Origin: Bryobacterales bacterium
Lineage (GTDB): Bacteria; Acidobacteriota; Terriglobia; Bryobacterales; UBA6623
Assembly (NCBI GenBank): GCA_963422375.2
Contig: OY729427.2
Coordinates: 448,001-512,000, forward strand
DNA: 64,000 nt
Direction of reading: 5' to 3'
Shown here: piece by piece, positions 1 to 64,000 of the stretch
How positions within the stretch are numbered: the stretch's first letter is position 1
Layout: each line of letters opens with the position of its first letter
Made by a program: the position numbers and the translations under genes
Notes under the pieces: generated by a model
Database searches by the model: none
The model's input: the letters and a program-made list of their open reading frames with translations, nothing else
What the model was told of the DNA's origin: nothing

Positions 1-1264
1 CTCGGCCCCCTCGGCGAGCGCTACCGTAGCTTCGTCCAAGCGGTGGAACTGGCGCAGGTCGAGGACTGCCTGCCCGTCGGGCAGGGCGGCCGCGGCCGCC
101 CCCTCGCAAGCCGCGCCGCCATGGCGCGCGCTTTCATCGCCAAGGCCGTCTTCGACCAGCCCGCTACGCGCTCGCCGGTCGAGCGCCTGCAGACCGATCG
201 CACCCTGCGCCGACTGTGCGGCTGGGACCTGGCCGGGGCCGTGCCCGGCGAGGCAACCTTCTCGCGCGCCTGCGCCGAGTTCGCCGCCGGCGAACTGCCC
301 GGACGCTTGCACCAGGCGCTGCTCGCGCGGACGCTCGACGGCCGCTTGGCAGGGCACGTCTCCCGCGACTCGACCGCCATCGAGGGCCGCGAGCGGCCCG
401 CCGCGAAGCCCGCGCCGGAACCGGAGCCGAAACGCAAGCGCGGGCGCCCTCGCAAGAGCGAGCAGCGGCCGCCCGCTCCGCGCCGACTGGCGCGGCAGCC
501 CGACATGAATCTCGAAGCAATGCTGCACGACCTGCCGCAGGACTGCGATACCGGCACCAAGCGCAACGCCAAGGGCCGTACCGTCAGCTGGCGCGGCTAC
601 AAGCTGCCTATCGACGCGATCGACGGCGGGATTCCGGTCAGCTGCCTGCTCACCGCGGCTTCGCTGCACGACAGCCAGGCCGCGATCCCGCTGGCGACAC
701 GGACCGCGGGCCGCGTCGACAACCTGTACGACCGGATGGACAGCGCGCGCGACGCGGCCGGGATCCGGGCCTTCAGCGAGCGGCTCGGGCACGTGCCGCT
801 CATTGATGTCAACCCGCGCGGCCGGACGGAGCTGCAGGCGGATCTGGCACGGGAGGCGCTGCGCAGCGCCTGGCGGGCGGATCCCGCGAAGCTGCGCTAT
901 CGGGAGCGCTCGACGGTGGAGCGTGTCAACGGCCGCCTGAAGGACGATTGCGGCGGGCGCCACGTGCGCGGCCGCGGCCGCGGCAAGGTGCTGTGCCACC
1001 TCCTGTTCGGCGTGCTCGCGCTGACGGTGGAGCAGCTCCTGCGCCTGGCGCTCCGAGAGCCCGGGCCGCCGGGACAGCCGGGCAGAGCGCCCGCCCGCCG
1101 GGCCGGGCCGGGAGAGCTGCGCCTGCACGGGGCCGCTCCTCGCAGGAGCGCCCCGAAGCGGAGCAAGCCCAGCTGAAGGGAGTCTTTTTCGGCGAGAATA
1201 ACAGCCCGGAAACTAGTCGTTCATGGGGCGGTCAGCCCTCTTTTCTGAATTTTGCAAAAGGCTC
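1..1264 (+). mobile_element. IS5/IS1182-like insertion sequence, copy A (left end outside the window)
   Basis: Contains a DDE transposase ORF and ends in GAATTTTGCAAAAGGCTC at 1264, the same terminus as the copy at 43257-44796. Confidence 0.85.
43..1176 (+). pseudogene. IS5/IS1182-like DDE transposase, 5'-truncated by the window edge, with degenerate motifs
   Basis: Motifs EATFSRA, SRDSTAIE, SLHDSQAAIPL, RSTVERVNGRLKD; KLPID and MDSARD here versus KLHID and MDSAYD in other copies. Confidence 0.75.
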
Positions 1265-1290
1265 GACTCGTTACGTATCATTGTCGCGGG

Positions 1291-3780
1291 ATGCGCCTGT
1301 CAGTCCTCCTGCTGAGCGCGCTGCCCGTCTTCGGCGGGGTGCCGGTGCCCGAGCAGCACTTCGGCCACGCGATGGGGGCGGACCGCGAGCTCGTGGCCTG
1401 GGCCGACGTGGTCAGCTACTTCCGCGCGCTGGACGCAGCCAGCCAGTCGGTGCAGGTCGAGACCCTAGGCCTGACGACCGAGGGCAGGGAGATGATCGTC
1501 GCCGTGATCGCCGCCCCTGAGACCATCCGGGATCTGGAGCGGTACAAGGGGATTCTCGGACGACTGGCCGACCCGCGGTCGACCTCCTCGCAGACAGCGG
1601 ACCATCTGTCCGCAACCGGCAAGCCCGCCATCGCGATCACCTGCTCGATCCATTCCACCGAAGTTGCCTCGACGATGACGGCCGTGCAGTTCGCGCACGA
1701 CCTGCTGGTCGAGGACACCCCCCGGCACAGGGAGATCCTCGCGGGCACGATCCTACTGCTGGTGCCGTCGCTGAATCCCGACGGCGTGGACAAGGTGCGG
1801 CACTGGTACAACCGCTGGCTCGACACGCCGCACGAGGGGGCTCCGATGACGGAGCTCTACCACAAGTACGTAGGGCACGACAACAACCGGGACTGGTACA
1901 TCTTCAGCCAGAAGGAAACCCGCCTGGTGGTCGAGAGGCTGCACAACGGCTGGCATCCGCAGATCGTCTACGACGTGCATCAGATGGGCCGCAACGGAGC
2001 GCGGATCTTCGTGCCTCCCTGGATCGATCCGGTCGACCCCAACATCGACCCCCTCATCACCCAGCAGGTCAACGCCTTCGGCACGGCGATGGCCGTGGAT
2101 CTCACCGCCGCGGGCAAGCGGGGAGTTCTCATCCACGGGATCTATGACTACTACTCCCCGGCCAGGCACTACCAGAGCTATCACGGCGCGCTGCGCCTCC
2201 TCAGCGAATCGGCCAGCGCGAGGCTCGCGTCCCCGGTCAGGCTCGCGCCGGAGGATCTGGACCGCGACGCTCGAGGCTACGACTCGCTGGCGAGCAGCTG
2301 GAACTTCCTCGAGCCTTGGGAGGGCGGCGAGTGGCGAGTGGGCGACATCGTCGAGAACCAGCTCATCACGTTCGAGTCGGTCCTGTATTCGGCGGCCTTG
2401 CGCCGGCGCGGTCTCCTGCGGAACTTCTACGAAATCGGGCGGCGAGTGATCGAGCGCGGCAAGGGCCGGGCGTTCGTCGTGCCGGCCGGCCAGCACGACC
2501 CGGGCGCGGCCGCGCGCCTCCTGCGGACCCTGCGTTTCGGGGGCGTGGAAATCGAGCGCGTGACCGAAGTGCTGGAACCCTCCGAGCCCCCGGTAGGCGA
2601 AGGCGACTACCTCGTGCGGCTCGCGCAGCCGTACGGCGGATTCGCGAATACGCTGCTCGAGCGCCAGGACTACCCGGACCTACGCGCCTTCCCGGGCGGC
2701 CCGCCCCGGCGCCCGTACGACGCGACGGCCCACTCGCTCCCTCTGCTGATGGGCGTGACAGCGTTTCCTGTCGAGGGGGAACTGCATGTCCGGGCCGAGC
2801 GCGCCGACCACGTACGGCCGGCCGGCGGGCAGATCGACGAGGCGGACGACCTGATGCTCTCGCCGGCGTCCGGGGCGAGCTGGATCGCGGTCAACCGATT
2901 TCTGTCAGCGGGCGTGCCGGTGCATCGGCGCCGATCGGACGGAACGTTCCTCGTCCGGGCGGCTGCGGCGACCAGGCCTCGGCTGGAGTCCGTGTCGGAG
3001 GAGTTCGGGCTCGAGTTCGCGGCAGCGGACACCTCGGTCGCCGAGCATCCGGCGATGAGGCTGCCCCGTGTCGCGATCTACGCGGGACACGTCCCCTGCA
3101 TGGACGAGGGCTGGACGCGCTGGCTATTCGACCGCTACGAGATGCCGTACGAATCAGTTGGGAACGAAGAGATCGCAGCAGGCCTGTCCGGCCGGGCGGA
3201 CGTGCTGATCCTCCCGGACGCTTCCCCGGAAACCTTGGAGAGGGGCTTCGCCGCCGGGAGCGGCGACCAGTCTCTCGTGCCCCCGGACTACCGCGGCGGC
3301 CTCGGCGAAACGGGCGTCGCCGCACTCCTAGACTTCGCCAGGTCGGGGGGCACCGTTCTCGCGTTCAACCGCGCTGCGGCGTTTGCCGCGGAGCGCATGA
3401 ACCTGCCGGTCGAGAACGCCGTGCGCGGGCTCCGCAAGGAGCGCTTCTACGGTCCGGGGACGCTGGTCCACGTGGAGGCCGACCTTACCCACCCTGCCTG
3501 CTTCGGAATGCGGCCGCGGGAAGCCGCATGGTTCGAGTCCGGGCCCGTCTTCCGCACGCGCCGGTCGGCCGGGACCGCGGTGCGGGCGGTCCTGCGGTAT
3601 CCCCAGCGCGAGGTGCTAGCATCGGGGTGGCTCCTAGGGGAGAGCTATCTGGCGAACCGGGCCGCCGTGGCCGAAGTGTCGGTGGGCCGCGGCCGGGTGC
3701 TGCTTTTCGGCATCCGCCCGCAATACCGCGGGCAGTCCGAAGCGACATTCAAGATGGTATTCAACGGCCTGCACCTCTGA
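1291..3780 (+). CDS. Secreted M14-family zinc carboxypeptidase with a C-terminal glutamine-amidotransferase-like domain
   Basis: Signal-peptide-like MRLSVLLL; HSTE (HxxE), NPDG, GHDNNRDW and DVHQMG motifs; start moved from 1252 to ATG 1291. Confidence 0.85.
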   Translation: MRLSVLLLSALPVFGGVPVPEQHFGHAMGADRELVAWADVVSYFRALDAASQSVQVETLGLTTEGREMIVAVIAAPETIRDLERYKGILGRLADPRSTSSQTADHLSATGKPAIAITCSIHSTEVASTMTAVQFAHDLLVEDTPRHREILAGTILLLVPSLNPDGVDKVRHWYNRWLDTPHEGAPMTELYHKYVGHDNNRDWYIFSQKETRLVVERLHNGWHPQIVYDVHQMGRNGARIFVPPWIDPVDPNIDPLITQQVNAFGTAMAVDLTAAGKRGVLIHGIYDYYSPARHYQSYHGALRLLSESASARLASPVRLAPEDLDRDARGYDSLASSWNFLEPWEGGEWRVGDIVENQLITFESVLYSAALRRRGLLRNFYEIGRRVIERGKGRAFVVPAGQHDPGAAARLLRTLRFGGVEIERVTEVLEPSEPPVGEGDYLVRLAQPYGGFANTLLERQDYPDLRAFPGGPPRRPYDATAHSLPLLMGVTAFPVEGELHVRAERADHVRPAGGQIDEADDLMLSPASGASWIAVNRFLSAGVPVHRRRSDGTFLVRAAAATRPRLESVSEEFGLEFAAADTSVAEHPAMRLPRVAIYAGHVPCMDEGWTRWLFDRYEMPYESVGNEEIAAGLSGRADVLILPDASPETLERGFAAGSGDQSLVPPDYRGGLGETGVAALLDFARSGGTVLAFNRAAAFAAERMNLPVENAVRGLRKERFYGPGTLVHVEADLTHPACFGMRPREAAWFESGPVFRTRRSAGTAVRAVLRYPQREVLASGWLLGESYLANRAAVAEVSVGRGRVLLFGIRPQYRGQSEATFKMVFNGLHL

Positions 3781-3810
3781 GAAGCCGAGGTGCCCGGCGG
3801 CGGGTGCGAC

Positions 3811-4497
3811 GTGAACTACTTCAACTACTTCACGGAGGTCGAAGACCGTTTCCGGCAGGCGCGCAACAGCGGCATGTTCATGATGTCGCCCCTCGACTGG
3901 GCGCTGGTCGAATCGTGGAAGGACGCAGGGGTGCCCTTGGAGGCGGTGCTGAAGGGAATCGACCGCGCCTTCGAGAAATACCACGCGAGAAGGCGACGAT
4001 ACTCCAGAGTCAACTCCGTGGCGTATTGCGCCCAGGAGGTCATGGGCGCGGCCAAGGAGTCCGGGCGGGTCGCCCGGATCGCCGCTCAAGCGATCCCTCC
4101 CGGTTTCGACGGGGCCGAGCTAGAGAGCTTCTTCCGCAAGCGCGCCGAGCAGCTTTTCGGGCTGGCGGCAGCGCGGCCATCGGAGGCCACGATCCTAGAG
4201 GAAACGGCGTCCGCGCTGGAGAGCATGGCGGAAGCCGCCGCTTCCGGCACACTGGGGGATCTAGAGGAGGTCGAGCAGCGACTTAGCGCGTTCGAAGACC
4301 GCGTGCTCGGCATGGCGACGAGCGCGCTGAGCGCCGAGCAGATCTTGGCGGCGCGGCGCGAGATGGAGACGAAGATCAAGCCGTATCGGCGGAAGATGAC
4401 GGCGGAGCACATCGCCATGCTCGAGCAGAAATACCTACGCCGCCGTGCGCTGGAGGAATTCGGCCTGTCGCGACTGAGTCTGTTCTACGCAGAATAG
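3811..4497 (+). CDS. Hypothetical protein with a DnaD-like N-terminal pattern
   Basis: Codon-biased ORF; SPLDWALVESW..VPLEAVLKGIDRAF..SVAYC pattern; GTG start uncertain (3790 or 3811). Confidence 0.7.
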   Translation: MNYFNYFTEVEDRFRQARNSGMFMMSPLDWALVESWKDAGVPLEAVLKGIDRAFEKYHARRRRYSRVNSVAYCAQEVMGAAKESGRVARIAAQAIPPGFDGAELESFFRKRAEQLFGLAAARPSEATILEETASALESMAEAAASGTLGDLEEVEQRLSAFEDRVLGMATSALSAEQILAARREMETKIKPYRRKMTAEHIAMLEQKYLRRRALEEFGLSRLSLFYAE

Positions 4498-5234
4498 AGC
4501 CTGTCGCAGCGCCGCAAACGTGCCTCGAGGCCGCGGCGCCCCCGTCGGGCCAACCGCGCCGTGCAGGCTGCGTTGCCTGGGCCACCGAATCCCCTTCCCG
4601 AGGGGTGTTCGCTCCACCGGGCACCGTGGCCCGGCGTTGCCCGTCGCGACGGCGCCACCTTGCCTGCGGCTGGGCTCTCTTGGTCCTCGCCGTCCTCCGG
4701 AAACGCCCCGCGCCGGAGAGTCGCGCGTTCCTCCAATGTCACGTGCCGGACGGCAGACCGCGCGACACTCCATGGGTGGAGTGCGCACGGGCGATGCCCT
4801 AGCGTCCGATTGAGTCAGGCCCGCCGCGGGCTGCGGTCACTCTGTGACCTGCGCTGCGGCACCCGCATCCGGCGAGTCCTTCTTCCGCCGCCCGCAGGAA
4901 GCGCCGAAGCGCTCTTCGTCCCTGGGAATCCGACGCCGGTCCGTCCGGCGGAAAGTCGGCCCCGGGGGAGATCCTCGCCAAGATCCGCCGGGCGCGGGAA
5001 GCCCAAGAATCGGGCGGGCGAAGTCATGCGTTTCATCGACGCAGGGCACCGGGTTGCAGGCACGCTTCGTGGCGCGGCTAGGCCGGAGCGGTCAAGCGCC
5101 CTGCCTGACCCGCGCGCCCGCCGCCGACAACGGCAAGGTTCGGGGACGCCTCGGCCGCAGCCGACGGCCACTGGCCCCGGGGGGCGACGAGCCCAGCAGC
5201 GCTAGCCGACCCGCCGTCTCCCCGCACTCCCATA

Positions 5235-6095
5235 ATGAGTAGAGTGCTGCACGACATCGCGCTCTTCAACGGCCGGTTGGTTTCCTGTCGCGAGCCGATC
5301 CTGGCGCTCGGTCATGCCGGCGTCTTCACCGGCTGGGGTGTCTTCACCACGCTGAGGGTCTACGACAGCGTTCCGTTCGCGTTCGAACGGCATTGGGACC
5401 GGCTTGCACGCGACGCGGGCCAGCTGAACGTTGAAATGCCTCCCGACCGCGACGAGCTGCGATTCCGGCTGATCGAGCTGGTCAAGCGCAACCAATGCCG
5501 GGAAGCGCGCATGCGCCTCAACATCGTGCGGGCCGCCCCGGGCCTCTGGACGCCTCCGCGCCAAGGGCAGCAGTCGGATGTAGTGGCGTTCACCGCGGCT
5601 CTGACGCCCGGACCGGAGACGGCGGCCCTGACGCTGCAAGCGGACGGCCGCCACGCACGCACGCCATTCGCCGGCACCAAGACTCTGTCGTGGGCGCACA
5701 ACCTGACGCTATACGAGAACGCCGCGCGCGCGGGCTACGCGGACGCTTTGCTCCTGAACGAACTGGGTGAGGTTTCCGAATGCACGTCCGCGAACGTATT
5801 TGCGGTCAAGGACGGCGTCACTCTGACGCCGCCGCTGTCCAGCGGGGCGCTCCCGGGCGTGACGCGCGAGGTGATGCTGGGCGAGCTGGACGATGCCGTC
5901 CGGGAGAGCATATTGCGTACCGGGGACATCCACGAGGCCGACGAGGTGTTCATCACCTCCTCCACTCGCGAGCTGGTGCCGGTCGACCGGCTCGACCAAC
6001 GGCCGCTGGGCAGCGGGACCTGGCCGGTCATGGAGCGTCTGCGCGTCCGGCTGCGCGAGTACATCCGCGCCTACGTCGAGTCGGCGCGCGCCTAG
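5235..6095 (+). CDS. Class IV PLP aminotransferase (IlvE/PabC-like)
   Basis: GVFTTLR, GTKT, ECTSANVF, LPGVTR and EADEVFITSS motifs. Confidence 0.9.
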   Translation: MSRVLHDIALFNGRLVSCREPILALGHAGVFTGWGVFTTLRVYDSVPFAFERHWDRLARDAGQLNVEMPPDRDELRFRLIELVKRNQCREARMRLNIVRAAPGLWTPPRQGQQSDVVAFTAALTPGPETAALTLQADGRHARTPFAGTKTLSWAHNLTLYENAARAGYADALLLNELGEVSECTSANVFAVKDGVTLTPPLSSGALPGVTREVMLGELDDAVRESILRTGDIHEADEVFITSSTRELVPVDRLDQRPLGSGTWPVMERLRVRLREYIRAYVESARA

Positions 6096-6988
6096 TTGGG
6101 CGCCGGCAGGAGCCCGTGCTTGCCGAGGAAGGCACGAATCGCGGAGTCAATCCTCGCGACCTCGTCCTGCGAGAAGCCTCCGTGCCCTCCGCCCGGAATC
6201 GTCAGCAACTCGTGCTCGGCTCCCGCCGCGTCCAGGCGCCTGTGCAGCTCGGTCGCGTGGGAGTACGGCACGACCCTGTCGGCGGCGCCGTGAATCGTGA
6301 GGATCGGCGGGATGCCCTTGCGCACGTGGTGGATTGGCGAAACGGAGCGCGCGATGTCCTCGCGGTCCGTCTGGCTTCCCAGCCACGAGACGGTGTAACT
6401 CTTCTCGTTCGGCTTGCCGGCCATCAGGTCGGCTACGTCGGTGATGCCGTAGTAGTTGACCACGGCCGCCACCTTGGGCTGCACTCCGGAAATGCACTCG
6501 GCGTCGAAGCCGGCCGAGACAGGGAGGATCCCGGTCGCGAGCGAGAGGTGGCCCCCGGCGGAGCGGCCTGTCACAACAAGCTTGTCCGTGTCGAATCCGT
6601 AGGTGTCCGCGTTCCGGATCACCCAGCGCAGCGCGCAGCGGCAGTCCTCGACTGCCGCCGGAGCGCGGGCCACGCGCCCGAGCCTGTACGCGACGTTGAC
6701 CACGTTGAAACCCATCTCCAAGTACGGCGCGATCCTGAGAATGCTGCCTTCCTTGGATCCGCCGACCCAGCCCCCGCCGTGGATGTAGATCGCGGTGGGA
6801 CGGGGGAAGGAACTGCCGCGCACGGTGTAGACGTCGAGCTTCTGCTCGGCGTTGCTGGCGACCTTGTAGGTGATGTCGGGCCTCACGCGGTACTTGTTGC
6901 CCACCCAGGCGGCGAACGAGCTCGCTTCGCTCGCCAAGGCCGGGGCGACCGCTAGGAGCGCGAGCAGGACGAGAGCGGTTGGATTCAC
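6092..6988 (-). CDS. Secreted alpha/beta hydrolase (esterase/lipase, BD-FAE-like)
   Basis: HGGGW, GRSAGG nucleophile elbow, IHGAAD..VP and GGHG; GTG at 6988 with GGGAG upstream and a signal peptide. Confidence 0.88.
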   Translation of the reverse strand: MNPTALVLLALLAVAPALASEASSFAAWVGNKYRVRPDITYKVASNAEQKLDVYTVRGSSFPRPTAIYIHGGGWVGGSKEGSILRIAPYLEMGFNVVNVAYRLGRVARAPAAVEDCRCALRWVIRNADTYGFDTDKLVVTGRSAGGHLSLATGILPVSAGFDAECISGVQPKVAAVVNYYGITDVADLMAGKPNEKSYTVSWLGSQTDREDIARSVSPIHHVRKGIPPILTIHGAADRVVPYSHATELHRRLDAAGAEHELLTIPGGGHGGFSQDEVARIDSAIRAFLGKHGLLPAPN

Positions 6989-7034
6989 GGTATGACTCCC
7001 TTCGATGGCCTGACGAGGCACCGAATGGTACGGT

Positions 7035-8120
7035 GTGGGCTTGAAGCCGGGGGACCTCATCAGGCAGCTCAGGAAAGGTGGCAAGCCCGCTCCGGGCTAC
7101 CTCTTCCTAGGCGCGGAGCCATTCTATCGCGAACGCTGCCGCCAGACCGTGCGGAAGGCAGCCCTCGGCCCGCAGCCGGACGAGACGGCAATCGAGGAGA
7201 TCGATCTGGCGGAGCAGCGCCTGACCGCGCTCGTCGAGGCGGCGCGCACGCTGTCGCTGTTCAGCAGCGAGCGCGTCGTCATCGGGCGGAACGCCGAGCA
7301 GGCCGTGCCCAAGGTCGGCAGCGAGGCGGCCCGGCTCGATAAGCGGGCCCTCGCCGACTACTTCGCGGACCCTACGCCCGGCACCGTCGTGCTGATCGAG
7401 GCCGTGAAGCACGACTCGCGGGAGCGCGGCGACAGGGAGAAGCTCTCGCGGGCGGCCAAGTTCTACGGAGCCGTTCCCGTGTGCGTCGAACTGGAAGCCC
7501 TGTCTGTCGAGGAGGCGCGATACGTGGCGAAAGTCCTGGCCGGCCGGATGGGCATCGACCTGCGCCCGGACGTCCTCGCCGAGATGGTCGACATGCTGGG
7601 CGCGGATGGGTTTCGCATCGAAAACGAACTGCAGAAGCTCTCGCTCTACATCGGCGGCAGCCGCCCGGTCACGCAGGAGGACCTGGACCTGCTCCTGCCC
7701 GAGGCGCGACAGAGCGGCGTGTTCGATTTCTCGCAGGCGCTGGCGGAACGCGACCGGACACGCGCCCTAGGGCTGCTCGACACGATGTCGCAGGCCGGGA
7801 TGTACTGGCCGATGCAGCTCAACCTGATCGCCGCCCTGTTCCGCCAGGCGCTCGCGGCGAAGGAACTGGGCCTGAGCGGCGCTCGCGACATCGGCGCGCG
7901 CCTAGGGGCCTTCGGCCTGCGAGTCTGGCCGGCCAGGGCCCGTCAGGTCGATGGGATCGTATCGCGTTTCCGGGAAGAGGAACTGCGCAAGGGGTTGGTC
8001 GCCGTGTTCGAAGCGGACCGCGACCTGCGATCCCCGCGCCCGGACGACCGGGTCGTAATGGAAATGCTCGTAATGAAGCTGACGAGCCGACCTGCGGGCG
8101 CTCCTACGCGGGAGCCTTAG
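7035..8120 (+). CDS. holA: DNA polymerase III subunit delta
   Basis: YLFLGAE, SLFSSERVV, ENELQKLSLY and EADRDLRS; classic convergent position next to rpsT. Confidence 0.9.
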   Translation: MGLKPGDLIRQLRKGGKPAPGYLFLGAEPFYRERCRQTVRKAALGPQPDETAIEEIDLAEQRLTALVEAARTLSLFSSERVVIGRNAEQAVPKVGSEAARLDKRALADYFADPTPGTVVLIEAVKHDSRERGDREKLSRAAKFYGAVPVCVELEALSVEEARYVAKVLAGRMGIDLRPDVLAEMVDMLGADGFRIENELQKLSLYIGGSRPVTQEDLDLLLPEARQSGVFDFSQALAERDRTRALGLLDTMSQAGMYWPMQLNLIAALFRQALAAKELGLSGARDIGARLGAFGLRVWPARARQVDGIVSRFREEELRKGLVAVFEADRDLRSPRPDDRVVMEMLVMKLTSRPAGAPTREP

Positions 8121-8379
8121 CCTGGGCCCCGTTGGCCGCGTGCGCAAGAGACGACTTGATGCGGGCCGCCTTGTTGCGGTGCAGGATCCCCTTCTGCACC
8201 GACTTGTCGACGTAGCTGACCGTCGGGCCGAGGAGCTCCGCCGTCCGGTCGGGGTCGTTCGCCGCCGCGGAGTGGAATCCCTTGAGCTTGGTTCGCAGGC
8301 GGGTCCGAGACGCCTTGTTGCGCGCGTAGCGCTTGGCGGTCTGCCGGATCCGCTTCATCGCTGACTTGTGGTTCGCCAT
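8104..8379 (-). CDS. rpsT: 30S ribosomal protein S20
   Basis: MANHKSAMKRIRQ and KGILHRNKAARIKS. Confidence 0.97.
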   Translation of the reverse strand: MANHKSAMKRIRQTAKRYARNKASRTRLRTKLKGFHSAAANDPDRTAELLGPTVSYVDKSVQKGILHRNKAARIKSSLAHAANGAQAKAPA

Positions 8380-8393
8380 ACGGTGCTATTACG

Positions 8394-8422
8394 AGCATAG
8401 CGCCATGCCGCGTGCGTGTCAA
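8394..8422 (-). promoter_or_regulatory. Sigma70-type promoter of rpsT
   Basis: TTGACA-17 nt-TATGCT on the minus strand just upstream of the start codon. Confidence 0.75.
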
Positions 8423-8809
8423 TCCGCCTCGCGCCCGTACCGGTCCGGGGAGGCTCTCTCGGGGCCCGGTCGGGAACGCCGGAGGGTAGCCTCGTCGCGC
8501 ACGGTCCTGCCCGCTCCTCGTCAGCCCGTGCGCTTCGCGGAATACTGGCCGGTCCTCCGTCGCGGCGCGCCGGGCGCCGCCAGAGGCCGCTGACGACACT
8601 GACCTCGATGCGCCTCCCGGACGACGGGCGATCTAGAGCGCATCCCGAGCGGCAAGAGCCTGCGGCGGGCGGGCCCTGGACTGGCCGAAGTCGAGAGCGC
8701 CCGAGAGCGCTCGTCCGCGACGGCAGTCTCGTCGAGACCCGACCACTTCTCCACGCCGCCGACACCCGCGACGTCTCCCGAAGAGTCGGCAAGCGACCGG
8801 GTCTGGGTC

Positions 8810-9432
8810 ATGCTGCGAATCGCGCCTGTCGAATCCGAGTTTCAAGAGCGAGACTTGATGCAGACCGTGCGGCACTCGTGGACGGGCGAGAACGGCGAGA
8901 ACATGGTTCCCGTACGCATCCCGTGGACCAAGCCGACAAGCTACCTGTCCTTCCTCGCGGCACTTAACCTTCGAATGCCGGACGAGCATGCTGAGAACTG
9001 GCATCACAGCGTCCCCTTCTTCACGCCGGCCGACCATCCACAGATCATCAAGTTTCCGGTCCGGGAGGGTTGGTGTACACGACGTCGAGCCTAGGCAGCA
9101 AGGGCGTTCGCGACATGGCGCATGAGCTGGCGGACCGCGTGGTCGCGTCCGCGATCCAGCCCATCTGGGTGCCCGACCTCTACCGAGCAATCACCGACTT
9201 CGCTCTGATGGACATGGAATTCGGCAACTGCCCTCCCAAGCCGATGCTCGTCTGAGCTTGCACCATCAACCAGTGGCTCGACACTCCGGAACAGGTCGAA
9301 CCCTTGGTAGAGGAGTACCTCAGGCCGCTGCGCAGCCAGCTGTGGGCAGAGGAGAAGAGAAGCTTCGACAGTTGGATTCCTACGGTGGTCTGGGAGCCCC
9401 GAGCGTACAATCCACTCGCCGGCGAGCGCTAA
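8810..9432 (+). pseudogene. Disrupted upstream partner (putative antitoxin) of an AbiEii-type toxin
   Basis: Reads as one protein across a frameshift near 9070 and an in-frame TGA at 9253-9255; ends at TAA 9430-9432, 2 nt before the toxin ATG. Confidence 0.5.
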
Positions 9433-9434
9433 GC

Positions 9435-10463
9435 ATGTTCGAGCGACGATTCTCAATCATAAACGAAGACGAGCGGTTGCACGAAGAAGTAATGCATGCC
9501 GTCGCTATCAGAATGAAAGGCACGAAGTACGTACCCAAAGGGGGCACGGCATTGGCCTTCGCTTGCGATCTGGATCGAAATTCTGCAGACATTGATCTTG
9601 ACGCGACCGAGCCGGCCTATATTTCAGGCCGCATTCGGAGGGGTCTGCATGATGCAGGCGTCGAGATGTCAGCATACATCGTCGCAAGGTAGGGTCTCAG
9701 TCGACAGCGATTCAAAGTAAACTATATAGATCCTAATGCAGGTAAGGACCGCCTAATGAACGTCGAAATGAGCTTTCGAACTGTTCCGAATGAAGAAGAA
9801 ATATCCGTGGTAAGGGAAATTGGGGCGTACGTGATCAAGTCCCTATTCAACCGGAAATTGAAGGCAGCGAACCAGCGTATCGCCGGACGACACCTCTACG
9901 ACTTGGCATTCATCCCGGACCAGTACGGCGACCTGCCGGCTCCGGGTCAGGTGGAACGCTGCGACGAGTTCACTCGTGACTACGAGAGGCTGGCGGATCG
10001 GTTCGACCAAGCGTTCCGTTCGGATCGCGCGCGCTCCTTCCTGTCCAGGGCCGAGGACCGAGCTCTGATGCTCCGAATTGCCATCGAACGGCAGCTGGCC
10101 AGGAGAGGCAGGGCAGTTCTGGACCGCGCGGCGCCGCGCGACCTGACCCTTGCGCAGGCCCTCGCGATGCACCACCGCTGGCTGGAGTCGTCCGGCGCTG
10201 AGGGCCGCAGGGCGGACCTGACAGGATTCGAGTTCACGGGCATGGTCCTTTGCGGCCTGGCGTTCAGGACTGCGGTGCTCCGAGGCGCCGACTTCGCGGG
10301 CGCAGTCTTGAGAAATGCGGACCTCCGCGAGACCGACTTGCGCGACGCAATCTTCGACGGCACGACCATGCTCGGCACGGACCTGCTGGGGACATCGCTG
10401 ACGACGGCATTCTTCGGCCCGACCACCAAGGGAGTTGCGGGAGCACTCGAGTCCGTCCCCTAG
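9435..10463 (+). pseudogene. AbiEii/AbiGii-family nucleotidyltransferase toxin fused to pentapeptide repeats, with one in-frame TAG
   Basis: KGGTAL..RNSADIDLD and KLKAA..R..RHLYDL motifs; ORFs 9435-9692 and 9756-10463 share a frame, separated only by TAG 9690-9692; C-terminal A(D/N)Lxx repeats. Confidence 0.75.
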
Positions 10464-10795
10464 CAACCAAGCACGTCGCGGCCGCGCGCGGCAGAGGCGC
10501 GAGCGGCCGAGATCCGTCGAATCCGACCTAGAACTGTCTGATGAGCGCAGGCAACGACCGCCGTTGCGGACGGACCGCCCGAAGTTCGCGGCAAGCGATC
10601 TGGCCCCCTCTTCGGACCATCTCGGACGCCGGCAGGCATCGTCGGCAGTTGCCCGCTTGGTCTCCGGTCGGACTCGGACTGGAAGAAGGTCGCGATCTCG
10701 CCGACGGCTGGCGCGGCCAACGAACAGCCTCGGCGGCGGCGGGACCTGTCCCGATGTCGACTCGCGGGTCGCGAACGAAGTAATCTTTACGTCAC

Positions 10796-11782
10796 ATGGC
10801 TCAGCTATCGGCCCGGCGCAAGCAGCAGATCGTCGGCATCCTCGCGGCGAACTTCTGCTTGGTTGCGACGTTGGTCGCCGTGATCGTCGGAGCCTCCCTC
10901 CTGTCGGCGGTCACGGAGGACCGCCTCGTGCTCAGCACGGTTCCCCTGCTCGCCGCCTCTCTCGCGGTGACCGGCCTCGCCATCGCCCTGCACCCGCAAG
11001 TGAGCATGAATGCGCTGGGCCTAGGACTCTCGTCCGGCACCGGCTTGGCGTGGGGGGCGCTAGCGGGCGCGGCCGCAGCAGCAATGCTGTCCGTGTCCGC
11101 GATCATAGCTGGACAGGCCGCCTGGGTGCCGTGGGATCCGGGGCAGGTCCGTTTCGACTGGACCCAGACGCCCTTGCTGGGCGTTGCCCTGCTCGCGGTC
11201 GGAGCCACCGGCGAGGAACTGTTCATGCGGGGCCCCCTGCTGCTGTTCCTGGCCCGGGCGGTCGGGCCGGCCGGGGGAGTCGCCCTGACCTCTCTGGCCT
11301 TCGCGCTGCTGCACGGCGCCAATCCCGGCGTGACCCATCTCGCGCAGCTCAACACCGCGCTCTTCGGGGCGGTCTTCGGGCTTGCGGTCGTGCGCCGGCG
11401 GTCCCTCTGGCTGGCAGTGGGGCTGCACTTCGGCTGGAACGCCGGCCAGGTTGCCTTGGGCGGGAACAACTCCGGGATTACAATTAGGCTGACAGGGCTG
11501 AACTTGGACCTTCATGGTGCAGAATGGCTGACGGGAGGTGACTATGGCTTGGAAGGCGGGGCACTGGCGACCTGCGGAGCGCTCCTGCTCGCCACAGCGG
11601 TCTGGTGCCTGCCAGGCCCGCGGACCGCGGAACCACCGTACGGGCAGGCCCCCGAAGCGGCCAAGGGCCAGGACGGGATGGTGGAGGCCGCGTTCGTTTC
11701 GGGCTTGCTTGGTGGCGTTGCTCGCACTGGCGGTGACAGCCCACGCCAAGACCGAGAGGCTGACGGCGGATCAGCGAGCTGA
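10796..11782 (+). CDS. CPBP (CAAX/Abi) family intramembrane metalloprotease
   Basis: Multiple hydrophobic segments; EELFMRG, FALLH and LHFGWN motifs. Confidence 0.9.
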   Translation: MAQLSARRKQQIVGILAANFCLVATLVAVIVGASLLSAVTEDRLVLSTVPLLAASLAVTGLAIALHPQVSMNALGLGLSSGTGLAWGALAGAAAAAMLSVSAIIAGQAAWVPWDPGQVRFDWTQTPLLGVALLAVGATGEELFMRGPLLLFLARAVGPAGGVALTSLAFALLHGANPGVTHLAQLNTALFGAVFGLAVVRRRSLWLAVGLHFGWNAGQVALGGNNSGITIRLTGLNLDLHGAEWLTGGDYGLEGGALATCGALLLATAVWCLPGPRTAEPPYGQAPEAAKGQDGMVEAAFVSGLLGGVARTGGDSPRQDREADGGSAS

Positions 11783-12488
11783 GCTCATCCGCAGTCTCAA
11801 CGCCGAGTACGTTTCGGCCAAGGTCCTGATCCCGCGCTCGAAAAAGCCGCTGCAGCTAAGGCCGACCGGCCAGTACGACAGCGAGCAATGGGCCGGCGCC
11901 ATGCAGAAATTCGGTCCGGCAGCCCGGGTCGGCGACCTCGTGCAGATCACGGCAGTCAGCTTCGAGGGCAGGAAGCTGGTGATGGAAATCAATTACGGTC
12001 TCGGCGGCGGGCGGCGCTGGTGGCACCGCATCCAAGTCGCCGGGGCGTCGAGCCGGGGCACCACGCTCGGGGCCGGCCAGACCACCCACGCACCGGGCGG
12101 CACCAAGCTGGCCTTGGTGTTCCAGAGTTCGATTCCGGTCAAGAGCGCCGATGAGTTCAAGCAGATGCTCAAGCCCGTGCTGGACTTCGAGCAGCGCAGC
12201 GCGACGCAGCTCTATCTCGACACGATCGACGTCAAGTACCGAGAGGCGATCGAGCGAGAGGAGGTCATCGAGGCCATGGACAAGGAAATGGTGCTTCTCG
12301 CCAAGGGCAAGCCTCGGAAGAAAGTGCGCGACTTCAAGGACGGCATCGAGACCGAGGACTGGATTTACGGAGAGCCGCCAGGCGAGATCCTGTTCGTGAC
12401 ATTCCTCGACGGCAACGTGATCCGCGTCAAGGAGAGCGTCGCGGCGATCGGGGGATGGGTCAAGGAGACCGTTCAGATCGAGCGCTAG
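11538..12488 (+). CDS. Exported hypothetical protein with a C-terminal SmpA/OmlA(BamE)-like segment; true start probably near 11680-11712
   Basis: Signal-like LVALLALAVTAHA; C-terminal MDKEMVLLAKGKP..EDWIYG..FVTFLDGNV pattern. Confidence 0.7.
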   Translation: MTMAWKAGHWRPAERSCSPQRSGACQARGPRNHRTGRPPKRPRARTGWWRPRSFRACLVALLALAVTAHAKTERLTADQRAELIRSLNAEYVSAKVLIPRSKKPLQLRPTGQYDSEQWAGAMQKFGPAARVGDLVQITAVSFEGRKLVMEINYGLGGGRRWWHRIQVAGASSRGTTLGAGQTTHAPGGTKLALVFQSSIPVKSADEFKQMLKPVLDFEQRSATQLYLDTIDVKYREAIEREEVIEAMDKEMVLLAKGKPRKKVRDFKDGIETEDWIYGEPPGEILFVTFLDGNVIRVKESVAAIGGWVKETVQIER

Positions 12489-13612
12489 GCCCCCGCGGGT
12501 CCGCCGGCTGCGGACCGCTGCCAGCGCCGACCGACCGCGTCGGCCGCCTTGATCGCGTCCCGGACCATGCCTGCGTTCACCGGGAAGGGCTCGTTGTGGA
12601 TCGTCTCGCCCTTCGCCACGGACCGCTCCGCGACGGTCGCTAGAATATCGTCCGCGCAGTCTTGCAAGCCGACCTCGGCCAAGGTGATCGGCAGGCCCAC
12701 GCCTTGCGAGAATGCCAGCACCTCCTCGATCAGGGCCGACGGCTGCCCCTCGAGCACCAGCTGCACCAAGGCTCCGAACGCCACCTTCTCGCCGTGGAAG
12801 TAGGCGTGCGTGCCGTGCGCCACGGTGAGACCGTTATGCACGGAATGCGCCGCGGCCAAGCCGGAGGACTCGAACCCGAGGCCCGAGAGGAGCGTGTTGG
12901 CCTCGACCAAGCGATCCAACGCCGGCGTGACGGAGCGGTTGCGGACCGCGTCCAATGCGTGCGGCCCGTCCTCGACGAGCGTCCGGTAGCACAGCTCCGC
13001 CAGGGCCAGAGCGCTTTGCGTGGAAGCGCCTCCGCGCATGTTGCGCCTGCGCGCCGCCACGGCGGTGCGCGCCTCGAACAGCGTCGCGAGAGCGTCGCCC
13101 ATGCCCGCTACCAGCAGGCGCGGGGGGGCGCAGGCGATCACCGTCGTGTCCACGAGCACGAGCTCCGGGTTGCGACCGTACACCCGGTAGTCAACCACCG
13201 CGCCCTCGTCGCTGTAAATGACGGAGAGCGCTGAACAGGGCGCGTCGCTGGACGCGACGGTGGGGCAGTTCACCACGGGCAGGCCGAGATCCGCGGCGAC
13301 CGCCCGCGCGGTGTCAAGCACCTTGCCGCCGCCGGCACCGACGACGGCGCGCGACCCGGCATGGCGCGCCGCTTGCTTGACGCGCTCGATCTCGCGCTGG
13401 CTGCACTCGCCGGCGAACTGCTCCACGACGTGCTCGAACCCGGCCTCGCCGAAGGTCCGGCGCCAAGTCTCCGCCAGCCTCGCCGCGGCGCTCCGTCCCG
13501 CCAGAACCAAGACGGGCCCCTCGAGGCCGACCCGGTCCATTTCGGCACCGAGCGCCTCGGTCGCGCCCGGGCCTTGGGTGTAACGCGACGGAGAGGAGAA
13601 CACCGACAGCAT
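12485..13612 (-). CDS. gldA: Glycerol dehydrogenase
   Basis: SPSRYTQG, GGGKVLD, ASSDAPCSALSV, AGMGDALAT, GLAAAHSVHNG and HGEKVAFG. Confidence 0.93.
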   Translation of the reverse strand: MLSVFSSPSRYTQGPGATEALGAEMDRVGLEGPVLVLAGRSAAARLAETWRRTFGEAGFEHVVEQFAGECSQREIERVKQAARHAGSRAVVGAGGGKVLDTARAVAADLGLPVVNCPTVASSDAPCSALSVIYSDEGAVVDYRVYGRNPELVLVDTTVIACAPPRLLVAGMGDALATLFEARTAVAARRRNMRGGASTQSALALAELCYRTLVEDGPHALDAVRNRSVTPALDRLVEANTLLSGLGFESSGLAAAHSVHNGLTVAHGTHAYFHGEKVAFGALVQLVLEGQPSALIEEVLAFSQGVGLPITLAEVGLQDCADDILATVAERSVAKGETIHNEPFPVNAGMVRDAIKAADAVGRRWQRSAAGGPAGA

Positions 13613-13860
13613 GATTGGAATTGTAGTGCCGCGCCGGCGTTGTCCGAATCGTCACAAGACCCCTGCCGGCGGAGCTGCGCACGTGGCGGCCGTCCGAAAC
13701 CGGGCCGCTCGCCTCAGCTCGCGGGCAGGAGACGTCGGATGATGTGGGGATGCAGTCCCGCCACGCGACCCCAGCGCCCCGCGTCCCGCTCGCACGAAGC
13801 GCGCCGGCCCTGCTCTGCTCCCTCGCCGCGGGCACGGGCTGATTCGGCGAGACCGCAGTC

Positions 13861-14710
13861 GACAAGCCCAACTTCGTCGTGGTCTTCATCGACGACCTTG
13901 GCTACGGCGACATCGGACCCTTCGGTTCCGACAATCCCACGCCCAACCTCGACCGCATGGCGGCCGTGGGCAGGAAGCTCACTTCGTTCTACTCCGCCTC
14001 GCCAGTCTGCACGCCGTCGCGGGCCGCTCGCTTGACGGGGCCTATCCGAATCCTGGGCGGCTCTGGTCGAGGCCCGGACCCGCGCGCAGATCGAGGAGGT
14101 CGCCTGGAGCGTGGGGAGCGCGCTGGGGACGCTTCGCGAGCTCGGCCTCGCCGAGAGCACGCTCGTAGTCTTCACGTCCGACAACGGCGGCTCGTTCGGC
14201 AGCCGCAACGCGCCGCTTCGGGGCAGGAAGGGCACCACGTGGGAAGGGGGCATGCGCGAGCCCACCGTGGCGTGGTGGCCCGGGACGGTGCCTGCGGGGA
14301 CCGCCAGCGACGAGGTCGCGACAACGATGGACCTGCTGCCGACCTTCGCCAGGCTGGCCGGCGGCGACCCGCCGGAGGGCCGGACTATCGATGGCCGCGA
14401 CATCGCCGACCTGCTCTTAGGCGGTCCTGACGCCCGGTCTCCCCACAAGGCCTTCTTCTACTACCGACAGCACTCCCTGCGGGCCGTCCGCTCCGGCAGG
14501 TGGAAGCTGACACGGCCGGAGGGCCATCTCTACGACCTGGACAGCGACGGGAGCGAGACTACGGACGTAGCCTCGACGCATCCTGCGGTGGTTGAGCGCC
14601 TCGCGAAGTACCTTGACGGCGCAGCGGCCGACCTCGGCGACGGCCGGGACAGTTATCCCCGCTGCCGTCCTCCGGGCTCGCTCGAGGAGCCCCGCACGCT
14701 GCTGCCGCGC
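13861..14710 (+). pseudogene. Internally deleted arylsulfatase remnant
   Basis: [16 protein letters not shown] and CTPSRA (formylglycine motif) joined out of frame to [20 protein letters not shown]; central part absent; in-frame TGA upstream; limits approximate. Confidence 0.8.
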
Positions 14711-14808
14711 AGGAATGCCGATCGATCGCAGGACGGTGCGCGGAGGGCGGGACGGCTGGCTTGCGCGCGCGAGGACCGCTGCGGGCACGCCGAACCGAGG
14801 ACGAGGCC

Positions 14809-14837
14809 TTGCACCGGTAACCCTGCGGTGCTAGAAT
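14809..14837 (+). promoter_or_regulatory. Sigma70-type promoter of tRNA-Gly
   Basis: TTGCAC-17 nt-TAGAAT with extended -10 TG, 7 nt upstream of the tRNA. Confidence 0.7.
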
Positions 14838-14844
14838 CACCCTT

Positions 14845-14919
14845 GCGGGAGTAGTTCAGAGGTAGAACGTCAGCTTCCCAAGCTGAATGTCGCGGGTTCA
14901 ATTCCCGTCTCCCGCTCCA
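14845..14919 (+). tRNA. tRNA-Gly(CCC)
   Basis: GCGGGAG/CTCCCGC acceptor stem, TCAGC-TTCCCAA-GCTGA anticodon arm, GGTTCAATTCC T-arm and encoded CCA. Confidence 0.97.
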
Positions 14920-15127
14920 CCTCCCTCCGCCAGCGCGATCGGCGCAGCCCGTCGGCATAGGTCCGACGGCGGCAGGTTCCCGCGACCCGGCTCTTAGGGA
15001 GCCCTCCCCTCGGCAGCCCCACCGCGCCGCCTCCGGCAGCGAAGCCTGCGGACAGCGAGCCCCTACTCTCCCAGCGCGCGCGAGCCGGGTTGCCATGCGG
15101 GCGGCGATACGCCAAACTCATGGAGCG

Positions 15128-16405
15128 ATGCAGCGACGGACGTTTCTCGGCCAAGCCGGTCTGGGAGCAGCGGCCGCAGCGGCTGCTCCGCTCTCCCCGG
15201 ACCCCATGGGAGACCGGCCCGCTCTCAAGATCACCGACGTCCAGACGTTCCTCGTCGGCACGACGCCTCGGTCCGATCCTGCGGGCGTGACCGGAACCAT
15301 CGGGGGCCGCAACTGGGTCTACGTGAAGGTCCGCACGGACCAAGGCATCGACGGCATCGGAGAGGCGTACTCGGTCGGCCCGGACGAAGCCACCGCGAAG
15401 GTGGTGGAAGACTACAAGTCCTGGCTCATCGGGCAGGACCCGCGCAACATCCAGCACCTGTGGGATCTGATGTACAACACCACGCGGTTCCCGGGCGGCT
15501 CCGTTGTCAACGCCGCGATGAGCGGCATCGAGCACGCCCTCTGGGACATCGCCGCCAAGGCCGTGGGCCTCCCCGTGTGGGCCCTGCTCGGAGGGCGGGT
15601 CCGGGAGAAGGTGCGCGTCTACCAGTCCATCGGCGGCGCGAATGCGTCGGATGCGGCCGCCAGCGCTCGGAGGCTGGTCGAGGAGTTCGGCTACACCGCT
15701 CTCAAGATGTCCCCGCACGACCGCGGGGACCTGTCGATGCCATACAATCGGGTCACGCGCATCGCCGGGCAGCGGGTCCAGGCCGTGCGCGAGGCCGTCG
15801 GCCCGGACGTCGACATCGCCGTGGACATTCACGCGCGCTACCGGGAGGTGCAGCGCGCCATTCGGGTCGCACGCGAGATCGAGCCCTACATGCCCTTCTG
15901 GCTCGAGGAGCCGCTGCGCCCGGAGAACCCGGACGCGATGAAGAAGCTGGCCGATCACGTCAGCATCCCTCTGGCCAGCGGCGAGTGCAACTACACGAAG
16001 TTCGAGTTCCGCGACCTGATCAACATCCAAGCGCTCGACATCGTCCAGCCGGACATCTGCGTGTGCGGCGGCATCATGGAAATGAAGAAGATTGCCGCTA
16101 TGGCCGAGGCCCAGTACATGGTGGTGGCCCCGCACAACCCGATGAGCCCGCTGGCCACCGCCGTGAACGTGCATTTCGCCGCGTCGACTCCCAACTTCCT
16201 CGTGCTCGAGTATCGGGCCCCGGTGAGCGGAGCGCACAAGGACGTGCTCAAGAATCCGCTGATGGTGCAGGACGGCTACGTCGAAATACCCAACGCGCCG
16301 GGCTGGGGCGTCGAACTCAACGAGGAGGCCTTCGAGCACTACCCCGCCCGGCCGTGGAAGCGCGGCACGGGATTCCGCGAGGACGGCGCGGTCGCGTTCA
16401 TCTGA
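15128..16405 (+). CDS. Tat-signal mandelate racemase/galactonate dehydratase (DgoD-like) enolase-superfamily enzyme
   Basis: MQRRTFLG signal; SGIEHALWDI, VDIH, WLEEP, ASGE, QPDI and APHNP motifs. Confidence 0.88.
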   Translation: MQRRTFLGQAGLGAAAAAAAPLSPDPMGDRPALKITDVQTFLVGTTPRSDPAGVTGTIGGRNWVYVKVRTDQGIDGIGEAYSVGPDEATAKVVEDYKSWLIGQDPRNIQHLWDLMYNTTRFPGGSVVNAAMSGIEHALWDIAAKAVGLPVWALLGGRVREKVRVYQSIGGANASDAAASARRLVEEFGYTALKMSPHDRGDLSMPYNRVTRIAGQRVQAVREAVGPDVDIAVDIHARYREVQRAIRVAREIEPYMPFWLEEPLRPENPDAMKKLADHVSIPLASGECNYTKFEFRDLINIQALDIVQPDICVCGGIMEMKKIAAMAEAQYMVVAPHNPMSPLATAVNVHFAASTPNFLVLEYRAPVSGAHKDVLKNPLMVQDGYVEIPNAPGWGVELNEEAFEHYPARPWKRGTGFREDGAVAFI

Positions 16406-16490
16406 GGAAGCACCTAGGGAATCCCGCCCGGCCGGGACGAATAAGATGGAAGCTGGTCGGCATGCCGCCAGGACGGCGCGCTGCGTGCTC

Positions 16491-19400
16491 ATGCCAATCC
16501 CCTTCCCTGAGTCGCGGAGGCTCCGCTGGCTATGCGGCCTGGCCCTCGCCGCCGCGGCGGCGGCTCTCTACATCGGCACGCAGCCCCGGATCCTGTTCCT
16601 GGGCTTCCCGAGCATGTACCGCCTGCTGCTCGCCGAGAGCTCCCAGCTCAGCGGGGTGGACTACGCGTACTGGAGCCCGGAAAGGCTCGACGACCTGCGC
16701 CTCGGCGAGCCGGACTTCAGCCGCTACAAGGCGGTCTTCGTCAGCGGACGGCGCTCGGACCCTCTCAGCCGCCCGGTGCGCCGGGCCCTCCGCGAGGCGG
16801 GCGAGCGCGGCACGCGGGTCATCGTCCTGCCCGCGCACGACGCGGCGCGCCTGGGGGTGGGGAACGCGGATTTCGCAGGGGAGGACCGCTGGCTGGACGA
16901 GTACTGGCGGTACGGCGGCGTCACGAACATGGCCCGGCTCCTGCAGACCGCCGCGGCGCGCTACCTAGGGCGCGATCTCGAAGAGCTGCCGCCCGAGCCG
17001 GCGCCCGACGACGGCTACTACCACCCGGACTCGTCCGGCCTTTTCACCACGACCGCGGAATACGAGCGCTGGTACGAGGAGTCCGGCCGCTTCAGGCCGG
17101 GAGCGCCCAAGGTGCTTATCGACTTCGCCGACGGCTGGAGGCTCGGGATGACCCAAGGCACCGAAGCGGTCATCCGCGCCTTCGAGCGGGGCGGCTTCAA
17201 TGCCGCCTCGATCTTCGGCACGGCGCAGACTGCCCCGTTCGCTCTGGAATACCGCCCCAGCGTCATCGTCTCCCGAAAGCACGGCCGCTGGTGGCTCGGC
17301 GAGCAGGGCGTCGACGTGCTGGAGGAGAGGATCGACGTGCCGCTGCTGCGGGGTCTGTCGCTGCTCTTCACCGGGGAGTCGTTCCGGAACTACCAGCGGA
17401 CCCGCGCCGGGATTCGCGACGCCGGCCTGATCATGGGCGCGATGGTGCCCGAGCTAGACGGCGCCATCCAGCCCACGCTGATCGAGGGCCTTGACTCTGT
17501 CTGGTACGGGCGGCGCTACGAAGCCTTCCGCGACGAGCGCATAGGCCTCCTCGTCGACCGCGCCAAGCGCTGGGTGCGTCTGCGGGAGGCGTCGAACGCG
17601 GACAAGCGCGTGGCGATCGTCTACGTCGCGGGAATCGGCAAGGGGCGGATCACCGCGGCCGGGCTCAACGTCCCGCGCAGTCTGATCGGCTTCGTGGCGG
17701 CCATGAAAGCGGCGGGATACTCGTTCGACCGCCTTCCGGAGGACGAGGACGCGCTGCTCGAGGAGATGCTCGCCAAGGGCCGCAACGTCAGCCTGGGACG
17801 GCCCCGCGACCTGCGAACGCTCTCCCGGACGGAAGGCGTGCTGCGGCTTCCGGCGGCGGGCTACGAGCGCTGGTTCGCGGACCTGCCGGAGCCGATGCGC
17901 AAGGAAGTCACCGACGCGTTCGGGCCGCCGCCGGGCGACCTGATGGTCGTGGAGGACGGCGGGCAGCCGGCCTTCGTGGTGCCGAAGCTGGACTACGGCA
18001 ACGTGATAGTCCTGCCCCAGCCGGTCCGCGGCTCGCGCATGGACGCCAAGCTGCAGCACGACGACCGGGTGCCCCCTCCCCACCAGTACCTGGCGGTCTA
18101 CTGGTGGCTGCGAGAAGTCTGGAAGGCGGACGCGATAATCAACTACGGCACCCACGGTACGCACGAGTTCCTGCCCGGTCGGCCGCTGGGCCAGCTGGCC
18201 GACGACTGGTCCGACCGGATCCTCGGCCCGGTCCCCAGCCTCTACGTGTACGTGATGGACAACGTGGGGGAGGCCCTGATCGCGAAGCGCCGGGGCGCGG
18301 CGGTCACCGTGAGCCACCTGATCCCGCCGGTCGATTCCGCGGGAATCGTGGGCGAGCAGCCGCAGGTCGCCGACCTGTACCGTCTGACGCAGCAGTTCCG
18401 GTCCGCCCGCAACGGGGCGCTGAAGGAAGGGATCCGCCAGCGGATCCGCTCCTCCGGATCCGCTCAAGGGTTCGACCGGGACATCGGGGCCGACTGGACC
18501 ACGAGCGCCCCCACAGACGCGGAAGTGGGGCGCCTGGGCCGACACATCCACCTCACGGATCGGGACCGGATCCCGGTCGGCCTGCACGTGCACGGGAAGA
18601 CCGCCCGGCCCGGTGACCTGGCTCCCATGGTGGCGGCGATGATGGGAGAGGCCTTCGTCGCGAGCTTCGGGTGCTCCGACGCCTCCGACACCCGGGGCTG
18701 CGCGGCCGAGGCGCGCGAGCGCGCCGAGAGCGCCGTGCGGCGCGCCCTGGCAGGCGGCGAGCGGCCCGCCGCAATGCGGCCCGTCGCCGCCGAGTTCGAA
18801 AGGATCCGCGACGCCTTCTCGCACGCGCCGGACGAAGTGGCCCACGCGCTCGACGCGCTGGCCGGGCGCTACGTGCCGCCCGGCGGGGGCGGCGACCCCT
18901 TGCGCAATCCGGGCGCCCTCCCCACAGGACGCAATCTCCACGGCATCAACCCGGCCGAGGTGCCGACCAAGGCCGCCTGGGAACTGGGCGTCCGCATGGC
19001 GGAGCAGCAGCTGGCGGCGGAGCGCGCCCGGCTGGGCCGCTGGCCGCGCAAGATCGGCTTCACCCTCTGGAACACGGAAGTGATCCGTCAGCACGGCACC
19101 GACCTGGCGCACGCGATGCACGTGATGGGCGTGCGGCCGGTCTGGGACCACCGCAACGTGGTGGAGGACGTCGAGCTCGTCCCGGCGGTCGAGCTCGGCC
19201 GCCCGCGCGTCGATGTCGTGATCCAAGCCGCGTCGCTCTTCCGCGACACGTTCCCGGACCGCATGAAGCTGCTGGACAGGGCCGCCCGGCTGGCCGCGAG
19301 CGCCACGGATGGCGAGAACTACCTTGCCGAGCACGCCGCCGAGGCCGAGCGCGAGCTGAAACGCTCCGGAGTGGCCGCCAAGGACGCGCGCCTGCTGGCC

Positions 19401-20390
19401 GGAGCCCGCGTCTTCAGCAACTCGGCCGGGGGATACGGAACCGGACTGGTCGATTCGATCGAGCGGAGCGGCAGCTACTCCTCGTCCGAGGGCCTGACCG
19501 AAGCCTATCTGGCGAGGACGGGGGCCGTGTACACGGAAGGGTTCGAATGGGGCCGACCCGTGCCGGAAGCGTACCGCGCCCAGCTGCGGCGCACCGACGC
19601 GGTCACGCTGAGCCGGTCGACCAACGTGGTCGGGGCGCTCACGCTGGACCACTACTTCGAGTACCTCGGCGGGATGACCATGGCGGTGCGCGACGCGACC
19701 GGGATCGCGCCCGAGACGTACCTAGCCGACGTCCGCGATCCGCAGGCGCCGCGCATGGAGACGGCGCGCGAGTCCCTCGCGCGCGGCCTGCGCGGCAAGT
19801 TCTGGAACCCCAAGTGGATTCGGGAGCTGCAGGCCGAGGGGTTCTCCGGAGCGGTCGAGATCGCCCAGACCGCGACGAACCTGTTCGGCTGGCAGGTGAC
19901 CAAGCCGGCCGCGGTCGGCACGGAAGTGTGGGACCGCGTGCATGCGGTGTACGTGACCGACACGCTGGGGCTGGGCGTGCCGCAGTGGCTGGACGACGCC
20001 AACCCCTTCGCCTCCCAGGAGGTGCTGGCCGTGCTGCTGGAAGCTGCGCGGAAGGGCTTCTGGGAAGCCGACCGGGGCGACCTCGAGCACCTGGCGCTGT
20101 CTTACGCGGACTCGCTAGACCGGCACGGCGCGTCCGGCAGCGTCCGCACGACCGGCAACCGGCCGTTCGAAGACTTCGTCGAGGCTCGGGTCGCGGCGTC
20201 GGCGCGCCCTGAGCTGGTCGCATCGCTTCGTGACGAGCTGCGCGACGGCAGCATTCCGCAGGTTGAAGGGCGGCGTCTGGTGAGGCACGAGCCGGCGGCG
20301 GCTTCCGGCCCGGTCGGCCCGGCCGCGGCCACAGCGATTCTCGGCGCGCTGGCCGGCGTGTTCCTCCTAGGCTGGCGGCGGATTCGCTAG
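16491..20390 (+). CDS. CobN/magnesium-chelatase-H family protein with N- and C-terminal membrane segments
   Basis: PPPHQYLAVY, GTHGTHEFLPG, GEALIAKRRG, LPTGRN, LGRPRVDV, DHYFEYLGG and NPKWI motifs; start uncertain (16446 or 16491). Confidence 0.9.
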   Translation: MPIPFPESRRLRWLCGLALAAAAAALYIGTQPRILFLGFPSMYRLLLAESSQLSGVDYAYWSPERLDDLRLGEPDFSRYKAVFVSGRRSDPLSRPVRRALREAGERGTRVIVLPAHDAARLGVGNADFAGEDRWLDEYWRYGGVTNMARLLQTAAARYLGRDLEELPPEPAPDDGYYHPDSSGLFTTTAEYERWYEESGRFRPGAPKVLIDFADGWRLGMTQGTEAVIRAFERGGFNAASIFGTAQTAPFALEYRPSVIVSRKHGRWWLGEQGVDVLEERIDVPLLRGLSLLFTGESFRNYQRTRAGIRDAGLIMGAMVPELDGAIQPTLIEGLDSVWYGRRYEAFRDERIGLLVDRAKRWVRLREASNADKRVAIVYVAGIGKGRITAAGLNVPRSLIGFVAAMKAAGYSFDRLPEDEDALLEEMLAKGRNVSLGRPRDLRTLSRTEGVLRLPAAGYERWFADLPEPMRKEVTDAFGPPPGDLMVVEDGGQPAFVVPKLDYGNVIVLPQPVRGSRMDAKLQHDDRVPPPHQYLAVYWWLREVWKADAIINYGTHGTHEFLPGRPLGQLADDWSDRILGPVPSLYVYVMDNVGEALIAKRRGAAVTVSHLIPPVDSAGIVGEQPQVADLYRLTQQFRSARNGALKEGIRQRIRSSGSAQGFDRDIGADWTTSAPTDAEVGRLGRHIHLTDRDRIPVGLHVHGKTARPGDLAPMVAAMMGEAFVASFGCSDASDTRGCAAEARERAESAVRRALAGGERPAAMRPVAAEFERIRDAFSHAPDEVAHALDALAGRYVPPGGGGDPLRNPGALPTGRNLHGINPAEVPTKAAWELGVRMAEQQLAAERARLGRWPRKIGFTLWNTEVIRQHGTDLAHAMHVMGVRPVWDHRNVVEDVELVPAVELGRPRVDVVIQAASLFRDTFPDRMKLLDRAARLAASATDGENYLAEHAAEAERELKRSGVAAKDARLLAGARVFSNSAGGYGTGLVDSIERSGSYSSSEGLTEAYLARTGAVYTEGFEWGRPVPEAYRAQLRRTDAVTLSRSTNVVGALTLDHYFEYLGGMTMAVRDATGIAPETYLADVRDPQAPRMETARESLARGLRGKFWNPKWIRELQAEGFSGAVEIAQTATNLFGWQVTKPAAVGTEVWDRVHAVYVTDTLGLGVPQWLDDANPFASQEVLAVLLEAARKGFWEADRGDLEHLALSYADSLDRHGASGSVRTTGNRPFEDFVEARVAASARPELVASLRDELRDGSIPQVEGRRLVRHEPAAASGPVGPAAATAILGALAGVFLLGWRRIR

Positions 20391-20500
20391 GCGGTCGGAG
20401 CGGCCGCCAGGCCCGTTGCTATACTGCGTTCACCGGCGGTCCATCCGCAAGCCGGCCGGGCAACCGCGACGCCGGCGTCGCGGCGATTGAGGCGGCCCGA

Positions 20501-21862
20501 GTGCTCAAGACGTTCTACATCGAGACCTTCGGCTGTCAGATGAACGTCCACGACAGCGAGAAGGTCCGCGGCCTGCTGGAGGACCGCGGCTACCGGAGGG
20601 TCCGCTCGCCCGACGAGGCGGGAATGGTGCTCTACAACACCTGCAGCATCCGCGACAAGGCGGAGCAGAAGGTGCTCTCGCGGCTGGGCGGACTGAAGCG
20701 GCGGAGCGCGGGCAAGACGATCGGGGTGCTGGGCTGCGTGGCGCAGCACAGCGGCGAGGCCGTCTTCGAGCAGGCCCCGCACGTCGATTTCGTGTGCGGG
20801 TCGGCCAGCTACAACGCCCTGCCGGCGATCCTCGACCGCGTCGAGGCCGGCGAGGCCCGCGTGACGGGCTTGGATCTGGATACCGACGAGACGTTCGACG
20901 TCCCGCGCGTCGAGCGAGACCGTCCCTTCAGCGCGTACATCACGATCATCGAGGGCTGCGACCGGAATTGCACCTACTGCGTCGTGCCCTTCACGCGCGG
21001 CCCTGAGCGGAGCCGAGACAGCGCGGCAGTCATGCGCGAGGCGCGCGACCTCGCCACCCGGGGCTACACCGAGATCACGCTGCTCGGCCAGACGGTGAAC
21101 AGCTACCGCGACCCCTCGCCGACGGGCTGGAGCTTCGCCCGGCTGCTCGAGGAGATCGCCGGCCTGGCGGATGTCCGGCGCGTCCGCTTCACCACTTCGC
21201 ACCCGTCGGACTTCGCGCCCGACATCGTCGAGGCGATCGACCGCAACGACGCACTGTGCGGCTCGGTCCACCTGCCGGTCCAGTCCGGCTCGACCAAGGT
21301 GCTGCGCGACATGCGCCGGACCTACAGCCGCGACCAGTACATGCGCTGCGTGGACGTCCTCAGGGGCGCCGATCGCGCGATCGAGCTGAGCACGGACATC
21401 ATCGTGGGCTTCCCGGGCGAGACTGAGGCGGACTTCAGGCAGACGCTGTCCCTGCTCGAGGCCGTCGAATTCAGCTCGGTCTTCTCGTTCAAGTACTCTC
21501 CCCGGCGGGGCACGCCCGCCGCCGAGATGGCCCAGATCCCGGACGAGGAGAAGGGCCTCCGGCTGAGCGAGCTGCAGGAGCGCCAGCGGCGCATCCAGCT
21601 GCGGCGCAACGCAAGCCTCGTCGGGAAGCGCGAGGAGGTGCTCGTGGAAGGACGCAAGGAGAAGTTCCGCCAGTGGGTGGGGCGGACCACGCAGAACCGC
21701 GTCCTCAACTTCACCGATCCGTCGGTGCTGGCCGACAGCCGCGACCTTCGCGGCAGCTACTGCCAAGTCCTGGTCACGGCGTCGGGGCCCAACTCCCTGG
21801 TCGGCGAGCTGGCCTCCGCCGAGACCGAGCCCGCATTCCGCGGGCTGCGCGTGCTGAACTGA
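20501..21862 (+). CDS. miaB: tRNA-2-methylthio-N6-dimethylallyladenosine synthase
   Basis: TFGCQMNVHDSE, NTCSIRDKAEQK and CDRNCTYC radical-SAM motif. Confidence 0.96.
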   Translation: MLKTFYIETFGCQMNVHDSEKVRGLLEDRGYRRVRSPDEAGMVLYNTCSIRDKAEQKVLSRLGGLKRRSAGKTIGVLGCVAQHSGEAVFEQAPHVDFVCGSASYNALPAILDRVEAGEARVTGLDLDTDETFDVPRVERDRPFSAYITIIEGCDRNCTYCVVPFTRGPERSRDSAAVMREARDLATRGYTEITLLGQTVNSYRDPSPTGWSFARLLEEIAGLADVRRVRFTTSHPSDFAPDIVEAIDRNDALCGSVHLPVQSGSTKVLRDMRRTYSRDQYMRCVDVLRGADRAIELSTDIIVGFPGETEADFRQTLSLLEAVEFSSVFSFKYSPRRGTPAAEMAQIPDEEKGLRLSELQERQRRIQLRRNASLVGKREEVLVEGRKEKFRQWVGRTTQNRVLNFTDPSVLADSRDLRGSYCQVLVTASGPNSLVGELASAETEPAFRGLRVLN

Positions 21863-21873
21863 AGGAGGCAACG

Positions 21874-22362
21874 ATGGCGGAAGTCGAGATGAGAATCTGC
21901 GGTCTCATGATGGACCCGATCACGAACATGCCCATCGTGGTCCTCAAGGACGCAGCCAACAAGACGGTCCTGCCGATCTGGATCGGCGTGTACGAGGCGA
22001 ACGCGATCGCCCTCGAGATCGAGAAGGTGTCCACGCCGCGACCCATGACGCACGACCTGTTCCGCAACCTGCTGGTCGGCTGCGACGCGTGGATCCGGCG
22101 CGTGGTGGTGAGCGAGCTCAAGGACGACACGTTCTTCGCGGTCCTGTGGATCGAGCGCGAAGGGCAGCTGATGTCGATCGACTGCCGCCCGAGCGACGCG
22201 CTGGCACTGGCCCTGCGCCTCGACTGCCCGATCTACGTGAACGAGCAGGTCATCGCGTCGTCGAAGCTCTCGCCCTCGCTCAGCGACAAGACCAACAGCG
22301 AGGAACTGCGCAAGTGGCTCGAGAACCTCGGCGAGGAGGATCTCGGCCAGTACAAGATGTAG
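21874..22362 (+). CDS. Bifunctional nuclease (DUF151/BFN) family protein
   Basis: LPIWIG..EANAIA, RPMTHDL and DCRPSDALALA; AAGGAGG RBS before ATG 21874. Confidence 0.92.
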   Translation: MAEVEMRICGLMMDPITNMPIVVLKDAANKTVLPIWIGVYEANAIALEIEKVSTPRPMTHDLFRNLLVGCDAWIRRVVVSELKDDTFFAVLWIEREGQLMSIDCRPSDALALALRLDCPIYVNEQVIASSKLSPSLSDKTNSEELRKWLENLGEEDLGQYKM

Positions 22363-22388
22363 GGCGGCCGCGACGTCGCCGGTCCCGG

Positions 22389-23330
22389 TCAGACCACAGG
22401 GCCGCGGTGCTCGCCGAGTTCCCCGGCCCTGCGTCTGCCATCCTCCAGCGCCTCAGTGAGCTCGGCACCCTCGAGAGGCTCGTAGGCCCGGACGGCCGCG
22501 ACCGCCTTGTCGAGCTCGGCCACGGACTTCATGCCCATGATCGCGACCGACAGGCCGGGGATGCCCAGGGCATACCGCACCGAGCGCCCGTAGAACGGCT
22601 CGTCGGACAGGATCGCGCCGTCCCCTTGCGTTCCGCCGAGGATCTTCATGGCCACCAACCCGAGGCCGCGGTCCGCAGCCTCTTTGAATAGCGTGTCCTC
22701 GAAGTTGTAGATGTGGCGGTCAATCGCATTGACGGCCGCCATGACCACTTCGACGCGGCCCGAGCGCAGGACCGGCAGGGCGCGCGCCGGCCGCAAGTGG
22801 CAGGTCATGCCGACGTGCCGAACGAGTCCCTGCTCCTTGAGCGCCTCGAGGCCCGCCAGCGCCCCGTCCTCGCCCAGCAGGATATCGAGGCTCGGGAAGC
22901 GGTCGGTGCGCCCGACGTTGTGGACGTGGACAAGATCGAAGTACTCGGCCCCGGTCTTCTGAAGGCTCTCCCGAACCTGCCAGGTCGCGTCCTGCCGCGA
23001 GGTCGCCTCGACCTTGGTGACCAGCACGAAGCGGTCGCGCCTGCCCTTGAGCGCCGGGCCGAGCCGCCGCTCGGACTGGGCGTAGATCGGCGCCGTGTCG
23101 AGGTAATTCACCCCGTAGTCAGCTGCGGCGGCGATGACGTTGTTGACCTCGGACTGCGAGACTCCGGCGCGCCCGAGCGGGGACGTGCCGATGCCGAGGA
23201 CGCCGACGTCGAGGCCGGTCCTGCCGAGCGGGCGCTTCCCGACTTGCTCCGCCCTGGCCGTCCGTCCGGCGGCCAGGGCTCCGGCGATGGCGGCGGTCTT
23301 GCCGAGGTCCCTTCGGGTGATGCGATCCAT
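22389..23330 (-). CDS. Aldo/keto reductase with a Tat-like signal
   Basis: ITRRDLG signal; RPLGRTG, NYLDTAPIY, LVTK and AMKILG. Confidence 0.9.
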   Translation of the reverse strand: MDRITRRDLGKTAAIAGALAAGRTARAEQVGKRPLGRTGLDVGVLGIGTSPLGRAGVSQSEVNNVIAAAADYGVNYLDTAPIYAQSERRLGPALKGRRDRFVLVTKVEATSRQDATWQVRESLQKTGAEYFDLVHVHNVGRTDRFPSLDILLGEDGALAGLEALKEQGLVRHVGMTCHLRPARALPVLRSGRVEVVMAAVNAIDRHIYNFEDTLFKEAADRGLGLVAMKILGGTQGDGAILSDEPFYGRSVRYALGIPGLSVAIMGMKSVAELDKAVAAVRAYEPLEGAELTEALEDGRRRAGELGEHRGPVV

Positions 23331-23808
23331 GAGGCGACTCCCCTGACAGTGTACCGACGAGCCCTTGCTGGACGCGAGCGTCCGAAGCGAAGCGGGCGGG
23401 CCGGCGAGGGACCGGACCGCACCTCGCACTTCGATGGAGCAGACTCGGAAATCGTCGGCTCGCGGCATGATCGACGCACGGCCCGCGCGCTCGCGGCAGG
23501 GACGAACGATAGACTCGGGAGCGGGCGGGTCGCTTCGCGAGGCCGGGCCGGCAGGAGGGAGCCTCGTCAGCGACGCTCGGATCGCGGCCATTGCATGGGA
23601 GCGCGACGCCGAGGCTCGTGCTGCCGACCGCGATTCCGCGCGCTGCGCCAATCTCCGCTGCAACCGCGACGGGCCAGCGGCTGTCCGCAGGGAGCCCGCG
23701 ATGCGGCCGGCACCAGGCCCCGCCCGCCGGTTCGGCGAGCGGGGCGGCGCCTCGCCCGCATCGACCTGCCGCGAAGATCTCGCCGGCGCCGGCACTCGTC
23801 GGCGCAAG

Positions 23809-26079
23809 CTAGTCGCCGGCGAACGTCCAGCGCAGGCCGACTCGGAACGTGCGCCCGGGGTCAGCCCGGTAATAGGTCGGGTTGGTCGCTTCGAGATTCG
23901 AGTCCACGGAATCGAACATGTTGTCGACGGCTCCGTAGATCTCGAACCCCTTGCGCAGGCGCTTCGCCAAGTACCAGTCCCACAGCTGGTAGCTGTCGAG
24001 GACCGTCGTGGCGCGAGGCCCGAGGATCGGCCACTTGCCGAGGTAACTTCCGCGGAAGTTGGTGCGGATCCCGCCGAAGCGCTCCGTGGACCACCACACC
24101 CGGAGATTGCCGTGATGCTTGTGACGCTGGCTCAGGAAGCCCCCCGTCTGCTTGTCCCGGGCGTCAAGGTACACGTACCCGCTCGAGACGAGCAGGCCCT
24201 GCGCAAGGCGCAGCCGGGCCTTGCCCTCGAGTCCCGTCGTGTACACGCGGTCGATATTCCGGTACATATAGGTCAGGCGGTTCAGCCCGGGATCGAAGGC
24301 GGACTGGACCCCGTGTTCCTGCAGCAGCGAGCGAAGCTGCTCGGGAGTCCGCGGCCGACCGAGCAGCTCGGTCTGAATCAGGTTCTCGATGTCGTTCCGG
24401 AAGTAGGTCACGCCCATGTTGAGGCGCCCGACGTTGCTGTCGAATCCCACCTGGGAGGTGGTCGACGATTCGGGTTTCAGGCTAGGATTGCCGATGATCT
24501 GATAGAGGCCCGACGTGGTCAGGAAGCGGTAATAGAGCTGTCCCAAGTCCGGAGCGCGGAAGCCCTGCCCTAGCGACGCCCTGAGGCGGAAGCGGTCCGC
24601 CGCCCGGAACATCAGTCCCAGGCGCGGAACCACAGTCGATCCGTACGCCGAGTGGTCGGTAACGCGTCCCCCGACCGTCAGGCTCAGGCGCGGATGCGCC
24701 TGAATGCGGTCCTGGAACCAAGCGTCCGCCATGCGGATCGACTGGCCGCTGTTGTCGCCGAGCAGGCGATTGTGGCCACGGTACTCGTCGTGCGTCCAGT
24801 CCAAGCCGCCTTGCAGCAGCTGCCGCCCGCCGAGCACGTGCGACAGGCTCGCGGCGAAGCGGTAGAGCCGTTCGTTGAGGTTCGCCTTGCCCTCGAATGG
24901 ACCCGGGACCGAGAGCAAGTCGACCGCGGACCTCTCGTCGTACTTGCCGTAGTACCCGCGAACCTGCAAGCTCGTTGCAGCCGAGATTCCGGCGTTCAGC
25001 GTCGCGCCGAAGTTCGAGGCGCTGTCGTCGGTGGTGGTGGACTGCGCGCCAGTGCGTCCCGCGAACACGCTGATCTCGCGGTTGTCGAAGGCGTTGGCCA
25101 GCATGCTCAGCCTCAGCCGCTGGGAGAAGTTCCGGCTGACCTTCGCCAGGTAGTCGTAGCGCCGGAAGCCCGGGCCGGTCGTGTCGAAGTCCTGGGGCGT
25201 CAAGTCGTACGGGTTGCGCTTGTGTCTCTCCGCAGCGAGGAAGCCGGACCAGCCGCCGAGGACGAAGCCGGTGTCGGCGCGCAGGTCGACACCGCCCATA
25301 GAAGCCGCCGAGGCCGTGACATCGGCGTCGAAGCGCCGGCGGGGCTCGCGCGTGATCATGTTGACGACGCCGCCGATGGCGTCGGACCCGTAGAGCGGGG
25401 AGAGCGCCCCCTTGACGACCTCGACCCGTTCCAAGCGGTTCGTCGACTGCCGGTTCAGGTTGAGGATGCCGCTCTTGACGCCACGCGCTCCGACGACCGG
25501 GAAGCCGTCGATCAGCACGAGCGACTGCCGGGAGTCGATTCCGTGGATCTGGATCCCGGCACGGCTTCCGGGCGAGCGGCTGGTCCTGGTCACGATTCCG
25601 GGCTCTTCGGAGAGAATGCCAGCGACGCTCTCGTACCCCGAGTCCCGCAGCTGGCTGCGCGAGACCACCGCGACCATGGCCACCGAGGCCTCCAGCAGTT
25701 CGTCCTCGCGCGACCCGGTCACGACGATGGACTGGGTCAGGGCCGCCGGCGATAGGGTCAGGACGAGCGGGGCCGGCGGCTCGCCGCCCACGCGCACCTC
25801 CGCGGAGGCCGTCGCGAAATCGTTCCGGGCAGCGCTCACGAGGTACGCACCGGACCGCAATTCGAATGCGAACTCGCCTCGGGGTCCGGAGCGGCGCGAG
25901 GTCTCGAGACCCGTCTGCAAGTCTCGAAGGAGCACGGCCGTGCCGACCATGGGCGCGCCCGACTGATCGCGCACCTCGCCTTCAAGTGCGAAGCGGTCGC
26001 GCGCGCTTGCCTGCAGCGCCAGAACCGCGAGCAACGCGGCCAGGCTCAGCGTCCCGGCGACGAGTCTCTTGGCCTGCAT
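23809..26079 (-). CDS. TonB-dependent receptor (BtuB/CirA/heme-receptor-like) with an N-terminal carboxypeptidase-regulatory-like domain
   Basis: Signal peptide, SIVVTGSR TonB-box region, RVEVVKGALSPLYGSDAIGGVVN plug, GFRAP, GNPSLKPE and GRTFRVGLRWTF. Confidence 0.93.
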   Translation of the reverse strand: MQAKRLVAGTLSLAALLAVLALQASARDRFALEGEVRDQSGAPMVGTAVLLRDLQTGLETSRRSGPRGEFAFELRSGAYLVSAARNDFATASAEVRVGGEPPAPLVLTLSPAALTQSIVVTGSREDELLEASVAMVAVVSRSQLRDSGYESVAGILSEEPGIVTRTSRSPGSRAGIQIHGIDSRQSLVLIDGFPVVGARGVKSGILNLNRQSTNRLERVEVVKGALSPLYGSDAIGGVVNMITREPRRRFDADVTASAASMGGVDLRADTGFVLGGWSGFLAAERHKRNPYDLTPQDFDTTGPGFRRYDYLAKVSRNFSQRLRLSMLANAFDNREISVFAGRTGAQSTTTDDSASNFGATLNAGISAATSLQVRGYYGKYDERSAVDLLSVPGPFEGKANLNERLYRFAASLSHVLGGRQLLQGGLDWTHDEYRGHNRLLGDNSGQSIRMADAWFQDRIQAHPRLSLTVGGRVTDHSAYGSTVVPRLGLMFRAADRFRLRASLGQGFRAPDLGQLYYRFLTTSGLYQIIGNPSLKPESSTTSQVGFDSNVGRLNMGVTYFRNDIENLIQTELLGRPRTPEQLRSLLQEHGVQSAFDPGLNRLTYMYRNIDRVYTTGLEGKARLRLAQGLLVSSGYVYLDARDKQTGGFLSQRHKHHGNLRVWWSTERFGGIRTNFRGSYLGKWPILGPRATTVLDSYQLWDWYLAKRLRKGFEIYGAVDNMFDSVDSNLEATNPTYYRADPGRTFRVGLRWTFAGD

Positions 26080-26082
26080 CGC

Positions 26083-26925
26083 CTAGTCCCCCGCGTGCCG
26101 CGCGACTGGCTGCCCGGGGCGGGCGTCGGCCGAGCCGCCGCCCTGCGGCTCGAGGAGTTCGATCCCGCTCCACTCGATGCGGTAGGTCGTGGGCTGCCCC
26201 CCGTCGATTCGCACCACTTGGCGGGACAGCGGCAAGTACTCCCCGTCGATGCGCTGGAACCTGCTGGTGTAGGCCCAAGCCTCGCGCACCGCGCCCGTGT
26301 CCCTGTCGAGGCGCGCCGCGAAGACGTGGCGCGGCAGGTAGCGCCCGGTCGCGGTCGTCTCGCTCTCGAGGACCGTGATGACGAACCGAGGCCCGGCGAG
26401 CCGCCGGTCCACCTGCACGATCCGACCGTCCCGGATGCGGTAGGCGGACTCGTACTCGTCGTTCAGCAGAACCTTCCGGCCGAGCGGGCTGGAATCCGGC
26501 TTCCCGTAGCGCGCCCGCCGAGGCTCGGTCGGGCTCGCGGGGACGCGGTGCATGAGCATCGAGCGCACCGCGGCGGTCACGTCCGGCAGGTCATCGGTGT
26601 GCTGCAGCGTTACCTGGACGGTTCCCCGCAGCCGGAAGAGGCAGGTTCCGTGAAACTCGCGCCCGTCGAATTGAACGGTCAGCTTGCTGCGAAACCCGGG
26701 AAACGAGTCCGACAGCACCTCACGGTTGCTGCGAGCCTGCCGCAGGAGCTCCGTTGCCGACACTTCGGCAGCGGCCGGGCCCTCCTCGGCAGCCGCGAGG
26801 CGCGGGACCGTCGCGCCGGGTAGGGCTAGAGCCCAGAGAAGGGCGGCGGCGAGAGGGCGTGCCCGGCTCGAGCGGCGGCCGCCCGCCGACACCGCCGGAA
26901 TGGCGCTTGCGCGTCTGAACATCAT
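26083..26925 (-). CDS. Exported DUF3386-like protein
   Basis: FPGFRSKLTV and YRIRDGRIVQVDR..RFVITVLE..GRYLP pattern; ends 3 nt before the receptor start (operon). Confidence 0.7.
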   Translation of the reverse strand: MMFRRASAIPAVSAGGRRSSRARPLAAALLWALALPGATVPRLAAAEEGPAAAEVSATELLRQARSNREVLSDSFPGFRSKLTVQFDGREFHGTCLFRLRGTVQVTLQHTDDLPDVTAAVRSMLMHRVPASPTEPRRARYGKPDSSPLGRKVLLNDEYESAYRIRDGRIVQVDRRLAGPRFVITVLESETTATGRYLPRHVFAARLDRDTGAVREAWAYTSRFQRIDGEYLPLSRQVVRIDGGQPTTYRIEWSGIELLEPQGGGSADARPGQPVARHAGD

Positions 26926-26994
26926 GCAGATCCTCCGTGGGAATCGCGAGAAACAGGACCGTCCCGGCTCCCGGGACGCCCTCAGTGTAGCAAT

Positions 26995-27015
26995 AAATGC
27001 AACTGTGTTTCATAT
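26995..27015. promoter_or_regulatory. Putative Fur/Zur-family operator 1
   Basis: AT-rich imperfect palindrome AAATGCAACTGTGTTTCATAT upstream of the TonB receptor operon. Confidence 0.5.
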
Positions 27016-27137
27016 ACAAAGGCCTGCGGCCGAAATCCGGCTGTCGTTCGCCACCTCGCATCTTGCTGATTTACAGTGGATTACCTAGGAATCTCCGTCG
27101 ATTCCGGGCGATCCGCTCTCTAGGCCGTCCTCGCAAT

Positions 27138-27158
27138 AATTGCAATAAAGTTACATTT
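27138..27158. promoter_or_regulatory. Putative Fur/Zur-family operator 2
   Basis: Reads AAATGTAACTTTATTGCAATT on the minus strand; shares AAATGyAACTkTrTTkCA with operator 1. Confidence 0.45.
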
Positions 27159-27266
27159 CACCCGCTGCTAGGCCGCTCCCACGGCGGCTCCGGGCGCGCG
27201 GGCCTGGAGGTGGGCCGGCGGCGCCGGTCCGGGCTGACGGGCCGGCGGGCGCAACGCTAGAATGGA

Positions 27267-27872
27267 ATGAGGTCGGTGCCGTCGCTCCCGAATCCTTCCG
27301 AGCCGCTGATGGAGGCCGAGACTCAGGTGCCGCCGGAGCGGCCGCTCCGGTACGGCACGGCGCGCATGGACTGGCGCGCATGGCTGCGCGACTGCGTGCT
27401 CTCGCTCTGCATCGCGGGGTTCGTGATCGTGTTCATCTGCCAGCCCGTCAAGGTCGAGGGCACCAGCATGCTCCCGCAGCTCGCCGACGACCAGCGCATC
27501 TTCGTGAGCAAGGTCGCCTACCGCTTCGACCTGGTCGAGCGCGGCGACGTCATCGTGTTCCGCTTCCCGGGAGATCCTTCCCGGTCGTACATCAAGCGCG
27601 TGATCGGCCTTCCGGGCGAGACGGTCGAAATCCGCTACGGGGAGGTGCTGGTCGACGGACGGGTCCAGCCTGAACCGTACGTGCCGCCGAGGTATCGCGA
27701 CCGCTCGAACCACCCGCCCGTGGCGGTGGGAGAAGGGGCCTACTACGTGCTCGGCGATCACCGCAGCACGTCGAACGACAGCCGGACCTGGGGCACGGTC
27801 GACGGTTCGTTCGTCACGGGAAAGGCTGTCTTCGCCTACTGGCCGCCCGAGCGCTTCGGCGTGGTGCGCTAG
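27267..27872 (+). CDS. lepB: Signal peptidase I
   Basis: VEGTSMLP, YIKRVIGLPGE and GDHRSTSNDSR; start uncertain. Confidence 0.95.
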   Translation: MRSVPSLPNPSEPLMEAETQVPPERPLRYGTARMDWRAWLRDCVLSLCIAGFVIVFICQPVKVEGTSMLPQLADDQRIFVSKVAYRFDLVERGDVIVFRFPGDPSRSYIKRVIGLPGETVEIRYGEVLVDGRVQPEPYVPPRYRDRSNHPPVAVGEGAYYVLGDHRSTSNDSRTWGTVDGSFVTGKAVFAYWPPERFGVVR

Positions 27873-27890
27873 GCCGGAGCATCGCCTCGC

Positions 27891-29021
27891 ATGAGCCGGC
27901 CAGCCACTCTCGCGCTCGAGGACGGGCGCTGCTTCCACGGGCGCGCCGCGGGCGCGCGGGCGGAGGTGTCCGGCGAGGTCGTGTTCAACACGGGCCTCAC
28001 GGGCTACCAGGAGATCTTCACCGACCCGTCGTACAGCGGGCAGATCGTCGTCCTGACCTATCCCCACATCGGCAACTACGGCACCAACGCCGACGACAGC
28101 GAGTCGAGCCGACCCTACATCGAGGGTCTGGTGGCGCGTGAGTTCTCGGCGGTAGCGAGCAACTGGCGCTGCTCGCAGGACGCCGCAGAGTTCCTCAAGT
28201 CGCGGGGCATCCCGGTCCTCTCCGGGATCGACACGCGGGCGCTGGTGCGCCACATCCGCAGGCGCGGCTCCCTCCGGGGCGTGCTCTCCTCGCTGGACAC
28301 GGCACCAGGGCAGCTGGTGGAAAAGGCGCGCTCGTCGCCGAGCATGGCCGGACTGAACCTAGCCAGCGGGGTCTCGACCAAGGAGCGCTACACGTGGACG
28401 GATGGCCCTCCCGACTGCCTGCCGTCCGCTCTGCCCGAGGCCCGCCCGGAGGGCTCGCTGCACGTCGTGGCGTACGACTTCGGCATCAAGCGCAACATCC
28501 TGCGCCGGCTGGCGGCCATCGGGGCGCGCGTCACGGTCGTCCCGTGCGACACGCCCGCCGACGACGCGCTGGCGCTGCGGCCCGACGGCGTGTTCGTCTC
28601 GAACGGGCCCGGGGACCCCGAGCCGCTCCGCGGCCCGGCGGCCGAGCTGCGCAAGCTGGCCGGGCGCGTGCCGATGTTCGGGATCTGCCTCGGCCTGCAG
28701 CTGCTGGGGCAGGCGCTGGGAGGGCGGACCTACAAGCTCAAGTTCGGGCACCACGGCTGCAACCACCCCGTCCTGAACACGCAGACCGGGAAGGTCGAAA
28801 TCACCTCGCAAAACCACGGCTTCGCGCTGGATCCCGATTCACTCGACGCGTCCGAGATCGAGCTCACCCACGTCAACCTGAACGACCGCACGGTCGAGGG
28901 CATTCGCAGCCGCAAGGACCCGCTCTTCTGCGTGCAGTACCACCCGGAGGCCGCGCCCGGCCCGCACGACTCGCGGTACCTGTTCGACGATTTCCGGAGA
29001 CTGATGCTAGCGGCGGCCTAG
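27891..29021 (+). CDS. carA: Carbamoyl-phosphate synthase small subunit
   Basis: GEVVFNT..GYQEIFTDPSY, SNGPGDP, GICLG and QYHPEA. Confidence 0.97.
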   Translation: MSRPATLALEDGRCFHGRAAGARAEVSGEVVFNTGLTGYQEIFTDPSYSGQIVVLTYPHIGNYGTNADDSESSRPYIEGLVAREFSAVASNWRCSQDAAEFLKSRGIPVLSGIDTRALVRHIRRRGSLRGVLSSLDTAPGQLVEKARSSPSMAGLNLASGVSTKERYTWTDGPPDCLPSALPEARPEGSLHVVAYDFGIKRNILRRLAAIGARVTVVPCDTPADDALALRPDGVFVSNGPGDPEPLRGPAAELRKLAGRVPMFGICLGLQLLGQALGGRTYKLKFGHHGCNHPVLNTQTGKVEITSQNHGFALDPDSLDASEIELTHVNLNDRTVEGIRSRKDPLFCVQYHPEAAPGPHDSRYLFDDFRRLMLAAA

Positions 29022-29054
29022 CCGCCCGGCCCGCTAGCGCCCCGCGACCCGGCC

Positions 29055-32264
<3,210 letters not shown>

Positions 32265-33632
32265 CCGCACGTCCGCTCGAACCGGGCACGCCGCTCTAAG
32301 CGAGGCCTCCCTCGGGGATCGCCTGATGGCAACCCGGTCCATTCGGATGCCTCCCGGGCGCGGCCGCACTCGGCGAAACCCATCCGGCCCGGAGAGACTC
32401 GCCTAGATCACCATTCGCCGTCCCCTGCCAGCACCTGCTAGGCGGCAACCAATGCTCATGAGCGGGCGGCACCCCATCCGGGCCAGCAACCGGGGTCGCC
32501 TGACGACCGAGCCGGGCACCCCCGCTCGATACGGCCCGAGGCAAGCCCCGAGCAACGGGCGCGCCCGAGGCACTCCGCGCGCGGCTGCAACCGGGTCAGC
32601 CGAGCCGGTAGCGGCTCGCCATCAGATCTCGTGGCAGCCCGAGTGGCTAGGTCATTCGCTAGCGCGACGGACGGTTGCAATGGCCCTCAAACCGTGACGC
32701 CGGTCCCTCGGCAGCGCCGCGACACCGAACGCCTCTGATGGCATTTCTCTAAGTTGACGAGCAGCAGGCCCCGGTCAGGGACACTTCGAAGTATGCGAAT
32801 GTTGCTTCGGCGTTCATCGGTCGCGCTCTGTAGTCGGGCATTGGCTTGCTGGGCGGTAGCGACCCGCCACTTGTTGCGTCTTCGCCCATTCGCTAGTCCG
32901 GGCTCCATCTCGCCTTGTGGAAGCCCGTTGTCGCGCTAGGTCCCCCTCGAAGGGCGGTGGAGAATACCGGATCCCGACTTGGCCGACTGTCGGCCGGGCA
33001 ATTGCGAGACCAACCTGAACTGAATCCGCGCCGCCGCCATCAAGTCCGGATTGCGCAGCCGCGCCAAGCCCACTTGCCGAGCCTGTAGGACGGGGTCGAG
33101 ACCGGCGACGTCCAGCGCACGCAACCCAACCTTGGCAGGGCTCCGTAGATCTCACGCCGAATCCGCGGGGTCCGGCCCGCGACCGCGGCGGACGAGTTCA
33201 ATCCGCGGTGGCCGATGGCACCCGCCGTCACGGTATAAGCCCTTTCTGCCTAGTCCGTTGACAGACGTCGGAGGCGGCCGTGACTGGCAGCCGCCGGGCG
33301 AGCCGCACGAGGTCGTCGCCGCTTTCTGCGAGGAGCCGTCTCATACGCTCGGATCGGCCTACACAGTCGGTCCTATCGGAAGGCAGGGAACCGAGGGCGT
33401 GCAGGCCAGAACGCAAGACGCCCGCCACGCCGCTGCCCCAGACCGACAGGCAGCGGGAAGGTCTGTCTCTGACCTATCCGAAGCCCGAGCGCGGATTGCG
33501 GAACCGTCCCGAGGGGCGAGGCTGGCGGCGATTAGGACGCGCAGTCAGGGACGGTCCAAGCAACGCCTTCCAAGGCGCGCCAACAGTCAGCGGCGCCAAA
33601 GCGGCCGAAGGGGGCCCGTACAATGGTCGTTC

Positions 33633-35183
33633 ATGGCAAGGATCCGGCGGGCACTACTGAGCGTCACGGACAAGACCGGGCTAGCGGACTTCGCTCGCCA
33701 GCTTACCGCGAGCGGACTCGAGCTGGTTTCCACCGGAGGCACGGCGCGGATCCTGCGCGAGGCGGGTTTGCCCGTGGAGGACGTCTCGGATGTGACGGGC
33801 TTCCCGGAAATGCTGGACGGGCGAGTGAAGACCCTTCACCCGCGCATCGCCGGCGGGATCCTCGCCGTTCGGTCGAACGCCGAGCATGCGAGCGCCCTGG
33901 AACGCCACGGAATCACGCCCATCGACATGGTGGTGGTGAACCTGTACGCCTTTGAGTCAACCGCCGCCCGCGAGGGAGCGACATTCCACGAGCTCATCGA
34001 GAAGATCGACATCGGGGGGCCTTCGCTGATCCGCGCTTCCGCGAAGAACTTCACGGACGTGGCCGTCGTCACGGACCCGGCGGACTACCCGGCAGTCGGG
34101 AAGGAGCTGGCCTCGGACGGCACGCTTTCGACCGCCACCCGGTGGCGACTGGCACAGAAGGCATTCCGCGTGACCGCTGCCTACGACAGGGCGATCAGCG
34201 CCACGCTCGCCACGCTCGAGCCCGGGCAGCCTCCGGGCGGCGAGGCGGACAGCCCGTTGCCCGCGCAGCTGGACTTGCACGTCCCGCGCGCGCGGGCGCT
34301 GCGATACGGGGAAAACCCCCACCAGCAGGCCGCGCTGTATGCCGAAGGGCGCGACGGCGTCGGCGGGGCCCGCCAGCTCCACGGCAAGGAGCCTTCGTAC
34401 AACAACCTAGTCGACTTGGACGCCTCGTGGCAGCTCGCCCTCGAATTCGACCGGCCGGCCGTGGCGATCATCAAGCACACCAACCCGTGCGGTTGCGCGG
34501 AGGGGGCCTCGCTGGCCGAGGCATACCTAAAGGCCTTGGCCTGCGACCCCGTCTCGGCGTTCGGCTCGGTGATCGCTACCAGCCGCCTGGTGGATCCGGA
34601 GACCGCCCGGGAAATGTCGAAGCTGTTCGTCGAGGCCGTAGCGGCGCCAGGCTACGAGCCGGAGGCGCTGGCCCTGCTCCGGAGGAAGAAGAACACCCGC
34701 CTCATGGAAATCGGCAGGACCGCGGCGGGCACGCTCGTGCGCAGCATTTCGGGAGGTTTCCTCGTCCAGACCGAAGACCGCGCCGAGAGCGGTCCTGAGC
34801 GGTTTGACGTTGTAACCGAGCGGAGGCCTACCGAGGCCGAGGAGGCATCCCTGCGCTTCGCGTGGAAGGTGGTCAAGCACGTCAAGTCCAACGCGATCCT
34901 GTACGCCCGGGACGGCCAGACGGTCGGGGTGGGCGCGGGCCAGATGAGCAGGATCGATTCGGCCCGGCTTGGGGCGCTAAAGGCGGCGCTGCCGTTGGCC
35001 GGCAGTGTGGTGGCCTCGGATGCCTTCTTCCCGTTCGCCGACGGGATTGAGGAGCTCGCGAGCCACGGGGCGACGGCCGTGATCCAGCCGGGAGGCTCGA
35101 GACGAGACGGTGAAGTCATAGATGCCGCGAACCGCCTGGGCTTGGCGATGGTCTGCACCGGGACGCGGCACTTCCGCCATTGA
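33633..35183 (+). CDS. purH: Bifunctional AICAR transformylase/IMP cyclohydrolase
   Basis: RALLSVTDKTG, GRVKTLHP, LRYGENPHQ, KHTNPCG, SDAFFPF and RHFRH. Confidence 0.97.
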   Translation: MARIRRALLSVTDKTGLADFARQLTASGLELVSTGGTARILREAGLPVEDVSDVTGFPEMLDGRVKTLHPRIAGGILAVRSNAEHASALERHGITPIDMVVVNLYAFESTAAREGATFHELIEKIDIGGPSLIRASAKNFTDVAVVTDPADYPAVGKELASDGTLSTATRWRLAQKAFRVTAAYDRAISATLATLEPGQPPGGEADSPLPAQLDLHVPRARALRYGENPHQQAALYAEGRDGVGGARQLHGKEPSYNNLVDLDASWQLALEFDRPAVAIIKHTNPCGCAEGASLAEAYLKALACDPVSAFGSVIATSRLVDPETAREMSKLFVEAVAAPGYEPEALALLRRKKNTRLMEIGRTAAGTLVRSISGGFLVQTEDRAESGPERFDVVTERRPTEAEEASLRFAWKVVKHVKSNAILYARDGQTVGVGAGQMSRIDSARLGALKAALPLAGSVVASDAFFPFADGIEELASHGATAVIQPGGSRRDGEVIDAANRLGLAMVCTGTRHFRH

Positions 35184-35354
35184 CGCCCGGCGCGCCGTGA
35201 CCGTGGCGGGCGCGGCTCGAGCAGCGAGGAGTGCTCGAGGGGACGCTTGCCGAAGCCCGGCGCCTGCCTTGCGGTCGCATGCCTGGGTCACGCGTGCGGA
35301 CGGAAGCAACCAGTCCGGGGTCATCCTCGCTAACCGGCTGCACCAGCGGCCCGC

Positions 35355-35938
35355 ATCCTGCACTTCAAACCTAGCCGCGCCCGCATCCAGGACCACCACC
35401 CGGACCTCGTCGCCCGACCGGACGCCGAGCTCGGAATGCGGACCGCTTGCGTAGCCTTGGGTCGAGCCGCTTAGGGATCCCAGCCGCAGCTGCACGGAGA
35501 GAGGACGACAGCGGCAGGATCTTCGATGCGAACGCGACAGCTGCCGCCAGGAGGGCAGCCGAGCGCGACCGCGAGCTCGAACGGAGCCAACGTCACGCTG
35601 CACCCTGACAAGTAGCGCCCCAAGGCTGTACAAGTCCAGTACGGTTCGCCTGCGCCAGTCCGACCGTCGATAGCCTCGTCGAACGGGCGAAGCCGAATGG
35701 ACGAAGCGTCGGCTACGCTGGCGAGGCCGTCTCGCAGCTTGAACTTCGGTGTTGCAAGATACGCTCGAACGGTGCTAGGATAGACACCACACCTTGCTGG
35801 AATCTCTTCGATAAGTACGTCGACAGAAGCGACGCCGTCGCCCTCTTCAATTTGCCGAATGATCTCGCCCAAGGTTCAGTCGTACGGAGCGGCAATCCAT
35901 TCCTACAGCCCCCAGCGCATCTTATCGGCCTTGATTAT
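35355..35938 (-). pseudogene. C-terminal remnant of a hypothetical (possibly HTH-type) protein cut by IS1595
   Basis: Protein-like frame continues to the IS boundary with in-frame stops (RWGL*EW..YD*TLGEII) and a frameshift near 35500; limits approximate. Confidence 0.45.
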
Positions 35939-36023
35939 GGGAATTATATATCTGAGTGCCGAGGGAATCAAGTCGGAAAATTATCAAGCCATAATAAGAT
36001 TTCATGTTTCTTCCGAATTTCCG

Positions 36024-36053
36024 TTGACATTCTGTGGTGTTTCTTGGTAGAAT
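36024..36053 (+). promoter_or_regulatory. Putative transposase promoter in IS1595
   Basis: TTGACA-18 nt-TAGAAT, conserved in copy 2. Confidence 0.6.
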
Positions 36054-36076
36054 AGTTCCAGTAGGGGATACTGTAA

Positions 36077-37033
36077 ATGAAGAAATCAGGTCCCGGAAAG
36101 TGGTTCCGTAAAGGCATCACATTGATGGAAGTGATCGCCATGTTCCCCGATGACGAATCCGCGGAAAAGTGGTTCGCCTCCATGCGCTGGCCGGACGGTC
36201 CCGCGTGCCCCCGCTGCCGCGGCTCCAGCGTGCAGTCCGGCGCGGCCCACCCTTCGATGCCGTACCGTTGCCGCGGCTGCGGCAAGCGCTTTTCCGTGCG
36301 CACCGGCAGCGTGACGGCCGACACCAAGCTCGGCTACCGCGTCCGGGGCGTGGCCCTGTTCCTGCTGACCACCGGCCTCAAGGGCGTCTCCGGCATGAAG
36401 CTGCATCGCGACCCGGGCATCAGCCGGAAGTCGGCCTGGCACCTCGCGCACCGCATCCGCGCGTGCCGGGAGCGGGATCGGGGCCTGTTCGCCGGCCCGG
36501 TGGAAGTGGACGAGACCTACGTCGGCGGCAAGGAACGCAACCAGCACGAGAGGAAGAAGGCCCGTGCCGGGCGCGGGCCCGTCGGCAAGACGCCCGTGGC
36601 GGGGGCGCGGGACCGCGCCACGAACGCAGTGGCCGCGCGGCCGCTGCCGGGCACCGCCAAGGGCGACCTGCAGGGCTTCGCGCGCGCCCGCGTCGCGCCG
36701 GGCGCGCAGGTCCGCTCCGACGAGGCGGCGGCCTGCGCCGGCATGGCGGAGTTCGCGCACGAAGCCGTCAGGCACTCCGGCGGCGAGTACGTGCGCGGGG
36801 CGGCGCATGCGAACGGCATCGAATCGTTTTGGCCCCTGTTCAAGCGCGGCCTGTACGGAACCTATCACCGGATGAGCGTCCGTCATCTCGGCCGCTACCT
36901 CACGGAGTTCGCGGGACGGTGCAACGACCGCGACTGCAACACGGCGGAACGGATGCGGCGCATGGCGCGGGGCTTGGTCGGCCGGACGCTGACCTGCCGG
37001 CAGCTGACCGGCAAGGCCGCGGTCGCGGCCTGA
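36077..37033 (+). CDS. IS1595-family transposase (probably degenerate)
   Basis: Zn ribbon CPRC..CRGC, VEVDETYVGG, SDE, NGIESF and YLTEF. Confidence 0.88.
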   Translation: MKKSGPGKWFRKGITLMEVIAMFPDDESAEKWFASMRWPDGPACPRCRGSSVQSGAAHPSMPYRCRGCGKRFSVRTGSVTADTKLGYRVRGVALFLLTTGLKGVSGMKLHRDPGISRKSAWHLAHRIRACRERDRGLFAGPVEVDETYVGGKERNQHERKKARAGRGPVGKTPVAGARDRATNAVAARPLPGTAKGDLQGFARARVAPGAQVRSDEAAACAGMAEFAHEAVRHSGGEYVRGAAHANGIESFWPLFKRGLYGTYHRMSVRHLGRYLTEFAGRCNDRDCNTAERMRRMARGLVGRTLTCRQLTGKAAVAA

Positions 37034-37471
37034 GCGGCGCCCGCCGCGCTGAGCGCGGCAGCCCGCTGCGGGCGCGCTCTTCACGCTCGGTGCGCTTCAC
37101 GCTCGGTGCGAGGGGCGCACCGGATGCGGAATGCCCCGGCGCGACCCCGGTCCGGCCCGGACCGTCCATGCAGGCCGTCGAGCGCCGGGGATCCGCTGTC
37201 TTCGGCCCTCGCAGGGCCTGCAAGCGGCTTGCAAGGGGTGCCCTGCCACCGCCAACCGGGTTCCACCGGGGCAACCGGGGCAGGCGAGGCGGCCTCTCTA
37301 GTCCCTGCCTCGTCCAATCCGCTGGCAGGCTCGAGTCAGATACGATCCCACTCCCCACCCCTCTGTGCCCGCCGCGGCCGCACTCGAATGAACCCAGCTC
37401 GACACCGACCTCCCTGCTCACAGCAGTTCTAGTCGGACATGGCGTTGTCGGCACTCAGATATATAATTCCC

Positions 37472-38380
37472 TTTCTTTACGTCGCGCTGACGGCTCCCCA
37501 CACCCCTACCAGCCCCAGCCCGGAGTTTGAAGGCACCAGCGACTTGGGCTTGTACGGGGACTTTGTCGAGGAGACCGACGCCACGGTGGGGCGCGTCCTA
37601 CGCGCTCTGGAATTGCACGGCCTGAGCGACAGCACGCTCGTGATCGCCACATCCGATCACGGCGCCGCACCGTATGCAGGCAATCTCCGCAAGGCGACGC
37701 CGAACCTCATTCGAGAGCTTGAGAAGCTCGGCCACTACTCGAGCGGCATCTACCGCGGTTACAAGTTCACAGTGTTCGAGGGCGGCCTGCGAGTGCCCTT
37801 GCTTGCGCGATGGCCGGGTGCGGTCCCGCCCGGGTCTCGCTGCAACCGATTAGTGGGGCTGAATGACCTTGCAGCCACGGTCGCCGACGTCGCGGGCATC
37901 GACTTGGATCAAGGAGACCTCCCGGACTCGGTGAGCCTCGCGCCTCTCCTGAGGAATCCGACAGATCAAAGCGTGCGAACGCACCTAGTGATGCAGTCGC
38001 CGCTGGCATTCGCAATCCGCCACGACCGTTGGAAGCTCGCCCTCACCCCCGGGAGCGGTTCCCGGGGCATGTGGGGAACGTCGCCGGCACCCGAGGAAGC
38101 ATGGGGCGATGCCTTGGAATCGTTCGAATCGATTCCGTCCCCTGCGGACTTGCGGAAGGCACCGTTCGTGCAGCTGTTTGACCTCGTCGACGACGCGCGC
38201 GAAACCAAGAACCTAGCCGCCGACCGACCGGCAAGGGTTGACGCGCTGAATTCCCTCTTCGACTCGATCATCGAGCGCGGACGCAGCACGCCCGGGCCCG
38301 CACTTGCCAACGACGTCGCATCCGTCGATCTCCACAGGAATGCCCGCCCGTGGATCCGGCAACTCGGCACGGCGCGCTGA
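37472..38380 (+). pseudogene. C-terminal half of an arylsulfatase, 5' part removed at the IS1595 end
   Basis: FLYVALTAPHTP, YGDFVEETD, TSDHG and RGYK..EGGLRVP; no CxPxR motif; the ORF-track start lies inside the IS. Confidence 0.85.
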
Positions 38381-39570
38381 GGCGCATCGCAACGGCGCGC
38401 GCATCCAGCCAGCGTGCCCGCACTGCCGTCCGTCCCGCAGGCAGGCAGGCGCTCGCATCCGGCTCCGTAGCGAGGGGTCGAGCCGCCACCGGCCTGATCC
38501 GCCGGCACCACGAGCCTCACGAGCCTACTGAGCGGGTCGGCTTGGTCAAGGGTGCCGGCCGAATTCCAGGCCCGCGCCGCCAAGAATGCTGAGCGGGACC
38601 TTCCGTGTGCCGATACGCTGCTGGGTGCGCGGCCGCTGCGGCACGAAAATCTTGCCCGGCGCGGTCTCCGAGGCGGTCGAATCGACAGGTTTGCGCTGGC
38701 GGCCGAGCCCAGGCGCCGGGCTTCGTTGCACCACTGGCATCGCGTCGGAGGGCCGCTCGGTCAGCACCTGCAGGAATGGTCGCGAAACTCCATCAATCGC
38801 ACACCTCCAGTCCTAGTTTGAGGGCCTGCGACCCGCGCCCGAGAGACTAGGTGAGAGGATGATGGGGCCACGGAGGCCGAGCTAGGCAGGCATCGTGCGC
38901 TCTCGGAAATTGCTGCCAGGCCGTCCGCCGCCGTGTTCGCGCTTGCCTGCATGCTGCTTGGTTCCGGCGGGCGGCCGCCCAGACCCTCGACGACTTCCAG
39001 CCCCCGGCCCCGTCGAGCCCGCTCGGAATGGTGAGTGAGATCCGCTACGACGCGGGCCGGATCGAATTGCCAGCCGGCTTCCTCGCGAACCCCCTCCCGG
39101 AATCGAGCGCCTGTTCCGCTTCAACGAGGCTCTGTGGATCCTTGCCTACGAGACGTCGATTCATGACGGGGGGCGAGCCAACCGGGAACTATGTCTGCCG
39201 CACCTTCCTCGGCGACAAGGCGTTCACCGAGAAACGGGGCGCGCGGATAGCTACCCTCTAGTCGGCCTCCTTCACGAAGGAAGTGCAGCTGCCCGAGGGA
39301 CTCGAGCTGTTCGTGCCGGCCGGCCGAGGGCGGCACTGGCTGCCGCTGCGCAACAATCCGTCCGGCGGCGACGCTGAGGTCGGCATGGGAATCGAGTGCC
39401 GGGACCTCCGGCGAGCATGCGGGGGTCGCGTTCCGCATCGGATTCGCGGAGTCCCTCAGCGGCGCGCGGAGAGCGATGACATCGGCGACGGACAGGGATG
39501 GGAACTGCCGTTTGGACGGCACGAAGTTGGTCCGTCCGGGCGGTCAGTGGCCCGCTGCGTGCGCATCGCT

Positions 39571-40728
39571 TCAGACGAGGACTTCCCCGATACGCCGCCC
39601 TTGCATCCCTTCGGCGGGCACGCCCAGCGTCGCGGCCGCGGTGGCGGCCACGTCCACGTGCGAGATGGGGCGGTCCGTCTCGCCCATTTCGAGCCCCGCG
39701 CCCAAGGCCAGCAGCCACACGTGCCGGCACGACGGATCCCCGCTGCGATGGTTCAGGAAGCCGTTCGCGGTGTTCAGGTCCCCGTCCCGCCCCAGCTCCG
39801 GCAGGATCAGGACGGTGGTCTTGTCCCTGTAGTCCGGATTCGACTGGACCTCGTCCCAAAGCAAGCCGCAGAGGCGATCAGTCTTCGTGATCGCCTGGAG
39901 ATACAGCGAGTACGCGCCCCAATGCGCCACGTCCATGTCCCAGAAGTTGACGAGCAACAGCCGCGGCGCAAACTCCCGCATCACCTCCCTCGTCACGAAG
40001 AAAGTCAGCTCGTCGCCCGAGTTGGGCGCTTCCGGGCCGTAGATGTACTGCACCAAGCCGCGCTTGAGCGTGTCCTTGACCTGCCTGTCCAGCTGTTTGC
40101 CGCCGCGGAAGATCGTCCATCCTATGCCCTCGTAGCCGGCGTTGAGGATGCCCTCCAGCTGGTGGAGCACGTTTTCGCGGTCCGCGACCCCCTGGTCAAG
40201 GTCCCGCTTGATCACTTCGTCTACCGCTTCCAGCAGCAACAGCTTCGGCAGGACGACGTTCGCGCCTACATCCTCACCGTACCCCCGCACCCGCGTCGCG
40301 CCCATCGAGGCGAAGCTCTTGTTCGTGCAGATGGCCCAGGCGTCGGTGGCGGGCTTGCGCCGCGACTTGCGGTAGCGCTCGAAGATCGTGGGGCTGGCGG
40401 CCGACTGGAACCCGAAGTCGTCGACTCGCTGCCAGTTCCCCGTCACGATGCTGGACGTCGAGTTGTAATGGGACAGCACTCCACTGTTGACGCAATTCGA
40501 GAAGAACCGGCCCTGGCTCTTCAACGCGGACAGACGCGGAATGTTCCTCAGTCCCTCTCGGGCGAATGTCTCCCGGTAGCGGCACCCGCCGCCGAACGTC
40601 ACCACGATCAGCTTGCGGTCGTCGTGCGGACGCGCTTCCCGTTGCGCCCGGAGGCCCGGCGGCACGAGCTTCTCGGCAATCGCCAAGCCCGCCAGTTTGA
40701 GAAAATCGCGCTTGGGCAGTCGCAGCAT
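39571..40728 (-). CDS. Alkaline-phosphatase-superfamily hypothetical protein with a Tat-like signal (KRDFLK)
   Basis: LIVVTFGGG, DMDVAH, AITKTD..LWDEVQ..YRDKT and PELGRD patterns; start overlaps the upstream stop codon. Confidence 0.65.
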   Translation of the reverse strand: MLRLPKRDFLKLAGLAIAEKLVPPGLRAQREARPHDDRKLIVVTFGGGCRYRETFAREGLRNIPRLSALKSQGRFFSNCVNSGVLSHYNSTSSIVTGNWQRVDDFGFQSAASPTIFERYRKSRRKPATDAWAICTNKSFASMGATRVRGYGEDVGANVVLPKLLLLEAVDEVIKRDLDQGVADRENVLHQLEGILNAGYEGIGWTIFRGGKQLDRQVKDTLKRGLVQYIYGPEAPNSGDELTFFVTREVMREFAPRLLLVNFWDMDVAHWGAYSLYLQAITKTDRLCGLLWDEVQSNPDYRDKTTVLILPELGRDGDLNTANGFLNHRSGDPSCRHVWLLALGAGLEMGETDRPISHVDVAATAAATLGVPAEGMQGRRIGEVLV

Positions 40729-41411
40729 CAGTAGTCGACGATTTCCCCGCCCGGAATCTTCCTCCGCATTCCCGCACCCAAATCCAGCGGATGGTCGTAT
40801 CCGGCGAGGATCTCGCCTGAGGGGGAGTAATAGGGCCCGATGTCGCAGGCCATGGACCCGCCTCCCTCATCGACGAAGGTAATCTTGGTCACCAGCTTTG
40901 CGGACTTGTAGCCGTACTTCGAAGGCGCCAAGAGGCGCAGCGGTGCCCCGTGCGGGTCCGTGAGCGGCTGGCCGGCCATCTCCAGGCAGAGCATCACCCC
41001 GGGCTGGGCCATTTCCTCCAGCGACATGTACTCGTACCACTTGTCCGCGCAGTCGATGCGAACGGCCTTCGCGCCGGAGAGCGGCTTGACGTCCTCGAGA
41101 AGCTCGTCAAAGCGAAAGCCGCCCCAAGTAGTCCGGGCGGACCAGCACTGCACGCACTTGAGGCGCGAGGACTGCTCGACACGCGGATACGCCTTCAACT
41201 CCTCCACGGGCAGCGAGGCGGGATTGGCGACGAGCCCGCCGATCTCCAGACGGTACGAGCTCTTGTCGACCGGCGGCACGGGGTTGTACCACATGATTCG
41301 AAACCCGAGCTCGTCGGGCGTGTCCGTCGGGAGCATCACCCGGCGGCGTTCCGCGGCCCAAGCCGCCCCTCCGCCTGCGGCGGCGGAGGCAAGAAATCGC
41401 CGACGATCCAT
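40728..41411 (-). CDS. Tat-exported molybdopterin-dependent oxidoreductase (sulfite oxidase/MsrP-like)
   Basis: MDRRRFL; LKCVQCWS (Mo-ligating Cys region); HGAPLRL..PSKYGYKSAK. Confidence 0.9.
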   Translation of the reverse strand: MDRRRFLASAAAGGGAAWAAERRRVMLPTDTPDELGFRIMWYNPVPPVDKSSYRLEIGGLVANPASLPVEELKAYPRVEQSSRLKCVQCWSARTTWGGFRFDELLEDVKPLSGAKAVRIDCADKWYEYMSLEEMAQPGVMLCLEMAGQPLTDPHGAPLRLLAPSKYGYKSAKLVTKITFVDEGGGSMACDIGPYYSPSGEILAGYDHPLDLGAGMRRKIPGGEIVDY

Positions 41412-41444
41412 CAGTGCTTTGAGTTTACCAGCACTTCCGCGAGC

Positions 41445-42124
41445 CTATTGGGGAATGAACCGGTAGCCGATCCCGTGATGCGTGACGATCCACCGCGGCC
41501 TCTTCGGATTCGCCTCGATCTTCTGCCGCAACGATCCCACATGCACATCAACCGTGCGCGTTCCGGCCGACGCCTCGCCCTTTCTCCAGACCTCACGCAG
41601 CAGCACTGCGCGTGTCAGAGTCTCCCTAGGATGCCGCAGGAAGTACTCCAGCAGCTGGTACTCCAGCGCCGACAGGCGCAGCTGCGTCCCCCCCCCCGCA
41701 GCGGGTCGACCCGCACTTCCCCGAAGCGATATCTGGGAATGTCGGCCCGCGCGACGCTCCGCTGGTCGCGGCGCAGAACCGCCTCGACCCGCGCCAGAAG
41801 TTCCGCCATCTCGAACGGCTTGGGAAGGTAGTCGTCCGCACCTGTCTTCAATCCCCTGACGCGGTCCGTCACGTGGTCCTTCGCGGTCAGCATGAGCACA
41901 GGAGTAGAGACGCCGGCGTCCCTCAATTCCTTGCAGACATCCATGCCCGACTTCTTGGGCAGCATCAGGTCAAGCACGATTAGGTCGATCCCGCCGCGGC
42001 GGGCGCGATCGAAACCCGCCATGCCGTCCGTCGCGAATTCGACTTCGTAACCCTCGGACTGGAACCGGTCCTCCATCGTCATGCCGATTCCGGCCTCGTC
42101 TTGGATCAGCAAGACGCGAGGCAT
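41445..42124 (-). pseudogene. OmpR-family response regulator, frameshifted
   Basis: Receiver LDLMLP..LTAK..GADDYLPKPF; winged helix RTVDVHV..LRQKIE..GIGYRF lies in another frame; the shift is at a G10 run (C10 at 41688-41697). Confidence 0.88.
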
Positions 42125-42143
42125 CGCAGCACGGCTCCTCGTG

Positions 42144-43256
42144 CTAGGTGGCCTTCCCCGGCAGGCTGAGGGTGAAGGCGCTTCCCTGCCCAGGCTCGCT
42201 ACGGACCGAGAGGCTGCCGCCCATGGCCCGCGCCAGATCGCGCGCCAGCTTCAAACCCAGGCCGGCGCCTTGCACGTTCAGCTGGCTGGCTGCCGCGCCG
42301 CGAAAGTACGCGTCGAAGATTCGCTTCCTGTCCTTGTCGGAAATGCCCCGGCCCCCATCGGAGACACGCAGCCAGACCCGGACGCGACCGCGGCGCTCGA
42401 CGGATCCGGCCTCGACCCGAACCCAACGGCCCGGCTTGCCGTACTCAGGTTCGAGAGGATCTGCCTCACCGCCTGCGGGTCGGCGACGACCGCAGGAAGC
42501 GGCCCCCGCTCCGATCGGTCAAGCGAGAAGCCGGCTTGCTCGATCATCGGTCGCGCCTCGTTGACTGCGTCCGTCACCAGCTGCGCCGCATCCAGCGGCA
42601 GGGAGCGCATCTCGCGCTGGCCGGACTCGATCGCCGCGAATTGCAGCGTCTGCTCCACCATTCCGCCGATGCGAAGGCCTTGGTCCAGAATGAGCCTGCC
42701 GTACTGGCGGATCCGCCCGTCGGAGGCGACAATCCCGTCGGCTATGTTCTCGCCAACCGAGCGAATCACCGATATCGGCGTCCGGAGCTCATGGGTCACG
42801 CCGGCGATGAACTGCATCTGCATCCCAGCCAGATGCTTGGCGCGCCGCGCTGATAATACGACGAGCACCATCGCGCTCGCGAGCACCACCAGCACGCCCA
42901 GCCCAGTCCCCAGGCGCCGGTCCCTCTGCCTCGCAACGACGGCCGCGAGGGGTCCCCTAACGTGCCTAGCCGCGAGCTCGACCGCGACGGGCGAGTTGCT
43001 CCCGGCTAGAACGACCCGGGGAGGGCCCACCGTCGGAAGACCACGTCGGTGGGGCGGCGGACCGGGCGGTCGGGCACTAGGCCAAGCGAGCAGGGGCGGG
43101 CCGACGGCGCCTCCCGGCGCAGGGCCGCCGGGGAGAGAGCCTGGGGGCGCTCGAAAGAAACGGAGGCGCCTGCGGCGCTCTGCCGTTGCAAGCCATGCCG
43201 CGCCGAGCTCGGGACTCGACCGATACAGGAACGGATGGCCGTCACCGGTAACCAAG
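42144..43256 (-). pseudogene. Sensor histidine kinase, C-terminal part (IS-disrupted and frameshifted)
   Basis: VTHELRTP H-box; N-box truncated with a frameshift near 42445; DGGRGI and GAGLGL boxes in the next frame. Confidence 0.88.
43249..43256 (+). repeat. Target site duplication TAACCAAG, left copy
   Basis: Identical 8-mer at 46879-46886. Confidence 0.85.
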
Positions 43257-44796
43257 GAGCCTTTTGCAAAATTCAGAAAAGAGGGCTGACCGCCCCATGA
43301 ACGACTAGTTTCCGGGCTGTTATTCTCGCCGAAAAAGACCCCCTTCAGCTGGGCTTGCTCCGCTTCGGGGCGCTCCTGCGGGGATCGGCCCCGTGCAGGC
43401 GCAGCTCTCCCGGCCCGGCCCGGCGGGCGGGCGCTCTGCCCGGCCGTCCCGGCGGCCCGGGCTCTCGGAGCGCCAGGCGCAGGAGCTGCGCGACCGTCAG
43501 CGCGAGCACGCCGAACATGAGGTGGCACAGCACCTTGCCATGGCCGCGGACGCGCACGTGGCGCCCGCCGCAATCGTCCTTCAGGCGGCCGTTGACACGC
43601 TCCACCGTCGAGCGCTCGCGGTAGTGCAGCTTGGCGGGATTCGCCCGGCGCTGCGCAGCGCCTTGGCCTCCCGTTCCAGATCCGCCTTCAGCTCCGTCCG
43701 GCCGCGCGGGTTGACATCGATGAGCGGCACGTGCCCGAGCCGCTCGCTGAAGGCCCCGATCCCGGCCGCGTCGTACGCGCTGTCCATCAGGTCGTACAGG
43801 TTGTCGACGCGGCCCGCGGTCCGCGTCGCCAGCGGGATCGCGGCCTGGCTGTCGTGCAGCGAAGCCGAGGTGAGCAGGCAGCTGACCGGGATCCCGCCGT
43901 CGATCGCGTCGATAGGCAGCTTGTAGCCGCGCCAGCTGACGGTACGGCCCTTGGCGTTGCGCTTGGTGCCGGTATCGCAGCCCTTCGGCAGGTCGTGCAG
44001 CATTGCTTCGAGATTCATGTCCGGCTGCCGCGCCAGTCGGCGCGGAGCGGGCGGCCGCTGCTCGCCCTTGCGAGGGCGCCCGCGCTTGCGTTTCGGCTTG
44101 CGTTCCGGCGCGGGCTTCCCGGCGGGCCGCTCGCGGCCCTCGATGGCGGTCGAGTCGCGCGAGACGTGCCCTGCCAAGCGGCCGTCGAGCGTCCGCGCGA
44201 GCAGCGCCTGGTGCAAGCGTCCGGGCAGTTCGCCGGCGGCGAACTCGGCGCAGGCGCGCGAGAAGGTTGCCTCGCCGGGCACGGCCCCGGCCAGGTCCCG
44301 GCCGCACAGTCGGCGCAGGGTGCGATCGGTCTGCAGGCGCTCGACCGGCGAGCGCGTAGCGGGCTGGTCGAAGACGGCCTTGGCGATGCAGGCGCGCGCC
44401 ATGGCGGCGCGGCTTGCGAGGGGGCGGCCGCGGCCGCCCTGCCCGACGGGCAGGCAGTCCTCGACCTGCGCCGGTTCCACCGCTTGGACGAAGCTGCGGC
44501 AGCGCTCGCCGAGGGGGCCGAGTTCCTGCTCGAGCCAGGGGAACAGCCCCTGCTGGAACGTGAACCAGTACGCGGATACGGTTTCTATCAAGGACATATT
44601 CGTTTGATCCTGCCAGCTGTTTACTAGGCTTGCATTACAATAATAGCACACATGGCAAGAGATTGCCAGGAAACTCAAAACGCAGACAAGCCATTAAAAC
44701 TACATTTACTACAGTCCTATTCCATTGATTATATCGAATACTTAATAGACTAACTAAATGATAATGCTATTAGCGCGGGATTCTTGCAAAAGGCTC
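43257..44796 (-). mobile_element. IS5/IS1182-like element, copy B (both ends present)
   Basis: Terminal inverted repeats GAGCCTTTTGCAA at 43257 and ending at 44796; near-identical to copy A. Confidence 0.9.
43345..44597 (-). pseudogene. IS5/IS1182-like transposase, frameshifted near 43640
   Basis: N-terminal part in ORF 43581-44678 (ATG 44597); C-terminal RSTVERVNGRLKD part in ORF 43345-44307. Confidence 0.85.
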
Positions 44797-45361
44797 ATGC
44801 TGAACGACCTGCCGAAGGACTGCGATACCGGCACCAAGCGCAACGCCAAGGGCCATACCGTCAGCTGGTGCGGCTACAGGCTGCATGGCTACAAGCTGCA
44901 TGGCTACAAGCTGCATATCGACGCGATCGACGGCGGGATCCCGGTCAGCTGCCTGCTCACCGCGGCTGCGCCGCACGACAGCCAGGCCGCGGTCCCGCTG
45001 GCGACACGGACCGCGGGCCGCGTCGACAACCTGTACGACCTGATGGACAGCGCGTACGACGCGGCCGGCATCCGGGCCTTCAGCGAGCGGCTCGGGCACG
45101 TGCCGCTCATCGCTGTCAACCCGCGCGGCCGTCGCGCAGCTCCTGCGCCTGGCGCTCCGAGAGCCCGGGCCGCCGGGACAGCCGGGAAGAGCGCCCGCCC
45201 GCAGGGCCGGGCCGGGAGAGCTGCGCCTGCACGGGGCCGCTCCTCGCAGGAGCGCCCCGCAGCGGAGCAAGCCCAGCTGAAGGGGGTCTTTTTCGGCGAG
45301 AATAACAGCCCGGAAACTAGTCGTTCGTGGGGCGGTCAGCCTTTTTTCTGAATTTTGCAAA
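44797..45361 (+). mobile_element. Truncated IS5/IS1182-like copy C (3' part, internal deletion, clipped terminal repeat)
   Basis: Starts mid-transposase directly after the end of copy B, lacks the RSTVER region and ends GAATTTTGCAAA at the IS1595 repeat. Confidence 0.85.
44872..44916 (+). repeat. 15-bp tandem triplication GGCTACARGCTGCAT
   Basis: Encodes GYRLH-GYKLH-GYKLH; single unit in copies A and B. Confidence 0.9.
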
Positions 45362-46878
45362 GGGAATTATATATCTGAGTGCCGACAACGCCATATCCGA
45401 CGAGAACTGCTGTGAGCCGGGAGGTGGGTGTCGAGCTGGGGTCATTCGAGTGCGGCCGCGGCAGGCACGGAGGGGTGGGATCGTATCTGAATCGAGCCTG
45501 CCAGCGGATTGGACGAGGAAGGGACTAGAGAGGCCGCCTCGCATGCCCCGGTGGAACCCGGTTGGCGGTGGCAGGGCACCCCTTGCAAGCCGCTTGCAGG
45601 CCCTGCGAGGGGCGAAGACAGCGGATCCCCGGCGCTCGACGGCCTGCATGGACGGTCCGGGCCGGACCGGGGTCGCACCGGGGCATGCCGGATCCGGTGC
45701 GCCCCTCGCACCGAGCGTGCAGCGCACCGAGCGTGAAGAGCGCGCCCGCAGCGGGCTGCCGCGCTCGGCGCGGCGGGCGCCGCTCGGGCCGCGACCGCGG
45801 CCTTGCCGGTCAGCTGCCGGTAGGTCAGCGTCCGGCCGACCAAGCCCCGCGCCATGCGCCGCATCCGTTCCGCCGTGTCGCAGTCGCGGTCGTTGCGCCG
45901 TCCCGCGAACTCCGTGAGGTAGCGGCCGAGATGACGGACGCTCATCCGGTGATAGGTTCCGTACAGGCCGCGCTTGAACAGGGACCGGAACGATTCGATG
46001 CCGTTCGTATGCGCTGCCCCGCGCACGTACTCGCCGCCGGAGCGCCTGACGGCTTCGTGCGGGAACTCCTCCATGCCGGCGCAGGCCGCCGCCTCGTCGG
46101 AGTAGAGCTGCGCCCCCGGCGCGACGCGGGCGCGCACGAAGCCCTGCAGGTCGCCCTTGGCGGTGCCCGCCAGCGGCCGCGCGGCCACTGCGTTCGTGGC
46201 GCGGTCCCGCGCCCCCGCCACGGGGGTCTTGCCGACCGGCCCGCGCCCGGCACGGGCCTTCTTGCTCTCGTGCTGGTTGCGTTCCTTGCCGCCGACGTAG
46301 GTCTCGTCCACTTCCACCGGGCCGGCGAACAGGCCCCGATCCCGCTCCCGGCACGCGCGGATGCGGTGCGCCAGGTGCCAGGCCGACTTCCGGGTGATAC
46401 CCGGGTCGCGGTGCAGCTTCATGCTCGAGACGCCCTTGATGCCGGTGGTCAGCAGGAACAGGGCGACGGCCCGGGTGCGGTAGCCGAGCTCGGTGTCGGC
46501 CGTCACGCTGCCGGTGCGCACCGAAAAGCGCTTGCCGCAGCCGCGGCAACGGTACGGCATCGAAGGGTGGGCCGCGTCGGACTGCACGCTGGAGCCGCGG
46601 CAGCGGGGGCACGCGGGACCGTCCGGCCAGCGCATGGAGGCGAACCACTTTTCCGCGGATTCGTCATCGGGGAACATGGCGATCACTTCGATCAATGTGA
46701 TGCCTTTACGGAACCACTTTCCGGGACCTTATTTCTTCATTTACGGTATCCCCTACTGGAACTATTCTACCAAGAAATACCACAGAATGTCAACGGAAAG
46801 TCGGAAGAAATATGAAATCTTATTATGGCTTGATAATTTGCCGAATCGATTCCCTCGGCACTCAGATATATAATTCCC
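45362..46878 (-). mobile_element. IS1595-family element, copy 2
   Basis: Same 24-bp terminal inverted repeats as copy 1. Confidence 0.93.
45442..46695 (-). pseudogene. IS1595-family transposase with lost stop codon (TGA to CGA read-through)
   Basis: Aligns to 36077-37033; the copy 1 stop position reads CGA here; true start probably near 46740. Confidence 0.8.
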
Positions 46879-46886
46879 TAACCAAG
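46879..46886 (+). repeat. Target site duplication TAACCAAG, right copy
   Basis: Identical 8-mer at 43249-43256. Confidence 0.85.
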
Positions 46887-47578
46887 GCCACTTGGTACAG
46901 CAGCTCGCCGTCGGGGCCGCAGAACAAGCGGCCCACTACTTCGGGGAGCAGCGTATCGGATACGTATCGCCAGTCCAATACCAGAATGACGAATCCTCCC
47001 CACTTCAGCTCGGAGCGCCTGTCGGGCCCGGGGGGCGGTACCCGAATGTCCGGCTCCCGTCGCACGAGCGCGCGAGCGGAGGGGAAGAGCATCCACAGGA
47101 AGACTCGGAGACCTCGCCGCCTCGGCGGCTCGCGGGCAAGGGTGTCGAGATGGTCCCGGATCTCCTCGGTTTCGCCGTTCCACCCCGTCAGCCGCGGTGG
47201 GCTTCCGCCGAGCGGCAACTCCCAGAGCTGGGTCGCCCCAGCCGGTCCGACCGAATAGAAGAGAAGGCGCCGGACCAACCGAGGGAACGGAGTGGTCTGT
47301 GCCCAGTGGGCATACTTCTCTGCGTACCCGCCCCACGCCTCCGGCCCTGCGCCACCCTCCGGCGTCTGGAACCTCGAAAGCAGGGATGTCAGTTCCCGTC
47401 CAAGCACTTGCTCGAGCTGTCGAATTGAATTCGACAGTGCATTCTGCATCATTGCTGCCTGGGCCCGACTCGCCTGGGCGGTCCATGCGCATTGCAGCCG
47501 CCCCAAGATCAGGAGCATGATCACGCAAACGATGATCGCCAGCGCGGCCCAAGTCCTCTGAAGGTCGCCAAGAGGCAC
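46879..47578 (-). pseudogene. Sensor histidine kinase, N-terminal transmembrane/sensor part
   Basis: N-terminal hydrophobic helix; LYQVALV joins in frame to LVTGDGHPF across the duplicated 8-mer. Confidence 0.8.
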
Positions 47579-47843
47579 CGAGTTAAGAGTAATGGGTCAT
47601 CCGCGAAAGCGAGCACACGGGCAGCGAGACGCCAAGCGGGCGCTTGGAATCCACCCGCGCCGGTCCCCCACAGATACGCCTGCCCAAGTGCGTCAGGCAC
47701 CGCGGTGACACCCCGCACCTCCAAGAGATCTCCGCAACCCCGATCGGCTTCGGCGGCGCACCGACGGTGCATCCACCCGGACGGTGCTCGACGCCTAGCC
47801 CGCTCGCGCCGACGCCAAGACTCTATCTGCTAGGGAGAAGCTA

Positions 47844-48098
47844 GTGCCTGTGACAAAACTCGTATCCCCTTGATAACAAGGACGTTAGGTCCAATCTCTC
47901 AAGGCGAAGATTTCACTGGAATGCTACGACTAGTCCGAAATCCTGCCAATTCTGGGTAGAGCGCGGAAATCTTCGCGATTGGCGTCTGAGCAACTTCCGA
48001 CCTTGGGCCCTATATGTTGTATTTGGAGATCCATCCGACATCAGGATGTAGTATGAAATGCTGATCAGGCCAGAATTCAGGGGTTTTGTCACAAGCAC
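47844..48098. mobile_element. 255-bp MITE (non-autonomous IS derivative)
   Basis: 16-bp terminal inverted repeats GTGCYTGTGACAAAAC (one mismatch) flanked by direct repeat AAGCTA at 47838-47843 and 48099-48104; AT-rich interior without a transposase. Confidence 0.85.
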
Positions 48099-48503
48099 AA
48101 GCTACCGGCGCATGACCCTGAGTTTGGGAGCGCGACTCGTGAGCGAGGCCCTCAATCCCGGCGTCCCGCCCGTCCGAGGGCCTCGCCGCTCGTTCGCTTC
48201 GCTCCACCCCGCGACGGACTCTACCTAGGGCCAATCCCGGACGAATCCAATTCAGATTGCACGGAAGGCTCACGCTTTGCACGGCGAGGCTCCCTGCGGG
48301 CAGCCCGCTATCAAACAGCGCTCCATTCTTCGCTCCGTTCTATGCACGTCGCTCCCGACTCCGACACCCTAGCTCCACACGAACCGGCTAGGGCGAGACT
48401 CCCAACCGAGGTCCGTGCCTACATACATTGAATTGGCTCAAGATATCCCAAATCATGTCGACTTCTTCAATGAGCAAAGATCCAGTCGGATGGGCACGGC
48501 ACG

Positions 48504-49465
48504 CTACGGACTCTCGAGACTCCCTTCCCATTCCTTTGGAACGAGGAGTTTCTTGCCGTTGTAATGAATGAGATGACCGGGTTTCTCGCAGATCCACACA
48601 TGAGAATCCCATGCCACATCATTGACATGTCTCCGAAACTCAGCAAAGTCAGGAAACGCACTGACATAGACGCATTTTGTGGAGGATCTCGACAAGAGTA
48701 GGTCCAATTCTACAATTCTCTTCTCTGACATCGGCCCGTGTGATGTAACTGCTTCTACAAGGAATATCCAATTTCTACCTCCGTCGAATAACTGATATCC
48801 GGTAACTTATCATGCTCAGTGATTCTTATGCTTAGAGTGTCGAGTCGATCATTGTCTACCACTAAGCTCTTACTTGCTGTGTCTCCGAGGTAAAGCAATT
48901 CAGACCCCGGCGCAAATTGCGGACCGAATTCTTCAACGACAGCCCTCTGAAGATCATTATGCCTGCCCGGAGAGAGCCGGATCTCCTGATCATCTGGAAG
49001 CCTTACCGGAACAAGATTATGATTCCTTTCCCTGCTATAGACTTCTTGCAAGATCGGCCGAGTGTGACGGAATTGTCGAATCGATTCATCCCATCTATCC
49101 GTTTTATACTTTCTTATCAAGTCCAGTACATCCTTGGTAATTGCGTAATGCGTATGCGGGCTATTGGTCGCCAGATCAGGGCCAAATGGATTGCGATCAC
49201 AAATCCGGCCCTGAACAAACTGGTGAAGCACTTGACGTCGGACTGTTTCACGCGTATTGGGAGCATAATTCTTGTCATAGTGTTGCCTCAAGTAGTCCAT
49301 GATCCCCTTTGTAACTGTGCAGGATCGACGCTCGGAATCGGACCAAGATGACCGCGGTGTTAGCCCGCACAATGCAAGGAGTGTCATACCAGAGATTTCG
49401 TTCTGTTGAGACTTCGGCATGCCCAAGGATCTGAGGATTCCTCGTGCCTCTTCAACTGTCGCCAT
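48504..49465 (-). pseudogene. BsuBI/PstI-family type II restriction endonuclease, frameshifted
   Basis: YAPNTRETVRRQVLHQF, LSPGRHN and HDKLPD, then NWIFLVEAVTSHGP in another frame after about 48790. Confidence 0.88.
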
Positions 49466-51113
49466 GATACGATACCTCCATGTAGTTGGAATACACCAGT
49501 CGTTGTGCTAAGGCATCTAATTCCATCAATGGGTCGGATACATTTTGAATCCGCCTGCCCAAAGCAACAATATCTTCAACTTCAGGTAGGGGCATAAGCC
49601 TCAACTCTGTGGCACTGACTTGCGTGTTTCCGTTGATGGTCCGGAAGTAGATGTCAAGAATCTGACTGTTGTATAGGGCGGCCAAACCCCAAGCTTCGTC
49701 TTCGGTTAGGCTGTCACAGGGTCGATAAATATAGTTTAAATGGTTCTCTAGACCGACCTCCGGAATCTGAAAGTTCGAAGCGATATACGGGGCTGCTGTA
49801 AGGCGTCTTGATTCTTCCTTGGCGCTAAAGCGACGCAACAGCACGTAGTTTCTATTCGGCACAAGGAGCTTTCGCCCTGCCTTGCGGCTGATATATTCAG
49901 CTTTGTACCGGTTAATCGGCCATCTTGCCTGCATGGGGCGCACGTGGTTCATCCATAAGAGCGGCACATGACTCTGAGGCGTCTTGCCGATTCGTGCTAT
50001 AAGATTTGTCGCACGAAAGGGAATTACTGGTCCAGTAGAGATTCTTAGACCTAGGCTTTCTAGAGTGTTGGGCCAGGAATCGACTAGCGCAAGTACTTGA
50101 TCATCTCTATCGGTCAGCGGGAGCCTCAGTACTTTGTTGATTGACCTTGAGTCCAAGGCGGAATCAATTGCGATCTCGCGACTGGTCAAGCGGAAGATAT
50201 CGCTAGAGCCACGACTAGTCGAAACGACCATCTGTCCATTCAACTGATGTGAATTCCATTGGTCACTGCGAGTTCCAGTGAAAATAATATTTTCCTGCAG
50301 GACTGCATCTCTTCCAAACGTATCACGTCTAGACTCAAATACATGCACGGCAGCTGGTTGGACCTTATCAAATAGATACTCGCGGAATTTTTTGAAATAC
50401 GGTCCAGAACAAAAACTGCGAGGAGTAATGAATATCAGATCGCCATTGTCACGCAATAAGGCGACTCCAACGGCCATGAATAGCGAGTAGATGTTTGGCT
50501 GTCCATGCACTACCGAAGAAACGGCTACGGCACGAGGATCCGATTTATTGACCTTGAAATAAGGCGGATTCGAAATGACAGCGTCATGGGATGGCTCCCA
50601 AATCGGTCGTGCATCAATGAAACGATTGTTTTCCAAGATATTCGAGTGAAGCAATATGAAGTCGCCTACCCTCAACTTGAATGTTACTTGTACATCGTGC
50701 AGATGCCTGCTCCACGATGAAAGGTAGTCTAACACTGCGTGAAGTGGCTCCCTCAGGTTGGGGTCGACTTCATACACATCCAAGCTAACTTGAAGCGGAC
50801 TTGATTGATGTCCGAGGAGTGCTTCGACTGCGGCACAGCAGAGTATGCCGCTGCCGGCTGCCGGATCTAGAATTCTTGGGTTCTCTCGGCCTGTCTTGAT
50901 TTGTAATGCCATGAATCGTGCGACGGTGACGGGAGTCAGGTACAGACCGAATTTCCGGCGGCGTGCTTCAGACTTTCCTGCAACGTACCACTCGCCTACT
51001 CTATCGGCATAGACTGTAGGTGATTCCATCGTCTCGGGCACCGGTATTGTGGAACTAGAGCAACGAACAGCGCCGAATTCTTCTTCGACATGGAATGCGT
51101 TCCTAGCGCCCAT
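49452..51113 (-). CDS. N6-adenine DNA methyltransferase (BsuBI/PstI/Eco57I-like)
   Basis: ILDPAAGSG (motif I), ISNPPY (motif IV), RRFSAKEE, ENHLN and GNTQVSATELR; low GC; start uncertain. Confidence 0.92.
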   Translation of the reverse strand: MGARNAFHVEEEFGAVRCSSSTIPVPETMESPTVYADRVGEWYVAGKSEARRRKFGLYLTPVTVARFMALQIKTGRENPRILDPAAGSGILCCAAVEALLGHQSSPLQVSLDVYEVDPNLREPLHAVLDYLSSWSRHLHDVQVTFKLRVGDFILLHSNILENNRFIDARPIWEPSHDAVISNPPYFKVNKSDPRAVAVSSVVHGQPNIYSLFMAVGVALLRDNGDLIFITPRSFCSGPYFKKFREYLFDKVQPAAVHVFESRRDTFGRDAVLQENIIFTGTRSDQWNSHQLNGQMVVSTSRGSSDIFRLTSREIAIDSALDSRSINKVLRLPLTDRDDQVLALVDSWPNTLESLGLRISTGPVIPFRATNLIARIGKTPQSHVPLLWMNHVRPMQARWPINRYKAEYISRKAGRKLLVPNRNYVLLRRFSAKEESRRLTAAPYIASNFQIPEVGLENHLNYIYRPCDSLTEDEAWGLAALYNSQILDIYFRTINGNTQVSATELRLMPLPEVEDIVALGRRIQNVSDPLMELDALAQRLVYSNYMEVSYHGDS

Positions 51114-51766
51114 AATTCCTCCTCAGTACATTAGATGACCTAGCGCTCGGCCTCCATTAAGAAGGCGAAAATCGTGCTTCTGCGACTTCAAGAATGAGGA
51201 AGTCGCTTCGAAACTCTCGTCGTGACGGAGGCGCAGATCCAAGTTGTCACGGGATAGCCGCTTGACTGGACCGGACACCGGGCGGTCGAGGTGCGACGCT
51301 GCACCGATCACAGTGTACCATTCGAGGGCGATGCCGGCGCACCGAGACGCCTAATCCAGTGGGGCCAGGCCGCGTTGACTCGTTGCACCCGCCGCTGACG
51401 CAGTCTGCGCGCCTTTGGCCAGCCCGGAGACCGATGTCGCCGCGGGCAGGAGACTTGCTCGACGCCCACGCATCGCAAGCCCCCTGCGGCAGGAACAAGT
51501 GGCGGCGCAGCCGATCCAGACGCGAGCGACGGGGCCGAGACCGCGCTCGGGGCGGGGGCACGCGTGCCTCGGGACCGCGACTTCCGGCTCTGCATCCCAG
51601 GGTGCGCGGCCGCGAGAGCGAGCAGGCGCCTGGCCAGCCCCGGCCGGGATCGCGATTCCGGCCACGCACGACACGGGGTGACGGTCGCAGCCAAGCGGGA
51701 AGCACAGGCTGCGCCAACCAAATGCCTCCTTGACGAGCGCCGCGCTCGGAGGCTCTACTAGAGCTA

Positions 51767-52999
51767 ATGCAGTCCGTTCCCCGCTCACAGCAGCGGTCCC
51801 TCACCGACCGGCTGATGCACCTAGCCGGCGGCAGCTACACGCCCGAACAGCGTCGGAAGTATTACATCAGCGGTCCCCAGTGGGCCGGCGCCTACGAGGG
51901 GCAGGCGCTCTTCCACGCACCGACTCGCCAGCCGGTCGAATTCGAGGAAGTGATCCGGAATCTCGGCGAGATCGGAATTCCCTGCTGGACCACTCACGAC
52001 AGCGACGTGATTCCCACGGACGCCCTGCTCACGGACCGGCAATGGGAGATCGTCGAGCGCATTAACACCGCACTGGACGCCCACGGCGTCCGCTGCTCCA
52101 TGGTTACCTGCGAGACGTTCTTCCACCCGGTGTTCGCGGCCAGCGCTGCAGCGGAATCTCCCGAAGTCCGGCGCTACGCGTCGCGACGTCTTCGGAACAC
52201 GGTCGATATCGGTCACGAGCTGGGGGCGCACTTCGCCGTCTACTGGCCAGGGACCCTAGGCTACATGGTGCAAGGGGCCATCGACGAGACCGATACCCTC
52301 CGGTGGTTCGCCGAAGGCCTCAACGCCGCCTGCGAGAGGGATATCGAGGTAGCCGCCGGGAAGGGCCGGGATACCCTCAAGCACTGCCTCGAAGCCAAGC
52401 CGTTCGAACCGCAGGCGCAGATCATCCTTCCTACCAGCGACGCCATGCTGGCGTTCATTTCCAGCGGGGTGCTGACCCACCCCGAGATGGTCGGCCTGAA
52501 CCCGGAATACTTGCACGAGTTGATGTGGGGCGGCGCCACCCGCGCCGTGCTGGCCCGCGCGTTGCTATGCGGGAAGCTGTTTCACTTCGACATCAACGAC
52601 GGATACCCGCTCAAGCACGACGTCGACCTAGGCATCGGCGTCGTCAACCCGCTCGACTGGCTCAACGTGCTGGTGCTGCTGAGGTCGCACGGCTACGATG
52701 GCCCGTTCAACCTCGACTTCAAGCCGCCAAGGACCACCTCGAACTACGGCGTCTGGAAAGTCAGCTTCCCGTCTGCCGTGGACCGCTTCATCACCCTGTG
52801 GAACATCGCGGGCGAGGTCATCGAGGATCCCGTCATGAAGGAAGCGACTGCGGCGCTAAGGAGTGGCGGCGGCGGGTCCGACGCCCTAGGCGATATCGTG
52901 GAGGCCAACCGGGAGCTCCTGACGCTCCACGAGCTCATGGCGCACCGGCTGTTTCAGCTCCTGGTCGGACAGCACCGAGGGCGCGTGTTCAGCGCCTAG
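51767..52999 (+). CDS. Xylose isomerase-like TIM-barrel sugar isomerase
   Basis: THDSDVIP, LEAKPFEP, GLNPEYLHE, KLFHFDIND and LDFKP resemble XylA motifs. Confidence 0.8.
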   Translation: MQSVPRSQQRSLTDRLMHLAGGSYTPEQRRKYYISGPQWAGAYEGQALFHAPTRQPVEFEEVIRNLGEIGIPCWTTHDSDVIPTDALLTDRQWEIVERINTALDAHGVRCSMVTCETFFHPVFAASAAAESPEVRRYASRRLRNTVDIGHELGAHFAVYWPGTLGYMVQGAIDETDTLRWFAEGLNAACERDIEVAAGKGRDTLKHCLEAKPFEPQAQIILPTSDAMLAFISSGVLTHPEMVGLNPEYLHELMWGGATRAVLARALLCGKLFHFDINDGYPLKHDVDLGIGVVNPLDWLNVLVLLRSHGYDGPFNLDFKPPRTTSNYGVWKVSFPSAVDRFITLWNIAGEVIEDPVMKEATAALRSGGGGSDALGDIVEANRELLTLHELMAHRLFQLLVGQHRGRVFSA

Positions 53000-53060
53000 C
53001 ACACGCAGGCTCGTCAACCGGGGGACCGGGAGTAAAGCAAGACCCGCGGCGGCCGGGACG

Positions 53061-53137
53061 TGGCGCGCTCGGGAGGATTCGAACCCCCGGCCTTCTGGTC
53101 CGTAGCCAGACGCTCTATCCAGCTGAGCTACGAGCGC
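53061..53137 (-). tRNA. tRNA-Arg(ACG)
   Basis: GCGCTCG/CGAGCGC acceptor stem, TCTGG-CTACGGA-CCAGA anticodon arm, GGTTCGAATCC and CCA. Confidence 0.97.
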
Positions 53138-53150
53138 GCTTCCTTCACCC

Positions 53151-53179
53151 AGAATACACTCGCTGAACGTGCAAGGCAA
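53151..53179 (-). promoter_or_regulatory. Putative sigma70 promoter of tRNA-Arg
   Basis: TTGCCT-17 nt-TATTCT on the minus strand. Confidence 0.55.
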
Positions 53180-53232
53180 CCCGTCGGCTCGCGCCATACA
53201 CGACAGCCGCGGCATGCGCCACACTAGGGGCT

Positions 53233-54420
53233 ATGCGAGAAGCTGTCATCGTCGACTCCCTGAGGACCCCGCTGGCGAAGTCATTTCGGGGCTCGCTAAA
53301 TCTCACCCGCCCGGACGACCAAGTCGCCCACTGCATCCGCGCCCTGCTCGGGAAATTCCCCCAGGTCGACCCGAACGAGATCGGGGATGTCATCCTCGGC
53401 TGCGGCCAGCCGCACGGCGCCTCGGGCCACAACGTCGCGCGCGTGTCCGCCCTGCTGGCGGGCCTGCCCAGTTCCGTGGGCGGCACCACGGTCAACCGGT
53501 TCTGCTCTTCCGGGCTCCAGTCGATCGCCATGGCAGCCCACCAGATCATGGCCGAAGGCGAGGACGTCATGCTGGCCGGCGGCGTGGAGTCCATCACCAT
53601 GATGGTTCCCGACCGGTCGCCCCATCCGACGCTCAAGGAATCGAAGCCGGGCGTCTACATGGTCATGGGGGTCACGGCGGAAGTCGTGGCCAAGCGCTAT
53701 GGCGTGAGCCGCGAGTCGCAGGACGAATACGCGCTCCAGAGCCAGCAGCGCACGGCCAAGGCGCAGCGGGAGGGGTTCTTCGAGGAGGAATTGGCTCCGA
53801 TGCCCGTGACTCGGGGCGTGTTCGACCGCAAGACCAAGTCCATCGTCGGCCAGGAAGACCACCTCCTCGCGGGCGACGAGTGCAACCGCCCCGGCACCAC
53901 GCTGGATGGCCTGGCGGGCCTGCCGCCCTACTTCGACCGCGATTCGGGCCGCGGCTCGGTGACCGCCGGGAACTCGTCGCAGCTCTCCGACGGCGCCTCG
54001 GTCACCCTCCTCATGTCCCGGCAGCGCGCGGACCAGCTCGGCGTCCCCTACAAGCTGGTCTTCCGGGGCTTCGCCACGACGGGCTGCGAGCCGGACGAGA
54101 TGGGCATCGGACCGGTCTTCGCCGTGCCCAAGCTCCTCGAGAAGCACGGCAAGAGCATCGAAGACATCGACGCCTGGGAACTGAACGAGGCCTTCGCCGT
54201 CCAAGTGGTCTACTGCCGGGACCGTCTGGGCCTGCCCGACGACAGGCTGAACGTCAACGGCGGCTCGATCTCCATCGGCCACCCCTTCGGGATGACCGGC
54301 TCGCGCCTAGTCGGCACTCTCGCGAACGAAATGCAGCGCCGCAAGGCCTCCCTTGGCGTCGTCACCATGTGCGTCGGGGGCGGCCAAGGCGCGGCCGGCC
54401 TGTTCGAGGGAGGGTGGTAA
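53233..54420 (+). CDS. Thiolase (acetyl-CoA C-acyltransferase)
   Basis: NRFCSSG, NEAFA, GHPFG and CVGGGQG catalytic motifs. Confidence 0.96.
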
Positions 54421-54482
54421 GGGCCGCTCGCCCGGCCCGCCGGGCAAGCTAGAAGTCGGCCGGGGCGGCCCGTTCCCCCTGT

Positions 54483-54998
54483 CTAGAGCTTGCTGCAAGC
54501 GCTCGCCGCGCCGGCCGGATCGATGGCGTCCGAGCCGCTCTCCACGTGCGCGATCTTGCCGTCCTTGCCGACTACGAAGGTCGTGCGACTGGCCATCTTG
54601 CGCTCCGCCATCAGCACGTCGTACTTCTTCGCCACGGCGCCGTCCGCGTCGCTGAGAATCGCGAAATCGAGGCTCAGGGACTCGGCGAACTTCGTGTTCG
54701 TGTCGAGGGTGTCAGTGCTCACGCCGTAGACGACCGAGTCGCTGTCGAGGAACTGCTGGATACCAGCCTGGTATCCCTTCATCTCGCGCGTTCAACCGCC
54801 GGTGAAGGCCTTGGGGAAGAACGCCAGCACGACGTTCTTGTTGCCGCGGAACGACGACAGCTGCGCGTCCTTGCCGTCCGACCCCGGCAAGGTGAAGTCA
54901 GGTGCCGCGTCGCCTACCGCAAGGGCCGCGACCGCCCGCCGGGACACCGCCGCGACCGCTCCGGTCAGGAGGACCGCTCGTCTCGAGAGAGTGCTCAT
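54483..54998 (-). CDS. Peroxiredoxin (BCP/AhpC-TSA family), probable selenoprotein
   Basis: ORFs 54792-54998 and 54483-54782 share a frame: [19 protein letters not shown] 54792-54794 occupies the peroxidatic Cys position of PxxxTxxC. Confidence 0.88.
54758..54776 (-). promoter_or_regulatory. Putative bacterial SECIS hairpin
   Basis: GGATACCA-GGC-TGGTATCC perfect stem-loop starting 15 nt after the in-frame TGA, with G in the loop. Confidence 0.75.
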
Positions 54999-55096
54999 GG
55001 AATCGCCTTTCTTGATGCGGGCCGCGTCGATTCGCGTCCCGCCCGAGATTCTAGCAGGTCGGGGGTCACGCCATGCCCGCCGAACGGGTCGCTGCG

Positions 55097-55126
55097 TTGA
55101 CCAAGCCCCTGTCCGCCCTATACAAT
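55097..55126 (+). promoter_or_regulatory. Sigma70-type promoter of the ffh-rpsP operon
   Basis: TTGACC-18 nt-TACAAT. Confidence 0.6.
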
Positions 55127-55246
55127 AGTAGCTAGTGTCCGTCCGGGCGGCGTGGCGCGACGGCCCGCCCCCCTAGTTCCCCGATCGCTCGCGCGGGACC
55201 GCGCCCGGTTCGCCGAATCGCGGGCGGGGCCCTCGGCTCCATCTCG

Positions 55247-56662
55247 ATGTTCGACAACCTCTCAGATAAGCTGCAGCGCGCATTCAAGAACCTGCGCGGA
55301 CAGGGGACCCTGACGGAGCAGCACGTCGAGGAAGGGCTGCGCGAGATCCGCCTGGCCCTGCTGGACGCAGACGTCAATTTCAGGGTCGTCACGCAGCTCA
55401 TCGCGGCCATCCGCGAGAAGGCGCTCGGCAAGCGGGTCATGACGGCGCTCTCGCCGGCCGAGCACATCGTCAAGATCGTCAGGGACGAGCTGGTCGAGCT
55501 GCTGGGCTCTCGTCCGACCAAGCTCAAGCGCGGGGCGACGCCGCCTTCCGTCTACTTCGTCGTCGGCCTGCAGGGCTCCGGCAAGACTACCTCGACCGGC
55601 AAGCTGGCTCTGTGGCTGTCCAAGCAGGGGCGCAAGCCGCTGCTGGTCTCCGTGGATGTCCACCGACCGGCCGCGCGCGAGCAGCTGGCGATCGTTGCCG
55701 GCCAGATCGCGCAGCCGGTCTATCGGGGGGCGGACGGCGAGAATCGGCCCGCGGAGCTGGCCATGGGCGCGCTTCGCGAGGCTCGCCAGGCCGGGCGGGA
55801 CACGGTCTTGATTGACACCGCCGGGCGGCTGCACATCGACGATGCGCTGATGGCCGAGCTGGAGGATCTCAAGGCCAGGCTCAGTCCGGTCGAGACGCTG
55901 TTCGTCGCCGACGCGATGACCGGCCAGGACGCGGTCAAGTCGGCAGCCGAGTTCCACGAGCGCATCGCGCTCACCGGCGTCGTGCTCAGCAAGATGGACG
56001 GCGACGCGCGCGGCGGCGCCGCGCTCTCGATCCGCCAGGCCACGGGGTGCCCGATCAAGTTTCTCGGGATCGGCGAGAAGCCGAGCGCCTTCGAGGTGTT
56101 CCATCCGGACCGCATCGTGTCGCGGCTGCTGGGCATGGGTGACATGCTCACCCTGATCGAGAAGGTCGAAGAGGAGGTGGACCAGAAGCATTCGCTCGAT
56201 ATCCAGGAGCGCCTGCTGAAGGACCGCTTCACGCTGGCCGACTTCCTCGCGCAGCTGCGCCAAGTCCGCAAGCTCGGGTCGCTGAAGTCGATTCTGGACA
56301 TGCTTCCCAACGCGGGCCCGTTCCAAGGGGTCCAGGAGGCGGACATCGACCCCAAGGCGCTCGCGCGCACCGAAGCGATCATCAATTCCATGACCGCCGA
56401 GGAGCGCGCCGACGACAGCCTCCTCAACGGGAGCCGGAGACAGCGGGTCGCGGCCGGCAGCGGGACGACGGTGCAGCAGGTCAACGAAGTGCTCAAGCAA
56501 TACCGCCATGCCAAGCAGGCGATGCGCGGCATGGTGGCGTCGGCGACCGGACCCAAGCACGGCGGCGGCAGCCGCAAGCGCAAGAAGAACCGGAAGGTCA
56601 AGCGCAGGAAGAGAGCCCGGGCGCGTGGTGCCGGTGCGAGGGCGACGGCCCCGGCAACATGA
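55247..56662 (+). CDS. ffh: Signal recognition particle protein
   Basis: MFDNLSDKL, GLQGSGKTT, DTAGR and DGDARGGAALS. Confidence 0.97.
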   Translation: MFDNLSDKLQRAFKNLRGQGTLTEQHVEEGLREIRLALLDADVNFRVVTQLIAAIREKALGKRVMTALSPAEHIVKIVRDELVELLGSRPTKLKRGATPPSVYFVVGLQGSGKTTSTGKLALWLSKQGRKPLLVSVDVHRPAAREQLAIVAGQIAQPVYRGADGENRPAELAMGALREARQAGRDTVLIDTAGRLHIDDALMAELEDLKARLSPVETLFVADAMTGQDAVKSAAEFHERIALTGVVLSKMDGDARGGAALSIRQATGCPIKFLGIGEKPSAFEVFHPDRIVSRLLGMGDMLTLIEKVEEEVDQKHSLDIQERLLKDRFTLADFLAQLRQVRKLGSLKSILDMLPNAGPFQGVQEADIDPKALARTEAIINSMTAEERADDSLLNGSRRQRVAAGSGTTVQQVNEVLKQYRHAKQAMRGMVASATGPKHGGGSRKRKKNRKVKRRKRARARGAGARATAPAT

Positions 56663-56721
56663 GTCTGGGCGGGCTGCTAGGTCGCTAACGCCGCCAGGGT
56701 TGGATAGTTTCGGAGGAATGG

Positions 56722-57147
56722 ATGGTTGCAATACGCCTGTCACGGACCGGGGCGAAGAAGAGGCCCAGCTATCGCGTCGTGGTGATCGACAATCGTCGCG
56801 CGCGGGATAGCAGGAACATCGAGATCGTGGGCCACTACAATCCCCGGCCCGACCCGATCGAAATCGTGCTGAAGCGCGACAGGATCGACTACTGGCTCGG
56901 GGTCGGCGCACAGCCGTCCAAGACCGTCAAGCGCCTTGTCGAGCACTTCGACCTGCGCTTCCCGCCCGTTGCGGAGGAATCCCCCGAGGAAGCTGCCGAG
57001 GCCGTCGCCGAAGTAGCAGAGCCGGAGACCCCGTCGAGGGTGGCGGCCCAGGCGGTGCCGCTGCAGCCCGGACAGCCTACCGACGGCGAACAGGGCGAGG
57101 ACTGGCCGGACGACGAGGACATCGAAATCCCGGAGGACGCCGGCTGA
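56722..57147 (+). CDS. rpsP: 30S ribosomal protein S16 with an acidic C-terminal extension
   Basis: MVAIRLSRTGAKKRPSYRVVV and GAQPSKTV. Confidence 0.96.
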   Translation: MVAIRLSRTGAKKRPSYRVVVIDNRRARDSRNIEIVGHYNPRPDPIEIVLKRDRIDYWLGVGAQPSKTVKRLVEHFDLRFPPVAEESPEEAAEAVAEVAEPETPSRVAAQAVPLQPGQPTDGEQGEDWPDDEDIEIPEDAG

Positions 57148-57253
57148 GCGAGGGAACCACGACTCGGCGCGAGCGAGCGGGGCCTCCGGTCACGAACCGC
57201 TCGGGAGCAAGCGCGCGGCGAGGCAGACCCGATTCGCATGGTATCGGAACGCA

Positions 57254-57526
57254 ATGGAGGAACGAGTCATGGGCCAAGACACGGATTCGGTGCTCGAGCT
57301 GGTAGAGGTGATCGCGAAGTCCTTGGTCGACGTGCCGGGCGAGGTTGCCGTGGAGGCCGTCGACGGCAACCAGAGCTGCGTCGTGGAGCTTTCGGTGCAT
57401 CCTTCGGATCTCGGCAAGATCATCGGCAAGAAGGGCAGGACGGCCAAGTCAATCCGCACGCTCCTAGGAGCCGTGAGCATGAAGCAAAACCACCGTTACA
57501 CCCTGGAGATTCTCGAGGAGCGGTGA
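57254..57526 (+). CDS. khpA: KH-domain RNA-binding protein
   Basis: DLGKIIGKKGRTAKSIR; conserved position between rpsP and rimM. Confidence 0.92.
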   Translation: MEERVMGQDTDSVLELVEVIAKSLVDVPGEVAVEAVDGNQSCVVELSVHPSDLGKIIGKKGRTAKSIRTLLGAVSMKQNHRYTLEILEER

Positions 57527-57553
57527 CGGACGGGCCTCTGGCGAGACGCTGCC

Positions 57554-58096
57554 GTGCCGAAGAAGGAGGAGTCGGAGTACATTACGCTGGCTAGGATCAT
57601 CCGCCCGCGCGGCAACAAGGGCGAAGTGGCCGCGGAGAATCTCGCTGCAGACCTCCGCTGCTTCAAGCCGGGACGCAAGGTTCACGTGGTCCTGCCGGGC
57701 CGGGCTAGGCTCGAACTCGAGATCAGCCGAGCTTGGAGGCACAAGGGCCGCCTGATCCTAGGTTTCGCCGGGCTCTCGACGATCTCGGAGGCGGAACTCT
57801 TGCGGCAGGCAGATGTGCAAATCGCGAAGGAGGCATTGGGACCTCCGCCGGACGGCCAGTTCCTCTTCGACGACTTGACAGGCTGCAAGGTAGTTGACGA
57901 GGTAACCGGGGGCATGCATGGACTGGTCGCGAACATCTACGAGCCCCCGGGCGGAGTGCTGCTCTTCTCGGTGGTTGACAGTGACGGCAAGGAGCTCCTC
58001 GTGCCGTTCGCGAACGAAATCTGCAGGGACGTGGACATCGAGGGGAAGCGGATTCTGGTGCGCCTGCCCGAGGGAATGGAAGAGCTGAAGGCTTGA
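57554..58096 (+). CDS. rimM: Ribosome maturation factor
   Basis: RPRGNKGEV, DDLTGC and LLVPF..VDIE; operon position. Confidence 0.92.
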   Translation: MPKKEESEYITLARIIRPRGNKGEVAAENLAADLRCFKPGRKVHVVLPGRARLELEISRAWRHKGRLILGFAGLSTISEAELLRQADVQIAKEALGPPPDGQFLFDDLTGCKVVDEVTGGMHGLVANIYEPPGGVLLFSVVDSDGKELLVPFANEICRDVDIEGKRILVRLPEGMEELKA

Positions 58097-58097
58097 C

Positions 58098-58841
58098 GTG
58101 CGATTCCATATCGTCACGATCTTCCCGGAATTCTTCCGGGGGCCGTTCTCGTGCGGCCTGCTGGCGCGCGCACGGAGGTCCGGCTTGGTGGAGATCGCCG
58201 TTCACGACCTGAGGGACTGGACTACGGACATGCATCGCACGGTGGACGACAGGCCCTTCGGGGGCGACGAGGGCATGGTTCTTAAGGTCGGGCCGATCGA
58301 CGCGGCGCTCAGGGCCGTCTCGGAGCAGTTCTGCGAGGGACCGCCGCGGACGATCCTGCTCTCGGCTCAGGGCCGACTGTTCGACCAGTCCGTCGCCGCA
58401 CGGCTGGCCCGGCTGGACGAGGTGGTGCTTGTCTGCGGACGGTACGAGGGAGTCGACGAGAGAGTGGCGCAGCATCTTGCCGACGAAGAGCTTTCGATAG
58501 GCAGCTACGTGCTAAGCGGAGGCGAGTGGGCGGCCGGCGTGGTGGTGGACAGCGTGTCCAGGCTGTGCCCCGGCTTCGTGGGCAACGCGGCATCGACGGT
58601 GCGCGAGTCCTTCGCGCCGCTGGACCGCGGAGTTGGAATCCTCGATTGCCCGCAATACACGCGCCCCGCCAGTTACGAATCGGCGTCGACGGAAGGGGCT
58701 TCCTGGGACGTTCCCGAGGTGCTGCTGAGCGGGCATCACGAGCGGGTCGCGCAGTGGCGCCACGAGGCGGCGATGAACAAGACGCGCGCCAACCGGCCGG
58801 ACCTCTTGCCCGGGCAGGCGGCGCGGCGCGCGAAGGCTTAG
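58098..58841 (+). CDS. trmD: tRNA (guanine37-N1)-methyltransferase
   Basis: TIFPEFF, VDDRPFGG, CGRYEGVDER and SIGSYVLSGGE. Confidence 0.97.
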   Translation: MRFHIVTIFPEFFRGPFSCGLLARARRSGLVEIAVHDLRDWTTDMHRTVDDRPFGGDEGMVLKVGPIDAALRAVSEQFCEGPPRTILLSAQGRLFDQSVAARLARLDEVVLVCGRYEGVDERVAQHLADEELSIGSYVLSGGEWAAGVVVDSVSRLCPGFVGNAASTVRESFAPLDRGVGILDCPQYTRPASYESASTEGASWDVPEVLLSGHHERVAQWRHEAAMNKTRANRPDLLPGQAARRAKA

Positions 58842-58892
58842 AGGCGCATTCCGGTAGCGGAGAGCGGCAGCGGAACAATTGGAGAGTCGATC

Positions 58893-59246
58893 ATGCAGAA
58901 CGCACTTATCGAAAGGGTCGAACAGGCCTATCGCAAGCCCTCCGTGGCGCAGCTGGAGCCGGGCGACCAGATCAGGGTTCACGTCAAGATCAAGGAAGGC
59001 GAGAAGGAGCGCATCCAGATCTTCGAGGGCATCCTGCTGGCACGCAACAATCCGGGCATCCGGGAAACGATCACCGTGCGCAAGGTCAGCTTCGGGCTAG
59101 GCGTGGAGCGCATCTTCCCGCTGCACTCGCCGATTATCGACAAGATCGAGGTGGTCAAGCGCAACAAGGTGCGGCGGGCCAAGCTGTACTACCTGCGCAA
59201 GCTGAGAGGCAAGGCAGCCCGGCTCAAGGAACGGTCCCGGCGATAG
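58893..59246 (+). CDS. rplS: 50S ribosomal protein L19
   Basis: [20 protein letters not shown] and [10 protein letters not shown]. Confidence 0.98.
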
Positions 59247-59863
59247 CGGGACGACTGGGCGCGGGCGAGGCTTCGCGCAGCCCCCGCCGGATCGTTCCCC
59301 AATGGACCTCGCGGGCGGCCGCCCCGCGCCACGAGCGCTCTTCCAGCGCTAGAGCTCATTCCGCATCCAGGCGCGCCCCGGGGGACTGGAAGTACGAATG
59401 GACTCGAAGGACCACCGATCACCCGCCAACTGCGTGGCGCAGCGTCGGAGCCACCGGGAACCGCGCACAGGAGCCGGCGAGCCATGCCCGAGTGGCGGAC
59501 GGACTCCCTTGCAGCTGCCGTTGGCCGCCAACCCAGCTCCGGGTGCGGGCCGGGGCCTCTGCACCTAGTGTCCGCACCTTCGCCGAAGATGCCTCCACGT
59601 AGCTCATCATCCTGCTGGACTCGTCGCAACAGGCACTCGCGCTACATCCCCTATGAGCTGATTACGGCAAGCCCGAACCCGAATTTCGACCAGACGCCGC
59701 AACACGTTACAACATGCGCTCAACGGGCGCTGGGTCGCGAGCGCCCAAGGTCTGTTGCATGATCGCTCCGAGGCCAGCGCACTGGCCTGCGCCTAATCAT
59801 TCGCTAGCGCTCATCCGACGTGGACGCCCAAGCGCGACACAGGGACGGCATGGCGACAAGCGT

Positions 59864-60682
59864 CTATAGACTGCGCAGGCTGAAGCCCCCGTCCACGCCG
59901 AGAACCTGACCGGCCGAGTAGTCCAGACCGCCGTCGGCGATCGCTCGAACAGCCCTAGCAACGTCCTCCGGCCTGCCGAGGCGCTCCTGGGGCAGCAGTC
60001 CGTCCGCGGCCAGCCTTCTGTATCTCGCAAGAACCGGCGCGACCATGTCGGTCTCTATGATCCCGGGCCGGATCTCGAACACGCCAAGGCCCTCGCCCGC
60101 CAGCCGAGTCGCGAACAACTGCGCCGCCATGCTCAGACCGGCCTTGGACACGCAGTACTCGCCGCGGTTCGTCGAAGCCGTGTAGGACGAAATCGAGGTG
60201 ATGAACACGATGCGTCCGGCCTTTTGCTTCAGCATCGCGTTCGCCACGGCCTGCGTCAGGAAGTAGGGCCCGCGGAGATTGGTCTCCATCACCTCGTCGA
60301 AGCTCCGCTCGGTTGCGAAGAGGATATCGTTCCTTTCGCGGGGAGCTATGCCGGCGTTGTTGATAAGCAGGTCAATCCGTCCGTATTCGCCCAGGACGTG
60401 TTCCACGAGCGCTTCGCGATCAGATCCGGCCCTGACGTCCAGACGGAAGATCGCGGCGCCGCACTGCTCGCGCAGGCTCTCGGCCGCCCGCAGGTTCCCT
60501 CTGTACGTGCCTAGCACGCGGTGGGTCCGCGCCAAGTCAATCGCGATCGCCCGGCCGATGCCGCGGCTGGCGCCCGTCACTATGGCGACGGGCCTGGCGT
60601 CATTCGCGGCTGCGCGGCCGGATCGTCCGTCCGCGGTCGGCATCGAGGTTGCTCCCATGCAAGCGGTCATGCGCCCTGTCAC
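59864..60682 (-). CDS. Short-chain dehydrogenase/reductase (3-ketoacyl-ACP reductase-like)
   Basis: TGASRGIG, NNAG and YCVSK; start uncertain. Confidence 0.92.
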   Translation of the reverse strand: MTGRMTACMGATSMPTADGRSGRAAANDARPVAIVTGASRGIGRAIAIDLARTHRVLGTYRGNLRAAESLREQCGAAIFRLDVRAGSDREALVEHVLGEYGRIDLLINNAGIAPRERNDILFATERSFDEVMETNLRGPYFLTQAVANAMLKQKAGRIVFITSISSYTASTNRGEYCVSKAGLSMAAQLFATRLAGEGLGVFEIRPGIIETDMVAPVLARYRRLAADGLLPQERLGRPEDVARAVRAIADGGLDYSAGQVLGVDGGFSLRSL

Positions 60683-62109
60683 GCTAGGACGGAATCCACG
60701 ATCTCGCCGTGGACGTCCGTCAAGCGGAAGTGACGTCCCTGATACTTGAACGTCAGCTTCTTGTGATCCACCCCCATGAGGTGCAGGATCGTCGCGTGCA
60801 GGTCAGGCACGCTCACCGGATTCTCGGCGATGTTGTAGGAAAAGTCGTCCGTCGAGCCGTGCGTGACCCCGCCGCGGATCCCCCCGCCGGCAAGCCAGAT
60901 CGAAAAGCATCTCGGATGATGGTCCCGACCGTAATCCTCGGCAGTCAGCTTGCCCTGGCAGTACACGGTCCGGCCAAATTCCCCGCCCCACACCACAAGC
61001 GTGTCGTCGAGCAGTCCCCGCTGCTCTAGATCCTTCACCAAGGCGGCCGACGCCTGATCGGTCTGGCCGCATTTCTCTGCCAGCCGGTTCGGCAGGTTGC
61101 CGTGATGGTCCCAGCCGCGATGGAAGAGCTGCACGCAGCGGACGCCTCGCTCGACCAGCCGCCTCGCCAGAAGGCAATTGCTGGCATAGGAACCAGGCTT
61201 GCGCGAGTCCTCGCCGTACATCTCGAACACGTGATCGGGCTCGGACGAGAGGTCGGTAAGCTCCGGCACAGACGCCTGCATCCGGTAAGCCATCTCGTAC
61301 TGCGCGATCCGATTCTCGATTTCCGGATCCCCGTACTCGCCCAAGCGGACCCTGTTCATCGCCGCGAGGCTGTCGAGATAGTGCCGGCGGTCCTCTCGCG
61401 TGAATCCGCCCGGGTCGTTCAGGTACAGTACGGGCTCGCGGCCCGCGCGGAACTTCACCGCTTGGTAGCGCGTCGGGAGGAACCCGCTTCCCCACAGCCG
61501 CGAGTAGAGCGGCTGGCCGCCGCTGCCTTGCGAAACCATCACGACGAAGGCGGGCAGGCTCTTGCTCTCGCTGCCGAGCCCGTAGGACAGCCAAGAACCG
61601 AGGCTCGGGCGCCCGGCCAGCTGATGGCCCGTCTGGAGATAGGTGATCGCGGGGTCGTGGTTGATCTGCTCCGTATGCATCGAGCGGATCACGGCGATCC
61701 TGTCGGCGATCGAAGCGATCTGCGGGATTAGCTCGCTGAATTCCTGGCCGGAGTCGGTCCGCGAGAACCGGAAGCGCGACGGAGCCACAGGGAAGTTCGC
61801 CTGCGCCGCCGTCATCCCTGTCAGGCGTTGGCCGCCTCGGACCGAATCGGGCAGCTCCGTCCCTTGGCGCTCCCGCAGGCCGGGCTTGGGGTCGTACAGG
61901 TCCATCTGCGACGGGCCACCCGACTGGAAGAGATAGATGACCCGCTTCGCCCGCGGCGAGCGGTGCGGCAGCCCGGGCAAGCCCGGCTGCCCCTGCGCCG
62001 CGCCGAGGTCCTCGGCCAGCAGGCCGGCTAGGGCGGCCGCTCCAAGTCCGCCGGCAGAGCGCGAGAGCAGCTGCCTGCGCGTCAGACCGAGCTGGTCTTC
62101 GAAGGTCAT
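60679..62109 (-). CDS. DUF1501 domain protein with Tat signal
   Basis: TRRQLL, GGPSQMDLYDPKP, GWDHH, GEFGRT and GRDHHP. Confidence 0.92.
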   Translation of the reverse strand: MTFEDQLGLTRRQLLSRSAGGLGAAALAGLLAEDLGAAQGQPGLPGLPHRSPRAKRVIYLFQSGGPSQMDLYDPKPGLRERQGTELPDSVRGGQRLTGMTAAQANFPVAPSRFRFSRTDSGQEFSELIPQIASIADRIAVIRSMHTEQINHDPAITYLQTGHQLAGRPSLGSWLSYGLGSESKSLPAFVVMVSQGSGGQPLYSRLWGSGFLPTRYQAVKFRAGREPVLYLNDPGGFTREDRRHYLDSLAAMNRVRLGEYGDPEIENRIAQYEMAYRMQASVPELTDLSSEPDHVFEMYGEDSRKPGSYASNCLLARRLVERGVRCVQLFHRGWDHHGNLPNRLAEKCGQTDQASAALVKDLEQRGLLDDTLVVWGGEFGRTVYCQGKLTAEDYGRDHHPRCFSIWLAGGGIRGGVTHGSTDDFSYNIAENPVSVPDLHATILHLMGVDHKKLTFKYQGRHFRLTDVHGEIVDSVLA

Positions 62110-62112
62110 GGT

Positions 62113-64000
62113 CTACTCCCTCGTGATGGTCTCGTCGAGATTGAGCAGCATGCTGGCCACCGCGGTGTAGGCTGCCAGTACCGGCGCTTCGAGAGACTCG
62201 TCAAGCGCGTACTCGCCGGACGAGAGATACCGCGCGGCGTCTTCGGGCTTGGTGCTGTAGCGGTCCCGGTAGTGGTTCAGGCTGGCGCGGAGAATGCCTG
62301 CCTCCGCGCCGCGCGGCGGCCTCGCGGTGGCCAGCAGGAATCCGTACGCCAAGCGATTCTCGTCGGTGTCGCCGCCCTCGTGCAGCATCCGCCCCGCGAA
62401 GAGCCTCGCGGCCTCGCCGTAGGTGGGATCGTTCATCAGGTTGAGCGCTTGGACGGGCGTGTTGGTCCGCACTTCGCGCACGACGCAGGTCTCCCGCGGC
62501 GCGGCGTCGAACGCCAGCATCGCGGGCGGCCCGAGGGTCCTCTTCCAGTAGGTGTACAAGCTGCGACGGTACAGGTCGCCGCCACGGTCGTGCTTGTACG
62601 CACCCCAGTTGGAAAGCTCCTTCCACAGGCCGCCGGGCTGGTAGGGCTTGACGGACGCGCCCCCGAGGTCGGGCGTCAGCAGACCGGCGATAGCCAGGGC
62701 CTGGTCGCGAATCGACTCCGCCGGGAGGCGCTCGCGAGGCGCGCGGGCAAGCAGCAGGTTCTCCGGATCGCGTTCGAGCGCCTGCGGCGTGACCTTGGAC
62801 GACTGGCGGTAGGTGGCGCTCGTCACGATCTTCCGCAGCAGGCCCTTGACGTCCCAGCCGCTCTCGACGAACTCCGCGGCAAGCCAGTCCAGCAAGTCCG
62901 GATGCGTGGGCGCGGCCCCCTGCGATCCGAAGTCCTCCACCGTCGCGACGATCCCGCGCCCGAACAGCATCTGCCAGAAGCGGTTCACCGTCACCCGCGC
63001 GGTGAGGGGATGCGAGGGATCGGTGAGCCAGTGCGCCAGTCCCAGCCGGTTGTTCGGCAGGCCTGCTGGCAGCGGCGGCAGGGCAGCGGGCAGGCCCGGG
63101 GCGACCCGCTCGCGGGGAGCGTCGAACGCCCCCCGGTACAATACGTGCGTCGGGCGCACCTCGCTGCGCTCCTGCATGACCATCACGGTCGGGAGCGATG
63201 CGACGAAGTCCTCCCGCTCGAGGCGCGTCGCACGCAGCCGCTCCCACGCGGCGGACTCCCTCCCGGGGGCGGACGTCTCGAGATACGCCCAGCGCAGCTT
63301 GCGGTGCTGGGCGGCGGTGCGCGCCTGGCGGGGCAGCTCGGCGATCTCGCCCGGGACCTCCCGAACGGCCAGGACGGCCGCCTCCAATTCGCTCACAGCG
63401 CGCTGGTAGACCCTCGCCTCGTCGATCGCACCGCGGAACCGGTCGGCCGGGCCGGGCCCGTGGCCGATCCGCAGAGGCGCGGCCGACCGCGTGGAGTTGA
63501 GGGACTCGTCCACCAGAGACCTCGACGGGACCCTCCTGCCGTTGACGTAGATCCGCATTCCGCTGGTCGCACGGGTGCCGTCGTAGACTCCCGCAACGTG
63601 CGTCCACTCGGCCGTCGGCAACGCAGCCACGGACTCGATGCGCATGCGGTCGGAAATGCTGCTCGTGTCGATTCGAAGCTGCAGCTTGCCGTCGACCAGA
63701 AACAGCCCGAAGCCCTTGGGCCCGGCCGGGGCATAGCGAGAGACGATACCGCCGGTGCCGGCCTCCGGGCGAATCCAAGCCGAGAGCGTGAACGGGTCGT
63801 AGAAGTCGAGGTCGGCCAAGTCGCCGAGGCTGACGTAGCGCTTGCCGTCAAGCACCAAGGCCCCGTTCCCGCCGGCCATCTCGGCTCCGCCCGTCCGGTC
63901 GAACGCACGACGCGCCACCAGGCGCTCGGCATAGGCCCACTGGTCGAGCTCATCCGACGGGCCGAGGAAGGCAAGCCCCCGCTCGATCTCGCGGTCGCCG
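62113..64000 (-). CDS. DUF1553 (PSD1) plus LamG-domain protein of the planctomycete cytochrome-c type, 5'-partial
   Basis: Frame open to the window end; LamG-like segment, then NRLGLAHWL..HPLTARVTVNRFWQ, HPDLLDWLA, YRRSLYTYWKR and TNTPVQAL. Confidence 0.9.
   Translation of the reverse strand, partial: GDREIERGLAFLGPSDELDQWAYAERLVARRAFDRTGGAEMAGGNGALVLDGKRYVSLGDLADLDFYDPFTLSAWIRPEAGTGGIVSRYAPAGPKGFGLFLVDGKLQLRIDTSSISDRMRIESVAALPTAEWTHVAGVYDGTRATSGMRIYVNGRRVPSRSLVDESLNSTRSAAPLRIGHGPGPADRFRGAIDEARVYQRAVSELEAAVLAVREVPGEIAELPRQARTAAQHRKLRWAYLETSAPGRESAAWERLRATRLEREDFVASLPTVMVMQERSEVRPTHVLYRGAFDAPRERVAPGLPAALPPLPAGLPNNRLGLAHWLTDPSHPLTARVTVNRFWQMLFGRGIVATVEDFGSQGAAPTHPDLLDWLAAEFVESGWDVKGLLRKIVTSATYRQSSKVTPQALERDPENLLLARAPRERLPAESIRDQALAIAGLLTPDLGGASVKPYQPGGLWKELSNWGAYKHDRGGDLYRRSLYTYWKRTLGPPAMLAFDAAPRETCVVREVRTNTPVQALNLMNDPTYGEAARLFAGRMLHEGGDTDENRLAYGFLLATARPPRGAEAGILRASLNHYRDRYSTKPEDAARYLSSGEYALDESLEAPVLAAYTAVASMLLNLDETITRE

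Follow-up and report, generated by a model that had tools for sequence, protein, structure and literature searches.

It was not until 2025 that HmuS, the enzyme that gut bacteria use to remove iron from haem, was demonstrated to be a haem dechelatase. BtuS reportedly represents a B12-regulon family, as described by Rodionov in 2003. The HmuS reaction is NADH-dependent and converts haem into PPIX and Fe(II) (Nath et al. 2025). The enzyme is encoded in hmuYRSTUV in Bacteroides thetaiotaomicron (PDB 9d26, 9p4s; PMC12583661) and P. gingivalis (PMC13227078), and the former source describes the B. thetaiotaomicron protein as catalytic, with His538 essential for turnover. Outside B12 synthesis, a CobN-like protein accompanied by an ExbB/ExbD-type small pair is described for PA1922-PA1925 of P. 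aeruginosa (PMC4542158). The family itself is known, and what is added here is the dispersal of its T, U and V partners and a conserved strand.

We analysed a CobN-family protein, S1, encoded by a Bryobacterales bacterium within a stretch of 64,000 nucleotides (the window; Table 1). PF02514 matches its ORF (16491-20390, + strand) with an E-value of 1.5e-282. The start at 16491 was preferred to 16446 because it fits homologues of approximately 1302 aa and the conserved -10-like TAAGAT. Most relatives carry TAGAAT, TAAAAT or TAAGAT at the same spacing, the DNA farther upstream of S1 is unconserved, and a generic scan for sigma-70 promoters and terminators gave results at chance level. A protein of about 1300 aa with a hydrophobic helix at both ends had been predicted, and this was confirmed (1299 aa, helices at aa 11-29 and 1273-1296, WRRIR tail), while the proposal that its body faces the periplasm agrees with the topology predicted from the two anchors. 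Of 52 family copies, 46 have both anchors at a hydropathy score of 1.5 or more; among the remaining six, two are marginal and most reflect starts called too far upstream. The dN/dS ratio is approximately 0.06-0.15 in seven pairs, which counts in favour of the main reading given below. S1 had also been described as stand-alone, which holds within the window only: a second paralogue, S2, lies 200 kb downstream, beyond the window, in an intact T-U-V-S cassette carrying a receptor different from the one neighbouring S1.

Table 1. Positions of S1, its sequence features and its neighbours in the window
Feature	Position	Strand	Basis or remark
-10-like element TAAGAT	16442..16447	+	Read by eye; putative function
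S1, CobN-family protein, 1299 aa; Acidobacterial clade sister to HmuS	16491..20390	+	ORF, profile match, tree, fold
Hydrophobic helix near the N-terminus (aa 11-29), preceded by basic residues; predicted signal/anchor	16521..16577	+	Hydropathy
Arg87-Arg88, replacing HmuS Met79-Gly80 (head); haem site-1 ligand lost	16749..16754	+	Alignment
His264-Gly-Arg, matching HmuS His254-Gly-Arg (neck)	17280..17288	+	51/51 clade sequences
His555 in NYGTHG, matching HmuS His538	18153..18155	+	Alignment
Asp1053-His1054-x-x-Glu1057 in LTLDHYFEYLGG, matching HmuS Asp1208/His1209/Glu1212	19647..19661	+	51/51 clade sequences
Conserved strand VEGRRL, aa 1258-1263, in a variable, predicted disordered linker	20262..20279	+	Candidate grip for V; putative role
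C-terminal transmembrane helix (hydrophobic window aa 1273-1296), then basic tail WRRIR, predicted inside	20313..20369	+	Hydropathy
miaB and bifunctional-nuclease-domain gene; conserved housekeeping neighbours, outside the system	20501..22362	+	
Aldo/keto reductase, twin-arginine-like N-terminus; neighbour, not S-specific	22389..23330	-	
TonB-dependent receptor; module of its own, with inheritance independent of S1	23809..26079	-	
Exported DUF3386 protein; goes together with the receptor, in a module apart from S1	26083..26925	-	
Palindromic operator-like box 1, upstream of DUF3386, type TG[CTA]AAC-N3-[GA]TTGCA	26996..27014	.	
Palindromic operator-like box 2, upstream of DUF3386	27139..27157	.	

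HmuS is the nearest relative of S1 by sequence, predicted fold and phylogeny. It is the top PDB match (614 bits, against 398 for ChlH and 383 for CobN), and the AlphaFold model of S1 (pLDDT 90.5) gives a TM score of 0.88 against HmuS 9d26, 0.78 against CobN and 0.72 against ChlH. The phylogeny with CobN, ChlH and HmuS that had been suggested as a check places the Acidobacterial S clade as sister to the HmuS clade, distant from CobN and ChlH, with a support of 1.0 (FastTree, 108 sequences), a position repeated with an SH-aLRT of 100 (IQ-TREE, 37 sequences). The PF02514 and NCBIfam CobN/BchH matches, together with the automatic names of homologues, would point to an ordinary biosynthetic CobN or ChlH. 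However, all nine NCBIfam equivalog scores fall below their cut-offs (best 785 bits against 1248), and a search of the whole genome, which is 96.4% complete, found no CbiC/CobH, CobS AAA+ protein or cobalamin synthase and no ChlD/CobT-type subunit above the cut-off, with seven weak matches. The window had been described as devoid of cob pathway and AAA+ partner genes, which is thus borne out and extends to the genome. CobN (7c6o, 9uk9) and ChlH (4zhj) share with S1 the class I chelatase fold and the GTHG-type histidine, but they are soluble, cytoplasmic and dependent on AAA+ subunits and a biosynthetic pathway. The two anchors, the trees, the sub-cut-off scores and the failure to find a pathway or AAA+ partner refute a biosynthetic identity, to which we give practically no credence. 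No paper was found describing an HmuS-like chelatase in Acidobacteria, in agreement with the original prediction.

S1 and HmuS share approximately 30% identity. When the HmuS-family criteria of Nath et al. 2025 were applied, the bis-His cavity of HmuS (His538, His1209 and Glu1212) was found to be kept in S1 as His555, His1054 and Glu1057, with counterparts also to Asp1208 and His254-Gly-Arg; none of His264, His555, Glu594, Asp1053, His1054 and Glu1057 varies among the 51 clade sequences. The S1 motif reads LTLDHYFEYLGG, as against LSLDHxxEFMGG in the HmuS family. The position equivalent to Met79 is occupied by Arg in 42 and Leu in 9 of the 51 clade sequences. The 120-residue methionine-rich insertion of domain IV is absent, S1 having 86 residues with 4 Met there, compared with approximately 155-340 residues in Bacteroides-type copies. 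HmuS Ser1014, Ser1067, Gln1198, Ser1199 and Trp1202 correspond to Asn861, Ala914, Ser1043, Thr1044 and Val1047; four of these five predicted propionate contacts are changed, Ser1199 alone being conservatively kept. Given the loss of Met79, the insertion and the four contacts, S1 is a variant rather than an HmuS family member, and its substrate may not be protohaem.

HmuS also resembles S1 in its anchors at both ends and its T-, U- and V-like partners; S1, in contrast, has no HmuY or HmuR-type neighbour, lies outside any hmuYRSTUV operon and belongs to a lineage with ferrochelatase. S1 differs from BtuS1/BtuS2 of Bacteroides fragilis, as presented in PMC6460266, in lacking a cobalamin riboswitch and belonging to another phylum. 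In P. aeruginosa, according to PMC4542158, the receptor, S, U and V form one metal-repressed operon with a Zur site, whereas S1 is dispersed, with neither operator nor receptor of its own, and the S2 cassette carries a different receptor. The proteobacterial receptor-S-U-V proteins form a separate clade (in a tree without PA1923 itself), with DDPFQY where the S clade has DHYFEY.

S1 descends from a T-U-V-S cassette, of which T and V have been retained one-for-one, with U beside V. The hmuT-, hmuU- and hmuV-like genes are present in the genome but dispersed, S, T and U/V occupying three loci. S and DUF2149 copy numbers are equal in 75 of 77 family genomes, and orphan T and orphan V each occur in 36 of 37 S1 genomes, but the genomes counted are kin, so this co-occurrence reflects few independent events, which counts against the main reading. 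The sole exception (G072) has neither orphan, yet carries a full cassette at the paralogue. U adjoins V in all 29 V loci examined. Genus g10 has one S copy, linked to T-U-V, and S1 groups with it as sister (support 0.986 in FastTree and 100 in IQ-TREE). U and V lie within 4.5 kb in 50 of the 70 anchored homologues with context, methanogens included, as against 1 of 21 homologues without the C-terminal helix, that one being cut by a contig end. U2 is a MotA/TolQ/ExbB channel subunit (PF01618, 38.2 bits against a cut-off of 22.9). The V2-type partner has a single helix with a membrane Asp, reading NLFD in 49 of 49 rows that had been picked by an N.FD pattern; beyond this Asp, V has no significant match to ExbD (PDB profile search, Pfam, hhalign), ExbD being nearest in the Atlas, though at only 0.76. 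Three ordinary ExbD genes in the genome are available for receptors. PMC12204202 makes no mention of DUF2149, CobN, Hmu or chelatase. The likely partners of S1 are these dispersed genes and not the neighbouring receptor.

We propose, with a probability of about 0.5, that S1 is a double-anchored HmuS relative that likely demetallates a metalloporphyrin in the periplasm with the dispersed hmuT/U/V-like proteins. Established are the placement of the clade beside HmuS, the presence of two anchors and a bis-His cavity, the lack of detected cob or AAA+ genes, the origin in a T-U-V-S cassette with the retention described above, and the independence from the nearby receptor. In decreasing order of certainty, the S1 body would face the periplasm (from positive-inside topology and analogy with HmuS); T, U and V would form a complex with it; and U/V would act as a proton-driven stator pulling the conserved strand before the C-terminal anchor, doing for S1 what AAA+ ATPases do for cytoplasmic CobN and ChlH. 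The reaction would be metal removal, the likeliest case being Fe(II) taken out of haem or a porphyrin resembling it, and the iron would be imported by FeoB, which is present in the genome. Finally, and least certainly, S1 may be a housekeeping salvage enzyme for any tetrapyrrole reaching the periplasm, perhaps the cell's own, since it has no operator and no dedicated receptor. Ferrochelatase occurs in 77 of 77 family genomes (twice in S1's own) and HmuY was not found in the S1 genome, so the rationale that holds for haem-auxotrophic Bacteroides cannot be transferred here; the same ferrochelatase count led us to reject S1 as a substitute for that enzyme. Counting against the main reading, a B. 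fragilis btuS1 btuS2 mutant is described as still producing PPIX (PMC6460266).

The original prediction had S1 stripping metal from cargo imported by the neighbouring TonB receptor with DUF3386. The pair is real, convergent with S1 and 3.42 kb from its stop, with the three expected genes (miaB, the bifunctional-nuclease-domain gene and the aldo/keto reductase) in between. Among 35 related S1 loci, 7 have a full-length receptor of the same kind within the 20-kb stretch around S1 and two more have one within approximately 15 kb, and a scavenging enzyme needs some import route. However, co-occurrence, the check proposed for this link, speaks against it: of 37 S1 genomes, 15 yielded no such receptor, 5 genomes have it without a chelatase of the S1 kind, and in all 7 genus g3 genomes it is never near S1. 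Receptor and DUF3386 form a variable insert with an operator of their own, a box absent from 32 of 32 S1 upstream regions. The native receptor of the clade belongs to another family, PF25183, and its gene immediately follows in all 13 non-S1 metagenomic loci for which the sequence downstream was available. Haem receptors are expected to carry a His between the FRAP and NP motifs, and the neighbouring receptor has none. The link was rejected on synteny, presence/absence and operator and is largely refuted by the counts, leaving it improbable. As for the operator, its best unseeded match elsewhere lies ahead of a gene for a FecA/siderophore-like receptor and a weaker match ahead of a PepSY-TM gene, so that the choice between Zur and Fur would lean to iron; a literature search on this choice yielded nothing useful. 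No paper containing the term DUF3386 was found, and an Atlas search gave DUF3386 clusters and one unnamed set. Two other candidates were discarded. A role of the aldo/keto reductase as the reductant in the periplasm was rejected: 54 of 77 genomes carry the gene, many of them lacking S, and it was not detected in the two S-bearing g10 genomes. The FecA-like protein at C2:810 kb is unspecific as a receptor for S1, occurring in 54 of 77 genomes but detected neither in g10 nor in 2 of the 7 g3 genomes. Of the two receptors profiled, this one and the neighbour, neither was identified as that of S1.

The substrate is most likely an iron porphyrin. That the same S1 and T/U/V machine acts on tetrapyrroles of cobalt or zinc (corrinoids, Zn- or Mg-chlorins) instead of haem seems possible but rather doubtful. 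The substrate face of the cavity is re-lined, with two Arg in place of Met-Gly at site 1, but the Met79-to-Arg change is also seen in a Bacteroidota copy adjoining HmuY (L208). One metagenomic lineage (L265, L266) has the cassette after cbiM/cbiQ and a CobW/ZigA-type GTPase, a context lacking at the related locus L267, and the distant PA1922-25 operon is described as induced by zinc depletion (PMC4542158). Against such cargo, the DHxxE motif is of the HmuS type, CobN and PA1923-like proteins carrying DD there; the RNA elements of the window are two tRNAs only, without a cobalamin riboswitch, and the genome's only one heads a separate operon of receptor, periplasmic binding protein and FecCD. 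It is improbable that S1 is instead a forward chelatase or metal exchanger, placing metal into a periplasmic tetrapyrrole driven by U/V. Insertion is the ancestral chemistry of the fold and needs energy, a dedicated motor would suit an uphill reaction, and an iron-type operator was not found upstream of S1; yet the genome already has its ferrochelatases, corrin synthesis was not found in it and the nearest characterized relative works in reverse. Slightly less probable still is a non-catalytic tetrapyrrole-binding subunit passing cargo to T for import or sensing. The haem dechelation persisting in the btuS mutants (PMC6460266) would fit it, as would the retention of T, as faithful as that of U/V, but neither the equivalent of the catalytic His nor its acidic partners vary across the clade, and HmuS of B. 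thetaiotaomicron is presented as catalytic (PMC12583661).

Returning to periplasmic demetallation, the strand directly before the C-terminal anchor (consensus VxGxx[L/M]) could be a grip for a U/V proton motor. We tentatively suggest, at somewhat less than even odds, that HmuU/HmuV is a dedicated motor of the chelatase rather than a spare ExbBD for the receptor, V gripping this strand as ExbD grips the TonB D-box and thereby opening or straining the cavity, and that, in bacteria as well as methanogens, it takes the place of AAA+ ATPases on the non-cytoplasmic side. The D-box (PMC10907165) is likewise a short conserved strand by an inner-membrane anchor; it lies within a Pro/Ala-rich linker and has a genetic link to a stator of the ExbB/MotA family. 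No sequence identity is claimed, and the D-box follows the N-terminal anchor of the transducer, whereas the S1 strand precedes the C-terminal anchor of the enzyme. In two papers, U/V is depicted as the power source of the receptor HmuR (PMC12583661, Fig. 1 legend; PMC10100974), and HmuS purified without both anchors is reported to turn over haem with NADH (PMC12583661); the motor is therefore not needed in vitro, which counts against the main reading.

T, U and V follow the chelatase rather than the receptor, even after the operon broke up. If the motor proposal is true, these Acidobacteria would be a natural experiment, with T, U/V and S at three loci, the receptor lost and the genes still one-for-one. 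The strand offers one defined place at which coupling to the motor could be probed by mutation in B. thetaiotaomicron, a commensal kept in laboratories. Sister to HmuS and found in a ferrochelatase-bearing lineage, the Acidobacterial clade retains the catalytic histidines while its substrate face differs, and it could show whether HmuS-like enzymes act on other tetrapyrroles.

S1, the CobN-family gene under study, encodes the membrane-anchored protein of about 1300 aa that the original prediction described: 1299 aa, a PF02514 match with an E value of 1.5e-282, and a hydrophobic helix towards either end (aa 11–29 and about aa 1275–1293). Nine NCBIfam CobN/BchH equivalogs match it, all nine below cut-off. 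Because both helices carry basic residues on their terminal side, the body is predicted to be periplasmic. Cobalamin and AAA+ partner genes, noted as missing from the window, were sought in the whole genome (6.0 Mb, 96.4% complete): CbiC/CobH, CobS AAA+ and cobalamin synthase gave no hit, and no ChlD/CobT-type subunit scored above cut-off. A TonB receptor and a DUF3386 gene do lie nearby, convergent with S1 and separated from it by miaB, a bifunctional-nuclease-domain gene and an aldo/keto reductase. The sources of close S1 homologues label them Bryobacterales or Acidobacteria.

Among solved proteins, the top relative of S1 was HmuS (614 bits, against 398 for ChlH and 383 for CobN), and the S1 model (aa 31–1229, pLDDT 90.5) gave TM values of 0.88 to 9d26, 0.78 to CobN 7c6o and 0.72 to ChlH. 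Two trees were built, with FastTree (108 sequences, excluding fragments shorter than 1100 aa and three redundant loci) and IQ-TREE (37 sequences), the HmuS clade being represented by Bacteroides, Segatella, Porphyromonas and Aureibacter (an annotated receptor-HmuY-S-U-V locus) rather than by B. thetaiotaomicron HmuS itself. In both, the Acidobacterial clade containing S1 lies near the Bacteroidota hmu-type clade and apart both from operon-verified CobN and from ChlH-type sequences. FastTree joins the two clades with L195 and P0111 in one group (support 1.0), placing the latter pair weakly (0.65) as sister of the Acidobacterial clade; in IQ-TREE, the two clades are direct sisters (SH-aLRT 100). 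We are highly confident that S1 is not a biosynthetic CobN or ChlH and, jointly, that it faces the periplasm. The family itself is already known from HmuS, BtuS and PA1923. The Acidobacterial clade is narrow, since 400 other genomes sampled from the phylum gave no match above 39% identity. No publication on this clade or on the linker strand discussed below was found in the open-access literature, though members of the clade may be listed in Dataset EV4 of PMC12583661.

The proposed tie between S1 and the neighbouring receptor/DUF3386 pair did not survive comparison. Within a 20-kb stretch at 35 related S1 loci, miaB occurs in 32 and a full-length window-type receptor in only 7 (one more at the edge, one remnant). 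With the partial S gene of G051 taken as S1-type, the receptor was not found at E 1e-100 in 15 of 37 S1 genomes and is present in five family genomes without an S of this kind; receptor and DUF3386 agree in 74 of 77 family genomes, tracking each other and not S1. A palindrome, which by its resemblance and context is a candidate Fur-family box, has two copies ahead of DUF3386 and is seen again in three relatives, which together with it seeded the search matrix. Its best unseeded match in this genome scores 24.5, upstream of a FecA/siderophore-like receptor; upstream regions (200–300 bases) of 32 S1, 28 U2, 12 T2 and 18 cassette copies held no site scoring at least 10. The pair is a separate module, probably repressed by iron, that was inserted among housekeeping genes. 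The palindrome-bearing genes are candidates for a Fur-family regulon, and they offer an initial hint that DUF3386 acts in metal uptake. The term DUF3386 did not occur in the literature searched.

Instead, S1 likely has as its partners the hmuT-, hmuU- and hmuV-like membrane proteins T, U and V, a reading to which we assign a probability of roughly 0.85. A paralogue in the same genome, S2 (55% identical to S1), belongs to a T-U-V-S2-receptor cassette whose T is DUF2162-like, whose U is of the MotA/ExbB family, whose V is a DUF2149 protein and whose receptor is of the PF25183 type, and it is this cassette, not the window, that constitutes the receptor-linked system. In 75 of the 77 family genomes, S and V agree in copy number (none in 34, one in 28, two in 13), although these counts, like those for T, come from kin genomes and represent a few events, not 77 tests. 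Split HMM hits were merged, and a biosynthetic-type CobN (G034), a protein of another clade (G038), a 129-aa fragment (G062) and the frameshifted V fragment of the genome under study were excluded. The exceptions are G049, with T and V and no S in an assembly of 230 contigs that also misses the adjacent reductase, and G072, with S1 and S2 and one T/U/V set. T follows the same numbers save in G024, which has a different type of S and gave no T match.

The PF25183 receptor adjoins all 16 S2 copies and directly follows S in 13 of 23 metagenomic loci (the rest being four S1-type, five ending too early and one fragment). Among S1-only genomes, just two gave a match to it: G051, whose assembly is fragmented, and G066, whose copy is broken. 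No match came from genus g10, whose single T-U-V-S cassette is sister to S1. Given the receptor beside S2 and metagenomic S, and this sister relationship, the ancestral unit was likely T-U-V-S-receptor. The receptor would have been lost on the S1/g10 branch, and in genera g1 and g3 T, U/V and S would then have scattered, each piece kept under purifying selection, which is shown for S1. Some metagenomic loci have V after the receptor and what appears to be a T-U fusion. In two loci of one metagenomic lineage (L265, L266), the T-U-V-S cassette follows cbiM/cbiQ and a GTPase of the CobW/ZigA type, which places it in a cobalt or zinc setting.

Locations of the features discussed (C1 and C2, contigs of the genome under study; the window spans C1:448001–512000)
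Feature	Location	Remarks
Sulfatase-like reading frame	window 13879–14854	Two overlapping pieces, probably frameshifted (recognized by eye); ends at tRNA
tRNA	window 14845–14916
S1	window 16491–20390 (+)
Aldo/keto reductase	window 22389–23330	Twin-arginine-like N-terminus; conserved next to miaB in g1, g3
TonB receptor	window 23809–26079 (-)
DUF3386 gene	window 26083–26925 (-)
Receptor/DUF3386 with twin palindrome	window 23809–27157	Together in 27/77 genomes
Low-GC tract	window 48001–52000	GC 0.51–0.57 vs about 0.68; near tRNA; possible insertion
tRNA	window 53064–53137
S2	C1:668.5–672.5 kb
Intact S2 cassette, PF25183 (Oar-type) receptor, PQQ-repeat gene	L006:6845–16641 (C1:666.8–676.6 kb)	Order identical in 15 relatives
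Extra DUF2149 fragment	C1:676673–676994	Frameshifted, opposite strand, just past S2 cassette
FecA-like receptor	C2:810089	Palindrome ahead
B12-type uptake operon	L126:5400–10218 (C2:2527 kb)	Cobalamin riboswitch, then receptor, periplasmic binding protein, FecCD permease
Orphan T2	C2:2578 kb
PepSY-TM gene	C2:3200625	Weaker palindrome
Orphan U2-V2 pair	C2:3430 kb	Between rpiB and an aminotransferase

A candidate point at which U/V might act on S lies by the C-terminal anchor. Of 70 anchored homologues whose context is available, 50 have U and V alongside; some of these come from methanogens, organisms that lack an outer membrane. For homologues without a C-terminal helix, the figure is 1 of 21. 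Of 87 anchored proteins, 56 carry the motif [VIL]xGxx[LMIF] at most 45 residues from that helix (500 shuffles: mean 4.0, maximum 13). Most of those without it come from Bacteroidota and show a G-x-V-[ML]-K-K-E variant at this position; in B. thetaiotaomicron HmuS the homologous strand reads G-x-V-M-K-K-E. Alignment rows picked for having the motif show no conservation on either side of it, and a model of the C-terminal half leaves the stretch disordered, with pLDDT under 50. A single case pairs two absences: in G038 the protein is without the motif and the genome without DUF2149. In the same clade, a protein from Cupriavidus carries the motif and has no U/V nearby. A further anchored CobN-like clade (L089 of G038, L130, L207) is without adjacent U/V and mostly without the linker strand. 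By analogy with the TonB D-box, described in PMC10907165 as a short strand by the membrane anchor captured by an ExbD dimer, we infer that V may grip this strand. Two points count against such a grip: sequence comparison of V's outer domain with ExbD gave no significant match, and HmuS stripped of its anchors is active in vitro (PMC12583661). Published models give U/V to the receptor (PMC12583661; PMC10100974), and PMC13227078 leaves an effect of T, U and V on HmuS activity possible. Motor coupling through the strand is a tentative proposal, somewhat more doubtful than not.

As regards the reaction, removal of metal from an iron porphyrin has about even odds, and action on another metal or ring is rather unlikely. 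Compared with HmuS as described in PMC12583661, S1 retains His254-Gly-Arg, His538, Glu577, Asp1208, His1209 and Glu1212, and all 51 clade sequences share every one of these. It has Arg-Arg in place of Met79-Gly80, no Met-rich insertion, and four of the five predicted propionate-binding residues are not retained; by sequence it therefore falls outside the HmuS family as defined, yet keeps the metal site. The Met79-to-Arg change by itself would not exclude haem, since four proteins within the HmuS clade carry it, one adjoining HmuY. HmuY itself was not found. Ferrochelatase is present in all 77 family genomes, FeoB in the genome under study; most genomes of several genera, this one included, have two distinct ferrochelatases. 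A separate riboswitch-headed B12-type uptake operon is present, and corrin synthesis and cobalamin synthase were not found in this genome despite it.

S1 has no operator and sits among housekeeping genes, which is more in keeping with a steady salvage role than with an inducible island for scavenging. Internal haem reuse of a similar kind has been suggested for the BtuS of Methanosarcina (PMC10846266).
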